Of a DNA stretch of 64,000 nt, positions 1 through 64,000 are shown piece after piece (position 1 is the first letter of the stretch; the number at the start of each line of letters is the position of its first letter). The DNA lies in contig CAWHTE010000004.1 of assembly GCA_963832165.1 (NCBI GenBank), forward strand, positions 576,001-640,000, in the 5' to 3' direction. The translations under genes and the position numbers were made by a program. The notes beneath the pieces were generated by a model. The model was not told the origin of the DNA. It saw nothing but the letters and a program-made list of their open reading frames with translations, and did no database searches. Origin of the DNA: an uncultured delta proteobacterium (lineage in GTDB: Bacteria; Myxococcota_A; UBA9160; SMWR01).

Positions 1-2
1 GC

Positions 3-236
3 CCCGAGAAGTACCGCGAGTACGCGCGCGCGATCGGGCTCGACCTCGCGCGATTCGATCGCGACGTCGCGGATGCCTCGACGAAGCAGCGCATCGACGC
101 CGACGCCGCCGAAGCGGCGCAGCTCGGCATCAGCGGCACGCCGGCGTTCTTCGTGAACGGCCGCTACCTGGCCGGCGCGGTTCCGTTCGAGCAGATCAAG
201 GTGCTGCTCGACGAGGATCTCGGGAAGGCAGGCTAG
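3..236 (+). CDS. DsbA/thioredoxin-fold protein, C-terminal part (5' truncated by window)
   Basis: Own translation: ...AIGLDLARFDRDV...AAQLGISGTPAFFVNGRYLAGAVPFEQIKVLLDEDL*, containing the GTP-x-F-x-VNG cis-Pro motif of DsbA-like proteins. Confidence 0.8.
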   Translation, partial: PEKYREYARAIGLDLARFDRDVADASTKQRIDADAAEAAQLGISGTPAFFVNGRYLAGAVPFEQIKVLLDEDLGKAG

Positions 237-337
237 GCAAGGAGGCCGACGAAGTCGGCCGACGCGCAGCGAGGCGGAGCCGAGCGAAGGCCGGGAGCCC
301 GAGCGCGAGCGATCAGCGAGCGCGAAGGCCCGGCAAG
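237..337 (+). repeat. Dispersed structured repeat, long form (copy A1)
   Basis: 101 nt; 4 mismatches to 56749-56849; near-identical to reverse complement of 61693-61791; hairpin GGCCGAC-GAA-GTCGGCC. Confidence 0.95.
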
Positions 338-342
338 AGGGC

Positions 343-588
343 CTATTCGCGCCCGCTGCGCGGGTGCACCGTGATGCAGTCGACCCAGAGGTCGTGCACG
401 AACAGTGCGCTGTCGCGGATCGCGACCTTGCAGCTCTTCTGATCCGGGCTCACCTCGAGCAGGAGGCCCTTGCCGGACCAGAAGCTGCCCGAGCGCGAGT
501 CGACGAACACGGGCGTACCGCCGTTGGGCATCAGGCACCCGCTCGTGGCGAGCGCGGCGAACAGGCATGCCGCGAGCCGTTTGGGCAT
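343..588 (-). CDS. Small hypothetical lipoprotein
   Basis: Signal peptide with lipobox-like ATSGC; further Cys pair in the mature part. Confidence 0.65.
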   Translation of the reverse strand: MPKRLAACLFAALATSGCLMPNGGTPVFVDSRSGSFWSGKGLLLEVSPDQKSCKVAIRDSALFVHDLWVDCITVHPRSGRE

Positions 589-654
589 GAGCGGCTCTTC
601 GGCGGTGCGCGCGCGCGGCTGAAGCGATTGGCCGAAAAGGTGGGAAACATGTCA

Positions 655-689
655 TTGCGGCCAAGCGCGCGCACTGTCAGGCTTGGGCC
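655..689 (+). promoter_or_regulatory. Candidate sigma70 promoter giving a leaderless transcript
   Basis: TTGCGG-17 nt-CAGGCT with extended TG; ATG at 690 lies 6 nt downstream. Confidence 0.5.
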
Positions 690-1796
690 ATGCCGCGCCG
701 AAAGCCCAGCTCCCGACGTCCCGCGCCGCGTCGCGCCGCGAGCTTTGCGCCGCGCGGACCGCGGCGGATCGTGATGCTCGCGTTCCCGGACGCCCAGATC
801 CTCGACGTGACGGGGCCGCTCGAGGTGTTCGCGATCGCATCGCGGCTGCTCTCCGAGAGGCAGGTTTCGCGCAGCGAGCCAAAGGCGAGCGAAGTCCACA
901 AGGCGAGCCGCGATGCGGGCTACCGCTTGGAGCTCGTCGCCGCGAACGCGGGACCCGTGCGCATGAGCTCGGGTCTCGAGCTCGTGGCGCAGCGCGCGCT
1001 GCGCGAGGTGCGTGGCCCCATCGACACGCTGTTCGTCGCGGGCGGCGAGGGCACTCGGCGCGCCGCGGGAGACGCCCAGACGATCGACTGGATCCGGCGC
1101 ATGGACGCGCGAGCGCGGCGCATGGCCGGGGTGTGCACGGGCGCGTTCCTGCTCGCGCGCGCAGGGCTGCTCGACGGTCGCCGCGCCACCACCCACTGGC
1201 GCAGCTGCGGCGAGCTCGCGCGGCGGTTCCCGCGCATCCGGGTCGAGCCCGACCGCATCTACGTGCGCGACGGGCGCATCGCGACGTCTGCGGGCGTCAC
1301 CGCGGGCATGGACCTCGCGCTGGCGCTGCTCGAGGATGATCTGGGCGGCGAGCTCGCGCGCGACGTCGCTCGGCACCTGGTGCTCTTCCTGCGGCGGCCC
1401 GGCGGGCAGTCGCAGTTCAGCGTCCAGCTCGCGAGCCCGCTCGCGGGCCGACCCTCGCTGCGCGAGCTGCAGAGCTGGATCCACGAGCACCCCGATGCCG
1501 ATCTCGGCGTCGACGTGCTCGCGCGGCGCATGGGTATGAGCCCGCGCAATTTTGCGCGCATCTTCACGCGCGAGCTCGCGCTGACCCCCGCGCGCTATGT
1601 CGAGCGCGCGCGCGTGGAAGCCGCGCGCCAATGGCTCGAGGATTCGCGCGCGGGACTCGACGAGGTGGCGTCCGCGTGCGGATTCGGCAGCGCAGAGACG
1701 CTCCGGCGCGCCTTCCAGCGCCTGCTGCGTGTCTCGCCCTCCGCCTATCGCGACGCATTCGCGCAACAGAGATCTCGGAAGGAGATACGAGCATGA
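690..1796 (+). CDS. GlxA-family transcriptional regulator (DJ-1/PfpI-like domain plus AraC HTH)
   Basis: LDVTGPLEVF, VCTGAFLLA, ATTHW, TSAGVTAGMD, RRPGGQSQFS, C-terminal CGFGSAETLRRAF. Confidence 0.92.
   Translation: MPRRKPSSRRPAPRRAASFAPRGPRRIVMLAFPDAQILDVTGPLEVFAIASRLLSERQVSRSEPKASEVHKASRDAGYRLELVAANAGPVRMSSGLELVAQRALREVRGPIDTLFVAGGEGTRRAAGDAQTIDWIRRMDARARRMAGVCTGAFLLARAGLLDGRRATTHWRSCGELARRFPRIRVEPDRIYVRDGRIATSAGVTAGMDLALALLEDDLGGELARDVARHLVLFLRRPGGQSQFSVQLASPLAGRPSLRELQSWIHEHPDADLGVDVLARRMGMSPRNFARIFTRELALTPARYVERARVEAARQWLEDSRAGLDEVASACGFGSAETLRRAFQRLLRVSPSAYRDAFAQQRSRKEIRA
864..894 (+). repeat. Dispersed repeat, short form (copy B1), inside the GlxA-family CDS
   Basis: GTTTCGCGCAGCGAGCCAAAGGCGAGCGAAG, identical to 54320-54350. 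Confidence 0.9.
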
Positions 1797-2386
1797 CCAC
1801 GATCGGTTTGTTGTTGTTCGATGGCGCCGAGGAGCTCGACTTCGTGGGTCCCTGGGAGGTGTTCACGATGGCGGCGCTGCTGCGCGACGACGTGCGCGTG
1901 GTGACGATCGCGGAGAGCGCGGAGCCGGTGCGCTGCGCGAAGGGGATGCGCGTGCTCCCGGACCACACGCTCGCCGACGCGCCCGCGCTCGACGTCGTGC
2001 TCGTGCCGGGCGGGCACGGCACGCGACGCGAAGTGGACAACCCGGTGCTGATCGATTGGCTGCGGCGGATCGCGCCCGGGCTGCGCTGGGTGACGAGCGT
2101 GTGCACGGGCGCACTGCTCTTGTGCGAGGCCGGGCTCGCGCGCGGCCGGCGCGTCACCACGCACTGGGCGTTCGTGACGGACCTGCGCAAGCGCTACCCG
2201 GACGTCAGCGTGCTCGAGGACGTGCGCTATGTGCGCGACGGCGACCTCTGCACTGCGGCGGGAGTCTCGGCGGGCATCGACCTCGCGCTCTGGCTCGCGG
2301 GGCAGCTCTGGGGGGTCGAAACGGCGCGCCGGACCCGGCGCAACATGGAGTACGATCCGGCGCCGCCGTACGCGGCGGAGATCTAG
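1793..2386 (+). CDS. DJ-1/PfpI family protein (isonitrile hydratase-like)
   Basis: ATGA overlap with upstream stop; EELDFVGPWEVF, LVPGG, SVCTGALLL, TTHW, AAGVSAGID, MEYDPAPP. Confidence 0.9.
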   Translation: MTTIGLLLFDGAEELDFVGPWEVFTMAALLRDDVRVVTIAESAEPVRCAKGMRVLPDHTLADAPALDVVLVPGGHGTRREVDNPVLIDWLRRIAPGLRWVTSVCTGALLLCEAGLARGRRVTTHWAFVTDLRKRYPDVSVLEDVRYVRDGDLCTAAGVSAGIDLALWLAGQLWGVETARRTRRNMEYDPAPPYAAEI

Positions 2387-2400
2387 ACGGGGGAAGGCCG

Positions 2401-3210
2401 CTGCTCGGGTTTCGCCAACGACCGCTGCACAAGTGGCCGCGTCGCCTGAAGACGGCGGTGTTGCACCACTTCAGCAATCGACCGCCCCGCTCGCAGCGCG
2501 TGTACCAGGTGTCGATCGGCGGCGCGCGGTTCAAGCGGATCGTGTTCGCCGATTCCCACCACGCCGCCGCGGTCGCCGCGCGGCTCCAGACGTTCGCGAG
2601 CGAGCGGATCTATCCGGGCCTCGTGTTCGAGCGCGAGCGCGAGCTCTGGGTGGAGTTCATCGAGGGCGAGCAGGTGCAGCGCGCCGACGATGCATTTCTC
2701 GACGCGCTCGCGGCGCTCTTGTGCGTGGTGATGAAGCGCGCACCGCGGCGCGTCCCGCTGCGCGAGACACCGTGGCTCTCGAGCATCGAGGTCGACCTCG
2801 CGTTCCTGGCGCGCGTGGGCGTGCTGCCCGAGCCCGACGCGCTGCGGCTCGCCGCGATCGCGCGCGAGCGCGCTCCCACCGAGGTCTGGGTCGGCTACGA
2901 CGACATCGACACGATCCTCAAGAACTTCGTCTGGGAACGGGGCGGGGGGCTGCGCGCCGTGGACGTCGAGAGCCTCGGGGCCGACGTGCTGATCGGCACC
3001 AGCGCCGCGAAGGCCTCGGTGCGCTGGCTCGGTGACCGGAGAGAGGAATTTCTCTCGCGGATCAAAGAGCTTGGGGCTCCAGACTTCGCGTCCTACTTCG
3101 ACTTCGTCGAGCTCTCGTTCCGGGCGTTCTGGCAGAAGTCGTCGTTCCTCGAGAAGAAGCACCACTTCGTGGACCCCGGGGTCTTCACGCGATTCCTGGC
3201 CGCGAAATGA
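2401..3210 (+). CDS. Hypothetical protein, possibly kinase/phosphotransferase-like fold; start uncertain
   Basis: Protein-like composition in the 3' half of ORF 1597-3210; YDDIDTILKNFV and AVDVE resemble the D-x4-N and DxE motifs; stop overlaps next ATG. Confidence 0.55.
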   Translation: MLGFRQRPLHKWPRRLKTAVLHHFSNRPPRSQRVYQVSIGGARFKRIVFADSHHAAAVAARLQTFASERIYPGLVFERERELWVEFIEGEQVQRADDAFLDALAALLCVVMKRAPRRVPLRETPWLSSIEVDLAFLARVGVLPEPDALRLAAIARERAPTEVWVGYDDIDTILKNFVWERGGGLRAVDVESLGADVLIGTSAAKASVRWLGDRREEFLSRIKELGAPDFASYFDFVELSFRAFWQKSSFLEKKHHFVDPGVFTRFLAAK

Positions 3211-4454
3211 GCGGGTCCGGGCGCCACGTCGCGCTGTTCATCCGCTCGCTGGGCTCGCATGGCGCGGGCGGTGAACGCGTGGTGCTCACGCTCGCCGAGG
3301 CGTTCGCTGCGCGTGGGCACCGCGTGGACCTCGTGCTCGGGCGGCGCAAGGGTCATCTCGCCGACATCGCGCCGCGCGGTGTGCGCGTGATCGATCTCGG
3401 GGTGCGCAGCCGGCTGCCGCTGCTCGAGCTGGTGCTGCGCGATCCGCGCTCGGCGCGCGCGATGGGACCCGCGCTCATGGCGCTGCCGCCTCCGTGGATC
3501 CTCGCCGCCGTGCCCGCGCTCGCGGCCTATCTGGATCGCGAGCGGCCCGAGGCGCTGCTCTCGGCGCTCACGTATTCGAACCTCACCGCGCTCTGGGCGC
3601 GCGAGCGCGCACGCTTTCCCGTGCGCGTCGCGATCTGCGAGTACAACACGATGGGCGTGCGCTCGGCGCAGTCGCGCGCGCGCCGATGGCGCGTGATGCC
3701 GGTCGTGGCGGAGCGCTGGTACCCGCGCGCCGACGCGATCCTCGCCTGTTCGCAGGGCGTGGCCGACGATCTCGTGCGCACCGCGCAGCTGCCGCGCGAG
3801 CGGATCACCGTGACCTACAACCCGGTGCCGATCGACGCGATCGAGCAGGCCGCGCGCGAGCCGGTCGCGCACGCATGGCTCGCGCCCGGCGAGCCGCCCG
3901 TCGTGCTCGGCGTCGGGAAGCTCTCGGCGCAGAAGGCCTTCGACGTGCTGCTGCGCGCGTTCGCGCGCGTGCGCGCCGCGCGTCCGGCGCGGCTCGTGAT
4001 CCTGGGTGAAGGTCCGGGTCGGCGCGCGCTCGAGCAGCTCGCGCGCGAGCTCGGGATCGCGGACGACGTCGCGCTGCCGGGCTTCGTAGCGAACCCGTAC
4101 GCGTGGATGGCGCGCAGCGCGGTCTTCGCGCTGAGCTCGCGCTGGGAGGGCCTGCCGACCGTGCTGATCGAGGCGCTCGCGTCCGGCTGCGCGGTGGTGA
4201 GCACGGATTGCCCGAGCGGGCCCGCCGAGATCCTCGACGGCGGCAAGCTCGGACCGCTCGTGCCGGTCGGTGATTCCGCGCTGCTCGCCGACGCGATCGC
4301 GCGAACGCTCGACGCGCCCGCGGACGCTTCCGCACTCCGCGCACGCGCGCGCGATTTCTCGGTCGATGCCGTGACGCCGCGCTATCTCGACGCGCTGCTG
4401 CCCGCGGCCACGCGCGACACGAACGCGGCGAGCCGATCCGCCACCGTGGAATAG
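3207..4454 (+). CDS. Glycosyltransferase family 4
   Basis: GAGGERV, VGKLSAQKAFD, SSRWEGLPTVLIEALASG, STDCPSGPAEIL. Confidence 0.92.
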   Translation: MSGSGRHVALFIRSLGSHGAGGERVVLTLAEAFAARGHRVDLVLGRRKGHLADIAPRGVRVIDLGVRSRLPLLELVLRDPRSARAMGPALMALPPPWILAAVPALAAYLDRERPEALLSALTYSNLTALWARERARFPVRVAICEYNTMGVRSAQSRARRWRVMPVVAERWYPRADAILACSQGVADDLVRTAQLPRERITVTYNPVPIDAIEQAAREPVAHAWLAPGEPPVVLGVGKLSAQKAFDVLLRAFARVRAARPARLVILGEGPGRRALEQLARELGIADDVALPGFVANPYAWMARSAVFALSSRWEGLPTVLIEALASGCAVVSTDCPSGPAEILDGGKLGPLVPVGDSALLADAIARTLDAPADASALRARARDFSVDAVTPRYLDALLPAATRDTNAASRSATVE

Positions 4455-5380
4455 CCGTAGTCGCACGCCGTCTCGCGGCCGGCGCGCCCGATCTGCTCGC
4501 GCAGCGCGAAGTTGCCCGCGAGCGCCGCGAGCGCGTCGATCCAGTCGCGCTCGCTGCGCGCGAGCATGCCGTTGCGGCCGGACTCGATCAGGTCGGCGTT
4601 CATGCCCACGTCGCTTCCCACCGCGGGAACACCCGCGGCCATGTACTGGAGCAGCTTGTAGGCGCACTTCCCGCGCGACCACGGCTCGTCGAGCGAGAGC
4701 GGCATGATTCCGGCGTCGAAGCTCGCCACCGCCGCTGCTTCGCCGTCGCGCGTCCAGCGCACGTTCTCGACGCGGCAGCCGGGCAGCTCGAGCTCGCCGT
4801 CGCTCACACACACGAACTCGAGCGGAATCCGGCGCGCGAGCTCGGCGAGCGCCGCTCCGATCTCGCGCACGTAGACGAGGTTCGTCGTGCGCCCCACCCA
4901 GCCGACGCGGAACGGCGTCGCCGAAGCGCGCGGCGCGTGGATCGGCACGTCGAGCGGGACCGCCGAGGGCACGATCGCGGTCGGGAGATCGCCGCACTGC
5001 GCGGCCAGGAAGGCATTGCCGCACGTGGCGGCGTCCGAACACGCGAGCGCGCGCGCAAAGCCGGCGGACCGCCGGCGCCGCGTCCACGCGCCGCGCAGCC
5101 CCGTGCGCCGGCCCCACATCACCGCGTCGTCGAAGTCGAAGATCCGCGCGGCGGGAAGCGCGCGCCAGAAGCGCGCCTCGCGCTGGGTGGGCCGCGCGCG
5201 GTGGATCAGCACCACGTCGCCCGGCGCGACCGACGCGCGCAGCTCGCTGCGCGCGCGGGCGTCGCCCGGATACGCGATCACGCGACAGGCGATCCCGCGC
5301 TGCTCGAGGTGCGGGGCCATCTGGACGAGCCGGATCCGGGTCGAGGCGGTGTGCGCCTTCTCGTAGACGAGGTGGAGCAT
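4382..5380 (-). CDS. Glycosyltransferase family 4
   Basis: MLHLVYEKAH start; IFDFDDAV, VGWVG, SRGKCAYKLLQYMAAGVPAVGSDVG. Confidence 0.88.
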   Translation of the reverse strand: MLHLVYEKAHTASTRIRLVQMAPHLEQRGIACRVIAYPGDARARSELRASVAPGDVVLIHRARPTQREARFWRALPAARIFDFDDAVMWGRRTGLRGAWTRRRRSAGFARALACSDAATCGNAFLAAQCGDLPTAIVPSAVPLDVPIHAPRASATPFRVGWVGRTTNLVYVREIGAALAELARRIPLEFVCVSDGELELPGCRVENVRWTRDGEAAAVASFDAGIMPLSLDEPWSRGKCAYKLLQYMAAGVPAVGSDVGMNADLIESGRNGMLARSERDWIDALAALAGNFALREQIGRAGRETACDYGYSTVADRLAAFVSRVAAGSSASR

Positions 5381-5428
5381 CGCCGAAAAGCTAGCGGGAT
5401 CGCGGAGCGCCGATACGCTCCCGCGCCG

Positions 5429-6640
5429 ATGCGGGCGCAACGATGGTGGATCGGCGTCGCGTGCGCGGTCGCGCCGGTGATCCTGATCGCGTTCGGCACG
5501 TCGCCGGGCGTGGCGCTCATCGCGATTCCGATCGTGCTCGCGGTCGCGCGCGTGAGCGGGTTGGGCAGCGCGCTCATGCTGGTCGGCTCGAGCGCGGCCG
5601 CGCTCGGGCTCTACGCGGTCGTGCTGCACGTGTCGGGGCTCGACGAGGCGATCTACTACCGGTTCCACGAGCGCTTCGCGACGTGGGATCCGCGCTACGA
5701 GCACCGCGCCTATCGGTCCGGCATCTCCTGGCAGGCGCTCGAGCCCTACGGCGATCTCCAGGCGCTCACGCGCGAGCCGATCGCAGAGCCGCGCCACGTG
5801 CTCTTCCACAGCGACTCCGAGGGATTCCGCAACGACGCCGACTACGCGGACGAGCGGTGGGTGCTCGTGGGCGATTCGTTCGTGGTGGGCGTCGGCTGCA
5901 GCCAGTCCGAGATCCTGCAGTCTCGCCTCGCGGACCGCGGGATCTCCGCCTACAACCTCGCGCACCCGGGCGGGCCGCTCGACTACGAGTCGTACTGGCG
6001 CGCATTCGTCGCGCGCCACGGACGCACTTCGCGCCCGGTGTTGTTCCTGTTCGAGGGCAACGATTTTCCCGAGACGGTCGGCGCGCGCGAGAAGGCGGGC
6101 TGGTGGGTTGCGATCGACCACGGCGTGCGCGACGTGGTCGCTCCGCTCACGCGCCTGTCGACCTATCGCGTGTCGCGCTCGCTCGTCGCGCGCTTCCGCA
6201 AGCGCGGCGAGCTCGGCGCAGAGCAGGTGCTCATGCTGCCGCTCGCGGGCGCGAGGCTCGCGTTCTGGCAGCGCGAGCTCGTCCACGCGCGCAGGACCGA
6301 GCTCGAGGACATGGCGCTCACCGACGCCTCGTTCGCGCGCATGGCCCCCGATCTCGCGGCCGTGTTCTTCATCCCGACCAAGTACCGCGTGTATCAGCGC
6401 TGGCTCGCGCCCGACGAGCAGCTGCCCAACGCGAGCTGGCAGCACCTCGCGCGGCTGTGCGCGCAGTACAGCGTGCCGTGCACGGATCTCACGCCCGCGC
6501 TCGTGCGGCGCTCCGAGGAGCTGCTTCCGCAGGGCCGCTTCACCTGGTGGAAAGACGACACGCACTGGAACGGGGAGGGCATCGACGCGGCCGCGCAGCG
6601 CGTCGCCGAAGTGCTGCGCTCCCTGGGAGGGCGTTCGTGA
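5429..6640 (+). CDS. Membrane-anchored SGNH hydrolase-like protein (AlgX/AlgJ-like O-acetyltransferase)
   Basis: N-terminal hydrophobic segments; LVGDSF block I, FEGND, DDTHWN (DxH). Confidence 0.75.
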   Translation: MRAQRWWIGVACAVAPVILIAFGTSPGVALIAIPIVLAVARVSGLGSALMLVGSSAAALGLYAVVLHVSGLDEAIYYRFHERFATWDPRYEHRAYRSGISWQALEPYGDLQALTREPIAEPRHVLFHSDSEGFRNDADYADERWVLVGDSFVVGVGCSQSEILQSRLADRGISAYNLAHPGGPLDYESYWRAFVARHGRTSRPVLFLFEGNDFPETVGAREKAGWWVAIDHGVRDVVAPLTRLSTYRVSRSLVARFRKRGELGAEQVLMLPLAGARLAFWQRELVHARRTELEDMALTDASFARMAPDLAAVFFIPTKYRVYQRWLAPDEQLPNASWQHLARLCAQYSVPCTDLTPALVRRSEELLPQGRFTWWKDDTHWNGEGIDAAAQRVAEVLRSLGGRS

Positions 6641-7314
6641 AGCTGCGCAAGGCGGTCCGCAACGCGATCTACGCACCGCCGTGGGTCTCGCGCTGGATCA
6701 CCAATCGCTTTCACAAGCTCTACTACTACCGCCGCGCGCAGACGTGGCGGAACACGCGTTGGCTCGGCACCGACGTGCTCAAGTGTCCCCTCGACCTGTG
6801 GATCTACCAGGAGCTGCTCCACGAGCTGCAGCCCGACTGGATCATCGAGACGGGCACCGCGTTCGGTGGCAGCGCGAGCTATCTCGCGTCGCTGTGCGAC
6901 GTGCTCGGGCGCGGTCAGGTGCTCACGATCGACCCGATCGAGCGGGAGGGGCGCCCACAGCACCCGCGCATCCACTACCTGCGCGGCCTCTCCACGGACC
7001 GCGAGATCCTCGCGCGCGTAGCCGGCGCGATCGAGGGCGCGGGTTCGGTGCTCGTGCTGCTCGACTCGGACCATTCGTACGAGAACGTGCTCGCGGAGCT
7101 GCGCGCCTATCACGGCTTCGTGACCCCGGGCAGCTACTGCGTCGTGGAGGACGGAAACGTCGGCGGACACCCGGTCGCGCGCGAGTTCGGCGCGGGTCCA
7201 CTCGAGGCCGTGGAGAGCTTCCTCGCCGAGACCGACGCATTCGAGATCGATCGCTCGCGCGAGAAGTTCTACCTGACGTTCAATCCCAGCGGATACTTGC
7301 GCCGTGTGCGTTGA
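6637..7314 (+). CDS. CmcI/rhamnosyl O-methyltransferase family SAM-dependent methyltransferase
   Basis: GTGA overlap; KCPLDLWIYQE, IIETGTAFGGS, LDSDH, VVEDG, TFNPSGYL. Confidence 0.88.
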   Translation: MKLRKAVRNAIYAPPWVSRWITNRFHKLYYYRRAQTWRNTRWLGTDVLKCPLDLWIYQELLHELQPDWIIETGTAFGGSASYLASLCDVLGRGQVLTIDPIEREGRPQHPRIHYLRGLSTDREILARVAGAIEGAGSVLVLLDSDHSYENVLAELRAYHGFVTPGSYCVVEDGNVGGHPVAREFGAGPLEAVESFLAETDAFEIDRSREKFYLTFNPSGYLRRVR

Positions 7315-7381
7315 GGGTGCGGTTGCATCCCCCCAAAAGTGGGGGTTGACTCCGCGCGATACTCGGACGATAAAGGAATCG

Positions 7382-7639
7382 ATGATCGAAGAACGACCTC
7401 GCACCCGACGTGTCCTGCGCAGCCTCGCCGCCGCGCTCGCGCTCGTGCCGCTCGTCGCCATGGGCGCGCGCGCGGACGACTACGATCCGCAGCGAGCGGG
7501 GCATCCCGTGAGGATCCTCGCCTACGTGGTCCATCCGGTCGGCGTGATCGTCGATCTCGTGCTCTTCCGACCCGCGCACTGGATCGGGAGCCTGCCCGTG
7601 CTCGACGAGTTGTTCGGACACGAGCCCTACGACGACTAG
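7382..7639 (+). CDS. Small exported hypothetical protein
   Basis: Signal peptide ending ARA-D; TTGACT box upstream. Confidence 0.65.
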   Translation: MIEERPRTRRVLRSLAAALALVPLVAMGARADDYDPQRAGHPVRILAYVVHPVGVIVDLVLFRPAHWIGSLPVLDELFGHEPYDD

Positions 7640-7703
7640 GTATTCCGCGCCAAAAAGCGCGGGACTCCTATCGCAATGGCCACCACTTGGGTATGCTTAT
7701 TGC

Positions 7704-8255
7704 ATGTCCAAATGGGCGGGTGATGCGGAAAACGGGCTCTCCGTCGGCCAGGCTGCTGCGCTCGCCCTCGCGCTGATCGCCGCATTCGCAGCCGCCCCGA
7801 GCGCTGTGTGGGCCGCAGCCGAAGCCACCTCCCTCGAAGTCCAGGGGATGATCTTCGTGGGCAGTCGCGCCGGCGTGCGCGAGGTGGTGCTGCGGTCGCG
7901 CACGGCCTGGCTGCGGCCCGAGCAGCAGATCGCCGAGCTCAAGGACGTGAGCGCGATCGTGACCGAGGACGACGCGGGCCAGCGCAGCTTCACGATGAAC
8001 TGCGCGCGCGTCGAGCTCGACATCGCGCGCAGCGACTTCCTCGCCGACGGAAACGTGACCGGTGAAACCGCGGAAGGTCAACACTATTCGGCGCCCTGGG
8101 TGCGCTATGTGCACGAGCAGGGCCTGCTCTACACCGACGCGCCGGTCCAGATGAACGACAGCCGCGGGAGCTTTCGAGGCAACGGTTTCCGCTACCACGT
8201 GCACGAGCGGCGCTTCGAGCTGCTCGGCAACGTGCGCGTGGAGCAGCACCCGTGA
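7704..8255 (+). CDS. lptC: LPS export periplasmic protein LptC
   Basis: N-terminal anchor, beta-jellyroll pattern (LLYTDAPVQM...FRGNGFRY...LLGNV); position upstream of lptA-lptB. Confidence 0.75.
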   Translation: MSKWAGDAENGLSVGQAAALALALIAAFAAAPSAVWAAAEATSLEVQGMIFVGSRAGVREVVLRSRTAWLRPEQQIAELKDVSAIVTEDDAGQRSFTMNCARVELDIARSDFLADGNVTGETAEGQHYSAPWVRYVHEQGLLYTDAPVQMNDSRGSFRGNGFRYHVHERRFELLGNVRVEQHP

Positions 8256-9217
8256 TTCGACGGCGTCACGTGTTCGCGGGCTTCGTGGGCGCGCTCGCCG
8301 CAGGTGCGGCCCAGGCCGTGGGTCCCGACCTGCCTCCGTTCGGTCTCGGCGCGTTCGATCGCGAGGAGCCGATCGAGATCACGGCCGATGAGCTCGAAGC
8401 GCAGGACCAGGACGGGATGCGCAAGCTCGCGTTCCGGCGCAGCGTCGAGGTGCGCCAGGGCCCGCTGCATCTCTCGGCCGACGTACTCCAGGCGGTGTAC
8501 GTCTCGGGCGAGAGCCAGCCGCGCGAGCTCGAAGCGCGCGGTGGCGTGCGGATCCGGGAGGGCACCCGACGCGCGCGCTGCGACGAGGCGCGCTACGACC
8601 GCCCCGCGCAGTCGCTCGTGTGCCGCGGCAAGCCGGCCGAGCTCTTCGATGCCGACGATCGGCTCGCGGGTGGCGCGATCCTGTTCGACCTCGGCAAGAA
8701 GACCGTGCGCGTGGAGAACGGTACCGAGGTGGAGATCCACCGCGAGCTCAGCGAGGCCGACATCGCGGAGCTCGGCGCCGACCCCGAGGTGCTCGAGCGC
8801 GTGCGCGGCAAGGGCCCGCTCTCGATCCGTTCCGACACGCTCGAAGCGAGCGACCCCGGGGAGACCGAGCGGCAGATCCGCTTCGGCGGCGGTGTCGCGC
8901 TCCGCCAGGGCGACATCGAGCTGTTCGCGCGCGAGCTCGAGGCGATCTATCCGCCGGGCGCTCAGCAGCCCGACCGGCTGATCGCGCGCGACGACGTCGT
9001 GCTGCGCGAGGGCCAGCGCGAGGCGCGTTGCGCGCGCGCGGAATACCAGCTCGACGAGCGCAAGCTCGCCTGCGAGGGCGACGCGGTACTGCGCGACCGC
9101 GACGACCGTCTGGAAGGCGAGCGGATCGCGTTCGACTTCGGCGCCCAGAAGGTCGATGCCGTCGGGCGCACCCGGCTCTCGGTGCAATCGCTGCGGCGCG
9201 ACCGGGAGGCGCCGTGA
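8252..9217 (+). CDS. lptA: LptA/OstA-family protein with two tandem OstA domains
   Basis: PIEITADEL...VEVRQG...ARCDEARY and PLSIRSDTL...VALRQG...ARCARAEY; located between lptC and lptB. Confidence 0.8.
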   Translation: MIRRRHVFAGFVGALAAGAAQAVGPDLPPFGLGAFDREEPIEITADELEAQDQDGMRKLAFRRSVEVRQGPLHLSADVLQAVYVSGESQPRELEARGGVRIREGTRRARCDEARYDRPAQSLVCRGKPAELFDADDRLAGGAILFDLGKKTVRVENGTEVEIHRELSEADIAELGADPEVLERVRGKGPLSIRSDTLEASDPGETERQIRFGGGVALRQGDIELFARELEAIYPPGAQQPDRLIARDDVVLREGQREARCARAEYQLDERKLACEGDAVLRDRDDRLEGERIAFDFGAQKVDAVGRTRLSVQSLRRDREAP

Positions 9218-9939
9218 CGACACTGACCGGGGTGGACCTGCGCAAGCGCTACGGCGACCGCGACGTGGTGAGCCACGTGGATGTGGCGGTGCACCCCGCA
9301 CAGGTCGTTGGACTCCTGGGTCCCAACGGCGCGGGCAAGACCACCACGTTCAACATGCTCGCGGGAGGGATCCGGCCCAGCGATGGTCACGTGCGGCTCG
9401 GCGATCTCGACATCACCGAGCTGCCGATGTACCGCCGCGCGCGGCTCGGGATCACGTACCTGCCGCAGGAGGCTTCGATCTTCCGCAAGCTCTCCGTGGC
9501 GGACAACGTCAACGCGATTCTCGAGACGGTCGAGCCCGATCGCAAGGTGCGCCGCACGCGTCTGCGCGAACTCCTGGCCGAGCTCGGCCTGACCGACAAG
9601 GCTGGTAGACGCGGCGACACGCTCTCCGGAGGCGAGCGGCGCCGCGTGGAGATCACGCGGGCGCTCGTGCTCAACCCGAAGTTCATGCTGCTCGACGAGC
9701 CGTTCGCGGGCATCGATCCGATCGCGGTGCTCGACATCCAGAAGATCATCGAGCAGCTCAAGGCGCGCGGGATCGGCGTGATCATCACCGATCACAACGT
9801 GCGCGAGACGCTTTCGATCTGCGACCACGCCTACATCATCAAGGACGGGCGGATCATCCGCGAAGGCTCGCCCAAAGACGTGGCCGCCGATCCCCAGGTC
9901 AGAGAGATCTACCTGGGAGAGAACTTCCAGCTCGCATAG
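9214..9939 (+). CDS. lptB: LPS export ABC transporter ATPase
   Basis: GLLGPNGAGKTT, YLPQEASIF, LSGGERRRVEI, LLDEPFAGIDP, YLGENF. Confidence 0.97.
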   Translation: MTTLTGVDLRKRYGDRDVVSHVDVAVHPAQVVGLLGPNGAGKTTTFNMLAGGIRPSDGHVRLGDLDITELPMYRRARLGITYLPQEASIFRKLSVADNVNAILETVEPDRKVRRTRLRELLAELGLTDKAGRRGDTLSGGERRRVEITRALVLNPKFMLLDEPFAGIDPIAVLDIQKIIEQLKARGIGVIITDHNVRETLSICDHAYIIKDGRIIREGSPKDVAADPQVREIYLGENFQLA

Positions 9940-9961
9940 GAATCCAGGAGCAGATCGACCC

Positions 9962-11455
9962 ATGGCACTCGAGCTCAAGCAACAGGTTCGCCTCAGCCAG
10001 CAGCTGGTGATGACCCCCCAGCTGCAGCAGGCGATCAAGCTGCTGCAGCTCTCGCGCATGGAGCTCGTCGATCTGGTGCAGCAGGAGCTCCAGGAGAATC
10101 CGGTGCTCGAGGAGGGCATCGAGACCGACGAGGAGCGCGCCGCCGCGGAGAGCGTGGGACTCGCGGAGAATCCCGAGATCGCCGACGCGACCGAGGCGAC
10201 CGCGGAGCTCGCGGCTGCGGACCTCGGCAGCCCCGACCCCGGCACCGCCAGCGAGGCGACCGACGCCGAGAAGTTCGCCGACGTCGACTGGCAGGACTAT
10301 CTCGACGCCAATCCGCACACGGGCATGCGCGAGGTGATGGGCGCGGACGAGCGGCCCTCGATCGACGCCACCTACACGCGCCGCGAGACGCTCTCCGAGC
10401 ACCTGCTCTGGCAGCTCCAGCTCGCGTCGCTGCCGGTCGAGGAAGAGATCGCCGCGCGCTTCATCATCGGCAACCTCGACGACCGCGGCTATCTGACCTC
10501 GCCGCTCGAAGAGATCTCGCGCCAGAGCGGCGTGCGCGAGAGCGTGGTGGTCACCGCGCTCGCCGTCGTGCAGGAGTTCGACCCGAACGGCGTCGCGGCG
10601 CGCGACCTGCGCGAGTGTCTGCGGGTCCAGGCGCGCCTGCTCGGCATCGAAGATCCGCTCGTGCTGCGGATCCTCGACGAACAGCTCGACGCGCTGGTCA
10701 AGCGCGACTTCCGCGGCGTCGCGCGCGTACTCGGCGTGTCGATCGAGGAGGTCGCCGCGGCATCGCAGGTGATCGGCCGCCTCGAGCCTCGGCCGGGTCG
10801 CGCGTTCGGCGGCGAAGATCCGGTCTACATCGTTCCGGACATCTACGTGTACCGGATTGGCGACGACTTCCACGTCGTGCTCAACGACGACGGACTGCCG
10901 CGCCTGCGCATCAGCGCGCTCTACCGCGAGGTGCTCGCGAAGGGCAATTCCGCGCCGAAGGACACCAAGGAATACGTGGGCGACAAGGTCCGCTCGGCGA
11001 TGTGGCTGATCAAGTCGATCCACCAGCGCCAGCGCACGATCTACAAGGTGATGCAGAGCATCATCAAGCACCAGCGCGAGTTCTTCGAACGCGGCATCAA
11101 CTATCTCAAACCGCTCAATCTGCGCGACGTGGCAGACGATATCGAGATGCACGAGTCGACGGTGAGCCGCGTGACCACCAACAAGTACGCCCATACACCA
11201 CAGGGCATCTTCGAGCTGAAGTACTTCTTCAACTCGAGCATCAGCCGCGTGCAGGGCGATGCGGTGGCGAGCGAGAGCGTGAAGGAGCGGATCCGCCGGC
11301 TGATCGTGAACGAGGATCCGCGGCGCCCGCTCTCCGATCAGCGGATCGCCGAAATGCTTCGCGTGGCGAACATCGACATCGCGCGGCGCACCGTGACCAA
11401 ATATCGCGAGTCGATGAACCTCTTGTCCTCGACCAAACGACGACAGGTAGGGTGA
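9962..11455 (+). CDS. rpoN: RNA polymerase sigma-54 factor
   Basis: MTPQLQQAIKLLQL, MHESTVSR, RpoN box ARRTVTKYRE. Confidence 0.98.
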   Translation: MALELKQQVRLSQQLVMTPQLQQAIKLLQLSRMELVDLVQQELQENPVLEEGIETDEERAAAESVGLAENPEIADATEATAELAAADLGSPDPGTASEATDAEKFADVDWQDYLDANPHTGMREVMGADERPSIDATYTRRETLSEHLLWQLQLASLPVEEEIAARFIIGNLDDRGYLTSPLEEISRQSGVRESVVVTALAVVQEFDPNGVAARDLRECLRVQARLLGIEDPLVLRILDEQLDALVKRDFRGVARVLGVSIEEVAAASQVIGRLEPRPGRAFGGEDPVYIVPDIYVYRIGDDFHVVLNDDGLPRLRISALYREVLAKGNSAPKDTKEYVGDKVRSAMWLIKSIHQRQRTIYKVMQSIIKHQREFFERGINYLKPLNLRDVADDIEMHESTVSRVTTNKYAHTPQGIFELKYFFNSSISRVQGDAVASESVKERIRRLIVNEDPRRPLSDQRIAEMLRVANIDIARRTVTKYRESMNLLSSTKRRQVG

Positions 11456-11495
11456 TGCGGGCTAGAGTGCCGGCTCGCAGGCCAGGGGCACGCCG

Positions 11496-11957
11496 ATGAA
11501 GATCATGGAGATCCTCGTCAAAGAGTCCGTGATCCTCGATCTCGGCGTGCGGACCAAGCGCGAAGTGCTTGCGGAGATGGCCGCGAGCCTCGCGAAGGTC
11601 GAGCCGCAGATCGCAGCCGACCGGCTGCTCGACGTGCTCATGGAGCGCGAGGCACTCCAGAGCACCGGGATCGGCGAGGGCGTGGCGATCCCCCACGGGA
11701 AGCTCCCGGGACTCGAGCGGCTGGTCGCGAGCTTCGCGCGCAGCCGCGAGGGCATCGACTTCGAGTCGATCGACGGTCAGCTCACCCACCACTTCTTCCT
11801 GCTGGTAGTGCCCGAGCATTCGGGCGGGCAGTACCTGAAGGCGCTCGCTCGGATCTCCCGGTTCTTCCGGGATCCCGCCTTCCGCCAGAGCCTCGCGCAG
11901 GGCGAGGAACTGGAAGACGTGATCCGCGCAATCGAAGAAGAAGACGCCAAGCTCTGA
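11496..11957 (+). CDS. ptsN: PTS EIIA-Ntr
   Basis: ERE...STGIGEGVAIPHG; follows rpoN. Confidence 0.9.
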   Translation: MKIMEILVKESVILDLGVRTKREVLAEMAASLAKVEPQIAADRLLDVLMEREALQSTGIGEGVAIPHGKLPGLERLVASFARSREGIDFESIDGQLTHHFFLLVVPEHSGGQYLKALARISRFFRDPAFRQSLAQGEELEDVIRAIEEEDAKL

Positions 11958-11979
11958 TCCGCGTTCGCTTGGAGATGCC

Positions 11980-12489
11980 GTGAGATACCACGGTGTATTG
12001 GTCGACGTCGGAGGTGTGGGCGTGCTGCTCGCGGGGCCGAGCGGTGCCGGCAAGAGCGAGTGCGCGCTCGAGCTGATCGCGCGCGGGAACCGGCTGGTCG
12101 CGGACGATGCGGTCGAGCTCACGCGCGAGGGCGACCGCGTGATCGGGCGCGCCTCGGAGGTGATCGGACCGCACCTCGAAATCCGCGGGCTCGGCATCCT
12201 CAGCGTCGTGGACCTCTACGGCCCGGACGCGTGGACGGAGTCGGCTGCGGTCGAGCTCGTGTGCCGACTCGACCCGGGCCGCGCGGACTTCGACCGCGTC
12301 GGGCTCGTGCGCGAGACCGAGGACCTGCTGGGCGTCGCGGTGCCGCGCGTCGTGCTGCCGGCGCCGCCGGGCACCAGCCTCGCGACGATCGTCGACGCGG
12401 CCGTGCGCGACCTGCGCCTGCGGATGGCCGGCACCAACTCCGCGGAGCGCTTCGACGCGCGCTGGCAGCGGTCGAGGCGATCGTCGTGA
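11980..12489 (+). CDS. hprK: HPr kinase/phosphorylase, short form (catalytic domain only)
   Basis: HGVLVDV, GPSGAGKSECALELI, LVADD, LEIRGLGI. Confidence 0.88.
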   Translation: MRYHGVLVDVGGVGVLLAGPSGAGKSECALELIARGNRLVADDAVELTREGDRVIGRASEVIGPHLEIRGLGILSVVDLYGPDAWTESAAVELVCRLDPGRADFDRVGLVRETEDLLGVAVPRVVLPAPPGTSLATIVDAAVRDLRLRMAGTNSAERFDARWQRSRRSS

Positions 12490-13349
12490 GCCGCTCACGC
12501 GTCGTGTTCGTGTCGGGGTTGTCGGGCAGCGGCAAGAGCACTGCGATGGCCGCGCTCGAGGATCTCGGCTTCTACTGCGCGGACAACCTGCCGGCCCCGC
12601 TGGTCGATCAGTTTCTCGATCTCTGCGCCAAGGCCACGCCGCCGATCGAGAAAATCGCGCTCGCGCTCGACGCGCGCGAGGCCCAGTTCCTGACCGCGAT
12701 GCCCGCGGCGATCGCGCGCGTGCGCGAGGTGGGGCACTCGGTGGAGCTGCTCTTCCTCGACAGCTCGGACGAGTCGCTCGTGCGCCGTTACCGGGAGACG
12801 CGGCGCGTCCACCCGCTCTCCCCGGACGGCTCGGTCGAGCGCGGCATTGCGGCCGAGCGCACGCTCCTGCGCGACGTCGCGCGCCTCGCCGACCGCTCGA
12901 TCGATACCAGTGCGCTCAACGTGCACCAGCTCAAGGCCGCGATCGTCCAGGTGGTGTCGGGCCAGACCCGCCCCACGGTCGTGAACGTGGTCTCGTTCGG
13001 GTTCCGCTATGGCACGCCCGAGGCGCTCGAGCTCTTGTTCGACGTGCGCTTTCTGCCCAATCCCTTCTTCGAGACCGACCTGCGCGAGCGCACCGGACTC
13101 GACGCCCCCGTGGCCGAATACGTGCTCAAGTCGACGCGCGGGTCGGCGTTCTTCGAGCGTCTGCGCGATTGGCTGCGCTTCCTGCTACCCCTCTACGACA
13201 GCGAGGGGAAGGCCTACGTCACGATCGGGGTAGGGTGCACTGGGGGAAGGCACCGGTCGGTGGTGGTGGCCGAAGCCATCGCGGTCGCGCTGCGCGCGGA
13301 CGGCCGCGAGGTGAACGTCGAGCACCGCGACGTGGAGAAGAGCACATGA
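12486..13349 (+). CDS. rapZ: RNase adapter RapZ/YvcJ P-loop protein
   Basis: SGLSGSGKS, DNLP, SFGFRYG, DVRFLPNP, GCTGGRHRSV. Confidence 0.95.
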   Translation: MSRSRVVFVSGLSGSGKSTAMAALEDLGFYCADNLPAPLVDQFLDLCAKATPPIEKIALALDAREAQFLTAMPAAIARVREVGHSVELLFLDSSDESLVRRYRETRRVHPLSPDGSVERGIAAERTLLRDVARLADRSIDTSALNVHQLKAAIVQVVSGQTRPTVVNVVSFGFRYGTPEALELLFDVRFLPNPFFETDLRERTGLDAPVAEYVLKSTRGSAFFERLRDWLRFLLPLYDSEGKAYVTIGVGCTGGRHRSVVVAEAIAVALRADGREVNVEHRDVEKST

Positions 13350-13756
13350 AGCCGGGCATCGTGATCGTGACGCACTACCGGCTCGGCGAAGAGTTCCTGC
13401 AGGCGCTGCGCCTGATCGTGCCGGATGCGCCGGAGTTCCACTCGGTGTCGGTGGAGCCCACCCAGACGGTCGAGGAGATGCGCAGCAAGATCCAGGACGC
13501 GCTCAAGGCGGCCGACCGCGGGAACGGAATCCTCGTGCTCACCGACATGTTCGGCGGCACGCCCTCGAACATCGCGCTCTCGTTCCTCGACGAGCACCGC
13601 GTGGAAGTCGTCACGGGCCTCAACCTTCCGATGCTGATCAAGCTCGCGACGATGAGCGAGGACAAACCGCTCGACGAGCTCGCCGCGTTCATCAAGAGCT
13701 ATGGGCAGCGCAACATCTCGGTGGCGAGCGAGCTCCTCCCGGACGAGGGCCAATGA
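13346..13756 (+). CDS. PTS mannose/fructose-type EIIA component
   Basis: [30 protein letters not shown]. Confidence 0.92.
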
Positions 13757-14076
13757 CCGGCGATTCGCGCTGCGAGCGGGTGTTCACGGTGCACTCCGAC
13801 CTCGGGCTGCACGCGCGCCCGGCCGGCGTGTTCGTGATGGTCGCCAAGCGCTTCGAGGCCCAGATCGAGGTGGCGCGCGCGGAGGGCGGCGAGGACTGGG
13901 TGGACGGCCGCAGCATCCTGTCGCTGCTCTCGCTCGCGGCCGGTCGCGGCACGCGCCTGCGCGTGCGCGCCCAGGGCACCGATGCAGCCGACGCCGTGGA
14001 GGCGCTGGGCCGGCTGCTCGAGGGTCGCGACGCGACTCCCGGATCGGGCGCAGCCGAGCGCAGCCAAACAGGCTAG
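13753..14076 (+). CDS. ptsH: Phosphocarrier HPr
   Basis: GLHARPA (His15 site) and DGRSILSL (Ser46 site). Confidence 0.92.
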
Positions 14077-14077
14077 A

Positions 14078-14127
14078 CGCAAGCGCCGCGAAGCGGCGCG
14101 CGCAGCGAGCCGAAGGCGAGCGAAGTC
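14078..14127 (+). repeat. Dispersed repeat, medium form (copy B3)
   Basis: CGCAA-GCGCCGC-GAA-GCGGCGC-GCGCAGCGAGCCGAAGGCGAGCGAAGTC; matches reverse complement of 52033-52080. Confidence 0.92.
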
Positions 14128-14155
14128 AAAGAGGGGGTCAGGGCATCCTCGACGG

Positions 14156-14184
14156 TCGAGAGTCTTGGACCGGCCTGCTAGGAT
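14156..14184 (+). promoter_or_regulatory. Candidate sigma70 promoter of metK
   Basis: TCGAGA-17 nt-TAGGAT with extended TG. Confidence 0.4.
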
Positions 14185-14264
14185 GCCCGCCTCCGGGGCC
14201 TCGCCGGGTCGCCCGCGATCCGCTCCGATGGCCCCAGCAGACCCGATCCGAGGAGAATCCGGTT

Positions 14265-15428
14265 ATGTCGCGCCAGCTGTTCACGTCCGAGTCGGTCTCG
14301 ATGGGCCATCCCGACAAGATGTGCGACCAGATCTCGGACGCCGTGCTCGACGCGATGCTCGAGCAGGATCCGACCTCGCGCGTCGCGTGCGAGACGCTGA
14401 CCACCACGGGCATGGTGCTGCTCGCGGGCGAGATCACCACCAAGGCCGACGTCGAGTTTCCCGCGCTCGTGCGCGATGTGGTGCGCTTCATCGGCTACAC
14501 GAGCTCGGAGATGGGGTTCGACGCCGACACCTGCGCCGTGCAGGTCGCGCTCGGCAAGCAGTCGCCCGACATCTCGCAGGGCGTGACCGAGGGCGAGGGC
14601 CTGCACAAGGAGCAGGGCGCGGGCGACCAGGGAATGATGTTCGGGTACGCCTGCGACGAGACGCCCGAGCTGATGCCTGCCCCGATCCGGCTCGCGCACC
14701 AGCTGATCGAGCGGCACCGCGAGCTCTTCGAGACCAACAAGCTCTCCTACCTGCGGCCCGACGCGAAGTCGCAGGTGACGGTCGAGTACGCGGATGACAA
14801 GCCCCGGCGGATCACCGCGGTCGTGCTGTCGACGCAGCACAGCCCCCAGGTGAGCTACGACACGCTGCGCAAGGACGTGATCGAGCAGATGATCCGGCCG
14901 GCGCTGCCGGCGAACTGGATCGACGCCAACACCGTGTTCCACGTCAACCCGACCGGCCGCTTCGTGGTGGGCGGCCCGATGGGCGACGCGGGCCTGACCG
15001 GGCGCAAGATCATCGTCGATACCTACGGCGGCATGGGTCGCCACGGCGGCGGCGCGTTCTCGGGCAAGGATCCCTCGAAGGTCGACCGCAGCGCGGCCTA
15101 CGCCGCGCGCTGGGTGGCGAAGAACCTCGTGAAGGCCGGCATCGCGCGGCGCGCCGAGGTGCAGCTCGCCTACGCGATCGGCGTGGCCGAGCCGATCTCG
15201 ATCCGCGTCGACACGTTCGGTACCTCGACGTTCGACTTCGATCGCCTCGAGCGGCTCGTGCGCGACCACTTCGACCTGACTCCGCGCGGGATCATCGAGG
15301 CGCTCGATCTGCGGCGCCCGATCTACCGCGCAACCGCCTATCACGGTCACTTCGGGCGCGAAGACCAGGGCTTCCCCTGGGAGGAGACGTCGCGCGCCGA
15401 GGCGCTGCGCCGCGCGGCGGCGCGCTGA
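14265..15428 (+). CDS. metK: S-adenosylmethionine synthetase
   Basis: [46 protein letters not shown]. Confidence 0.98.
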
Positions 15429-15432
15429 GCGG

Positions 15433-16497
15433 GTGACGCGGCGCGCGCGAGCGCGGTGGACCCCGTGGCTGCTCGGGGTCGGTGCGGGGGTCGCGTTCGC
15501 GGGCGCGGCGACCGCTCAGGAGCTGCGCGTGCTGCTCTACGAGACGCGCGGCACGACCCAGATCGCGGGCGCGCGCGTGGCGCCGGACGGCCCCGGCCTG
15601 CGCATCGACGGGCGCCGCGTGGGTCGGCGCTGGGTGGCGCCCGGGCCGGGACCGCATCGCGCGGGCGACCAGTGGGTGCGCGGCAGCGTCGCCGTGGAGC
15701 GCCGCGGGTCGGGCCTGCGCGTGATCAATCGCGTGCCGCTCGAGACCTACGTCGCGGGAACGCTCGGCACCGAGGTGTACAGCCGCTGGGACGACGACAC
15801 TCTGCGCGCGCAGGCCGTGGTGACGCGCACGTATGCGCTCTACCAGCGCGCGCGCCGCGGCGCGCAGGGCTTCGACCTCGAGGCCGACACGAGCAGCCAG
15901 GTCTACGGCGGTGTGCGCGCAGAGGATCCCGCGATCGCGAGCGCGGTCGCGGCCACGCGCTCCGAGGTGCTCACCTGGAACGGCCAGCCGATCCTCGCCG
16001 CGTTCCACTCCGCGGCGGGAGGCCGGACCGCGAGCGCCGAGGAGGTCTGGGGCGAGGCGCTTCCCTACTTGAGCAGCGTCGAGGTCGACGGCGAGCAGGA
16101 CTCGCCCGACACCTACTGGCGCGTGCGGTACTCGCGCACCGAGCTCGGGCGCGCGCTCGCGCCGCTGGGTCTCCGGCTCGGCGCGGTCCGCGAGGCGCGC
16201 GTGGCCGCGCGCACGCCGAGCGGCCGAGCGGCGCGCGTCGTGCTGACGGGATCGCTCGGAAGCGGGCACGTCACGGGGCGCGCGCTGCGCTCCGCGCTCG
16301 GCGACGGCGTGATCCGCAGCACGCTGTTCGAGATCCGCGATCTCGGCGACGACGTCGTATTCGTGGGCTCGGGCCACGGCCACGGGGTCGGCATGAGCCA
16401 GTGGGGAGCCCAGGCGATGGCCGAGCGCGGCGCCGACTACCGCGAGATCCTCGCGGCCTTCTATCCCGGAACCCGGTTGGAACGGAGGTCCAAGTGA
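15433..16497 (+). CDS. SpoIID/LytB domain protein (lytic transglycosylase-like)
   Basis: INRVPLETYVAG, LRAQAVVTRTYA, SQVYGG, GHGHGVGMSQWGA. Confidence 0.9.
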   Translation: MTRRARARWTPWLLGVGAGVAFAGAATAQELRVLLYETRGTTQIAGARVAPDGPGLRIDGRRVGRRWVAPGPGPHRAGDQWVRGSVAVERRGSGLRVINRVPLETYVAGTLGTEVYSRWDDDTLRAQAVVTRTYALYQRARRGAQGFDLEADTSSQVYGGVRAEDPAIASAVAATRSEVLTWNGQPILAAFHSAAGGRTASAEEVWGEALPYLSSVEVDGEQDSPDTYWRVRYSRTELGRALAPLGLRLGAVREARVAARTPSGRAARVVLTGSLGSGHVTGRALRSALGDGVIRSTLFEIRDLGDDVVFVGSGHGHGVGMSQWGAQAMAERGADYREILAAFYPGTRLERRSK

Positions 16498-16841
16498 ACG
16501 AGACCCTTGCCGGCTTCGTGCCGCTCCAGGCGGCGGCCGAGACGCCGTCGCCGCTCGGCATGCTCGTGCCCATGGGGCTGATCTTCCTGATCTTCTATTT
16601 CCTGTTGATCCGCCCGCAGCAGAAGCGCCAGCGCGATCTCGACGCGATGCTCAAGGCGATCGACAAGAACGACAGCGTCGTGACGGCGGGCGGGCTGCAC
16701 GGCAAGGTGGTCGGAATCGCCGACGACGTGCTCACGATCGAGATCGCAGCGCTGAAGGGCGAGCGCGTCCGGGTCAAGGTTTCCCGGGCGAAGATCGAGA
16801 GCGTGCAGAAGGCGAAGAAGGGCGAGGGCGAAGAGACATGA
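16494..16841 (+). CDS. yajC: Preprotein translocase subunit YajC
   Basis: IFYFLLIRPQQKRQ, VVTAGGLHGKV; precedes secD. Confidence 0.95.
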   Translation: MNETLAGFVPLQAAAETPSPLGMLVPMGLIFLIFYFLLIRPQQKRQRDLDAMLKAIDKNDSVVTAGGLHGKVVGIADDVLTIEIAALKGERVRVKVSRAKIESVQKAKKGEGEET

Positions 16842-18418
16842 CGAATCTGCGCTGGCGCATCGCTGCGGTGAGCGCGCTCGTGCTCTGGTTCAGCTTCCTC
16901 ACGGTGGCGAACTTCGTGCCGAAGGAGCAGCGCGTCGCGAGCCCGCTCCTCCCCGACGATGGGATGCGCCTCGGACTCGATCTGCAGGGCGGCATCCACT
17001 GGGTGCTCGGCGTGAAGCTCGAAGAAGCCGAGCACCAGGAGCTCTCGTTCCTGCGCGAGAGCCTGGAGGCCGCCGCACGCGACGACGACTTCACGCTGGA
17101 GTCGGTGGGGGTGGAGGGCAACCGGCTGGTGGTCACCGCGGGCCCGACCGCCGTCGAGAAGGTGCGCGAGTGGGTCAAGGGGACGGGAGCGCTCACGGAG
17201 CAGGCCACCGGCAACCGTCTCGAGTACACCCTCACCTCCGATGCCGTCGCGGCGGTCCGGAAGCGCGGCATGGACCAGGTGCTCGAGGTGCTGCGGCAGC
17301 GCATCAGCGATCCGATCAAGGGCATCGCGGACTCGGTGGTCACGCTCCAGGGCGCGGACCGCGTGCTGGTGCAGATCCCGGGCGGCCAGGTCGATCGCGC
17401 CAGCGCTCGCGAGCTCTTGCGCGTCACCGGCTTCCTCGAGTTCAAGATCGTGATGGATCAGGCGCAGAACGAGGAGCTCCTGCACGCGAAGTATCCCGAC
17501 GGTTTCCCGGCCGGCAGCGAAATCGGCACCGAGCGCGACAAGGAGACCGACCGGGTCCTGACGGCCTATCTGCTGCCCGCGGAACCGAACCTCACGGGCG
17601 ACTATCTCAAGGACGCGCGGGTGAGCTTCGACCGCCAGCAGCGCCCGATCGTGACGTTCCAGTTCAACAGCGAAGGCGGGCGGATCTTCGGCGAGCTCAC
17701 CGAATCGCACATCGGCGACCAGCTCGCGATCGTGCTCGACGACCGTGTCTACAGCGCGCCGAACATCCGATCGCGGATCGGCTCGAGCGGACAGATCGAG
17801 GGGCGCTTCACGACCCAGGAGGCCGCCGATCTCGCCGTAGTGCTGCGCTCCGGCTCGCTGCCGATTCCGGTCGCGATCGAGGAGGAGCGCACGATCGGCC
17901 CGGCCCTGGGCGCCGACTCGATCCGCCACGGCATCCAGGCCTCGGTGGCCAGCCTGCTCGCCGTGCTCGTCTTCGCGGTGGTCTACTACCGGATGTCGGG
18001 CGTGTACGCGACGATCGCGATCACGGTCGGCATGATCTCGATCATCGGCCTGATGGCGATGTCCAAGGCGACGCTCACGATGCCGGGGATCGCCGGGCTC
18101 GTGCTCACGGTCGGCATGGCGATCGACGGCAACGTGCTGATCTTCGAGCGCATCCGCGAGGAGCTGAAAGGCGGCAAGACGCCGCGCGCCGCGATCAAGG
18201 CGGGCTTCAGCCGCGCGCTGTATCCGATCGTAGACGGACACGTCACCGCGATGATCACGGCGCTGGTGCTCTACGAGTACGGCACCGGTCCGATCAAGGG
18301 GTTCGCGGTCACGCTGGCGCTCGGCCTGGTCGCGACCGTCTTCCAGGCGGTGATCGTCAACCGCCTTCTCTACGCCATCTACCCCGGCGACCGCCAGGTG
18401 GCCACATTGTCGATCTGA
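16838..18418 (+). CDS. secD: Protein translocase subunit SecD
   Basis: LGLDLQGG, LAIVLD, LRSGSLP, IGPALGAD, GMAIDGNVLIFERIREE. Confidence 0.97.
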   Translation: MTNLRWRIAAVSALVLWFSFLTVANFVPKEQRVASPLLPDDGMRLGLDLQGGIHWVLGVKLEEAEHQELSFLRESLEAAARDDDFTLESVGVEGNRLVVTAGPTAVEKVREWVKGTGALTEQATGNRLEYTLTSDAVAAVRKRGMDQVLEVLRQRISDPIKGIADSVVTLQGADRVLVQIPGGQVDRASARELLRVTGFLEFKIVMDQAQNEELLHAKYPDGFPAGSEIGTERDKETDRVLTAYLLPAEPNLTGDYLKDARVSFDRQQRPIVTFQFNSEGGRIFGELTESHIGDQLAIVLDDRVYSAPNIRSRIGSSGQIEGRFTTQEAADLAVVLRSGSLPIPVAIEEERTIGPALGADSIRHGIQASVASLLAVLVFAVVYYRMSGVYATIAITVGMISIIGLMAMSKATLTMPGIAGLVLTVGMAIDGNVLIFERIREELKGGKTPRAAIKAGFSRALYPIVDGHVTAMITALVLYEYGTGPIKGFAVTLALGLVATVFQAVIVNRLLYAIYPGDRQVATLSI

Positions 18419-18436
18419 CCAGGAAGGATCCCACCC

Positions 18437-19438
18437 GTGCCCTTCTTCGAGCTGATCAAACCCAACACGCGCATCGATTTCGTCGGGCAGACGAAGTACG
18501 CGATCGCGCTCTCGCTGCTGATCGTGGCGGCCGCCGTGGCAGCGATGTTCGTGCGCGAGCCCCCGGTGCGCCTGGGGATCGACTTCACCGGCGGCCTCGA
18601 GATGCAGGTCAGCTTCACGGAGGGCGCCGCCGTCGACGAGGCCCGGATCCGCGAGGTGCTCGCCGGCTTCGATCTCGCGGATGCCGAAGTGATTCGCGTC
18701 GGCGAAGGCTCCGAGGGCGACTACCTGGTGCGCATGCACACGCGCTCGCTGGGCGACCAGAACGAGATGGTCGATCAGCTGCGCGAGGCGTTCGTGCAGC
18801 AGCTCGGCGGGATCGACTTGAAGAAGGAGAAGATCGGCTTCGTGGGTCCGAAAGTCGGCGAGGACCTGCGTCGCGACGGGATCGTCTCGCTGACGGTCGC
18901 GAGCCTGCTGCTCTTGATCTACATCGGCATCCGCTTCACGCCGATCTTCGCACCGGGCGCGATCGTGGCGCAGGTCCACGACGTCATCGTCACGGCGGCC
19001 CTGCTCGTGATCTTGGGCTGCGAGTTCGATCTCACCGTGCTCGGCGCGCTGCTCGCGATCCTCGGCTACAGCATCAACGACAAGATCGTCGTCTACGACC
19101 GCATTCGCGAGAACCTGGCGCTCCACACCGCCTACGACTTCCCGAACATGGTCAACGACAGCCTGAACCAGACGCTGTCGCGGACCATCCTCACCGGTGG
19201 CACCGCGATCTTCTCGTCGTTCGCGCTGTATTTCTGGGGCGGGCCCGTGATCGCGACCTTCGGGCTCGCGATGGCGCTCGGGATCATCGTCGGCACGTAT
19301 TCGTCGCTCTACATCACGACGCCGATCCTGCTCTGGCTGCACAAGCGCTACGGCAAGCAGATCGCCGCGTCTGGATCGGGAAAGAAGGGCGGCAAGCGCG
19401 GCCCCGAGGGCGACCGGCGCGCGGGGCGCGTCGCCTAG
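18437..19438 (+). CDS. secF: Protein translocase subunit SecF
   Basis: LGIDFTGG, VGPKVGEDL, GYSINDKIVVYDRIREN, GTYSSLYI. Confidence 0.97.
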   Translation: MPFFELIKPNTRIDFVGQTKYAIALSLLIVAAAVAAMFVREPPVRLGIDFTGGLEMQVSFTEGAAVDEARIREVLAGFDLADAEVIRVGEGSEGDYLVRMHTRSLGDQNEMVDQLREAFVQQLGGIDLKKEKIGFVGPKVGEDLRRDGIVSLTVASLLLLIYIGIRFTPIFAPGAIVAQVHDVIVTAALLVILGCEFDLTVLGALLAILGYSINDKIVVYDRIRENLALHTAYDFPNMVNDSLNQTLSRTILTGGTAIFSSFALYFWGGPVIATFGLAMALGIIVGTYSSLYITTPILLWLHKRYGKQIAASGSGKKGGKRGPEGDRRAGRVA

Positions 19439-19466
19439 CGCAGTGCCTTTCATGCCATAATGCGGC

Positions 19467-20552
19467 ATGAGGCCTCGGCCGTTGGCCGGTCGGTGGGGTT
19501 GCGCGCTGGCGATCGGGCTCGCGGCGCTGCTCTCATCGGGCGCATCCGCCGCGCCCTGCGCGGACGATGACTTCGCGGGAACGCTGGGCTGTAGTTCGGG
19601 CGATGTGGTGCTGAGCGAGCTCTCGGTGACGTCGATCGTCGACGGCTGCGACTACATCGGGGACACCGCGAACCTCACGGTGCGCGCGCAGATCACGACC
19701 ATCGCCGCGACCCGTTACGACATCGGCATCTACCTCGCGGTCGATGGCGGCCATGCGCTCGTGGGCGCGTGTCACCACGACTACCTGCCGGCGCCCCCCT
19801 TCTTCAGCGCGGAGAGTGCCGGCGATGTGTGTGGCGACACCACTTCGATCGCGTCTCCCGTTCTGGCCGACCTCGGTTCTCCGATCACCATCCCCTGCAC
19901 CGATGCCGATCAGGACGGTGCGGCCGAGGTCCGCGGGCTGTTGAGCTGGGACAACAACGCTTCGAACGGCACCAGCGTGCCGCACTGCCTGGGCCTCGCC
20001 GATGCGATCCCGCACAGCGCGATCAGGTGCAGTCCGTCGGGTCTGCACAACATCGTGGGCCTGCCGGTCCCGACGCAATCGATCGAAGTACGCAAGGAAG
20101 TGGTCGACGGCGATCCCGCGGACCAGTTCGCGCTGCAGATCGACGGGGAGACGCACGCGATCACGACGCAGTTCGGGACGACGGGGCCCATTCCTGTGTC
20201 CGGTGCGGTCTCCCACACCGTCGCGGAGCTCGCCGGCGACGAAGAGACGGATCTCGCCGACTACGATTCCGCGATCGAGTGCCTCGACCTGGTCGGCACC
20301 TGCACGGACGATCTCATCACGCGGTGTGTCGCCGACGCGATGTGCACCACTGGCGTCTGCGATCTCGGGCCGTTCCTCGTGGCGAGCTGCAGCGACTGCA
20401 CGTCGCTGAACGTCGCCGTGCCAAACGCTCAGTCGACGATCCAGTGCACGATCACGAACTCACCCGAGCCGGGCCGGCTCGCGATGCTCGTCGCGGGCGC
20501 GGCTTCGGTGTGGCTGCTGGCGCGGCGGCGGAGACCCGTCCGCGGGAGCTAG
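19467..20552 (+). CDS. Cys-rich exported protein with PEP-CTERM-like sorting signal
   Basis: Signal peptide; many Cys, acidic; C-terminus SPEPGRLAMLVAGAASVWLLARRRR. Confidence 0.78.
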   Translation: MRPRPLAGRWGCALAIGLAALLSSGASAAPCADDDFAGTLGCSSGDVVLSELSVTSIVDGCDYIGDTANLTVRAQITTIAATRYDIGIYLAVDGGHALVGACHHDYLPAPPFFSAESAGDVCGDTTSIASPVLADLGSPITIPCTDADQDGAAEVRGLLSWDNNASNGTSVPHCLGLADAIPHSAIRCSPSGLHNIVGLPVPTQSIEVRKEVVDGDPADQFALQIDGETHAITTQFGTTGPIPVSGAVSHTVAELAGDEETDLADYDSAIECLDLVGTCTDDLITRCVADAMCTTGVCDLGPFLVASCSDCTSLNVAVPNAQSTIQCTITNSPEPGRLAMLVAGAASVWLLARRRRPVRGS

Positions 20553-21061
20553 GCGCCAGCGGTACCCGTGAGGCGGCGCGTCTCGGCCTGCGACGGCGCA
20601 TGCGCGGCTGCACCGGCCTTCGACGTCATCTGGATCGAGCCGTTCACGACCGCGCCCTCGGCGACGATCAGCCGCGGCGCGATAACGTCGCCCTCGACGA
20701 TGCCGGTGGCCTGGATCTCGACGCGCTCCGTGCCGCGCACGTTGCCGGACACGCGCCCGATCACCACGACGGACTTCGCCTGGACTTCGGCCTTGATCGA
20801 GCCGTTCGCGCCGATCGTGAGCTGGCTGTTGGGCAGTGTGACCTTGCCCTCCACCTTGCCCTCGATCACGAGGTCTTCTTCGCCCGTCAGATCGCCCGAG
20901 ATCGTGATCGACTTGCCGATATTCGCCATGTCTGCCTTTCCCTCACGTTCCCGGTACTGCACCGGGGTCGACGCGGGCTCGAAGCGCTGCGCCGCTGTGG
21001 ATGAACCGTTGAACGCGTCCACCGCGCTCTCCCGCTCGTCCTTCTTCCCGAACAAACTCAC
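20549..21061 (-). CDS. Bactofilin (polymer-forming cytoskeletal protein)
   Basis: IGKSITISGDLTGEEDLVIEGKVEG...GRVSGNV...VEGDVIAPRLIVAEGAVVNGSI. Confidence 0.93.
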   Translation of the reverse strand: MSLFGKKDERESAVDAFNGSSTAAQRFEPASTPVQYREREGKADMANIGKSITISGDLTGEEDLVIEGKVEGKVTLPNSQLTIGANGSIKAEVQAKSVVVIGRVSGNVRGTERVEIQATGIVEGDVIAPRLIVAEGAVVNGSIQMTSKAGAAAHAPSQAETRRLTGTAGA

Positions 21062-21094
21062 TTCACGTCGCTCCAGTGGGGGTGCGGGGGCAGC

Positions 21095-22900
21095 TTACCG
21101 CAGGGTTTCGACCTCAGCGATGTTGATATTGCGGTTGCGCAGGAGCGTGCCCTGGGCTCGGTCGAGCGCCGTCACGGAGGTGCGATAGGCCCGGAACGCG
21201 CCGATCTCGTCGCGCTCGCGCGCCACGAGCGCCTCCTCGCGCTGCAACACGTCGAACGGCGTCGATTCACCGTACTCGAGGCGGATCTGCTCGGCGCGCA
21301 GCTGCTCCGACGCCGCTTCGCGCGCGCTGCGCGCGGCCAGGATCCCCTCCTGGGACGCCTTGAGGTTGCGCGCGGCCTGCCGCACCTCGATCACGATCTG
21401 CTGCTCGAGCCGGTGCACGCTCGTGCGCGCGCGCAGCAGCTCGAGCTCGCTCCTCGACGCGTTCGCGCGCGCGGTGCGGTTCGGGAACGGGATGCTCACG
21501 CGCGCGCCCGCGATGTACTGCGGATAGTCCTCGTAGTCGTCGACGCTGTCGTCGAAATCGCCCGGGAAGCGGTTCGAAGGCGGGTTCAGCGCGCAGGCGA
21601 TCGGGTCCGCCGCGAAACGGCACGCGGTCGTCGCATTCTGCTCTCCGGCGAGACCGGTCTGGCCGAAGCGGAAGACGCCATCGAGCGCGGGCAGCCGTTG
21701 ATTCCGCGTGAACGCGAGCTGGACCTCCGAGCGCTGGAGCTCCTTGTCGGCGGCCGACAGCTCGGGGCGATGCTCGAACGCGCTGCTCACGGCCCCCTCC
21801 ACGTCGACCTCGTAGGGCGTGAAGTCGTCGGGGCGATCGGTGGGCCGGATCTCGAGCGTGGAGCTCGCGCGCAGGTTGGGGCCGAGCACGAGGTCGATCA
21901 GCACGTCCTGCTGATTGCGGTACTGATTCTCCGCGCGGATGAGCTCGACCTGGCGCTGGGAGACACCGGCCTCGGCCTCGGTGACCTCTACCTTGGAGAC
22001 CACACCCACCTCGAACTGCGTCTTGGTCTGCTCGCGCAGCACGTCCGCCGTCTCGAGGCTCTTCTTCGCGACGCGCAGCGCCTCCTCGTTGGCGATCAGG
22101 TTCCAGTAGGCGTCCTCGATCTTCTGCACCTCGTCCATCACCGCGCGGTGGAAGTCGTCTTCACTCGATCCGTGCAGCAGCCGGGCGCTGCGCACGCGGG
22201 TCCAGGGCTCGTTCCAGATCAGATTGCGGAGCACGGGCTGCGTGACGGCCACCGACCAGCCCGAGTCGTATCGGGGCGAGAGCGTCTCCGCGAGGGAGTT
22301 CGTGACGGAGCGGCCTCCGTCGAACTGGGCGGAGAACTGGGTGCTCGTGATCGGCAGGACTCCGCGCAGCCCGCCGAACCCTTCGGTGGAGCGATTCACA
22401 TTCGTCGTCACGCCCGTGATCGCGAAGCTGTTCGGGGTCCTCGTGTCGTTGTAGGTGAGCTCCGCGAACAGCTCGGGGTCGTACACGCCCCACGCGGCCG
22501 TGAGGTCGAGGTCGGCGATCATGGGCGAATAGCGCTCGATCTGGACGTCGAGGTTGTTCTCGAGCCCCATGCGAACGGCGTCGTGGAGTGTGAGCTCGAG
22601 CGTGCCGTGGAGCAGCGGCGCGGGCGCTTCCGCTTCGGGCTGCGCCGCTGCCTCGGGCGGCGGTGCGACGGCCTCGGGCTCGAGGGCCGGCTCGGCGGCC
22701 GGCTCTTCGACCGGCGGCGCCGCGGGCTCCTCGACGGGCTCTGCGGCGGGCTCTTCCGCCGGCTCCGCGATCGGCTGCTGAGCGCGATACAGGCCCTCGG
22801 GCGACTGCTCGGCCGGTGCGACGGGCTCTTCGCCGCGGGCGATCGGAGCGAGCGCGAGCGCGGCGAGCAGGGCGACGAGCCACGGCCTACGAACGGACAT
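21095..22900 (-). CDS. TolC-family outer membrane efflux protein with Pro/Glu/Ala-rich N-terminal linker
   Basis: Signal peptide; LTLHDAVRMGLENNLD, AYWNL, FEVGVVSKVEV, RPEL, GESTPFDVLQ. Confidence 0.88.
   Translation of the reverse strand: MSVRRPWLVALLAALALAPIARGEEPVAPAEQSPEGLYRAQQPIAEPAEEPAAEPVEEPAAPPVEEPAAEPALEPEAVAPPPEAAAQPEAEAPAPLLHGTLELTLHDAVRMGLENNLDVQIERYSPMIADLDLTAAWGVYDPELFAELTYNDTRTPNSFAITGVTTNVNRSTEGFGGLRGVLPITSTQFSAQFDGGRSVTNSLAETLSPRYDSGWSVAVTQPVLRNLIWNEPWTRVRSARLLHGSSEDDFHRAVMDEVQKIEDAYWNLIANEEALRVAKKSLETADVLREQTKTQFEVGVVSKVEVTEAEAGVSQRQVELIRAENQYRNQQDVLIDLVLGPNLRASSTLEIRPTDRPDDFTPYEVDVEGAVSSAFEHRPELSAADKELQRSEVQLAFTRNQRLPALDGVFRFGQTGLAGEQNATTACRFAADPIACALNPPSNRFPGDFDDSVDDYEDYPQYIAGARVSIPFPNRTARANASRSELELLRARTSVHRLEQQIVIEVRQAARNLKASQEGILAARSAREAASEQLRAEQIRLEYGESTPFDVLQREEALVARERDEIGAFRAYRTSVTALDRAQGTLLRNRNINIAEVETLR
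22676..22765 (-). repeat. Intragenic imperfect tandem repeat (EEPAAxPx units)
   Basis: AEPAEEPAAEPVEEPAAPPVEEPAAEPALEP, roughly 24-nt period. Confidence 0.7.
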
Positions 22901-23002
22901 GCGGAGGATCCTCCGTGGGCGCAACGGGTGCCCGACTCTACCAATCGATTCGCGTGCGGAGAAGCGCCTCAGGTCGATAGTTTGCTTGGCTATCTTGGCC
23001 CC

Positions 23003-23671
23003 ATGCGCGTAGCGGCGATCGTGGTGGCGGCGGGGCGCGGCGAGCGGCTCGGGCACGCGCTGCCCAAGGCGTTGGTGCCGCTGCGCGGCCGCACGCTGCT
23101 CGGGCACGCGGTGGCCGCGCTCGCGGCCAGCGATCGTGTGGACGCGGTGCTTCCGGTGCTGCCGCCCGGGATGGAAGCGCCGCGCGACGCGGCGCACGCG
23201 AAGCTGCTCGCGGCCGTCGCCGGCGGCGAGCGGCGCCAGGACTCGGTCGCCGCGGGGCTGGCCGCGTTGCCCGATGGCGTCGAATGGGTGGCTGTGCACG
23301 ACGCCGCGCGCGCGCTGGTGCGAACCGACGCCGTGACGCGTGTGATCGACGCGGCGATCCGCCACGGCGCCGCGCTGCTCGTGGTTCCCGCGCGCGACAC
23401 CGTCAAGCGCGTGCGCGCGGGAGTCGTCGTGGAGACCCCACCCCGCGAGGAGTGCTTCGCTGCGCAGACACCCCAGGTGTTCCGGGTCGGACTGCTGCGC
23501 GAGGCGCTCGAGAAGGCGCGCGCGGAGGGCCGCACCGCGACCGACTGTGCGCAGCTGGTCGAGGCGCTCGGCGTGCGCGTGCACGTGGTGCCGGGCGACT
23601 CCGACAACTGGAAGATCACCGATTCCGACGACCTCGCGGCCGCGGAGCGCGTGCTGGAGGCGCGGAGATGA
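23003..23671 (+). CDS. ispD: 2-C-methyl-D-erythritol 4-phosphate cytidylyltransferase
   Basis: AAGRGERLG...[29 protein letters not shown]. Confidence 0.95.
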
Positions 23672-24149
23672 TCGGCATGCGGATCGGACACGGCTTCGAT
23701 ACCCACGCGCTCGTGGCCGACCGGCCGCTCGTGCTCGGGGGGATCGCGATCCCGCACGAGCGAGGCCTCGAAGGCCACTCCGACGGCGACGTGCTGCTGC
23801 ACGCGGTCACGAGTGCGCTGCTCGGCGCGATGGGCGAGGGGGACCTCGGCATGCACTTCCCGTCGAGCGATCCTTCGCTGCGCGGGATCGCGAGCCGCGA
23901 GCTCGTCGCGCGCGCGGCGACGCTCATGCGCGAGCACAAGCTCGTGCTCGGGAACCTCGATGCCACGCTCGTGGCGCAGGTGCCGCGCCTCGCGCCGCAC
24001 CTGCCCGAGATGCGCGCCGTGATCGCCGACCTGCTCGACACCGACGCCGAGCGCGTGAACGTGAAGGCCACCAGCACCGATCACCTCGGCCACCTCGGGC
24101 GCGGGGAGGGGATCGCCGCGTTCGCGGTGGTGCTGCTCGAGCCCGCGCG

Positions 24150-24153
<4 letters not shown>
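23668..24153 (+). CDS. ispF: 2-C-methyl-D-erythritol 2,4-cyclodiphosphate synthase
   Basis: [35 protein letters not shown]. Confidence 0.96.
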
Positions 24154-26141
<1,988 letters not shown>

Positions 26142-26145
26142 CGGT

Positions 26146-26317
26146 CTTCCCGGTTGCCCTGGCCGGGCGGATGTTTCGTCGCTCCGGCACGGGCTTCGGC
26201 AGGGCGGCGGAGCTGCGCCGCGTTCGAGCCGAGGTCTGCCGGGAGGTTCGCGCCGCCCGCTCGCCTGCGCCCGTACCTGCGCGACAGATCATCGCGCCCG
26301 GCCCAGTCGTTGGGAGG
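26146..26317. other. Long imperfect rod-like inverted repeat (candidate structured RNA or palindromic element)
   Basis: Six nested complementary segments, e.g. 26161-69/26295-303, 26186-94/26269-77, 26202-09/26251-58. Confidence 0.55.
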
Positions 26318-26347
26318 CAGCGCGTTTCGATCGGATAGGCTTTCGCC

Positions 26348-28216
26348 ATGTCTCTCGCCGACCGGGCCGACCGGCTGCCGACGACGCCGGGCGTGTATCT
26401 GTTCAAGAACGCGCGCGGTGGAGTGCTCTACGTGGGCAAGGCGCAGAATCTGCGCAGCCGCGTGAAGCAGTACGTGCTCGGCGGCGACGGGCGCGTCTCG
26501 ATGCCGGCGCTGCTCGAGCGCGCGCACGACGTCGACGTGGTGGTGACGCCGAGCGTGAAGGACGCGCTCCTGCTCGAGAACGAGCTGATCAAGCGCCACA
26601 AGCCGCCGTTCAACGTGCGGCTGCGGGACGACAAGCAGTACCTGGCGCTGCGGCTCGATCCCCGCGAGACGTGGCCGCGCCTGCGCGAGGTGCGCAAGTT
26701 CGCCGACGACGGCGCCGCCTACTTCGGCCCCTACACCTCGAGCGTCGCGATGCACGAGGCGCTCTCGAACCTGCGACGGATCTTCCCGCTGCGCTCGTGC
26801 AGCGAGGGAACGTTCAAGGACTACGCCCGGCGAGGCCGGCCCTGTATCGAGTTCGAGATGAAGCGCTGTCTCGCGCCGTGCTGCGGGCGCGTCGACGAGC
26901 CGACCTACGCCGATCTCGTGAGCGGCACCGCGATGTTCCTGCGCGGAAAGTCGACCGAGCTCGTGAACGGGCTGCGCGGGCGCATGTCCGCTGCGGCCGA
27001 GGCCGAGCGATTCGAGGAGGCCGCGCGGCTGCGCGACCGGATCGATGCGGTCGAGCGCACCGTCGAGCGCCAGCAGATCGTGGGATTGCGGCGCGCCGAC
27101 CGCGACGTGTTCGGGCTCGCGCGCCGCGGCGGCGACGTCGAGGTGCACGTGCTGCACGTGCGCGAGGGGCGCGTGATCGGCGCCCAGGGCTATCCGCTCG
27201 ACGCGGTGGCGCTCGACGACGGCGAGGTGATGAGCTCGTTCCTGGCCCAGTACTACGCGGTGTCCGCGGGGCGGCCGATCCCGGGCGAGATCGTGGCGCC
27301 CGCGACGAGCGAGGACGGCGGCGCGCTCGAGAGCTGGCTCTCGGAGCGCGCGGAGGGGCGCGTCGAGGTGCGCGTGCCGCAGCGCGGCGCGCTGCGCGAT
27401 CTGCTCGCGATGGCGCACAGCAACGCGGAGCTCGGCCTCGCGCATCGCCTCGAGGCGCAGGAGAGCGTGGCGGCGGCGCTCGCGGAGGTCGGCGAGGCGC
27501 TGGGCCTGCCCGCGCCGCCGCGCCGGATCGAGGGCTACGACATCTCCACGCTGCACGGGACGCTCACGGTCGGGAGCCGTGTCGTGTTCGTGGACGGCCT
27601 GCCCGAGAAGAGCGACTACCGGCACTACCGGATCCGCGAGGCGCCGTTCGACGACGACTACGCGTGCCTGCGCGAGGTGATCGGCCGGCGGCTCGCGCGC
27701 GCCGAGCGCGAGCCGCTGCCGGATCTGCTGCTGATCGACGGTGGCAAGGGCCAGCTCGCAGTGGTCCTCGCGGCGCTCTCGGACGCGGGGATCACCGCGC
27801 AGGCGGCGTCGATCGCGAAGGAGAAGGATGAGTTGTCGTCCTCGCCGAGGGTGAAGCGCTCGGGCGGGCTCAAGGCCGAGCGCATCTTCCTGCCGAACCG
27901 CAAAGACCCGATCGCCCTGCCGTCGAGCTCGCGCGCGCTGCTCCTGCTGCAGCGCGTGCGCGACGAGTCGCACCGGTTCGCGATCGAGTTCCAGCGCAAG
28001 CTGCGCTCGAAGCAGAACTTCGCGTCGATCCTCGAGGAGCTGCCCGGGATCGGGCCGACCAAGCGGCGCGCGCTGATCGGCGCGCTCGGCTCCCTGCGCG
28101 CCGTGCGCGAGGCGCCGCCCGAGGCGCTCGCGGGCGTGCCGGGCATCTCGCGCCGCGACGCGCAGACGATCGCGGGCTTCTTCGCCGCGATGGCCCGCCC
28201 GCCCGATTCTTCGTAG
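26348..28216 (+). CDS. uvrC: Excinuclease ABC subunit C
   Basis: PGVYLF...YVGKAQNLRSRV, RIEGYDIS, PDLLLIDGGKGQL, RDESHRFA, HhH GIGP. Confidence 0.97.
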   Translation: MSLADRADRLPTTPGVYLFKNARGGVLYVGKAQNLRSRVKQYVLGGDGRVSMPALLERAHDVDVVVTPSVKDALLLENELIKRHKPPFNVRLRDDKQYLALRLDPRETWPRLREVRKFADDGAAYFGPYTSSVAMHEALSNLRRIFPLRSCSEGTFKDYARRGRPCIEFEMKRCLAPCCGRVDEPTYADLVSGTAMFLRGKSTELVNGLRGRMSAAAEAERFEEAARLRDRIDAVERTVERQQIVGLRRADRDVFGLARRGGDVEVHVLHVREGRVIGAQGYPLDAVALDDGEVMSSFLAQYYAVSAGRPIPGEIVAPATSEDGGALESWLSERAEGRVEVRVPQRGALRDLLAMAHSNAELGLAHRLEAQESVAAALAEVGEALGLPAPPRRIEGYDISTLHGTLTVGSRVVFVDGLPEKSDYRHYRIREAPFDDDYACLREVIGRRLARAEREPLPDLLLIDGGKGQLAVVLAALSDAGITAQAASIAKEKDELSSSPRVKRSGGLKAERIFLPNRKDPIALPSSSRALLLLQRVRDESHRFAIEFQRKLRSKQNFASILEELPGIGPTKRRALIGALGSLRAVREAPPEALAGVPGISRRDAQTIAGFFAAMARPPDSS

Positions 28217-28255
28217 GGCGGGAGAAGCGAGCGCGACGCGCGAGCGGATCCCGCC
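28217..28255 (+). repeat. Hairpin with GA-interrupted stem, related in style to the dispersed repeats
   Basis: GGCGGGA-gaa-GC-GA-GCGC-gac-GCGC-GA-GC-gga-TCCCGCC directly after the uvrC stop. Confidence 0.55.
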
Positions 28256-28286
28256 ACAGCCGCCCCAGCCAAAGAGGAGCTTCCCC

Positions 28287-28937
28287 TTGCTCGACCTCAC
28301 CCCCGACGAGCTGCTCACCACCACGCGCACGGTCCGGAAGCGGCTCGACTTCGACCAGCCGGTGCCGCGCAAGCTGATCGAGGAGTGCCTCGCGATCGCG
28401 TTCCAGGCGCCCAACGGCGGCAACATGAACACCTGGTGCTGGATCGCGGTCGACGACGCTGTGACGATCCGTGAACTCGCGCGCCTGTACAACCAGGGTC
28501 TCGACGACTTCATCGCGACGTTCGGCGAGGCGGGCTATCCGGGCGCGCGCGTGCCGGGTGCCGATCGGATCGAGAGCTCGACCACCCACCTGCGCGAGAA
28601 CCTCCACCGCGCGCCCGTCGTGTTGTTGCCGCTGATCGCGGGCCGCACCGACCAGGGAGCCAACGTGTTCTTCCAGGCCAGTCAGTGGGGCTCGATCGTG
28701 CAGGCGATCTGGAGCTTCATGCTCGCACTGCGCGCACGCGGGCTCGGCAGCGCCTGGACCACGGGGCACCTCTGGCGCGAGCACGAGGTCGCCGAGCTGC
28801 TCGGCATCCCGTACGCGCACTTCATGCAGACGGGTCTGTTCCCGGTCGCCTACACGCTCGGCACGCAGTTCAAGCCCGCTCAGCGCAAGCCGGTGGCCGA
28901 GGTCGTGCGCTGGAACGGCTTCGAGGAGAGGGCGTGA
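28287..28937 (+). CDS. Nitroreductase family protein
   Basis: LLTTTRTVRKRLDF, AFQAPNGGN, FMLALRARGLGSAWTT; GAGGAG RBS. Confidence 0.9.
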   Translation: MLDLTPDELLTTTRTVRKRLDFDQPVPRKLIEECLAIAFQAPNGGNMNTWCWIAVDDAVTIRELARLYNQGLDDFIATFGEAGYPGARVPGADRIESSTTHLRENLHRAPVVLLPLIAGRTDQGANVFFQASQWGSIVQAIWSFMLALRARGLGSAWTTGHLWREHEVAELLGIPYAHFMQTGLFPVAYTLGTQFKPAQRKPVAEVVRWNGFEERA

Positions 28938-29359
28938 TGGGAATGTCGAACAAGGAAGTGGTGCGCACTTTCTTCGCAAGTCTCTGGAGCGACCCCGCGC
29001 TCGCGCGCTCGCTCGCGACCGACGACGTCACCTGGATCACCACGCGTTCGATGCCGATCCCCGGCAACGAGAAGACGATCTTTCACGTGGGATGGGACGC
29101 CGTGAAGAACGTCGCCGACAGCGGCAAGAACCTCGACGTGGGCTACGTCCCCGAGACCATGGAGCGTCCCCACGAGCTCTTCCTCGACGCCGAGGAGGAC
29201 CACGTCATCTACCAGTTCACGATGCGCTGCAAGACCCGGCGCGGACGCGACTACGAAAACGACTACCTCTTCCTCGTGAAGCTCGAAGGCGGGAAGATCC
29301 GCCGCTTCCAGGAGTACTGGGACTCGAAGCAGGCCTTCGAGCTTCTGTTCGGGGGTTAG
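28937..29359 (+). CDS. SnoaL-like/NTF2-fold protein
   Basis: SNKEVVRTFF, DDVTW, GRDYENDYLF...GKIRRFQEYWDS. Confidence 0.85.
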   Translation: MGMSNKEVVRTFFASLWSDPALARSLATDDVTWITTRSMPIPGNEKTIFHVGWDAVKNVADSGKNLDVGYVPETMERPHELFLDAEEDHVIYQFTMRCKTRRGRDYENDYLFLVKLEGGKIRRFQEYWDSKQAFELLFGG

Positions 29360-29366
29360 GCCAAGC

Positions 29367-30128
29367 ATGATCCGAAGACTCGAAGGCAAGGTGGCGGTGG
29401 TCACGGGCGGGGGGTCCGGGATCGGCGCGGCGACCGCGGAGCGGCTCGCGCAGGAGGGCTGTCGCGTGGTGATCGGCGACATCGCGGCGGCGAGCGCCGA
29501 CGCGGCGGCGCAGCGGATCGTCGCGGCCGGCGGCGAGGCGATCGGCGTCGCGTTCGATCAGGGCGACGACGCGGCGGTGGCGGCGCTGATCGCGACGGCG
29601 GTGAGCCGCTTCGGTCAGCTCGACTTTCTGCACGCGAACGCGGCCGACATGTCCGTGATCCTCGAGGACACCGATGTGCTGTCGGTGCCGCTCGCGATCT
29701 ACGACCGCACGATGGCGGTCAATCAGCGCGGCTATCTGCTCTGCACGCGCCACGCGTTGCCCCACATCGCCGCGGCGAGAGGCGCGATCGTCTACACGAG
29801 CTCGGCGGCGGCGTTCGCAGGCGAGCCGATGCGCGTGAGCTATGCGATGTCGAAGGCCGCCGTGAACGCGCTGATGCGACACGTCGCGTCGCGCTGGGGA
29901 AAGCAGGGCGTGCGCGCCAACTCGATCGCGCCCGGCTTCGTCTACACCGAACAGAATCGCAAGTCGCTGCCGCCCGAGTTCGAGAAGGGGATGCTCCGGG
30001 GACTGCGCAGCCCCCGGATCGGGGAGGCGCGCGACGTCGCGGCGATGGTTGCGATGCTGTTCTCCGCGGATGGCGAGTGGATCAACGGCCAGGTGCTCAA
30101 CGTCGACGGCGGGTCGATCCTGCGCTGA
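29367..30128 (+). CDS. SDR family oxidoreductase
   Basis: TGGGSGIG, YAMSK, NSIAPG, INGQVLNVDGG. Confidence 0.93.
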   Translation: MIRRLEGKVAVVTGGGSGIGAATAERLAQEGCRVVIGDIAAASADAAAQRIVAAGGEAIGVAFDQGDDAAVAALIATAVSRFGQLDFLHANAADMSVILEDTDVLSVPLAIYDRTMAVNQRGYLLCTRHALPHIAAARGAIVYTSSAAAFAGEPMRVSYAMSKAAVNALMRHVASRWGKQGVRANSIAPGFVYTEQNRKSLPPEFEKGMLRGLRSPRIGEARDVAAMVAMLFSADGEWINGQVLNVDGGSILR

Positions 30129-30277
30129 AGCGGCGACGCGCAGGGAACGGGCACTTCCCGAGATGGGAGACGGAGTTCCACCTCGGCGCCGAGCCGATTC
30201 GGACGCGAATCGAAGACCTTCCGCGAAACCCGAGTGTTTGCGGTGGATTGCGTCGGAGATTGCACTCGCTCGACCGG

Positions 30278-30292
30278 TGGCATCGATCTTGC
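30278..30292 (+). promoter_or_regulatory. sigma54 -24/-12 promoter
   Basis: TGGCATCGATCTTGC (GG-N10-GC), 13 nt before the ATG at 30306. Confidence 0.7.
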
Positions 30293-30305
30293 GAATCCGG
30301 CGCGC

Positions 30306-30653
30306 ATGGCCGGCAAACCGCATACCCAGACCCCCGCGCCCGCGGACGAGCTGCGCCGCGAGCTCGAGCGGCTCGGGCTGCCGCCGTCCGACGCCGGCCC
30401 GCTCGCGGAGCGCCTGACCGGGCTCTCGCGCAACCTGCCCGAGCGCGAGTACCGCGCGCTGCTCGAGGGCGTGGTGCTGGGTCAGCGCGCCGGGCGCGAG
30501 CCCGCCCGCTCGCCCGAGCTCCAGCGCATGCTCGAAGACTTCGCCTGCGAGCTTCAGAAACTACATGAGGGTTTGCGGCTGATCTCGGCGTTCCTGTCGC
30601 GGCTGCGCGAGCAGACACAGCCCGCGCTGGAACCCGCGCGGACTCTGCACTAG
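30306..30653 (+). CDS. Hypothetical helical protein
   Basis: Amphipathic helical composition; sits behind a sigma54 motif. Confidence 0.6.
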   Translation: MAGKPHTQTPAPADELRRELERLGLPPSDAGPLAERLTGLSRNLPEREYRALLEGVVLGQRAGREPARSPELQRMLEDFACELQKLHEGLRLISAFLSRLREQTQPALEPARTLH

Positions 30654-30716
30654 ACACGCAGTTCGCCCCCACCGGTCCCGTGAGGTGGCGTCCTGGCGGG
30701 CTGGCTCGTCGCGGGC

Positions 30717-32978
30717 ATGGCGCTCGGGATCGCGATTGCGGACCGCTGCGACGTGGCGCCGGGCTGGGCGGCACTGCCCGCGCTCGCGGGACTGCTGCTC
30801 GCGCTGTGGCGCCGCTCGCGCGTCCACGCCGCGGTGCTCGTGTGCGCCGGGGTCGGATTGCACGCTCAAGCCGCGCTACTCGCGCAGGCGCGCGCGGCGG
30901 CTGCGGGAGAGCCGCGCGAAGTGCTCGTGGAGGGTGTCGTCTCGCGTCGCGCGTCGGCGCTCGCACCGCGCTGGATCGAGCTCGACTCCGTGCGCGGCGC
31001 TGGCATCGCGCGCGTGCGCGTGTTCTCGACGCAGCCCGGGGATCTCGAGCCGTGGTTGCCCGGAGATCCGCTGCGCGCGCGGCTGCGGATCGCGCCGCTG
31101 CGCTGGCCGCGCAACCCGGGCGACGGCGATCCGCTGCGCCGGCTCTGGCGCGCGGGGCTCGCCGTGGGCGGCGCGCTCCCGCATCCCTCGCTCGCGGCTG
31201 CGCGGGCGCCCGCGAGCGGACCGCGCGCATCGCTGCATCGGCTGCGCGCGCACATCGCCGCGCGGCTCGCGTCGGGCGGCGAGGGAGCGGGACTCTTGCG
31301 CGGTCTCGCGCTCGGCGATGCCGACGCGCTCGCACCCGAAGAACGCGACGTATTCCACCGGCTCGGTCTCGAGCACGCGCTCTCGGTGTCGGGTCTCCAT
31401 CTCACCTGGGTCAGCGCCGCGCTCTACGCGTTCGGGCGCGCGGCACTGCGGCGCTCTGCGTGGCTCGCGGCGCGCTTCGATACGCGTCGGCTCGCGCTGA
31501 TCCCCGCGTGTGCGGGCGCACTGGCGTACGCCGCGCTCGCGGGCTGGGGCGTACCGGTGCGGCGGTCGCTGCTCGTGGTGCTCGCGGCGGGCTTCGCGTC
31601 GCTGCGCGGGCGCCCAGGGATCGCGGGTGCGGCGCTCGCGGCCGCCGCGCTCTGGGTGCTCGCCGAGGAGCCCGACGCGCTGTTCCAGCCCGGGGCACAG
31701 CTCTCGTTCGCGGCGGTCGCGGCGTTCGTGTGGATGATGGGCCGGCCCGCGGCACGCGAAGCGCGCATGACGGCGGCGCTGCGCACGAGCGCGACCGCGA
31801 TCGCGGCGACCGCGCCGATCGTCGCGTGGCACGGCGGCGGCGTGTCGGGCGCTGCTCTCGCGGCGAACTGGCTCGCGCTGCCGTGGCTCGGCTTTGCGGT
31901 GCTGCCCGCAGCGCTCGTCGCCGCGATCACCGCGGGCGCCGATCTGCCGGGCGCGCCCGGCGTGATCACGGCTGCGAGCGCGCTCGCGGCATTCACGGTC
32001 GAAGTCCTCGGCTGGGTCGCGCGCGAGCTGCCCGGGCTCGACCGCGCCGCGCCCGCGGCCTCGTGGTGGATCGCATCGCTCGCACTCGCGGCGGGCGGGC
32101 TCGCCGCGCGCTCCACCTCGGTGCGCGTGGCGGTGGCCATCGCGCTGGCGGCGCTGCTCGCGGCGGCGCCGCCCGCGCCCGTTTCACCCGCGCCGCCGCG
32201 GCTCGTCGTGCTCGACGTGGGGCAGGGCGACGCCGCCCTCGTGCAGGGCGTGCGCGCCGCTGTGCTCGTCGACGCGGGACCCGCACGCGACGACTACGAT
32301 GCGGGCGCGCGGCGCGTGGTCCCGGCGCTGCGCGCGCTGGGCGTCGAGCGGCTCGATCTGCTCGTGGCCACCCACGCGGATCTCGATCACCGCGGCGGGC
32401 TGCCCGCGGTGCTGCGCGCGATCGCGGTGGCCGAGCTGTGGCTGCCGTTCGGGGGGCTCGGCGATCCCGGCTTCGCCGACACGCTGGCCGCCGCGCGCGC
32501 GGCGGGCACCCGCGTGCGCGAGGCGGGCCGCGGGAGCCCGCGGCGCCGGATCGGAGAGCTCAGCGTGGATCCGTTGTGGCCTCCGGTGAGCGGCAGTGGC
32601 TCCCGGAATCAGCGATCGCTCGTGGTGCGGATCTCGACGGACGGGCTGCGCGTCCTGCTGCCCGGCGACCTCGACATGCGCGCCGAGGCCCAGCTGCTCG
32701 CGCTCGAGCCCGGCGCGGAAGCGGACGTGCTCCTGCTCCCGCACCACGGCAGCCGCAGCTCGAGCTCTGCGGCGCTGCTCGACGCGGTTGCACCGCGGCT
32801 CGCGATCGCGTCGGCGCCCTGCCGGAGCCGGTTCGGGATGCCCCATCCCGACGTGCGCGCGCGCCTCTCCGAGCGGGGAGTACCGCTCGCGTGGACCGGG
32901 CGCGACGGCGCGCTCGTGGTCGCGCTGCGCGGATCGCCCGCGCCGCGCGGTACGGGCGACCCCGCGCGCTGCCCGTAG
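30717..32978 (+). CDS. comEC: DNA internalization competence protein ComEC/Rec2
   Basis: HALSVSGLH, GAQLSF, LDVGQGDA, THADLDHRGG, LLPGD, PHHGS, FGMPHP. Confidence 0.92.
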   Translation: MALGIAIADRCDVAPGWAALPALAGLLLALWRRSRVHAAVLVCAGVGLHAQAALLAQARAAAAGEPREVLVEGVVSRRASALAPRWIELDSVRGAGIARVRVFSTQPGDLEPWLPGDPLRARLRIAPLRWPRNPGDGDPLRRLWRAGLAVGGALPHPSLAAARAPASGPRASLHRLRAHIAARLASGGEGAGLLRGLALGDADALAPEERDVFHRLGLEHALSVSGLHLTWVSAALYAFGRAALRRSAWLAARFDTRRLALIPACAGALAYAALAGWGVPVRRSLLVVLAAGFASLRGRPGIAGAALAAAALWVLAEEPDALFQPGAQLSFAAVAAFVWMMGRPAAREARMTAALRTSATAIAATAPIVAWHGGGVSGAALAANWLALPWLGFAVLPAALVAAITAGADLPGAPGVITAASALAAFTVEVLGWVARELPGLDRAAPAASWWIASLALAAGGLAARSTSVRVAVAIALAALLAAAPPAPVSPAPPRLVVLDVGQGDAALVQGVRAAVLVDAGPARDDYDAGARRVVPALRALGVERLDLLVATHADLDHRGGLPAVLRAIAVAELWLPFGGLGDPGFADTLAAARAAGTRVREAGRGSPRRRIGELSVDPLWPPVSGSGSRNQRSLVVRISTDGLRVLLPGDLDMRAEAQLLALEPGAEADVLLLPHHGSRSSSSAALLDAVAPRLAIASAPCRSRFGMPHPDVRARLSERGVPLAWTGRDGALVVALRGSPAPRGTGDPARCP

Positions 32979-32999
32979 GCGCGTTGCTACCGTCGCGCG

Positions 33000-34668
33000 G
33001 TGCAATCTTCGCGCAGTGGGCGGCCCGGGTTCGCCGAATGGACTGCACTCGCCGTGATTGCCTCCGGAGCGCTCGCGCTGCGACTCTGGAACGTCTCCGA
33101 GCTCGCCGCGCACGATCCGTTCTTCACGCGTCCCTCGGTCGACGAGCGCATGTATCACGAGTGGGCGCAGCAGGTGGCCGCGGGCGACTGGCTCGGCGAT
33201 CGCGTGTTCCTGAACGGACCGCTCTATCCCTACCTGCTCGGCGCGCTCTATGCGGTCGCAGGTCCCTCGCTGTACGCGGCGCGCGCGGCGCATGCGCTGA
33301 TCGGCACTCTCACCTGCGTGCTCACGTGGTGGGTCGGACGCCGGCGCTTCTCTCCCGCGGTCGCCCTCGGCGCTGCCGCGCTCGTCGCGGTGAGTCAGAT
33401 GCTCGTCTTCTACGACAGCGTGCTGACCGTGGACGCGCTGTGCGTACCGCTTGCGTTGCTCGCGGCCGGCAGCGCGATCGCGGCCGAGGATCGGCCGGGT
33501 TGGGGACGCTGGCTCGCCGCGGGCGCGATCACGGGGCTCGGCGCGCTCGCGCGCCCGAACCTGGTGCTCGTGGGCGTCCTGTGCGCGCTGTGGGCGGCCG
33601 TCCGGCAGCGCGATCGCGCGGTGCTCGCGCGCGCGGGCTGGCTCGCCGCGTTCGCGCTCGGCGTGCTCGTGTGCGTGGCGCCCGTGACCTGGCGCAACTA
33701 CGCCGTGTCGGGCGATTTCGTGCCGATCACCTACTCGGGCGGCATGAATCTCTTCCTGGGCAACAACCCGGACGCGCGCGGCACGTTCGGCGTGCCGCGT
33801 CTGTTCCCGCGCTCGGCCGCCGACGATCCGTGGGAGCAGCGCGAGGCATTCGAGACCACGGCGGAAGAGGTGCTCGGCCGCGAGCTGCGTCCTTCGGAAG
33901 TGTCGCGCTTCTGGTCGGGCGAGGCGCTGCGCTTCGTGCAGGAGTATCCGCGCGAGTGGGCGCGCCTTCTCTGGCGCAAGATCGAGCTCGCGACCAACGC
34001 GTTCGAGCCGTGGAACATCCGCTCGTACGCGCTCACGCGCGAGTTCTCTGCGCCGCTGCGGCTGCCGCTCGTGGGCTTCGGAATGATCGCGCCGCTCGCG
34101 CTCGCGGGGCTCGCGCTCACCGCGGCGCGCTGGCGCGAGCTCGTTCCGCTCTACGCCGTGCTCGCGATGGTGCTCGTCACGCTGCTCGCGTTCTTCGTGC
34201 TCGCGCGCTACCGGATCCCCGCGGTCCCCGTGCTCTCGCTGTTCGCGGGCGCGGCGATCGCAGAGGGCGCCGCGCGGCTGCGCGCGCGCACGGCCCGCGC
34301 CGCGCGCGCCGTGGCGCTGGCCGCGCTGCTGGCCGCGCTCGCAGGGGTGTGGGTCCATCGCGGGGTGGTGCGCGACGACCTCTCGATCGCCTACTTCAAC
34401 CTGGGCAACCGCTACCGCGAGCTCGTCCGATTGGCCGCGCGCGATCGAGAGCTACCAGCGCACGATCGCGGGCCGACCCAGCTACGTGTCGGCGTTCAAC
34501 AACCTCGCGCTCGTCTACGAGGCGACCGGCGAGCATGATGAACAGGCGCGCCTGACCTGGGAGCGCGTGCGCGAGCTCGGGAACGCCCAGGGCATGCCGC
34601 ACTACGCCGAGCGCGCCGATCGCCACCTGCGAGCGCTCGCGGCATTCGGAACGGAGGCGCCGGAGTAG
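33000..34668 (+). CDS. GT39/PMT-like membrane glycosyltransferase with C-terminal TPR; apparent +1 frameshift near 34425
   Basis: VDERMYHEWA, PLYPYLLG, LARPN, NLFLGNNP, ARYRIP; TPR AYFNLGNRYREL continues in next frame as DWPRAIESYQRTI...AFNNLALVY. Confidence 0.8.
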
Positions 34669-34675
34669 GGCGGCT

Positions 34676-35521
34676 ATGCTTGGCGTCGTGGACGACGACA
34701 CGCTCGCCGAATCGGTCTCGCGCGTGCCGGTCGTGCGCTTCGCGCGCGGCCGTGCCGAAGCCCAGCGCGATGCCGTCGCGCGCGAGGAGCCGCTCGAGAT
34801 CCAGATCGGCGGCACGCCGCTCGCGGTGGTGATGCGCACCCCGGGTCACGATGCCGACCTCGCGCTGGGCTTCCTGTCGAGCGAGCGCGTGATCGACTCG
34901 ATCGAAGACGTGCTCTCGGTGCGCCATTGCCGCGAGGCGCGCAGCCCCGAAGCCGCGGACAACGTGGTGCGCGTCGCGCTCGCGGACGGCGTCGAGGTCG
35001 ATTGGGAGGCACTGCGGCGCAACCTCTACGCGAGCAGCAGCTGCGGCGTGTGCGGCAAGGCGACGATCGAGAACGTGCTCGCGTGCGCGCCGCCGCTCGA
35101 CGATCCGGCGAGCTTCGCCGCATCGCTGTTTGCGCCGCTGCCGGAGCGGCTCGCGGGCGCGCAGCCGGGCTTCGCACAGTCGGGCGGGCTTCACGCGGCG
35201 GCGCTGTTCGATCGCGATGGGACACTGCTCGTCGCGCGCGAGGACGTGGGCCGCCACAACGCCGTCGACAAGGTGCTCGGCTACTGCGTGCGCGAGAAGC
35301 GCTGGCCGCTCGCGGGGCACGTGCTGCTCGTGTCGGGGCGGATCTCGTTCGAGATCGTGCAGAAGGCGCTCGCCGCGCGCCTGCCGCTCGTGGCCGGGGT
35401 GTCCGCTCCGTCTTCGCTCGCGATCGAGCTCGCCACGCGCGCGCGGATCGGGGTAGTCGGCTTCCTGCGCGGCAGCACGTTCAACGTCTACGGCGACACA
35501 TCGCGCGTTCGCTCCGCGTGA
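34676..35521 (+). CDS. fdhD: Formate dehydrogenase accessory sulfurtransferase (true start may be GTG 34688)
   Basis: EEPLEI, MRTPG, SSCGVCGK, GGLHAAALF, EDVGRHNAVDK, SAPSSLA. Confidence 0.95.
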   Translation: MLGVVDDDTLAESVSRVPVVRFARGRAEAQRDAVAREEPLEIQIGGTPLAVVMRTPGHDADLALGFLSSERVIDSIEDVLSVRHCREARSPEAADNVVRVALADGVEVDWEALRRNLYASSSCGVCGKATIENVLACAPPLDDPASFAASLFAPLPERLAGAQPGFAQSGGLHAAALFDRDGTLLVAREDVGRHNAVDKVLGYCVREKRWPLAGHVLLVSGRISFEIVQKALAARLPLVAGVSAPSSLAIELATRARIGVVGFLRGSTFNVYGDTSRVRSA

Positions 35522-37770
35522 GCGAAGACCCGGCCGACCGCGCGGCAGCGGGCGGCTTCGCCGCAATCGCCTCGTCGCTGCGCCGCACGATCGCGGGTCC
35601 CGGGCTGCGGCGTGGCGTCGAGCTGCTCGCGCAGGTGAACCAGACGCGCGGCTTCGATTGCCCGGGGTGCGCGTGGCCGGAACCGCACGCTCGCGCCGCG
35701 ACCGAGTTCTGCGAGAACGGCGCGAAGGCGATCGCGCACGAGGCCACGCGCGCGCGCTTGTCGGCGGAGTTCTTCGCGCGCTGGTCGATTCCCGCGCTGC
35801 TCGAGCAGAGCGACCACTGGCTCGAGCAACAGGGGCGCCTGGTCGAGCCGCTGCACCGCGCTGCGGGCTCGGATCACTACACGCCCGTGTCGTGGGACGA
35901 TGCGCTCGCGGGGATCACGAACGGACTGTCGGCGCTGCGCCATCCCGACGAAGCGGTCTTCTACACGTCGGGGCGCACGAGCAACGAGGCGGCATTCCTC
36001 TATCAGCTGTTCGCGCGCTGCTTCGGCACGAACAACCTGCCCGACTGCTCGAACATGTGTCACGAGTCGAGCGGGGTGGGCCTCACGCCCGTGATCGGTG
36101 TCAGCAAGGGCACGGTGGGTCTCGACGATTTCGCGGTCGCCGACGCCATCTTCGTGATCGGACAGAACCCGGGCTCGAACCACCCGCGCATGCTCACGGC
36201 CCTGCAGGCTGCGAAGCGGCGCGGCGCGCGAATCGTCGCGATCAACCCGCTGCGCGAGCGCGGCCTCGTGCGCTTCACGCACCCGCAGGAGGCGCTCGCG
36301 TGGCTCGGGCGCGGCACCGCCATTGCGGATCTCTACCTGCAGGTGCGCGTGGGCGGCGACGTCGCGCTGCTCCAGGGCATCGCGAAGGCCGTGCTCGAGG
36401 AGGAGGATCGCCGGCCCGGGCGCGTGCTCGATTGGGCGTTCCTGTCCGCGCGCACGTCGGGATTCGCCTCGTATCGCGCGGCGATCGCGCGGCGCGACTG
36501 GGCCACGCTCGCGGCGAAGAGCGGCATTTCGGTCGAGCAGATGCGCGAGGCGGCCGCCGAGTATGTGCGCGCGTCGCGCGTGATCGTCTGCTGGGCGATG
36601 GGGCTCACGCAGCACAAGCACGGCGTCGCGAACGTGCAGGAGATCGTCAACCTGCTGCTCCTGCGCGGCAACCTCGGCGTGCCGGGCGCGGGCCCGTGTC
36701 CCGTGCGCGGGCACTCGAACGTGCAGGGCGATCGCACGGTCGGGATCACCGAGAAGCCGAGTGCGGCGTTCCTCGACGCGCTCGCGCGCGAGTTCGATTT
36801 CGAACCGCCGCGCGCGCACGGCTTCGACACGGTCGGCGCGATCCGCGCGATGCGCGACGGCCGCGCGCGCGCGTTCATCGGCATGGGCGGAAACTTCGCG
36901 GTCGCGACGCCCGACAGTGCGATCGTCGCGGCCGCGCTCGAGCGCTGCGATCTCACGGTGCAGGTGTCGACGACGCTCAACCGCACGCATCTGCGCTGCG
37001 GGCGCGAAGCCTACGTGCTGCCGTGCCTGGGCCGCACCGAGCGCGACACCCAGCACGCGGGTGAACAGTTCGTCACGGTCGAGGATTCGATGAGCGTCGT
37101 GCACCGGTCCGAGGGGCGGCTGGAGCCCGCGTCGCCGGAGCTGCGCAGCGAGGTCTCGATCGCGGCCGACCTGGCGCGGGTCGTGCTAGGGCCTCGATCG
37201 CCGGTGCCGTGGGGGCTGTTCGCGTCGAACTACGACCGGATCCGCGACGCGATCGAGCGCGTGGTGCCGGGGTTCGAGGACTACAACCGCCGCGTGCGCG
37301 AGCCGGGCGGGTTCGTGCTGCCGAGCGGCGCGCGGCGCCGCCACTTCGACACGCGCGACGGGCGCGCCCATTTCACGGTCCACGAGCTGCCGAGCGACGA
37401 GATCGCCGCGGGGCGCTTCCGGCTCACCACGCTGCGCAGCCACGATCAGTTCAACACCACGATCTACGGGCACGACGACCGCTACCGCGGAATCCGCGGC
37501 GACCGGCGCGTGGTGCTGCTGCACCGCGACGACCTGGCCGCCGCGGGGCTCGCCGAGGGCCAGCGCGTCGACCTGACCAGCCACTTCGGCGGCGAGACGC
37601 GCTGTGTGCGCGGCTTCCGCACCGTCGCCTACGACGTGCCGCGCGGCTGTGCGGCCGCCTACTTCCCCGAGGCCAATCCGCTCGTCGCGCTCGACAGCGT
37701 TGCGGACGGCAGCCACACGCCGACCTTCAAGTCGATCGAGGTGTCGATCGCGCCGAGCGCTTCGACGTAG
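35518..37770 (+). CDS. FdhF/YdeP-family molybdopterin oxidoreductase
   Basis: GFDCPGCAWP, EFCENGAKA, YTSGRTSNE, NNLPDCSNMCHE, RGHSNVQG, RSHDQFNTTIYG. Confidence 0.95.
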   Translation: MSEDPADRAAAGGFAAIASSLRRTIAGPGLRRGVELLAQVNQTRGFDCPGCAWPEPHARAATEFCENGAKAIAHEATRARLSAEFFARWSIPALLEQSDHWLEQQGRLVEPLHRAAGSDHYTPVSWDDALAGITNGLSALRHPDEAVFYTSGRTSNEAAFLYQLFARCFGTNNLPDCSNMCHESSGVGLTPVIGVSKGTVGLDDFAVADAIFVIGQNPGSNHPRMLTALQAAKRRGARIVAINPLRERGLVRFTHPQEALAWLGRGTAIADLYLQVRVGGDVALLQGIAKAVLEEEDRRPGRVLDWAFLSARTSGFASYRAAIARRDWATLAAKSGISVEQMREAAAEYVRASRVIVCWAMGLTQHKHGVANVQEIVNLLLLRGNLGVPGAGPCPVRGHSNVQGDRTVGITEKPSAAFLDALAREFDFEPPRAHGFDTVGAIRAMRDGRARAFIGMGGNFAVATPDSAIVAAALERCDLTVQVSTTLNRTHLRCGREAYVLPCLGRTERDTQHAGEQFVTVEDSMSVVHRSEGRLEPASPELRSEVSIAADLARVVLGPRSPVPWGLFASNYDRIRDAIERVVPGFEDYNRRVREPGGFVLPSGARRRHFDTRDGRAHFTVHELPSDEIAAGRFRLTTLRSHDQFNTTIYGHDDRYRGIRGDRRVVLLHRDDLAAAGLAEGQRVDLTSHFGGETRCVRGFRTVAYDVPRGCAAAYFPEANPLVALDSVADGSHTPTFKSIEVSIAPSAST

Positions 37771-37783
37771 CGGGCTCGTACCG

Positions 37784-39301
37784 TTACGCGGCGCGGTCGA
37801 TCCTGGCCAGTGCCGGGATCACGTGGCCATCGGTCTCCGGCAGCGCGACCCCGTGCAGCGCGGCCAGCGTGGGCGCGAAGTCGAGAATCGAGACGGGACC
37901 CACGGGTCCGCGCGCGACGTGGGGACCCGCCGCGAAGAACACGCTGTCGGGGGTGTGATCGCCCGTGCGGTTGCCGCGGTGCGCATGCTCGAGCGTGCCG
38001 ATCTTCGGCGACCCGACGCGGTCGATCGGCGCCTCGCGGTTCCACATCACGAAGAAATCCGGCAGCTCGGTGAGCCGCTTGCCCGCACATACCTCGTCGA
38101 CGCGCAGCACGTCGACCACCACGGGACGCCCCGTGTCGAGGTTGCGCAGGTCGAGCAGGTCGGAGCGGAGCTGCGCGAAGAACGCGTCGAAGGCGGCGCC
38201 GGGCTCGACGTGCCCGTGCGGCTCGCGCCCGACCAGGTTGACGCGGATCGCGCCCGCGAGGTCGTTGTGCGGCAGCGCGAAGCAATGCCGCCGTTCGCGG
38301 TCCCCGCGCAGTGCCGACTCCTCGATGTTGCGGACCGTCTTGCGCCAGCGCCGGCGCAGCTCGCGCGGCATCCGGCTCTTGAGCGCGCGCTTGAGGCGCG
38401 TGATCGAATCCAGCCGCAGCGGCGCCCGGGCCCCCTCGAGCCGGCGCAGGATTTCGTCGAGGATGTGGTTTCCGCCGTAGTTCGGGCCCATGCCCGTGCC
38501 CGAGAAGACGATCACATCGGCGTCTTCGCCGGCTGCGGCGGCGATCCGCCCGATCGCCGCGTCGATCGCCGCGTAGACGTCGCGCACGGGGTCGCCCACG
38601 AGCGCGGCGGCCGCGGCGTCGTGCATCGGGTGCGCCGCGTCGCGCACGTGCCAGCACTGGTGGCCCACGCAGTGCGGCTCCGCGAACACGGTCATGAACA
38701 GGTCCCACGGCTCCTGCGCGAGGAAGTGCAGCGCAGACGCCTCCTTCTGGCGTACGCGCGCGATCAATTGGTCGCGGAGCACGGCGTGCTCGGATGCGCT
38801 GCGCCCGCCGGGCTGATCGCACCTGGGCACGGGATCGCTGCCGAACTGGCGCACGAGGTCGGCGCCGAGCTCGTCGGGCCAGGTAGAGAGTCGCGAATAA
38901 ACCGGACCGTGTACGAGCCAGTCGACGGCGTGGATGCCGTTGAGACGCGGAGAGAGGCTGGCCTTCGGTACGTCGAACACGGCGACACGGCGCCCCGCCC
39001 CGGAGAGCACATCCCAGATCGTTGCCGCAGAGAGGTGGTCCGCGTCGAAGTGCTGGGCCTGATAGTCGGGTCCCATCTGGCGGTAGAAGTAGCGGCCGTG
39101 CCGCGCGGGCGTGACGCCGGTCGAGAAGCTCGGCCAGAGCGCTCCGCTGCCGAATCCCGGCAGATACTCGGCAATGCCCCAGGCACCGCGCTCTCGCAGC
39201 GCCGCGAGGTTCGGGAACAGGGCATCGTCGCAGCCCCGGAGCAGCAGGTCTCCCGAAGCCGCGTCGAGACCGATCACGACCGTGCGGGTTCGCGTTCCCA
39301 T
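37784..39301 (-). CDS. Alkaline phosphatase superfamily / type I phosphodiesterase-nucleotide pyrophosphatase
   Basis: VVIGLDAA, WPSFSTG...HG, HCVGHQCW, RVNLVGREP, TGDH, ILDFAPT. Confidence 0.85.
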   Translation of the reverse strand: MGTRTRTVVIGLDAASGDLLLRGCDDALFPNLAALRERGAWGIAEYLPGFGSGALWPSFSTGVTPARHGRYFYRQMGPDYQAQHFDADHLSAATIWDVLSGAGRRVAVFDVPKASLSPRLNGIHAVDWLVHGPVYSRLSTWPDELGADLVRQFGSDPVPRCDQPGGRSASEHAVLRDQLIARVRQKEASALHFLAQEPWDLFMTVFAEPHCVGHQCWHVRDAAHPMHDAAAAALVGDPVRDVYAAIDAAIGRIAAAAGEDADVIVFSGTGMGPNYGGNHILDEILRRLEGARAPLRLDSITRLKRALKSRMPRELRRRWRKTVRNIEESALRGDRERRHCFALPHNDLAGAIRVNLVGREPHGHVEPGAAFDAFFAQLRSDLLDLRNLDTGRPVVVDVLRVDEVCAGKRLTELPDFFVMWNREAPIDRVGSPKIGTLEHAHRGNRTGDHTPDSVFFAAGPHVARGPVGPVSILDFAPTLAALHGVALPETDGHVIPALARIDRAA

Positions 39302-40467
39302 GCGATGTCGCTCCTCGGAGTGGAAGTCGTCTTCTGGACGGTATCGATCATACGCCGCGCCACCGCGCCCCAGGTATAGCGGTCGCGCGCGCGCGCCTGG
39401 CCCGCGTCGCCCATGCGGCGGCGCAGATCCGCGTCGCGGAGCAGCTGGCCGAGATGGTTCGCGAGGCTGTCGACGTCGTCGATCTCGGAGAGCAGGCCGT
39501 GCACACCGTGATCGATCAGATCCGGCACCGCGCCGACCCGCGTCGCCACGATCGGCAGCCCGAAATGGAGCGCCTCGACGAACGCGACGCCGAACGGCTC
39601 GCGCCGCGTCGGCAGGCAGAACACGTCGGCCTGCTCGTAGTGTTCGTGCACCTCTTCGATCGGGCGGCGCCCGAGCACGCGAACGCCCGGGAGGTCGAGC
39701 GAGGGCTTGCAGCCCACGATCGTGAGCGTTGCGCGCGGGTGGCGGCGGCGGACGCGCTGGAACGCGGCGACGAGATCGGGTCCGCCCTTGCGGACCCAGT
39801 CCACGCCCACGAACAGGATGTTCTGGCCCGCGTCCCGGTGCGCGACCGTCTGCTCGGGCACGCGCACGTTCGATCCGCCCCCGACGCACACCACGTGCGC
39901 GGGATCGAGGCCGTACTGATCGACGAGCGAGGCCGTGACGTGCGCGCTGCGCGAGAAGACCAGGGTCGCGGCGTGGTAGCTCTCGCGCTCGAGTGCGATC
40001 CAGCGCGGCGAGCGCAGCGCGCGCGGGTCGAAATGGGGATAGCCGAGATTGACGAGGTGCGTGTGATCGGTGAAGACGAAATGGGGGATGCCCGGCGCGC
40101 GCGCGTCGAACAGCGACTGGATCTGGATCGTCCAGTCGAAGCCCTGCGCCTGGGCCCACTCGCTCGCGCGGCGGCTCATCCAGCGGAACATGAACGTGGT
40201 CCCGAAGAACGCCTGCCACGGCCGCACGCGGCGGGTCGCGAGCTTCCATCCGTGCTCGGCTGCGACGAACGCCGCGTTCGTGAGCATCGCCCTGCGATCG
40301 CTGCGCGCGAGCGCTTCGAGATCGAGCACGCAGACCTCTGCGTTGGGCAGCGCGGCCCGGAGCTCGTCGACGAGCAGCCGGTTCGGGATCGGGTGCGGCC
40401 CGATCCGCGAGAAGCCGATCCGAAGCGGCTGCGGCGACGCGCCGCTCTGTGCACGCGCGAGACTCAT
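39274..40467 (-). CDS. Glycosyltransferase family 4
   Basis: ILFVGVDWVRKGG, FCLPTRREPFGVAFVEA. Confidence 0.9.
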   Translation of the reverse strand: MSLARAQSGASPQPLRIGFSRIGPHPIPNRLLVDELRAALPNAEVCVLDLEALARSDRRAMLTNAAFVAAEHGWKLATRRVRPWQAFFGTTFMFRWMSRRASEWAQAQGFDWTIQIQSLFDARAPGIPHFVFTDHTHLVNLGYPHFDPRALRSPRWIALERESYHAATLVFSRSAHVTASLVDQYGLDPAHVVCVGGGSNVRVPEQTVAHRDAGQNILFVGVDWVRKGGPDLVAAFQRVRRRHPRATLTIVGCKPSLDLPGVRVLGRRPIEEVHEHYEQADVFCLPTRREPFGVAFVEALHFGLPIVATRVGAVPDLIDHGVHGLLSEIDDVDSLANHLGQLLRDADLRRRMGDAGQARARDRYTWGAVARRMIDTVQKTTSTPRSDIAWEREPARS

Positions 40468-41987
40468 CGCCGCCGAGCCTGCTCCACGATCCGGTCGTAC
40501 TCTTCCTTGAACACGCGCCGCGCCCGTTCGGCGGGAACGAGGTACCCCTCGCGCAGGTGCTCGGCGTCCCAGTGGGACGGCCAGGTCCAGCCGTAGTGGT
40601 CGGCGAGCGTGGCGGACAGCACCGCGATTGCGAACGCGAGCACGAGCACGACCGCGATGCCGGGAACCGGCGGCAGCGGCCAGATCGCCTCGGGCGTGAC
40701 GGAGGCCTTCTGGATCACGCTGATGCTCGCGAGCTTCTCGTTGTCCATCTCGTGGGACAGGCGCGCTTCCTGGAGCCGCTTCTCGTAGGTGGCGTATTGC
40801 GCTTCGCCCGCGTCGCGGTCGCGGCGCAGCTGGCGGTGTGCCGACGAGAGCGCGGGCATCTGGTCGCGCTCGGCCTCGGACTTGGCGAGATCGGCCACGA
40901 GCTCGGCGCGCCGCTGCTGGAGCAGGCCGATCTGGGAGTCGACCTCGCCCTTGCGCGCACCGATGAACTGCTTCACGACGGCGAGCCGGCGGTTCGTGTT
41001 CTCGCGCAGGTGTCCCTTGACCTTCGAGGCCTCGAGCTCGAGCGCGAGCCGATCGCGCTGCGCCTGGGCGAGCGCGCTGTTCTCGTTGACTGCCGACATC
41101 CGCACCTGGGTGATCTGGGAGTCGATGGCGTCGATCTGCTGGCGGATCTCGCCGAGGTGCTGCGTGAGTGCGGCCTGCGGCGACTCTTCGGCGAACACGG
41201 GATGCGCGATCTCGAACTCGCGCAGCTCGGCCTCGGCCTTGTCGAGTGTCTGACGGTAGTCGGCCACGCGATCCTCGAGGAAGCTCGCGACCTCGGGATC
41301 GCCGAACGCGCCGAGGTGGGCCTCGGTGAACTTCTCGATCAGTGAGGTCACGGTGGACTTCGCGATCGCGGCATCGGGATGGCGGAAGCTCACCTGCAGC
41401 ACGTCCGCTTCGGGCAACGCGAGCACGACCAGCCCCTCGCGCAGGCGCGCGACGGACATGGCATGGACGGAGGAAGCGACCTGCTCGGCTTCGGGCTCTT
41501 CGGCGGACTCGGTGAGCTGCTCGGCGAGATCCGGGTACAGGTTGGGCAGACCGACTGCCGCCACGGCGCCCTCGATCACGGGCTCGCTGCGCATGATCGC
41601 GAGCTCCGAGTTGATCACGGTCTGCTTGTCGCGCGATGTCACGGCGCGCTGATCGCCGACCTGCGGCGTGTAGATCAGCTCGCGGCCGAACTTCACGAGC
41701 AGGAGCGCGGTCGATTCGAACTGCGGCGTCTGGAGCACCACCATGAGCCCGAGCACGACCGCCGTTCCCGCGAACACCGCTGCAAACAGCCGGAACTGGC
41801 GCTGGATCAGCGCATAGATCTCGCGGAGCTGGGCCTCGAAGCGGTCGATCGAGCGCAGGTTCGATCGCCGCGGCATGTACGTCGGTTGAGGAGCTTCCGC
41901 GAGCCGGCGCAACGCGTCGGCGAGGCCCGGCGTCCGGACGGGCATCCGTTCCTGCTCGGGCCGCTGGTTGGGGTTGGGGGTCGACAT
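40464..41987 (-). CDS. Polysaccharide co-polymerase / chain-length determinant (GumC/Wzc N-terminal type, no kinase domain)
   Basis: Two TM segments flanking a long coiled coil; INSELAIMRS, ISVIQKA. Confidence 0.85.
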   Translation of the reverse strand: MSTPNPNQRPEQERMPVRTPGLADALRRLAEAPQPTYMPRRSNLRSIDRFEAQLREIYALIQRQFRLFAAVFAGTAVVLGLMVVLQTPQFESTALLLVKFGRELIYTPQVGDQRAVTSRDKQTVINSELAIMRSEPVIEGAVAAVGLPNLYPDLAEQLTESAEEPEAEQVASSVHAMSVARLREGLVVLALPEADVLQVSFRHPDAAIAKSTVTSLIEKFTEAHLGAFGDPEVASFLEDRVADYRQTLDKAEAELREFEIAHPVFAEESPQAALTQHLGEIRQQIDAIDSQITQVRMSAVNENSALAQAQRDRLALELEASKVKGHLRENTNRRLAVVKQFIGARKGEVDSQIGLLQQRRAELVADLAKSEAERDQMPALSSAHRQLRRDRDAGEAQYATYEKRLQEARLSHEMDNEKLASISVIQKASVTPEAIWPLPPVPGIAVVLVLAFAIAVLSATLADHYGWTWPSHWDAEHLREGYLVPAERARRVFKEEYDRIVEQARRR

Positions 41988-42014
41988 GGGGTGCTCCTTC
42001 GGCCGGTGCGCGGC

Positions 42015-43172
42015 CTACTCTCCGATGGTCGCGAGCCGCGTGACCGGTCGCGCGCTCGGCGCGGCGGTCAGCTCGCGATAGAGGTGAAGTAGACGCTCCG
42101 CGACGACGGGGAGCGAGTAGTCGGAGGTGGCGCGCTCGCGCGCGCGGAGCCCGAATTGCTGCCGCAGCGCCGAGTCGGCGAGTACGGAGGCGAGCGCATC
42201 GGCGAGCGCGATCGGGTCGCCCGGCTCGACGAGCCGTCCGCTCCGCCCGTCTTCGATCATCTCGCCGGCCGCTCCGACGGACGTGGCCACGATCGCGAGC
42301 CCGGCCGCCATCGCCTCGAGCAGCGCATTCGAGAGCCCCTCGCTGCTCGACGGCTGCGCGAACGCGTCCGCTGCGCGGAGATACGGCGTGACGTCGGCGA
42401 CGTCGCCCGTGAAGCGCACGCCGGGCGGCGCTGCGCGGCGCAGCTCGGCCTCACAGGCGCCGCCGCCCAGGACGGCCAGCTCGGCCTCGGGATGCGCGAT
42501 CCGCACCCGCGTCCACGCCGCGAGCAGATCTTCGACGCGCTTCTCCGGCACGAGTCGTCCCGCGTAGACCACGAGCGGATGATGGCTGAAGCCGAGCCGC
42601 GCGCGCAGCTCCGCGCGCTCCTGCGCAGTGGCGGGTCGGAATTCCTGCGCATCGACGCCGTTGGGGATGAAGCAGCGCCGCTCCGGCGCCACGCGCAGCT
42701 CGTCGAGCTCCGCGTCGATCTCGCGGCTGATCGAGATGAAGCGATCGATGCCGCGCGCGAGCGCCGCCGCGCGGCGCGCGCCGAACGGCTTGCGCCGCAG
42801 CCGCACGGCATCTCCGAACAGCCCGCCGCGCAGCACCTTCACGACGGTCGGCACGCCGAGCACGCGTTTCGCGAACAGCGCCACGGTCGCGGGGGAGAAC
42901 AGGCTGTAGGCGTGCAGCACGTCGGGTCGCGAGCGCACGAGTCGCAGCGCGGCCTCGGCCGCGAAGCTCTGGCTGGCTCCGGCACCGGGTCGACCCAGGC
43001 GCCGCACCGGCACGTCCGCGATCCGCTCGCTCCGGGGCAGACCGGGCACCGCGCGCGTCCACACCTCGAGATCGACGCCGCCCGCGGCGAGCAGCGGCGC
43101 CACGCGCGCGAGCTGGTGCTGCGCGCCACCCGTGATCGGGTGGTAGTCGAGGATCGGCATTACTACGCGCAA
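42015..43172 (-). CDS. Glycosyltransferase family 4
   Basis: TTG start after GGAGGAG; GGAQHQ, IPNGVD, GRLVPEK, EGLSNALLEAMAAG. Confidence 0.9.
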   Translation of the reverse strand: MRVVMPILDYHPITGGAQHQLARVAPLLAAGGVDLEVWTRAVPGLPRSERIADVPVRRLGRPGAGASQSFAAEAALRLVRSRPDVLHAYSLFSPATVALFAKRVLGVPTVVKVLRGGLFGDAVRLRRKPFGARRAAALARGIDRFISISREIDAELDELRVAPERRCFIPNGVDAQEFRPATAQERAELRARLGFSHHPLVVYAGRLVPEKRVEDLLAAWTRVRIAHPEAELAVLGGGACEAELRRAAPPGVRFTGDVADVTPYLRAADAFAQPSSSEGLSNALLEAMAAGLAIVATSVGAAGEMIEDGRSGRLVEPGDPIALADALASVLADSALRQQFGLRARERATSDYSLPVVAERLLHLYRELTAAPSARPVTRLATIGE

Positions 43173-44311
43173 CGAGTCTCCTCCCGCGCGGGCAGGACCC
43201 GGTGAGCATGGCGCGTTCGGATCACCTCGGCATAGAGCGCCACGTGTCGTTTGGCCCATGCCTGTGCGCCGAAGTGCGCGCTCGCGCGCGCTCGGCCGCC
43301 TGCGCCGAGCTGCTGGCGCTGGGCGGGATCGGCGACGAGCTCTGCGATCGCGCTCGCGAGCGCCGCGGGATCGCGCGGGGGCACGAGCACGCCCGAGCTC
43401 GCGTCGAGCACGCGCGGCACATCCCCCACGTCGGTGGCGACCACGGGCAGCCCGGCGGCCATCGCCTCGAGCAGCGCGACGGGCATTCCCTCCCAGTGCG
43501 AAGAGTTCACATAGAGGTCGCTCGCCGCGAGCAGACGCGACACGTCCGTGCGCAGGCCGAGCAGGCGTGCGCGCGGTGCGAGGCCAAGGCTCTCGATCTC
43601 GCGCGCGACGCTGTCCACGAGGCGCCCGCGTCCCGCGATGCGCAGCTGGGGTGCGGGGCCCGGACCCACGGGGAGCTTTGCGAACGCGCGCACGAGGTCG
43701 CTGTACGCCTTCTGCGGCACGACCCGTCCGACCGCGAGCAGGAGCGGCGCACCTTCGGGAACGCCGAGCTCGCGGCGCACCTCGGCGCGCTCGTGCGGCG
43801 ACAGAAGCGCAGGCTCCCCGACCGCGTTCGGGATCACGTCGATCACGCGGCCGACCTCGCGCTCGTGGACGCCCGCGGTCTCCCAGCCCACGGCGATCAC
43901 GCGATCGGCGCGACGCAATATCCACCGCTCTGCGATCTGCAATGCGCGGCCCACGTTGGTGCTGCGCCGCGTATTGTGCAGCGTGACCACGAGCGGTGTG
44001 CGCGTGAGCTCACCCGCGAGGCCCGCGAGCACGGTCGAGCGCACGAGGTGCGCGTGCAGGAGGTCGAAGCGCTCGCCGCGGATGAAGCGCAGCAGCGCGT
44101 GGGCGCGTCGCGGATCGGCAAAGCTCCGGGCCGGGAAGGTCACTACGCGCACGCCGCGGTCGCGCAGCTCCGCCTCGGAATCGGGGAACTCGCGCAGCGT
44201 GATCACGGTGAGCTCGACCAGGCGCGGATCGAGAGCCTCCGCGAAGGTGTGCTGCAGGCGTTCGGCCCCGCCGGTCACGTGCACGCGGTCGATGATCTGC
44301 GCGATGCGCAT
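43163..44311 (-). CDS. Glycosyltransferase family 4
   Basis: MRIAQII...GGAE, IPNAV, VGRVVPQK, SHWEGMPVALLEAMAAG. Confidence 0.9.
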   Translation of the reverse strand: MRIAQIIDRVHVTGGAERLQHTFAEALDPRLVELTVITLREFPDSEAELRDRGVRVVTFPARSFADPRRAHALLRFIRGERFDLLHAHLVRSTVLAGLAGELTRTPLVVTLHNTRRSTNVGRALQIAERWILRRADRVIAVGWETAGVHEREVGRVIDVIPNAVGEPALLSPHERAEVRRELGVPEGAPLLLAVGRVVPQKAYSDLVRAFAKLPVGPGPAPQLRIAGRGRLVDSVAREIESLGLAPRARLLGLRTDVSRLLAASDLYVNSSHWEGMPVALLEAMAAGLPVVATDVGDVPRVLDASSGVLVPPRDPAALASAIAELVADPAQRQQLGAGGRARASAHFGAQAWAKRHVALYAEVIRTRHAHRVLPAREETRCA

Positions 44312-44313
44312 GG

Positions 44314-45699
44314 TCACGCCTCGCTCGTGCGGCGGACCAGCACGCGCGCGAGCGGTGTCGAGTAGACAGTCGAGACGGGAGCCGACAGCCCGCGCAGCGC
44401 CATCGCGATGCCGACGAACAGCCAGAAGAAGCGCGGATAGGCGAGGTGCAGGAACGTCGATCCGATCAGGAAGCCGATGAACGCGATGCCGAGCGCGGTG
44501 GCGAGGTGGACGTGGTCGGTATCGCCCGCGATCGCGAAGGTCCGGCGCGTGTGCTGGATCCCGGTCAGCGCGAACGCGAGCATGCCGCCGAGCACGGCGA
44601 GACCCACGAGACCGTTCTCGGCCGCAATCTCGAGATATAGACTGTGCGCGGCGCGCTCCTCTCGGCGCCCGTCGAGTGCGATCACGCGCGCATACTGCGG
44701 GTAGTGGATCTCGTAGTTGCCGCTGCCCACGCCCAGCAGCGGATGGTCGCCGAACATCATGGCTGCGGAGCGCACCTCTGAAAGCCGGCCGCGAATCGCG
44801 GAGTCGTCCACGTGGTGGCCGCGCAATCCCTGCCAGACCTGATTGAAGGTGCCCATGCGCTGGACGTAGGTGTCGGGCAGGAACGCGATCCCGATCAGCG
44901 CGAGCGGCGCGCACGCGAGCGCGATCCGGGGCCAGCGCGGCACCGTGAGCAGCATGAGCAGCGCGAGTGCAGCCAGCGTCAAGAACCCCCCGCGCGAGTA
45001 GGTGAATCCCATCGCAGCGACGATCGGCACGAGGCTCGCGAAGGCCGCAGCGCGCGCGACCCGCGCGCGCGCGTGGAACACGCGGTCGGCGGCAAGCGGC
45101 ACGAGCGCCACAAGGATCAGCGCGAAGTAGTTCGGGGAGAGCGGTCCGGCGCTGCGCAGGCCCTCGGTCTCGTCGAGCAGGTTGCGCAGCTCGCCGCGCG
45201 CGAAGCCGCCGTAGGTCGAGCCGAAGTTGCCGGTGAGCGTCTGGTGCACGGTCAGGAGCGCGAGGAACGCACCCGCGGCGATCAGCGCCCACACGAGCGG
45301 CCCGAGCTGCTCGCGCCGGCGCAGGAACAGCGTCGCGATCAGCACGATGAACAGCGCATCGAAGTAGTCGAACAGCGACTCTGCGGCGCGTGTGGTGTCG
45401 GTCGCGTACAGGAACGAGGCGAAGATCACCGCTCCCCAGGCCACGAGCCACCAGAGCGCGCCCTTCCACACGTTGCCACCCGGCTCGCCCGAGAACGCCC
45501 AGCGCGCGAGCGCGAACGCCACCAGCGCGGGCGCCAGGAGCATGAAGAACGAGGGCAGGCCGTACTCCGTGCGCAGCGTGTCGGGCGCGTTCGTGTAGAT
45601 CACGGCGGCGAAGTAGGCCGGAATCCAGGCCGGGCGGAACGCGCACACGACCGCGCCTCCGGCAATGAACGCGAGCGCGAGCAGGGCTGCCGGGTGCAT
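44314..45699 (-). CDS. O-antigen ligase/Wzy-like polymerase
   Basis: Multi-TM; PNYFA, TYSRGG, HPLLGVG, AHSLYLEIAAENGLVG. Confidence 0.87.
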   Translation of the reverse strand: MHPAALLALAFIAGGAVVCAFRPAWIPAYFAAVIYTNAPDTLRTEYGLPSFFMLLAPALVAFALARWAFSGEPGGNVWKGALWWLVAWGAVIFASFLYATDTTRAAESLFDYFDALFIVLIATLFLRRREQLGPLVWALIAAGAFLALLTVHQTLTGNFGSTYGGFARGELRNLLDETEGLRSAGPLSPNYFALILVALVPLAADRVFHARARVARAAAFASLVPIVAAMGFTYSRGGFLTLAALALLMLLTVPRWPRIALACAPLALIGIAFLPDTYVQRMGTFNQVWQGLRGHHVDDSAIRGRLSEVRSAAMMFGDHPLLGVGSGNYEIHYPQYARVIALDGRREERAAHSLYLEIAAENGLVGLAVLGGMLAFALTGIQHTRRTFAIAGDTDHVHLATALGIAFIGFLIGSTFLHLAYPRFFWLFVGIAMALRGLSAPVSTVYSTPLARVLVRRTSEA

Positions 45700-46878
45700 C
45701 AGCTCTCCTCGAGCGCGGGTGTGATCGCGGGCGCGCGCTCGGGAACCCACGAGCGATGGCGGCGCCCGCGCGCGACGTCGGCGAGCGCGAGCACGCCCGC
45801 CAGCAGCACGAGATCGAGATAGAGCGGCAGCGCGAGCGCGCGCGGAAGTCCGTGATCGCGCAGCCACCAGCCCGCGAGCGCGGCGCCGTGCGCGATCGCC
45901 TGGGCGATCGCCGCAGCCGCGTAGAGGGGATGGCTCGGTGCGAGCGCGACCGCGCACACGAAAGCCAGCGCGACAGGAATGCCCAGCGCGCGCCGCAACA
46001 CCTTGTGCGTGAAGAGCTGCAGCGCATAGAAGCCGTGGCGGCGCGGATCGAGCAGCGCGCGCCGCTCCCAGACGCTCGCGAGGCCGCGCGCCGCCACCCG
46101 CACCTTGCGCCGGAACTCCGCACGCGCCGAGCGCTGGACGGGTCCCGTCGCGATGGCATCCTCGGCGAACCACAGCCGCCGTCCCGCTGCGATCGCGCCC
46201 GTGGAGACGAAGAAGTCGTCGGTCACGCCGTCGGGAACGGGCTCGAACAGCTCGGCGCGGATCGCGTAGAGCTGGCCCGTGGCCGAGGTCATGCTGCCCG
46301 CGCGGCACTCGAGCCGCTTCCAGAGGCGGTCGAAGCTCCAGTAGGCGCGCTCGCCTTCGCCTCCGGTACCCGCATAGCGGAAGTCGCCGCCCACGGCGCC
46401 GATCGCGGGGTCGGAGAGCGGCGCGACGAGCCGCCGGATCGCGTCGGGCGCGAGGTGGCTGTCGGCATCGCTGAACACGAGGACGTCTCCAGTCGCTGCT
46501 GCGACCGCCTCGTTCAGCGCCGCGTTCTTGCCCAGGCGGGGCAGCGAGAGCAGCCTGCGCGAGGGACCGTCGGGAGCGGCGGCCCAGAGCTCGGCGACGC
46601 GTTCGTCGGTGCCGTCGTCGGATCCGTCGGAGGCGAAGATCACCTCGAGCCGATCGGCTGGATAGTCGATCGCCGCGGTATTGGCGAGCTTCGCATCGAC
46701 TTCGGCGCGCTCGTTGTACGCGACGATCAGATAGCTCACGCGCGGGCAGCGCACCCGTGGCGCGCGGCGCGCGCGCCGGGAACAGCGCGCGCAGCGCGAG
46801 CACGAGCGGCCAGCCCAGCGCCGTGTAGAGCACGAGCGCGACCGACGCCCAGAACAGCGCGGCGAGCACGGCGCTCAT
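45699..46878 (-). CDS. Glycosyltransferase family 2; apparent frameshift at 46744-46746
   Basis: N-terminal TM MSAVLAALFW in one frame, PRVSYLIVAYNE, SDGSDDGT, GKNAALN, FSDAD, TDDF in the other. Confidence 0.85.
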
Positions 46879-48138
46879 CCCGACACCTCGCTCGCGGCCA
46901 GCCGCTCCACGCGTGCGCGCGAGGACACGCGCGCGAGCGCGCCCGCGAACAGCTCGCACAGCCGGTCTGCGCTGCGATCGATATCGAACTCGGCCTCGAC
47001 GCGGAGGCGCCCCTCGGCGCCGAGCCGGCGCCGCAGCGCGGGATCGCCCGCGAGACGCCAGAGCGCGTCGGCGAGTGCGTTCGCATCGCTCGGGTCGACG
47101 AGCAGTCCCGTGTGTTCGTGGACGACGAGCTCCGGGATCCCCGAGATCGCGGTCGCCACGACCGGCTTCCCGAGCGCCATCGCCTCCATGAGCGCGACCG
47201 GAATTCCGTCGCGGCGGCCCGCCGCGGTGACGACGCTCGGCAGGGCCACGGCGCTCGAGGCCGCGATCAGCGCGAGAGCGCGTGCGCGCGGCTGGGGCCC
47301 GTGCAGCACCACGCGGTCGGCGAGCCCGAGCGCGGCGATGCGATCCGCCAGCGCGCTGCGGTCGCGGCCATCGCCGACGAGATCGCAGCGCACGTCGACG
47401 CCGCGGCGCACGAGCTCCGCGCATGCGTCGAGCAGGCGTGCCTGGCCCTTCTTCTCTTCGAGCCGCGCGACGCACGCGATCCGGAACGGCCCGTCCGCGG
47501 GATCCCGCGGTCGGCCGGATCTGGGCGGTCGATACACCGCAGTGCACCACCTCGATGCGCGGCGCGTGTGCGCCGAGCCGGTCGAGCAGGAAGCGGCGGT
47601 TGTACTCCGAGATCGCGACGACGAAGGCGGCGCGGCGCGCCTTCTCGACGAGCATGGTCTGCTGCACGAACAGATCGTCGGCGTGCGTGGTGAAGCTGTA
47701 CGAGAGCCCGGTCAGGCGGTGGACGATCCAGGCGCCGAGCGCCGTGTGCGTGGCCCAGTGCGCGTGCACGTGTGCGGCACCGCGGCGCTGCATCTGCAGC
47801 GCGTAGCACGAGGCGAACACCGCCACCGCGATCGAGCGCACGAGCAGTCGGGTCGAGCGGCGGTGCTCCCAGAGCACACGCGCCCACACGCCGAGCAGCG
47901 CGCGCGGCGCGCGCGCGAGCCACACGAGCTGGGCGAGCCACAGCGCGGGAGACCACAGCGGCGCAACCGTGCAGCGCTGCGCCCATCGCTCCGCTTCGGG
48001 ATGGGAGACCGCTTCGCGCGCGCGCACGAGCGCGAACAGCTCCACTTCGACGCCGCGGCGCTCGAGCGCGAGCAGCTCGTCGAGGATGAAGCTCTCCGAG
48101 AGCTTGGGAAAGCGCGAGACGAAGTAGGCGACCCTCAC
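46875..48138 (-). CDS. Glycosyltransferase family 4 (WcaL-like); apparent frameshift near 47510
   Basis: VAYFVSRFPKLSESFI, HVHAHW, SFTTHA in one frame; VARLEEKKG, DGIPVALMEAMA in another. Confidence 0.85.
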
Positions 48139-49661
48139 GAGCGCGCCCCTTCGAAGCTGGGCTGGCGGCGGTCGAGCGCGTTGCGCAGCACCGCGAGCCC
48201 CGTGGCCACGAACTGCCTCGCGAGCACGCAGAGCGCCAGTGCGTAGACGAGCACGCCCGTCGCGATACCGGCGACGAGCTGGACCCAGCCGGGCTGCGCG
48301 GCGAGGCGCGCGTTCACCGCATACACCGCGACGGCCATCGCGCCGCACGCGAGCAGCACCGGCACGGTGCGGCCGAGCATGGCTCCGACCGGCAGGCCGA
48401 AGACCGAGCGCGCCATGCCGAGCTCGAGCGTCATCATGACGAGCGCGACGCCGGCCTGCGCCCAGCCGACCGCGGTCGCACTGCCGCCATGGACGGCCGC
48501 TGCCCAGAGAGCGGGAACCGCGAGCGCGAGTCGAATGAATCCGAGCCGCGTGAGCATGTCGGGGCGTCCCAGCGCCTTGTAGAGGTCGCCGATGTTGAAC
48601 GACACCGAGACGAACAGCGCATACAGGCAGATCGGCGGCACCACGGGCGCCACGTCGATCCACTTTTCCGAGAAGGCCGTGACGACGACGGGCTCCGCGA
48701 GCAGCGCGAGGCCGACGGCCATCGGCGCGGTGACGGCCAGCACGTAGTTCGTAGTGGTCGCGAACGCGACGTCGACCGAGGTTCGCTCCTCGCGAAGCTT
48801 CGAGTAGATCGGCATGAGCACCTGGCCGAGCACCGCGACCAGATTGCGGATCAACAGGTCCGGCAGGCGAAACGCGAGCGTGTAGGTGCCCAGCGCGGCC
48901 GCTCCGAGCACGCGCCCGACCACGAGATAGTCGAAGTTGCGCACCGCGGCGCCGAGCGTGTTCACGGCGACGAGGTGGCCGCCGAACGGGATCAGTCCGG
49001 CCGCTGCGGTGCGGTCGAAGATCAGGCGCGGGCGCCAGCGCAGCACGTACCAGTAGACGGGCACCGACGCGAGCGCGCCCCCGAGTGTTCCGCCCACGAG
49101 GGCCCAGGCGCCGAAGCCCGCGAACGCGAGCGCGATCGAAGCGATGCCCTTGAACAGCGATCGCGTGAGCTCGGGCAGGATGCTGTTCCGGAACGCGAGC
49201 CGCTTGCGCAGCATCGCGCCGTGCACGTTCGCGAGCGCCTCGATCGGGAAGATCAGGCCCATCGCGCGCGTGACGCCGACTGCACGCGCGTCGTCGAACA
49301 GGAATTCGGAAAGGGGAGCCAGCACCCAGACGATCGCGGTGCCCGCGAGCGCGGCCGCGAGCCCGAGCCAGAACCCCGTGCTGCGGTAGCGCTCGTCGTC
49401 GGCGTGATAGATCAGCGCGGGTCCGAGCCCGAGCGTGGGGACCGGCCCGAACAACGCCATGAGCGTGAGCGCGTACGCCGCGACGCCGAAGTCGTCGGGG
49501 TCGAGCAGGCGCGCGAGCACGATCGTCGACACGAGCACCATGCCCTTGCCGGCGAACTCGGAGGCGAAGCGCCAGCCCGCGCCGCGGATCGCAGCGGTCG
49601 CGATCCCGCTGCGCGGGTGCGCAACGGGCTCATCGCCCGCCGTGGGGTGCACGTTCAGCAC
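48135..49661 (-). CDS. Wzx-type polysaccharide flippase
   Basis: LARLLDPDDFG, multi-TM, DYLVVGRVLGAAALGTY; start approximate. Confidence 0.88.
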   Translation of the reverse strand: MLNVHPTAGDEPVAHPRSGIATAAIRGAGWRFASEFAGKGMVLVSTIVLARLLDPDDFGVAAYALTLMALFGPVPTLGLGPALIYHADDERYRSTGFWLGLAAALAGTAIVWVLAPLSEFLFDDARAVGVTRAMGLIFPIEALANVHGAMLRKRLAFRNSILPELTRSLFKGIASIALAFAGFGAWALVGGTLGGALASVPVYWYVLRWRPRLIFDRTAAAGLIPFGGHLVAVNTLGAAVRNFDYLVVGRVLGAAALGTYTLAFRLPDLLIRNLVAVLGQVLMPIYSKLREERTSVDVAFATTTNYVLAVTAPMAVGLALLAEPVVVTAFSEKWIDVAPVVPPICLYALFVSVSFNIGDLYKALGRPDMLTRLGFIRLALAVPALWAAAVHGGSATAVGWAQAGVALVMMTLELGMARSVFGLPVGAMLGRTVPVLLACGAMAVAVYAVNARLAAQPGWVQLVAGIATGVLVYALALCVLARQFVATGLAVLRNALDRRQPSFEGARS

Positions 49662-50758
49662 CCCCCGCGCGATCGGAAAACCTCGCCCACCGTGAGGAAC
49701 AGAATCTTCAGGTCGAACCCGAGCGAACGGCGATCGATGTATTCCATGTCGAGGCGCAGCCGCTCGTCGAATTCGGTGTGGCCGCGGCCGACCACCTGCC
49801 AGAGGCCCGTGATGCCCGGGACGACGTCGAGGCGCGCCGTTTGCCAGACCGCGTAGGTCTCGGGTGCGAACGATGTCGGCCGCGGACCGACCCACGACAT
49901 CTCACCGCGCAGGACGTTGAGCACCTGCGGCAGCTCGTCGAGGCTCGACTTGCGCAGGAAGCGGCCGAGTCGCGTGATGCGGGGATCGTTCTCGATCTTG
50001 AAGTCGGGCCAGGTCAGCTGATTCAGGTGCGCGTAGGTCTGCTTCAGCTCCTCCGCGTTCGGGACCATCGTGCGGAACTTGAACATGGGGAAGCGCGCGC
50101 CCCCGCGTCCCGTGCGCTGCTGGAGGAAGAACACGGGCGCGCGCGGAGCGCTGAGCTTGATCAGGAGCGCGACCAGCGCGATCGCGGGCAGCCAGACCGG
50201 CGCCGTGAGCACGCTGAACAGGACATCGAAGGCGCGCTTGAGGGATGCGGCGCGGCGGTGCGTCGCGTGGTCGAGTCGGGTCACCCGGTCGGTGCGAATC
50301 CACGCGGACTCGGTCTTCTCGAGTGGGGGGCCGGGCTCCTGGTGCCCGCGCGCATCGACCACGGCGAGGTCGATCAGGTCGTCGAGCACGAGCGCGTCGA
50401 GCGGGAAGGTCGCGGCGCCGACCCGCACCGGGGCCGGTGCCACGGTCTTCCAGATCCGCTGGGAGAGCTCTTTCGCACCCTGGGCATTCGTGGAGGGGCA
50501 GAACACGGCGTAATGGCCGGCTCCATCGCCGTTTCCCCAGCGCAGCAGCAGGTCGGTGCGGCGCAACGTCGCCGCAACATCATGCTCTATCTGCCCAAAA
50601 TCCGGACTCTCTGGGGCGCTGTCCGTCGCGATCTCGAGCGCGACGACGCTGAACTCCTGCTCGGTTCGGCGGCTCAGCGCAAACAACATTTCTGCAAACT
50701 CGAGCTCGACGGAGCTCGTGGGGGCAGAAATCGGACGCACATGGGTCGGGTTCAACAC
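49655..50758 (-). CDS. Priming sugar (phosphoglycosyl) transferase with N-terminal degenerate GGDEF-like domain
   Basis: [46 protein letters not shown]-terminal [15 protein letters not shown]...VGAATFP. Confidence 0.88.
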
Positions 50759-50811
50759 AGCAACTACCTATGAGGAGCAACGAATCCAGCCGGGGGGCTG
50801 GCCACAACCGA

Positions 50812-50827
50812 TGCAACAGCCGTACCT
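50812..50827 (-). promoter_or_regulatory. Candidate sigma54 promoter of the polysaccharide operon
   Basis: Minus strand AGGTACGGCTGTTGCA (GG-N10-GC, TTGCA). Confidence 0.55.
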
Positions 50828-50920
50828 AAGGAATCTTTACGAACCCCGATACCGCGTGTCCATCATATTCGGGTGTACTCGACCCCCCAGCTGGTGTCGG
50901 ACTCCCCACACAGAGTCCCC

Positions 50921-50936
50921 AGGCCGGGAAATTGCA
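50921..50936 (+). promoter_or_regulatory. Candidate sigma54 promoter of the export gene
   Basis: AGGCCGGGAAATTGCA (GG-N10-GC, TTGCA). Confidence 0.45.
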
Positions 50937-51048
50937 AGGCTTTCGCCCCGGTAGGTGACGCTGGGCCGGCGGCGGGTTACACCCGTGAATCAGATCGTGC
51001 GAAGTTCCGAGGCCGGGCAGATGATTGCGGTCCCGAGGGAGTTACCGA

Positions 51049-51663
51049 ATGCACTTTCTACACTCCAAAATGACCTGGTTGCCGCTCGTCGCGGCGTTCG
51101 TCGGCCTCGCGCTGGCCTGCGCGAGCCGGCCGGTAGCTCCGCCGCCGCCCGATCCGGACCCGAACCAGCCGGCCGAGGCCTACGTGATCGGCGTGAGGGA
51201 TCTAATCCGGATCAGCGTGTGGCAGAACGAGGAGGCCACCGTCGACGTTCCCGTGCGCCCCGACGGCAAGGTGACGGTGCCGCTCGTCGGGGACGTCGTG
51301 GCGCGCGGCCAGACCCCGGAGCAGCTCAAGAACGCGATCACGAAGCAGCTCTCGAAGTCGATCGAGTCGCCCGACGTCACCGTGATCGTGCTGGAGATGA
51401 ACAGCCGCTTCGTCTCCGTGGTGGGACGCGTGATGACGACCTCGCGTGTGCCCGTCTCCGAGGATCTGCGCGTCGTCGAGGCGATCGCGCTCGCGGGCGG
51501 ATTCGACGAGTTCGCCGATCGCGGCGATATCCGCATCGTCCGCCGCCAACCCGACGGGAAGGAGGTGGAGTACCACTTCGACTACGACGCCTACATGGCC
51601 GGCCGCGCTCCGGGCTCGAACTTTCTGCTGCGCTCCGGCGATGTGATCTACGTCTCCGATTGA
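51049..51663 (+). CDS. Polysaccharide export lipoprotein (short Wza/OPX: Poly_export plus SLBB)
   Basis: Lipobox ALAC; YVIGVRDLIRISVW, VRPDGKVTVPLVGD, AIALAGG, LRSGDVIYV. Confidence 0.9.
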   Translation: MHFLHSKMTWLPLVAAFVGLALACASRPVAPPPPDPDPNQPAEAYVIGVRDLIRISVWQNEEATVDVPVRPDGKVTVPLVGDVVARGQTPEQLKNAITKQLSKSIESPDVTVIVLEMNSRFVSVVGRVMTTSRVPVSEDLRVVEAIALAGGFDEFADRGDIRIVRRQPDGKEVEYHFDYDAYMAGRAPGSNFLLRSGDVIYVSD

Positions 51664-51682
51664 TCGATTCCCGGCAAACCGT

Positions 51683-51973
51683 TCATCCCGTACTAGTCGG
51701 GAAGACCACGGTCGTCTCGCGCACCTCGTAGCGCGCGAAGATGCCCTGGGTGACGTAGGGATCGCGCTCGGCGATCGCGCGCGCTTCGGCGAGGCTCTCG
51801 GCCTCGAACACCACCACGCTGCCGAGCGGAGCGCCGTCGTCGCCGAGCATCGGTCCCGCGTGCCGGATCCGGCCCGCACGCGCGAGACCCTCGAGGCCTG
51901 CGAGATGCGCGGGGCGGTGGACCTTGCGCAGCTCGCGGCCCTGCGGCCCGTCGTGTCCGATCAGGATGAACAA
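51683..51973 (-). CDS. YciI family protein
   Basis: RPAHLAGL, AGPML, GSVVVFEAES, DPYVTQG; an out-of-frame ATG at 51978 may be the true start. Confidence 0.88.
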   Translation of the reverse strand: MFILIGHDGPQGRELRKVHRPAHLAGLEGLARAGRIRHAGPMLGDDGAPLGSVVVFEAESLAEARAIAERDPYVTQGIFARYEVRETTVVFPTSTG

Positions 51974-52032
51974 GGCATACGGTTTCTTTCGCGCGGCTCA
52001 ATTCGAGTCGCGCAGATCGGAAGCCACCGTTC

Positions 52033-52080
52033 GACTTCGCTCGCCTTCGGCTCGCTGCGCGCGCCCTTCGGGCGCTTGCG
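52033..52080 (-). repeat. Dispersed repeat, medium form (copy B4)
   Basis: Reverse complement CGCAA-GCGCCC-GAA-GGGCGC-GCGCAGCGAGCCGAAGGCGAGCGAAGTC. Confidence 0.92.
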
Positions 52081-52087
52081 ACGGGCA

Positions 52088-53023
52088 CTATGCCACTTCG
52101 CGCGGATCGCAGCCCAGCGCGCACACCGAGCGCGGTGACGCGTCGGCGAGGCTCTCGGGCTCGACCTGGATCGTGGCGTGATCGATCCGGTGGCGTCCGC
52201 CGAGCAGTGTGTAGGCCTCGGTGAGCAGCGCCTCGGAGCGCTCGATGCGCGCCACCACGAGATGGCACGAGAGCGCGACCCGGCCGTGTCCGAGCGTCCA
52301 GACGTGGAGATCGTGCACGCTTCTCACGCCGCCGAGCGCACCGAGATCGCGGCGCACGCCGTCGACGTCGAGCCCGCGCGGCGCCGCCTCCATCAGCACG
52401 TCGACCGCCTCGCGGATCAGCTGCCACGCGGACGTGAGCACGAGCGCCGCGATCGCGATCGACGCGGCCGGGTCGGCCCACAGCCACCCGAAGCGCCAGA
52501 CGCAGAAGCCCGCGAACATGGCGCCGACGCTGCCGAGCGCGTCGCTGAGCACGTGCAGCCACGCGCCGCGCATGTTGAGGCTGCGCTCGTGCCCGTCGCC
52601 GAGGATCGCGAGCGCGGCGAGGTTCACGAGGAGTCCGCCCGTGGCGATCACGAGCACGCCCGCGCCCGCGACCGGTTGCGGCGCGGCGAAGCGTTCGAAC
52701 GCCTCGACCGCGACGAACAGCGCGACCGCCACGAGCGCGACGCCTTGTGCGAGCGCGGCGAGGATCTCCGCGCGCGAGCGCCCGTAGGTCCAGCGGTCGT
52801 CTGCGGGGCGCGACGCGACCCACGCCGCGAACAGCGCGAGCGAGAGCGCGGCGACGTCGGAGCCCATGTGGCCCGCGTCGGCCAGCAGCGCGAGCGAGCC
52901 CGTCCACCACGCGCCCACGAGCTCGGCCACCAGATAGGTCGCGGCGAGGCCCAGCGCCGCCGCGAGCCGCGGGCGTGCGCCCAGCGCGCGATGTGCGCCG
53001 TGATCGTGGTCGTGACCCGGCAT
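52088..53023 (-). CDS. Cation diffusion facilitator (CzcD/ZitB-like)
   Basis: His-rich N-terminus, SLALLADAGHM, NMRGAWLHVLSD, VHDLHVW, HATIQVE. Confidence 0.93.
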   Translation of the reverse strand: MPGHDHDHGAHRALGARPRLAAALGLAATYLVAELVGAWWTGSLALLADAGHMGSDVAALSLALFAAWVASRPADDRWTYGRSRAEILAALAQGVALVAVALFVAVEAFERFAAPQPVAGAGVLVIATGGLLVNLAALAILGDGHERSLNMRGAWLHVLSDALGSVGAMFAGFCVWRFGWLWADPAASIAIAALVLTSAWQLIREAVDVLMEAAPRGLDVDGVRRDLGALGGVRSVHDLHVWTLGHGRVALSCHLVVARIERSEALLTEAYTLLGGRHRIDHATIQVEPESLADASPRSVCALGCDPREVA

Positions 53024-53080
53024 GCGGGCCAAGATATCCCGTAAGATCAACGACGCGAACGAGCAAGGAGCGGAGATCCC

Positions 53081-54301
53081 ATGGCCATCGACTTCAGCTT
53101 TCCCCCCGACCTCGAGGCGCTGCGCCTCAAGGTGCGCGAGTTCATGGACACAGTGGTGCGGCCCACCGAGGACGCGATGGACGAGAGCAACCGCGACCAG
53201 CTCGTCGCGGGGATCATCAAGATGCGCAAGGCCGCCCACGAGTGGGGCCTCTGGCTGCCGCACATGCCCACCGAGTACGGCGGCATGGGGCTCGGTCACG
53301 TGGCGATGGCCGCGGTGTCGGCCGAGGCCGCCAAGGCGCGCTTCGGGCCGTTCGCGCTCAACGCGCAGGCGCCCGACGAGGGCAACATGCACACGCTGCT
53401 GCACTGGGGCACCGAAGAGCAGAAGGAGATCTACCTGCGCCCGCTCTGCGAGGGGCGCACGCGCTCGTGCTTCGCGATGACGGAGCCCGAAGTAGCGGGC
53501 TCGGACCCGACGCTGATCCAGACCCGCGCCGTGCAGGACGGCGACGAGTGGGTGGTCGACGGCCACAAGTGGTTCATCTCGGGCGCGCGCGGTGCGAAGT
53601 TCGCGATCCTGATTGCGAAGACCGAGGACGCCCCCGAGATCCCGCAGGCCGGCAACAGCGCGTTCCTGGTCGATCTGCCGGCGCCTGGCTGGGAGATCGT
53701 GCGCGACGTCGAGACGATGTCGGGCGGTCACAACCACTGCGAGATCCGGATCACGGGGCTGCGCGTGCCGAACGACCGCATGCTCGGCGGGCGCGGGCAG
53801 GGCCACCTGCTCGGGCAGGCGCGGCTCGGGCCCGCGCGGCTCGCGCACTGCATGCGCTGGATCGGGCAGGCCGAGACCGCACTCGACCTGATGGTCGACC
53901 GCGCGACGAAGCGCTTCGCGCACGGATCGCTGCTCTCGGAGAAGCAGGGGATCCAGTGGATGATCGCGGACTCGGCGATGGACCTGTACCAGTCGAAGCT
54001 CATGGTGCTGCACTCGGCGTACCTGATCGACAAGGGCGCGGACTTCCGCAGCGAGGTGTCGATGACCAAGCACTTCGTCGCAAACGCGCTGGGCCGCATC
54101 ATCGACCGCGCGATCCAGGTCCACGGCGCGCTCGGCTATTCCACGGACACACCGCTCGCGCAGATGGCCACGCAGGCGCGCTGGGCGCGCTTCGCCGACG
54201 GCGCAGACGAGGTGCATCAGTGGCGCATCGCGCAGCGCACGATCGACGCCTATCAGCGCGACGGAAGCACGCGCGCAGCGACCGGAGATCTGCCGCTCTG
54301 A
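53081..54301 (+). CDS. Acyl-CoA dehydrogenase
   Basis: APDEGNM, FAMTEPEVAGSD, GHKWFISG, AIQVHGALG, DGADEVH. Confidence 0.95.
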   Translation: MAIDFSFPPDLEALRLKVREFMDTVVRPTEDAMDESNRDQLVAGIIKMRKAAHEWGLWLPHMPTEYGGMGLGHVAMAAVSAEAAKARFGPFALNAQAPDEGNMHTLLHWGTEEQKEIYLRPLCEGRTRSCFAMTEPEVAGSDPTLIQTRAVQDGDEWVVDGHKWFISGARGAKFAILIAKTEDAPEIPQAGNSAFLVDLPAPGWEIVRDVETMSGGHNHCEIRITGLRVPNDRMLGGRGQGHLLGQARLGPARLAHCMRWIGQAETALDLMVDRATKRFAHGSLLSEKQGIQWMIADSAMDLYQSKLMVLHSAYLIDKGADFRSEVSMTKHFVANALGRIIDRAIQVHGALGYSTDTPLAQMATQARWARFADGADEVHQWRIAQRTIDAYQRDGSTRAATGDLPL

Positions 54302-55260
54302 CGCGCGCGATCGCCGCAAGTTTCGCGCAGCGAGCCAAAGGCGAGCGAAGACCATTGGGATGGGCTTGCGCGGCGCTCGCGCTGTACGCAGCGGGCTGCG
54401 CGAAGCCGGGCTGGGACGCCGAGCAGTGGGCCAGCACGCGACCCGAGCTCATGGGGCGCGCGGTCGGCCAGCTCGAGGACGTGACGCCCTACGTGCTCGC
54501 GTCCGAGGGCGAGCTCGTGTTCTTCGTGTGCCACTGGCCGCTGAACGAGCCGCTGCGCGTGTCACTGCCGCCCGACGCGAATCAACACGAGCGCGAGATC
54601 CTCGACAAGGCGCTGCGCGCGTGGGAGGCCGTGGTTCCGGGCCTGCGATTCGACGTCGTCGAGGGCACCGCGCAGATCCGGCTGCGCTTCCGCGAGTCCG
54701 GACCCGAGAGCGCGCGCACTGCGGCCGATTGCGAGGTGACTCCGCCGTTCACGGGCGATGCGCTGCGCGCACGGCTCGTCTCGGCACAGATCGATCTGCG
54801 GCGCGCCGAGCGCGATCCGTGGGGCAGGGTGGTCGAGCTCCAGGTGAGTCAGCTGCTCGGGAGCGTCACGCACGAGATCGGACACGCGCTCGGGCTCCAG
54901 GGGCACGCGCGCAGCGGCAAGACCGTGATGGTGCGCGAGACCTACTCGATCGCGAAGATCGGCGAGAAGCTGAACGACGAGAAGAAGCCCAAGCCGCTCC
55001 AGGAGCCCGCGATGCAGGCGCTCTACTCGCTGCCGTCGGGCACGGTGATCGAGCGGCGCCGGCTCGCCGCAGGCGCGACCGCTTCCGTCGACGCGATCGC
55101 GCAGCGCGCGCGAGCGCAGGGCGCCACGCGCGTGCAGGTGCGCGTGGGCGATCGAGCCGGCGCGGTGCGCTGGGGTCCCGGAGACCTCGTGTACTACTTG
55201 AGGGAGCCCGCGGAGATCCTCGCAGGGGATCTCGCTTTCGAGGATGCGCTGACGCCGTAG
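54298..55260 (+). CDS. Lipoprotein with metzincin-type zinc metalloprotease motif; start uncertain (CTG 54298 or TTG 54355)
   Basis: Lipobox AAGC; HEIGHALGLQGH followed by TVM (Met-turn-like). Confidence 0.75.
   Translation: MTRAIAASFAQRAKGERRPLGWACAALALYAAGCAKPGWDAEQWASTRPELMGRAVGQLEDVTPYVLASEGELVFFVCHWPLNEPLRVSLPPDANQHEREILDKALRAWEAVVPGLRFDVVEGTAQIRLRFRESGPESARTAADCEVTPPFTGDALRARLVSAQIDLRRAERDPWGRVVELQVSQLLGSVTHEIGHALGLQGHARSGKTVMVRETYSIAKIGEKLNDEKKPKPLQEPAMQALYSLPSGTVIERRRLAAGATASVDAIAQRARAQGATRVQVRVGDRAGAVRWGPGDLVYYLREPAEILAGDLAFEDALTP
54320..54350 (+). repeat. Dispersed repeat, short form (copy B2)
   Basis: Identical 31-mer to 864-894. Confidence 0.9.
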
Positions 55261-55288
55261 TCCGCGCGGCCACGCCCGCGGCGCGGGG

Positions 55289-56713
55289 TCACTCCTCGCC
55301 GAGCGCCTTCTTGACCATCGAGAGCTGGTGCGCGACCTCGATGTTGCTCGGCTCGAGCGCGGCCGCGCGCTCGAGGTGCTCGCGTGCGCGCACGGGATCC
55401 GAGGGCGGCGCCTTGAACAGCGCCCAGCCCAGCGCGCCCTGATAGGTGCCTTCCTCGGGCCAGAGCTCGACCGCGGAGCGCAGGAACTCGAGCGCGCCGC
55501 GGAAGTTGCCCTGGCGCGCGAGGATCTCGCCCTTGCGGTAGTTCGTCTCGGCCGCGGCCAGCCGCTCGGCGTCGAGATCCGTCTCGTCGGAGTCGAGCGA
55601 GGCGTCGTAGCTGCGTCGGCGCTTGGGATCCGCGAGCACCGCGTGGGCCTTGCCGATCGCCGCGAACACGCGGCCGGCCTTCTCGCGCGTCTCGCGCTCG
55701 AGGCCTGCGCGCGCGAGAGCGTCGGGGTGGTAGCGCTTGGCGGCGTCGAGGTAGGCGCGCTTGACTGCGGTCGGAGCGGCGTCGCGCTCGATCTCGAGCA
55801 GCGCGTAGTAGTCGAGCTCGTCGAGGCGCACGTACTTCTGGCTGACCTCGAGCGCGAGCACCTCGTTCATGCCCGCGGAGGCCGGGCTTGCGGCCGCGCC
55901 GTCGCGCGCGCGCGCGGCCGCCGCGCCCGAAGACGCGATCTCGGTGAGCACGATCTCGACCTCGAGGTAGTCGTCCTCGTCGTCGGGCTTCTCGCGTTCG
56001 GGCGCGCAGTAGTCGACCGCGCGCGCTGCGTCGATCAGCCAGGCCGCCGCGAGCGCGCGCGGCGTGCGCGCGGTCTGGAGCGCGTTCCAGAGCGTGCGCG
56101 TGCCGTCGAGCGCCTCGATCAGCGCGATCACCGAGTCGTCCGAGCGCAGCCGCTCCTGGATCTGCGGCAGGCGCCGGTTGCGCGCGGCCGCCTCGTTCAT
56201 GTGCGGGGCGAGGTCGGCGAGCACGCGATCCGCGCTCCAATGCGTCTCGATGCCTTCCTGGATCAGCGCGATCAGGTCGGCGCGGAACGGCAGAGCGCCG
56301 TCGGGCGGGGTCGCTTCCCGCTCGAGGTCGTAGCTGCCGCGCGGCCAACCGAAGCACTCGAGCAGCCGCCCGCGCACCTGCTCCTTGAGCGCCAGGAACA
56401 GGCTCTTCGGCTCGAGCAGGCCCAGCTCGAGCAGCGCGACGCCTTCCTTGACGTGGCGCTCGGAGACGTAGGTCGACACGCGGTGGTAGTCGTCGCGCGA
56501 GAGGCGCCCCGCATCGAGCAGCGAGAGGCCCAGAGTCTCACTTGCGAGACTCGACTCGGCGGAGATCGGCGCGCCGCGCTGGAAGCGGAACGACTTTTCG
56601 ATGCGGTCGCGCCGCAGGCGCAGACAGCCATCGAAGCGGGCCGCGGAGAGCTCGAGCAGGAGCCGGGGCAGGGGTGTCCGATCGAGCTCTCCCGTGTCGG
56701 GGATCGCCACCAT
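55289..56713 (-). CDS. DUF4388-like plus DnaJ plus TPR protein
   Basis: N-terminal GELDRTPLPRLL...FGWPRGSY; J domain DYYALL...AKRYHPD; C-terminal TPRs. Confidence 0.82.
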   Translation of the reverse strand: MVAIPDTGELDRTPLPRLLLELSAARFDGCLRLRRDRIEKSFRFQRGAPISAESSLASETLGLSLLDAGRLSRDDYHRVSTYVSERHVKEGVALLELGLLEPKSLFLALKEQVRGRLLECFGWPRGSYDLEREATPPDGALPFRADLIALIQEGIETHWSADRVLADLAPHMNEAAARNRRLPQIQERLRSDDSVIALIEALDGTRTLWNALQTARTPRALAAAWLIDAARAVDYCAPEREKPDDEDDYLEVEIVLTEIASSGAAAARARDGAAASPASAGMNEVLALEVSQKYVRLDELDYYALLEIERDAAPTAVKRAYLDAAKRYHPDALARAGLERETREKAGRVFAAIGKAHAVLADPKRRRSYDASLDSDETDLDAERLAAAETNYRKGEILARQGNFRGALEFLRSAVELWPEEGTYQGALGWALFKAPPSDPVRAREHLERAAALEPSNIEVAHQLSMVKKALGEE

Positions 56714-56748
56714 GCTTCGATTTCGGGCATCCCGCGCGGGGACTTGAT

Positions 56749-56849
56749 GCAAGGAGGCCGACAGAGTCGGCCGACGCGCAGCGAGGCGAAGCCGAGCGAA
56801 GGCCGGAAGCCCGAGCGCGAGCGATCAGCGAGCGCGAAGGCCCGGCAAG
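56749..56849 (+). repeat. Dispersed structured repeat, long form (copy A2)
   Basis: 97/101 identical to 237-337. Confidence 0.95.
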
Positions 56850-56868
56850 GGGCGAGCGGATCGAGCGC

Positions 56869-57901
56869 CTACACCGACCGGCGCTGCGAGCGCGCGATCT
56901 GGAACGCGAGCGCGACGGCGGCCTCGAGACCCTTCTCGACGAGCAGCGGCGGGTGGTCGAGGTCTGCGAGCACGGGCTCGGAGAGCGGGGACGGATCGAC
57001 GAAGATCACCTCGGCGCCCCAGCCCTCCGCGGTCTGCACCAGCTGCTCGAGCGCGAGCGCCCCGAACGCCTCGTCGATGATCGCGCCGCCGAGATCCACG
57101 ACGATCACCGAGACCGCCGAGGCGGCCGAGTCGCGCGAGAGCAGCTCGAGCGCCGAGAGGGTCTCGTTCGGGCCCGCATACGGGCAGCACCATCACGGGA
57201 CCCCAGATGTGCACCGCCGCGGCGTCGCGGTCCATGGCCGCCGCGCTCGCGATCTCCTCGGGCAGTGCGCGCTCCGACCCGCGCGTGAAGCGGCTGCGCA
57301 CGAGCGCGCGCAGCTCCGTGAACGGGAGTGCAGCGAGGCTGAGCACTGCGCGCGGATCGCCCTGGGTCGACCACTCGGAGGCCTCGCACGCGACGAACCG
57401 GCAGTCGTGCTCCCCGTTCGCGTTGCAGCTCGTCTCCACCGCGATCAGATCGGCGTCGAATGCGCCCGAGAGCCAGCCCGACGTGTAGCCCGCGCTCAGA
57501 TAGCAGACCGAATCCCGTCCGCCGCCGAGCGCGGTCAGGTGCGCGGACGCCTCGTGGTGGTCGGGCCAGTTTCCCTCGAGACGGATCGCGCCGGAGGCGC
57601 CGAGCGGCTCGAGCGAGCGGCAGGGCATCCGGAGCGGCAGCGAGAGCGAGACCGTGACATCCGAGCGCGCGTCGGCAGTGGCCGCGAGCGCGCGCGTGAC
57701 GTCCTGAAGCCCGTGCAGGAAGCCCATCTGGAGCAGCGTCGCGGCGGTCTGGTCCGGATCGAGCTCCTTGGCGAGCTCACCGTGCAGCGCCGTGAGGAAC
57801 GTCGGATCGAGCACGATGCGAGAATCGCGCGCGAGCACGGCGTCGGCGTCGAAGCCGATCTCTCGGGCCACCGCTTGCGCGGCGTCGTCAGGGGGGCACA
57901 T
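56869..57901 (-). CDS. V4R-domain plus STAS-like protein; apparent frameshift at 57182-57184
   Basis: V4R motif VCYLSAGYTSGW...VETSCNANGEHDCRF; HIWGPVMVLP continues in another frame as YAGP...VIVVDLGGAII. Confidence 0.75.
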
Positions 57902-57932
57902 CAGCGGGGGTGGTCCTTGGGCAGCTGCCGGA

Positions 57933-59063
57933 TCAGTCCTGGATGAACGAGTAGATGTCGAACTTCTGGCCCTTCTTGATGAACGACTCGCCCTCGCGCT
58001 CGAGCAGGCGCAAGAACGGCTCGGTCACCTTGGGATCGAACTGGGTACCGGTGTACTTGTGGATCTCCGAGACGACCGCCTCGAGCGTGAGCGCCTTGCG
58101 GTAGGGCCGGTCGCTCGTCATCGCCTCGACCGTATCGGCCACGAGGATGATCCGGGAGGGCAGCGGGATCTCGTCGCCGCGCAGGCGATCGGGGTAGCCG
58201 CGATCTGAGCCGTCGTACCACTCGTGGTGGTGGCGCACGCACGGCGCCACGTCGCGCAGGAACTCGACGGGCTCGAGGATCTTGAAGCCGATCTCGGGGT
58301 GCTGCTTGATCTCGAGGTACTCCTCGGGCGTGAGCCGCTCGGGCTTCGTGATCACGAAGTCGCGCACGCCGATCTTGCCGACGTCGTGGAGCAGCCCCGC
58401 GATGTAGACGCGCTCGATCACGTCCTTCGGGAAGTTCATCTCTCGCGCGATCTTCGACGCGTACACGCCCACGCGCTCGGAGTGACCGCGCGTGTAGGCG
58501 TCCTTCGCATCGACTGCCTCGGAGAGCGCGCGGATCGTCTGCACGTACGCGGTTCGCAGCTGCTGGTGCTTTTCGGCGAGCTGCTTGGTGCGATCGCGCA
58601 CCTTGCCCTCGAGATTGCGGTTCATGTCCTGGAGCTTGAAGTTCTGCTCGCGCGTAACCTGGTTCAGGCGCTTGATCTCGGCCTTGAGGTCGGCGTGGTC
58701 GAAGGCCTGGCGCAGCGTCGCGCGCAGCTCGTCGTCGTTCCAGGGCTTCGTGATCAGGCGGTAGATCTCGCCGCGGTTGATCGCGTCGACCGCCACCTTC
58801 ATCTCGGTGTAGCCCGTGAGCATCATGCGCACGATGTCGGGCTGGCGCTCGCGCACGTGCGCGAGGAAGTCGACGCCCGACATCTCGGGCATGCGCTGGT
58901 CGGTCACCACTACCTGGGTGGGGTGCTTCTCGAGCAGCTCGAGCGCTTCCGCGGCGCGGCTCGCGCACAAGACGTTCATGTCCTCGGAGCGCAGCAGGCG
59001 CTGCAGCGCCTTGAGGATGTTGACCTCGTCATCGACGAAGAGAACGGTGTGTTCGTGTCTCAT
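57933..59063 (-). CDS. Response regulator with HD-GYP cyclic di-nucleotide phosphodiesterase domain
   Basis: FVDDE, TDQRMP, KPW; TRGHSERV, LLHDVGK, HHEWYDG...GYPD, RPYRKA. Confidence 0.93.
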   Translation of the reverse strand: MRHEHTVLFVDDEVNILKALQRLLRSEDMNVLCASRAAEALELLEKHPTQVVVTDQRMPEMSGVDFLAHVRERQPDIVRMMLTGYTEMKVAVDAINRGEIYRLITKPWNDDELRATLRQAFDHADLKAEIKRLNQVTREQNFKLQDMNRNLEGKVRDRTKQLAEKHQQLRTAYVQTIRALSEAVDAKDAYTRGHSERVGVYASKIAREMNFPKDVIERVYIAGLLHDVGKIGVRDFVITKPERLTPEEYLEIKQHPEIGFKILEPVEFLRDVAPCVRHHHEWYDGSDRGYPDRLRGDEIPLPSRIILVADTVEAMTSDRPYRKALTLEAVVSEIHKYTGTQFDPKVTEPFLRLLEREGESFIKKGQKFDIYSFIQD

Positions 59064-59112
59064 GGACGCTCCGGTCCGAGGGCAGGCGGGTAGCCGCCCG
59101 TCTCTCTTCCTA

Positions 59113-59127
59113 TCAAGTGTCGTGCCA
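59113..59127 (-). promoter_or_regulatory. Candidate sigma54 promoter
   Basis: Minus strand TGGCACGACACTTGA: perfect -24 element, TTGA at -12. Confidence 0.55.
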
Positions 59128-59310
59128 AGTGCACTGAATCGCGGGTAACCCGCATCGGCGCGCGGTGTTAGGCCGATATCCGCGCATTGCCGAGGTGGGG
59201 CAGAATTCCCGAATTTGGGACGGGAACGGGACGGGCGTCCCGATCCCGGGACGGGTGCGCAAGGGGTCCGGTATCTTCGGCGCTGCGCGAAACTTGCCCA
59301 TGGAGTCCCG

Positions 59311-60501
59311 ATGACGATTCAGCCGGTCCGTCCGGAGCTGTCGCTGCTCGACGGGCGCTTCTACGCCGACGATCCCCACGCGAACTTCCTGTGGATGCGC
59401 GAGCACGAGCCCGTCTACTGGGACGAGCAGGCGAAGGTCTGGGGCATCACCCGCCACGACGACCTGCAGCAGGTGTCGAAGGACTCGGAGACCTTCTGCA
59501 ACCGCTTCGGCATGCGCCCCGATGCACCGGCGGTTCCGTCGATGATCAACTTCGACGGCGACGTCCACAAGCGGCGCCGCAACCTGGTCAACCGCGGCTT
59601 CACGCCGCGTCGGGTCGCCGAGCACGAGGTGAAGATCCGGTCGATCTGCGCCGCGCTGATCGAGGGTGCGAAGGCGAAGGGGCGCGTCGACTTCGTCGCC
59701 GAGGTCGCCGCACCGCTGCCGATGATCGTGATCGGCGACATGCTCGGCGTGCTGCCCGAGGATCGCGACCGGCTGCTGCGCTGGTCGGACGACCTGATCT
59801 CGGGTCTGTCGCTCTCGGCTCCGCCCGAGAAGATCGCCGCGACAGCGCATGCCGCGATGGAGTACGCCGCCTACTGCGTGGGCGTGATCGCCGACCGGCG
59901 CAGCCGCGCGCCCGCCGAGGACCTGATGAGTCTTCTCGTGCACGGCGAGATCAATGGCGACCGGCTCGACGACGAGGCGCTGGTCCAGGAGTCGCTCCTG
60001 ATCCTGGTCGGTGGTGACGAGACGACGCGCCACGTGATCACCGGCGGGATGTACCAGCTGCTCGTCCACCCGGATCAGCGGCGCAAGCTCGCCGCGAATC
60101 CGGCGGCGATCCCGACCGCGGTCGAGGAGATGCTGCGCTGGGTCACGCCGATCCAGAACATGTCGCGCACCGTCACGCGCGAAATCACTCTGCGCGGCCG
60201 CCAGATGCGCGAGGGCGACAAGGTGATGCTGCTCTACCCGTCGGGCAATCGCGATGCGCTCGTGTTCGACGAGCCGTTCCGCTTCGACGTCGAGCGCGAC
60301 CCGAACCCGCATCTCGCGTTCGGCGGCTACGGCGCGCACTTCTGCCTCGGCTCGGCGCTCGCGCGTCTCGAGCTGCGCGTGATGTTCGAGGAGATCCTGT
60401 CGCGCGTCCAAGACATCGAGCTCGTCGACGACGGGCGGCCGCCGTACCGCAATTCGAACTTCATCACCGGCATCGAGTCGCTGCCGGTCGAGGTCCGCTG
60501 A
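59311..60501 (+). CDS. Cytochrome P450 (CYP142/125-like)
   Basis: GGDETT, EEMLR, SGNRD, heme motif FGGYGAHFCLG. Confidence 0.95.
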   Translation: MTIQPVRPELSLLDGRFYADDPHANFLWMREHEPVYWDEQAKVWGITRHDDLQQVSKDSETFCNRFGMRPDAPAVPSMINFDGDVHKRRRNLVNRGFTPRRVAEHEVKIRSICAALIEGAKAKGRVDFVAEVAAPLPMIVIGDMLGVLPEDRDRLLRWSDDLISGLSLSAPPEKIAATAHAAMEYAAYCVGVIADRRSRAPAEDLMSLLVHGEINGDRLDDEALVQESLLILVGGDETTRHVITGGMYQLLVHPDQRRKLAANPAAIPTAVEEMLRWVTPIQNMSRTVTREITLRGRQMREGDKVMLLYPSGNRDALVFDEPFRFDVERDPNPHLAFGGYGAHFCLGSALARLELRVMFEEILSRVQDIELVDDGRPPYRNSNFITGIESLPVEVR

Positions 60502-60507
60502 TCGGTC

Positions 60508-60825
60508 TCAGAGCTTCGGGTGGTGTCCGAGCGGGTCCTTGAACGTGAAGCGCAGCGGCCCGCCGACCAGCGGGCCGAGCGGCTTCGCGATCTCGGTGGG
60601 CCGCGTGAGCGCCACGATCGGCGCCACGGGCACGAGGTAGACGGCGAGGCCCACGACCGACGTGAGCAGCCCGATCGGGCGCATCACGAGGACGTCGAAC
60701 ACGACCGGCACGCTCGACGACTCCCCGGCACCCGACAGGCGGTCGGCGCGCGCGGGCGCAGCGAGCGTGAGAGCGAGACCGGCGATCGCGAACGCAGAGG
60801 CGAAGTGACGGATCCGATTCAGCAT
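60508..60825 (-). CDS. Small exported/membrane hypothetical protein
   Basis: Signal peptide ending ARA-D; DVLVMRPIG, hydrophobic hairpin, FTFKDPLG. Confidence 0.7.
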   Translation of the reverse strand: MLNRIRHFASAFAIAGLALTLAAPARADRLSGAGESSSVPVVFDVLVMRPIGLLTSVVGLAVYLVPVAPIVALTRPTEIAKPLGPLVGGPLRFTFKDPLGHHPKL

Positions 60826-60886
60826 CGGCGGAAACCCTCCGGAAGTTCCTCGACTTATCGGGCGGGCGGACCGGAGGGTTGAGGTG

Positions 60887-61795
60887 CTACTTGGGCCACT
60901 CCGGCCAGTCGCGCGACACGGAAAGTTTCCAGTCTGGCGCGCGCCGCTCGAGGTAGGCCACCACGCCCTCGACCGCGTCCGCGCGCGCCATGAGGTGGTG
61001 GTGCAGGGCGGTCTCCTTGCGCTCGATCGCGACCGGATCGAGCAGGGAGCTCTCCCAGAGCAGCCGCTTCGTGACCGCGACCGAGAGCGGGGCGGTGTTC
61101 GCCGCGATGTCCTTCGCGATCGCGAGCGCGGTCGGCAGCACCTCGGCCGCGGGCACGACGCGCGAGGCGAGGCCGAGCCGCTCCGCCTCGAGCGCGTCGA
61201 TCTTGCGGCCCGTGAGCAGGAGGTCGGCGGCGCGGCTGTGTCCGACGATCCGCGGCAGCGTGAAGTGCGCGTACGCGTCGGGCATCACGCCGCGGCGCAC
61301 CTGGACCACGCCGTACTTTCCCTCGCGTGCGAGGATACGCAGGTCGCACTGCAGCGCGATCGTGAAGCCGAGACCGATCGCGTGGCCGTTCACCGCGGCG
61401 ATCACGGGCTTGCGGATCGCGAACGCGGGCGGATCGAACGCGGCCGCCGAGAAATCGGCCGGCTCCTGCGCCGCGAACGTCGCGGCGCCCGGCGCGAGAT
61501 CGGCACCGGTGCAGAACGCATCGCCGGCACCCGTGATCACGACCGCGCGGATCGCGTCGTCGCCGTCGCAGCGGCGGTAGGCGGCGCCGAGCGCCAGGCC
61601 CATCGCACCGCTGAACGCGTTGCGCTGCTCGGGCCGGTTCAGCGTGACGAGCGCGACGCCCCCCTCGACCTCGAAGCGCAGGTCCTCCCCGTTTGCCGGG
61701 CCTTCGCGCTCGCTGCTCGCTCGCGCTCGGGCTCCGGCCTTCGCTCGGCTTCGCCTCGCTGCGCGTCGGCCGCCTTCGTCGGCCTCCTTGCTCAT
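60887..61795 (-). CDS. Enoyl-CoA hydratase/isomerase with repeat-derived N-terminal extension
   Basis: ATGA overlap with upstream gene; LNRPEQRNA, AFCTGADL, KPVIAAVNGHAIG. Confidence 0.92.
   Translation of the reverse strand: MSKEADEGGRRAARRSRAKAGARARASSEREGPANGEDLRFEVEGGVALVTLNRPEQRNAFSGAMGLALGAAYRRCDGDDAIRAVVITGAGDAFCTGADLAPGAATFAAQEPADFSAAAFDPPAFAIRKPVIAAVNGHAIGLGFTIALQCDLRILAREGKYGVVQVRRGVMPDAYAHFTLPRIVGHSRAADLLLTGRKIDALEAERLGLASRVVPAAEVLPTALAIAKDIAANTAPLSVAVTKRLLWESSLLDPVAIERKETALHHHLMARADAVEGVVAYLERRAPDWKLSVSRDWPEWPK
61693..61791 (-). repeat. Dispersed structured repeat, long form (copy A3), inside the enoyl-CoA hydratase CDS
   Basis: 99 nt, reverse-complement match to 237-336 with a 1-nt deletion. 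Confidence 0.95.
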
Positions 61796-62181
61796 GCCGC
61801 GGGCTCGAGCTCCACGATCGCGCGTGCGCCGATCCGGCCGGTGAGGCGCGAGAAGAAGTCGACCACCGTCATCTGCCAGCCGTACTTCGCCTGCAGCGCT
61901 TCGTAGGCCGCGCGCACGATCTTGGCGTCCTCGACCACGCGCCCGCGCGCCTCGATCCAGTCGCCGCGCAGCGCCCCGCGCACGTTGCACGCGGCGACGC
62001 GCGCGCGCGGTCCGTTGCGCAGCCGCTTCACCTTGCCCGCGTCGCCCTCGCTGAACAGGTAGAGGTGATCGCCCCGGCGCGCGAACCAGACGGGTGTCTG
62101 CACCGCGCGGCCGTCGCGCCGGAAGGTCGCGAGACTGACGTAGCTCTCCTGGTCGAGGTCGGAGAATTTCTCGTGTTTCAT
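61792..62181 (-). CDS. PPOX-class (putatively F420-dependent) oxidoreductase
   Basis: YVSLATFRRDG..VQTPVWF, GKVKRLRN, ACNVRG, KYG. Confidence 0.88.
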   Translation of the reverse strand: MKHEKFSDLDQESYVSLATFRRDGRAVQTPVWFARRGDHLYLFSEGDAGKVKRLRNGPRARVAACNVRGALRGDWIEARGRVVEDAKIVRAAYEALQAKYGWQMTVVDFFSRLTGRIGARAIVELEPAA

Positions 62182-62203
62182 GAAGATTCCTGTAGGAACG
62201 TTA

Positions 62204-62290
62204 CCTGCCCCGAGTTCGCGTTCACCTACGAGAGTTACAACGTAGTTGAACCCCTACAAGCTCAGGAGTATCTTGCTCCGCGGGGGCAGG
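62204..62290 (+). other. Candidate structured RNA element (multi-stem)
   Basis: CCTGCCCC/GGGGCAGG closing stem; inner GAGTT/AGCTC, GTTCA/TGAAC, CTACG/CGTAG, GGAGTA/TGCTCC. Confidence 0.45.
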
Positions 62291-62309
62291 CGTGCGACAG
62301 ACAACTCGT

Positions 62310-62840
62310 ATGCGGCGTTCGGCGCACCTGGCGTGGCTGCTGTGTCTTCCGTGGATCATCGGGGGCACTTCCGATCCGGGCGTGCTGCTCGAAGTCGATC
62401 GCGAGAGCTTCGAGGTGCGCGCGCGCGACCTCGCCTCGGGACACACGGGTCCCAGCCTGCGCGTCGTGCTCGGCTCGCCCGCGCATCCGACGCCGAGCGG
62501 CAACTTCCCGCTGCACGTGGTGGTGCGCAATCCGGGCTGGAGCCCGGGTGAAACCGCGCGCTCGTTCGGGGCCCATCCCGTGGAGCCGTCGAGCGACGGT
62601 CCGCTCGGCGCGGGCAAGATCCCGTTCGCGGAGCGCGGCGAGATCTCGCTGCACGGCGGCGCCAACCCGCTCCTGCTCGGCAAGCCGGTCTCGCTCGGCT
62701 GCGCGCGCGCCACCGATGAAGACCTGCTCCGCCTGCTCGACTGGCTCGAGCAGCGGCGCGCCCTGCAGCGCCCCGAGCCGATGGCCGGCGGCGAACTGCG
62801 CCAGTACTTCCGCCGCCCCGCTCGCGTCACCGTCCGCTAG
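62310..62840 (+). CDS. L,D-transpeptidase (YkuD family)
   Basis: PTPSGNF, NPGW, GPLG, ISLHG...SLGCAR; start 62292 or 62310. Confidence 0.85.
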   Translation: MRRSAHLAWLLCLPWIIGGTSDPGVLLEVDRESFEVRARDLASGHTGPSLRVVLGSPAHPTPSGNFPLHVVVRNPGWSPGETARSFGAHPVEPSSDGPLGAGKIPFAERGEISLHGGANPLLLGKPVSLGCARATDEDLLRLLDWLEQRRALQRPEPMAGGELRQYFRRPARVTVR

Positions 62841-62948
62841 CGCGCTGCCCAGGCGCGCACGGCGCAGTCCACGGGAAGCGGGTGCCCGGTCCGCCCAGCG
62901 TTCGCGGGTGCCGTTTAACACGTTTGGTGGGTTGCTCACCACACATGG

Positions 62949-63647
62949 GTGATGAGACGACTAGCCCCTATCTCGGGGCTGCGATGGGTGATCGCAGCCA
63001 GCGGCCTCCTCGGCGCACTCGCCGCCTCTCCGTCGCCCGCGCGCGCGCTGGCTACGGTGTTCTGGGACGCGAGTCTCGGTGTGTCGCAGGCGACGGCGAC
63101 TAACGCGAACACCGCCGGCGTTCCGGTCCGTTCGCCCGTTGGCTCCCAGCCCGTGGCGGCGCCCGACATCACCCGCGCGATCGACCTCTCGACGCTCGCG
63201 GTCGGATCGACTGCAAATGTTACGTCGAACTGGACCCTATCGAACAACACGGGAACGACGCTCCAGGACCTCTACCTCGTGTTCCTGAAGCCCCTCCCGA
63301 ACACGATCTTCCTGGACGGCAATCCCCAGCCGGTCACCTACGACCCGGCCGACGTCGGAGCCACGATCGGGAGCAATTGGGTGATCTTCCAGCTTGAATT
63401 GAACTCGATTCCCGTGTACTACCCCGCCGTCTCGGTGGGTACTCTGGCGAACGGCGCGAACGCTGTATTCCCGCTCCACTACGTGCTCGACAATCCCCAG
63501 GTGTTCACCGAATCCTTCAACTACCAACTGGGGTTGCCGAAGTGGGATCTGACATTTGTATCCGTTCCGGTGCCGGAACCAGCATCGGGTGTGCTCGTGC
63601 TCGCAGGCCTGGTGGGAATCGCGCGCTCGCGACGCAAGCGCTCGTAG
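62949..63647 (+). CDS. PEP-CTERM sorting-domain protein
   Basis: Signal peptide; Thr/Asn/Ser-rich; C-terminus VPEPASGVLVLAGLVGIARSRRKRS. Confidence 0.88.
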   Translation: MMRRLAPISGLRWVIAASGLLGALAASPSPARALATVFWDASLGVSQATATNANTAGVPVRSPVGSQPVAAPDITRAIDLSTLAVGSTANVTSNWTLSNNTGTTLQDLYLVFLKPLPNTIFLDGNPQPVTYDPADVGATIGSNWVIFQLELNSIPVYYPAVSVGTLANGANAVFPLHYVLDNPQVFTESFNYQLGLPKWDLTFVSVPVPEPASGVLVLAGLVGIARSRRKRS

Positions 63648-63652
63648 ACCCC

Positions 63653-64000
63653 CGAGCGCGGCTCGTCGTCGCGGCCCTGGCCGTGGTGCTCGCCGCGCTA
63701 CCGGCGCTCGCTGCCGATGAGGCCGCGGTGCTGCGACAGAGCGCCGAGCAGCTCGCGGCGGCCGACCGCTGCGAGGAGGCGCTCCCGCGTGCCCGCAAGG
63801 CGCGCGAGCTCGACGCGCGCGACGCGCGCGCCGCGCTCGTCGAGGGGCGCTGCCTGCTGCGGCTCCGCAACTACCGCGAGTCGTTGGCGCCGCTCACCAC
63901 TGCACGAGAGCTCGATCCGAAGCTCGAGGGCGTCTCGGCCGATCTCGCGCAGGCCCACTACCACCTCGAGGAGCTCGACGCGGCGAGCGCAGAGCTCGAT
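63653..64000 (+). CDS. Exported TPR protein (3' truncated; start codon not identified)
   Basis: Own translation RARLVVAALAVVLAALPALA-ADE...ARELDARDARAALVEGRCLLRL...ARELDPKL...LAQAHYHL. Confidence 0.65.

Follow-up and report, generated by a model that had tools for sequence, protein, structure and literature searches.

The window, by which we mean the whole stretch of 64,000 nucleotides, belongs to the genome of an uncultured delta proteobacterium (G000, here called the source genome). Its genes were called with a purpose-made hexamer caller. From 9962 to 28216 it carries an ordinary housekeeping series with rpoN, HPr, metK, uvrB and uvrC; at 22672-22776 a 12-nt tandem repeat occupies the N-terminal part of a TolC-family gene. 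Members of one repeat family, 42-100 nt in length, are found at seven places:

237..337, plus strand: long copy, between convergent genes
860..901, plus strand: short copy, inside a gene for a GlxA/FtrA-like AraC regulator (774-1796), on its sense strand
14079..14130, plus strand: medium copy, directly after the stop of the HPr gene and upstream of metK, sense strand
52025..52079, minus strand: medium copy, between genes for a CDF transporter and a YciI-like protein, sense strand
54316..54362, plus strand: short copy, H1 (see below) with a TTT loop, after an acyl-CoA dehydrogenase gene, sense strand
56749..56849, plus strand: long copy, between two minus-strand genes and hence the antisense case
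61693..61791, minus strand: long copy, where two minus-strand genes meet, at the 5' end of a gene for enoyl-CoA hydratase, sense strand

The copies are united by a core that matches exactly seven times, at 263, 868, 14099, 52035 (minus), 54324, 56775 and 61739 (minus), as the sequence-only reading had claimed. The eighth match has 3 mismatches; 0.34 matches with up to 3 mismatches would be expected, and 0 of 100 shuffles reached eight. The limits given by that reading are correct for the long copies, but the short ones have their first base at 860 and 54316 and extend about 10 nt beyond the core, and the medium ones begin at 14079 and, on the minus strand, at 52079. Six of the seven start with GCAAG, in line with its statement that nearly all do; the exception, formerly placed at 864, starts with GCAGG at 860. 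The scarcity of T is likewise real: the long copies contain 2, 2 and 0 T in 101, 101 and 99 nt of one strand, the purine-rich strand.

A genome-wide count of the core, which had been proposed as a check, revealed 132 exact and 168 near-exact matches in the source genome, which were merged into 188 loci. The family motifs gave 480 matches there and 1 in the reversed sequence. The exact core is present in 39 of the 61 genomes searched, with 0 to 195 copies each (reversed control: 0). When a GCAAG start is also required, 27 of the 251 genomes of the phylum have it; 24 of these belong to the class, and the remaining 3 come from one other family. The core is unchanged across families of the class and in one family outside it. 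Among the matches listed in a collection scan, the record titles were mostly those of Myxococcota and delta-proteobacterial metagenome bins.

The family is mobile, since the window sites and most further orthologous sites are empty in a relative. All seven window sites are empty in the closest one, G004. Beyond this, the site of 237..337 is empty in G001 and G005, that of 14079..14130 in G001, G003 and G005, those of 52025..52079 and 54316..54362 in G003 and G006, that of 56749..56849 in G001 and G003, and that of 61693..61791 in all five relatives aligned. Some of the same gaps hold copies of their own in opposite orientation, i.e., a related one in G006 for 237..337 and a tandem array in G005 for 56749..56849; G005 also has a different medium copy in the gap of 52025..52079. 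The wider comparison covered part of G004 and excluded sites at contig ends or without both flanks matched, so that 86 of 94 and 45 of 162 sites were usable. Of the G004 copies 69/86 had an empty site in the source genome, and 31/45 copies of the source genome had one in G004. The earlier description as a non-autonomous, dispersed and mobile element thus holds. No same-strain empty allele was seen in the contigs of four sequencing runs; among the runs listed none was an RNA run and none had more than 0.10 of the words. At a site of G000:C1 orthologous to L085 only the first nine element bases are left, which suggests loss by internal deletion.

Net gains at insertion sites cluster at 39, 42 and 45 nt. 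The copy at 860..901 is a net in-frame insertion of 42 nt or 14 codons, and 9/10 internal coding insertions with an empty orthologue preserve the frame. The element also enters itself: 22 of 161 copies lie inside an older copy, on the same strand, where 0.12 would be expected, and mostly replace the loop of its second hairpin (H2) and a few bases. At these nested junctions the start is fixed at GCAAG, often with 1 or 2 pyrimidines before it, and the 3' end is loose, 9-13 nt past the core. In short copies C precedes GCAAG in 47 of 70 cases (background 43%). Target duplications are absent from nested junctions and empty sites, where few target bases are lost, and no one-base tail was found at the insertion junctions and empty sites examined. 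A MITE of a DDE insertion sequence was rejected because the ends are unlike each other, few target bases are replaced and no target is duplicated. Head-to-tail arrays have periods of 42-101 nt, and some carry flanking DNA; in those at L009-L012 (G042), L014 (G037) and L259 (G179), with periods of 54-101 nt, some units contain flanking host DNA.

The GCAAG start is part of the fold. It pairs with the first five bases of the core around a 2x2 AA/GC loop and so forms hairpin H1. This pairing was first suggested by an RNA fold and was confirmed by sequence variation: 139 of 172 distinct inner segments, from GCAAG to the core, close to a loop of at most 7 nt (shuffles: mean 15, maximum 22). One A after H1 follows H2, which is built GC-GA-stem-GNA-stem-GA-GC. 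In 168 genome matches the core stem is swapped on both sides, GCC..GGC in 114 and GGC..GCC in 43, and its loop is GNA in 156. Across 247 copies from two genomes, both arms of H1 as well as H2 hardly vary, except at the middle base of the last GNA; the segment after H2 (H3) varies between copies. In the long copy at 237..337, H1 occupies 237-267, with the AA/GC loop and an extra GA/GA step; after the linker A, H2 follows at 269-285 with GA/GA and a GGA loop, and then a long, GA-stepped H3. The claim that variation keeps the stems is borne out by the swap in the core, but the 5' hairpin has an AGA loop at 56749 and one stem mismatch in the copy at 61791. Similarly, the covariation looked for in a larger set is evident in H1 and the core stem but not in the tail of short copies, where a third hairpin was rejected (paired 55, expected 57.5).

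With standard DNA energy parameters the folding is not significant (z −0.04 to −0.96); these parameters lack bonuses for GNA and sheared G.A. With RNA parameters the long copy reaches z −3.7 on the purine-rich strand and −1.6 on the other. Single-stranded DNA is stabilised by sheared G.A pairs and by three-base GNA caps that a C-G pair closes, and DNA is therefore the likelier working form. Our model predicts that, as single-stranded DNA, the purine-rich strand adopts two stacked hairpins, one with the AA/GC loop and one with a GA/GA loop and a GNA cap. The sequence-only reading had already proposed that one strand folds, with GNA loops of the DNA type and tandem G.A pairs; it had contained neither the pairing of GCAAG with the core nor in-frame insertion, self-nesting and the sense-strand bias.

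This bias is strong. Within genes, 62 of 70 copies have the purine-rich strand as sense strand (8 are antisense), and in gaps between co-oriented genes 57 of 79 do (22 are antisense). Sense copies make up 52/61 in leading and 27/36 in lagging genes (p 0.28), the direction of replication being deduced from weak skews of unordered contigs. The copies thus track transcription, not replication, and targeting of the lagging strand as in IS608 was not seen in this comparison. Selection for hydrophilic open frames and intact ribosome sites may add to the sense bias.

Of course, a sense-strand element could work and move as RNA, i.e., as a structured module of mRNA that a reverse transcriptase copies and that then enters transcribed DNA. 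The bias itself speaks for it, as do the preference of RNA parameters for the sense strand of the long copy, the stability of tandem G.A pairs in RNA too, and a phage motif, described below, that likewise occupies the sense strand ahead of a start codon. The loops, however, are three-base GNA with a free N, a DNA-type cap and not GNRA, and the junctions show neither target duplication nor a one-base tail. Rfam has no match at gathering score in the window, and by E-value chance-level matches only; an RVT_1 match is missing from three of the five genomes searched (G000, G003 and G005). We consider the RNA route quite improbable.

A more serious contender is the enzyme class that the sequence-only reading had in mind, a cognate HUH transposase of the RAYT type. 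The source genome has 12 Y1 genes, one RAYT and 11 of another family. None of the 12 is flanked by the element. In the proposed check for clustering around such genes, the nearest core is 1.4 kb away, and one degenerate core match lies within 1.6 kb of one Y1 gene. The RAYT, at L002 (G000:C4:533959-537273), sits amid its own canonical GTAG REPs, of which one pattern finds 105 copies. They also use GA/GA steps and GNA loops, and 64/105 lie in convergent gaps. Close neighbours among them are inverted in 27 of 28 cases, whereas those of the repeat family are direct in 6 of 6. The RAYT-linked REP reaches high copy numbers in just 2 of 61 genomes (G000 and G002), whereas the core of the repeat is unchanged throughout the class, a pattern that would suit a slowly evolving host reader. 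The 11-copy Y1 family consists of divergent genes of 230-250 aa that are bordered by short inverted sequences and have an upstream motif in common. They lie at L001, L003-L008 and four further places, and the family has 2-21 copies in 15 of the 61 genomes.

Could such an enzyme move the repeat in trans, being unlinked to it or lost from some genomes? REPs of E. coli require an AA/GC mismatch for TnpA activity, according to the available part of PMC8266576, and the repeat has this bulge; its sharp 5' end and the enrichment of C before GCAAG look as if they stemmed from a tyrosine-linked end. The number of Y1 genes tracks that of repeats (rho 0.55, 61 genomes, kin not independent), the 11-copy family is found in 11 of 22 repeat-rich but 4 of 39 repeat-poor genomes, and Y1 genes in general in 14/22 and 9/39, respectively, where kin are again not independent. 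Against this stands, apart from the missing linkage and the different arrangement of neighbours, that the 11-copy family was not found in the other 11 repeat-rich genomes, four of them 95-99% complete, and that no Y1 gene at all was found in 8 of the 22. The genomes with the repeat in which none was detected include G003, G004, G016, G037, G050 and G005, the last being 99% complete with 66 cores. Moreover, 768 neighbour proteins, clustered and read by eye, contained housekeeping families only and no recurring mobile-type gene, nor did one recur beside copies in low-copy genomes. The earlier assignment to a cognate RAYT is so far not supported for these reasons; movement by a Y1 enzyme in trans stays a live rival, possible if somewhat unlikely.

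A stand-alone nuclease for single-stranded DNA, of the Ssn GIY-YIG or another type, might alternatively cut at the fold and leave it to repair to copy the element, as proposed for NTS-like repeats of Neisseria. SsnA cuts one strand near a hairpin repeat that is present in hundreds of copies (PMC11893778, in part), and nesting shows that our element is also a target. The likeness to these NTS/SRM repeats extends to the strand-specific hairpin and the copy number; the repeat differs in lacking sequence likeness, the CGTC tag and, in five genomes searched, a linked small GIY-YIG gene. GIY-YIG matches in G000, G004 and G014 are single and UvrC-sized, extras being confined to G017 and G028. DUF559 occurs in 1 of 5 genomes searched and the Y2 protein of IS91 in 3 of 5; the source genome yielded no reverse transcriptase, stand-alone GIY-YIG, IS91 or DUF559 gene. 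Such a nuclease appears highly improbable. An IS91-type rolling-circle element was dismissed, as G000 and G004 have no Y2 and none of five IS91 loci of relatives has a core.

Hairpins of the H1 type exist elsewhere. In the shortest H1 variant (22 of 405 stored copies, from relatives) the 13 central bases are identical to those of a phiX174 hairpin, located at 2355-2367 in the F-G gap. A structure-only scan of both strands of phiX174, ColE1, G4 and M13 found three AA/GC hairpins: one at 2354 of phiX174, an AT-rich one in its gene H, and one at 1555 (minus) of ColE1. The single one of ColE1 (L272:1536-1555, minus) lies 57 nt behind rop and is retained in two plasmids that are 79-81% alike there. 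G4 and M13, which to our knowledge do not use PriA, have none. The hairpins in the F-G gap and behind rop are, or adjoin, what we take to be PriA sites, namely the region of the phiX174 primosome site and ssiB; the minimal phiX site presumably ends just before the hairpin, and we assume that the gap also has a terminator. The likeness has to be read with caution. It concerns a very common mini-hairpin and was seen post hoc, and in alignments 7 and 11 of 200 shuffled queries reach equal scores. Against phiX174 or ColE1, the copies from the window do not outscore shuffles. For four of five element queries the best local alignment in ColE1 lies at 1311-1359, with scores not beyond those of shuffles; we take this to be the region of ssiA. 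A GA/GA hairpin with a GNA loop, as in the repeat, presumably lies about 140 nt past the ColE1 origin. The phiX174 pas and ssiA/ssiB of ColE1, with their positions as we assume them, may share with the repeat the build of the AA/GC hairpin and the arrangement as two adjacent hairpins. In contrast, primosome sites are single, fixed parts of replicons, whereas the repeat is mobile, dispersed over 188 chromosomal loci and without replication-strand bias. Hairpin primosome sites in phiX174 and in the vicinity of the ColE1/pBR322 origin, ssiB lying further downstream, are documented in the accessible parts of PMC8246471, PMC5778457 and PMC3167613, which do not give their limits.

Phages offer a broader sample. 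In IMG/VR a 15-mer of the phiX hairpin had more than 120 matches, its arm-swapped control 63; a second AA/GC hairpin lies directly upstream in 11 of 69 flank clusters versus 0 of 33 for the control. A targeted scan found 80 two-hairpin loci (L465-L544, e.g., L468:2476-2531) with 40 distinct motifs, of which 38 have a closed H1 of the repeat's medium type; a C-G/G-C pair is swapped 22:18. In small phages the motif precedes a start codon on the sense strand, and 32 of the 80 loci are 304-361 nt from a contig end. Frames for HNH or HNH-terminase proteins start just behind it (two cases confirmed by Pfam), in another case a Dam methylase. It has no Rfam match; a role in priming, packaging or late control is a candidate. 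The repeat itself is rare in IMG/VR: the exact 35-nt short form and the 20-nt variant have 0 matches, and the full pattern of H1, A and H2 has 5. Two of these represent one phage with a true, complete copy amid other GA hairpins in a non-coding stretch (L273:340-385, L281); the other three, in coding frames, are likely due to chance. Blastn of copies against plasmids and phages gave chance-level matches only.

Dispersed hairpin repeats without an enzyme that enter proteins are already known: BRE, RPE and intragenic REPs. The Betaproteobacterial repeat element (BRE) resembles our family as a dispersed repeat of 40-90 nt with head-to-tail arrays and some copies in genes; in the part of PMC3110155 at hand it is not oriented with replication and no enzyme is named. 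In Bordetella, judging by eye from the first listed sequences only, it has a GCAAG-hairpin-CGCAGCG module like H1 (PMC3110155). As far as that part of the source goes, BRE differs by a consensus of about 90 nt with T-run ends, the lack of a GA/GA hairpin with GNA loop, up to 29 copies and another phylum. Intragenic CGTC repeats, too, insert in frame and add short peptides to unrelated proteins, as stated in the accessible text of PMC3733652. The repeat is distinguished from them, and from RPE, by the absence of the CGTC tag, shorter length, self-nesting and a different fold. Rickettsia palindromic elements (RPE) presumably insert in frame with the same outcome. With GTAG REPs or BIMEs and their RAYT the repeat shares the short one-strand hairpin, the AA/GC bulge of the E. 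coli type and a location between genes and, for some copies, within them, to judge from portions of PMC8266576, PMC6006769 and PMC3733652. It lacks, however, the GT(A/G)G foot, as already noted for the GTAG tag, and has instead GCAAG, which is paired into H1; it forms no inverted dimers (BIME/REPIN), flanks no transposase, and has a strong sense bias and a class-wide invariant core, and a true REP/RAYT pair coexists with it in the same genome. Since BRE has an H1-like module and E. coli REPs the same mismatch, the AA/GC module is of a general kind and alone does not point to PriA. The literature searched describes neither the repeat family nor a link between such repeats and primosome sites; what appears new here is the putative relation, seen at the level of sequence, of its H1 to the hairpins of phiX174, ColE1 and phages.

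How, then, does the repeat spread? Observed are its mobility, the sense-strand bias, the fixed 5' end at GCAAG, the loose 3' end, the small loss of target bases, arrays, and nesting into its own hairpin loop. We tentatively prefer, at somewhat less than an even chance, a gene-less mobile repeat that spreads through a conserved host system for priming on single-stranded DNA, with PriA-type primosome loading as the best candidate, and not through a transposase of its own. The non-template strand would be exposed during transcription, as in an R-loop, and would then fold. A conserved host factor, most likely one from the PriA route, may recognise the fold in the way a primosome assembly site is recognised. 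Priming 3' of the element would yield short copies that start at variable points but always end at the foot of H1; these could be captured at nicks or breaks by host repair, hairpin loops being preferred targets. Selection would then retain insertions that are in frame or spare ribosome sites. A priA gene was found in 57 of the 61 genomes and in 32 of 32 good ones. Several facts weigh against PriA: priA is universal, yet the exact core is missing from 22 of 61 genomes; an AA/GC mismatch is no specific feature, as the E. coli REPs mentioned above demonstrate (PMC8266576, in part); Y1 gene number correlates with repeat number; the sense bias may partly reflect selection; and priming alone does not cut a target. 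Nor do we know of any primosome site that is mobile. In its boldest form the proposal would be a selfish primosome assembly site: a fold of 42-100 nt without an enzyme of its own would, on the strand displaced when genes are transcribed, recruit the PriA restart primosome of the host and in this way copy itself to hundreds of sites, and the AA/GC hairpin would be a common core, so far unrecognised, that links the priming sites of phiX174 and ColE1 with BRE and REP repeats and with a phage signal that is widespread in front of HNH/terminase genes. In this breadth it is decidedly unlikely.

Two old questions are touched upon, how enzyme-less repeats such as BRE, RPE and the CGTC types spread, and what PriA reads in primosome assembly sites that look so dissimilar. 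The family provides hundreds of natural variants, in which the AA/GC and GA/GA loops are fixed while the stems change; together with the exact nested junctions and the matching phage motif it makes both questions testable with oligonucleotides of 45 nt. Across a whole class of uncultured soil bacteria, the repeat adds inserts of 13-16 residues to ordinary proteins. Even a genome with only four copies has one, at L233:1836-1879, inside a gene that presumably encodes the gamma subunit of ATP synthase.
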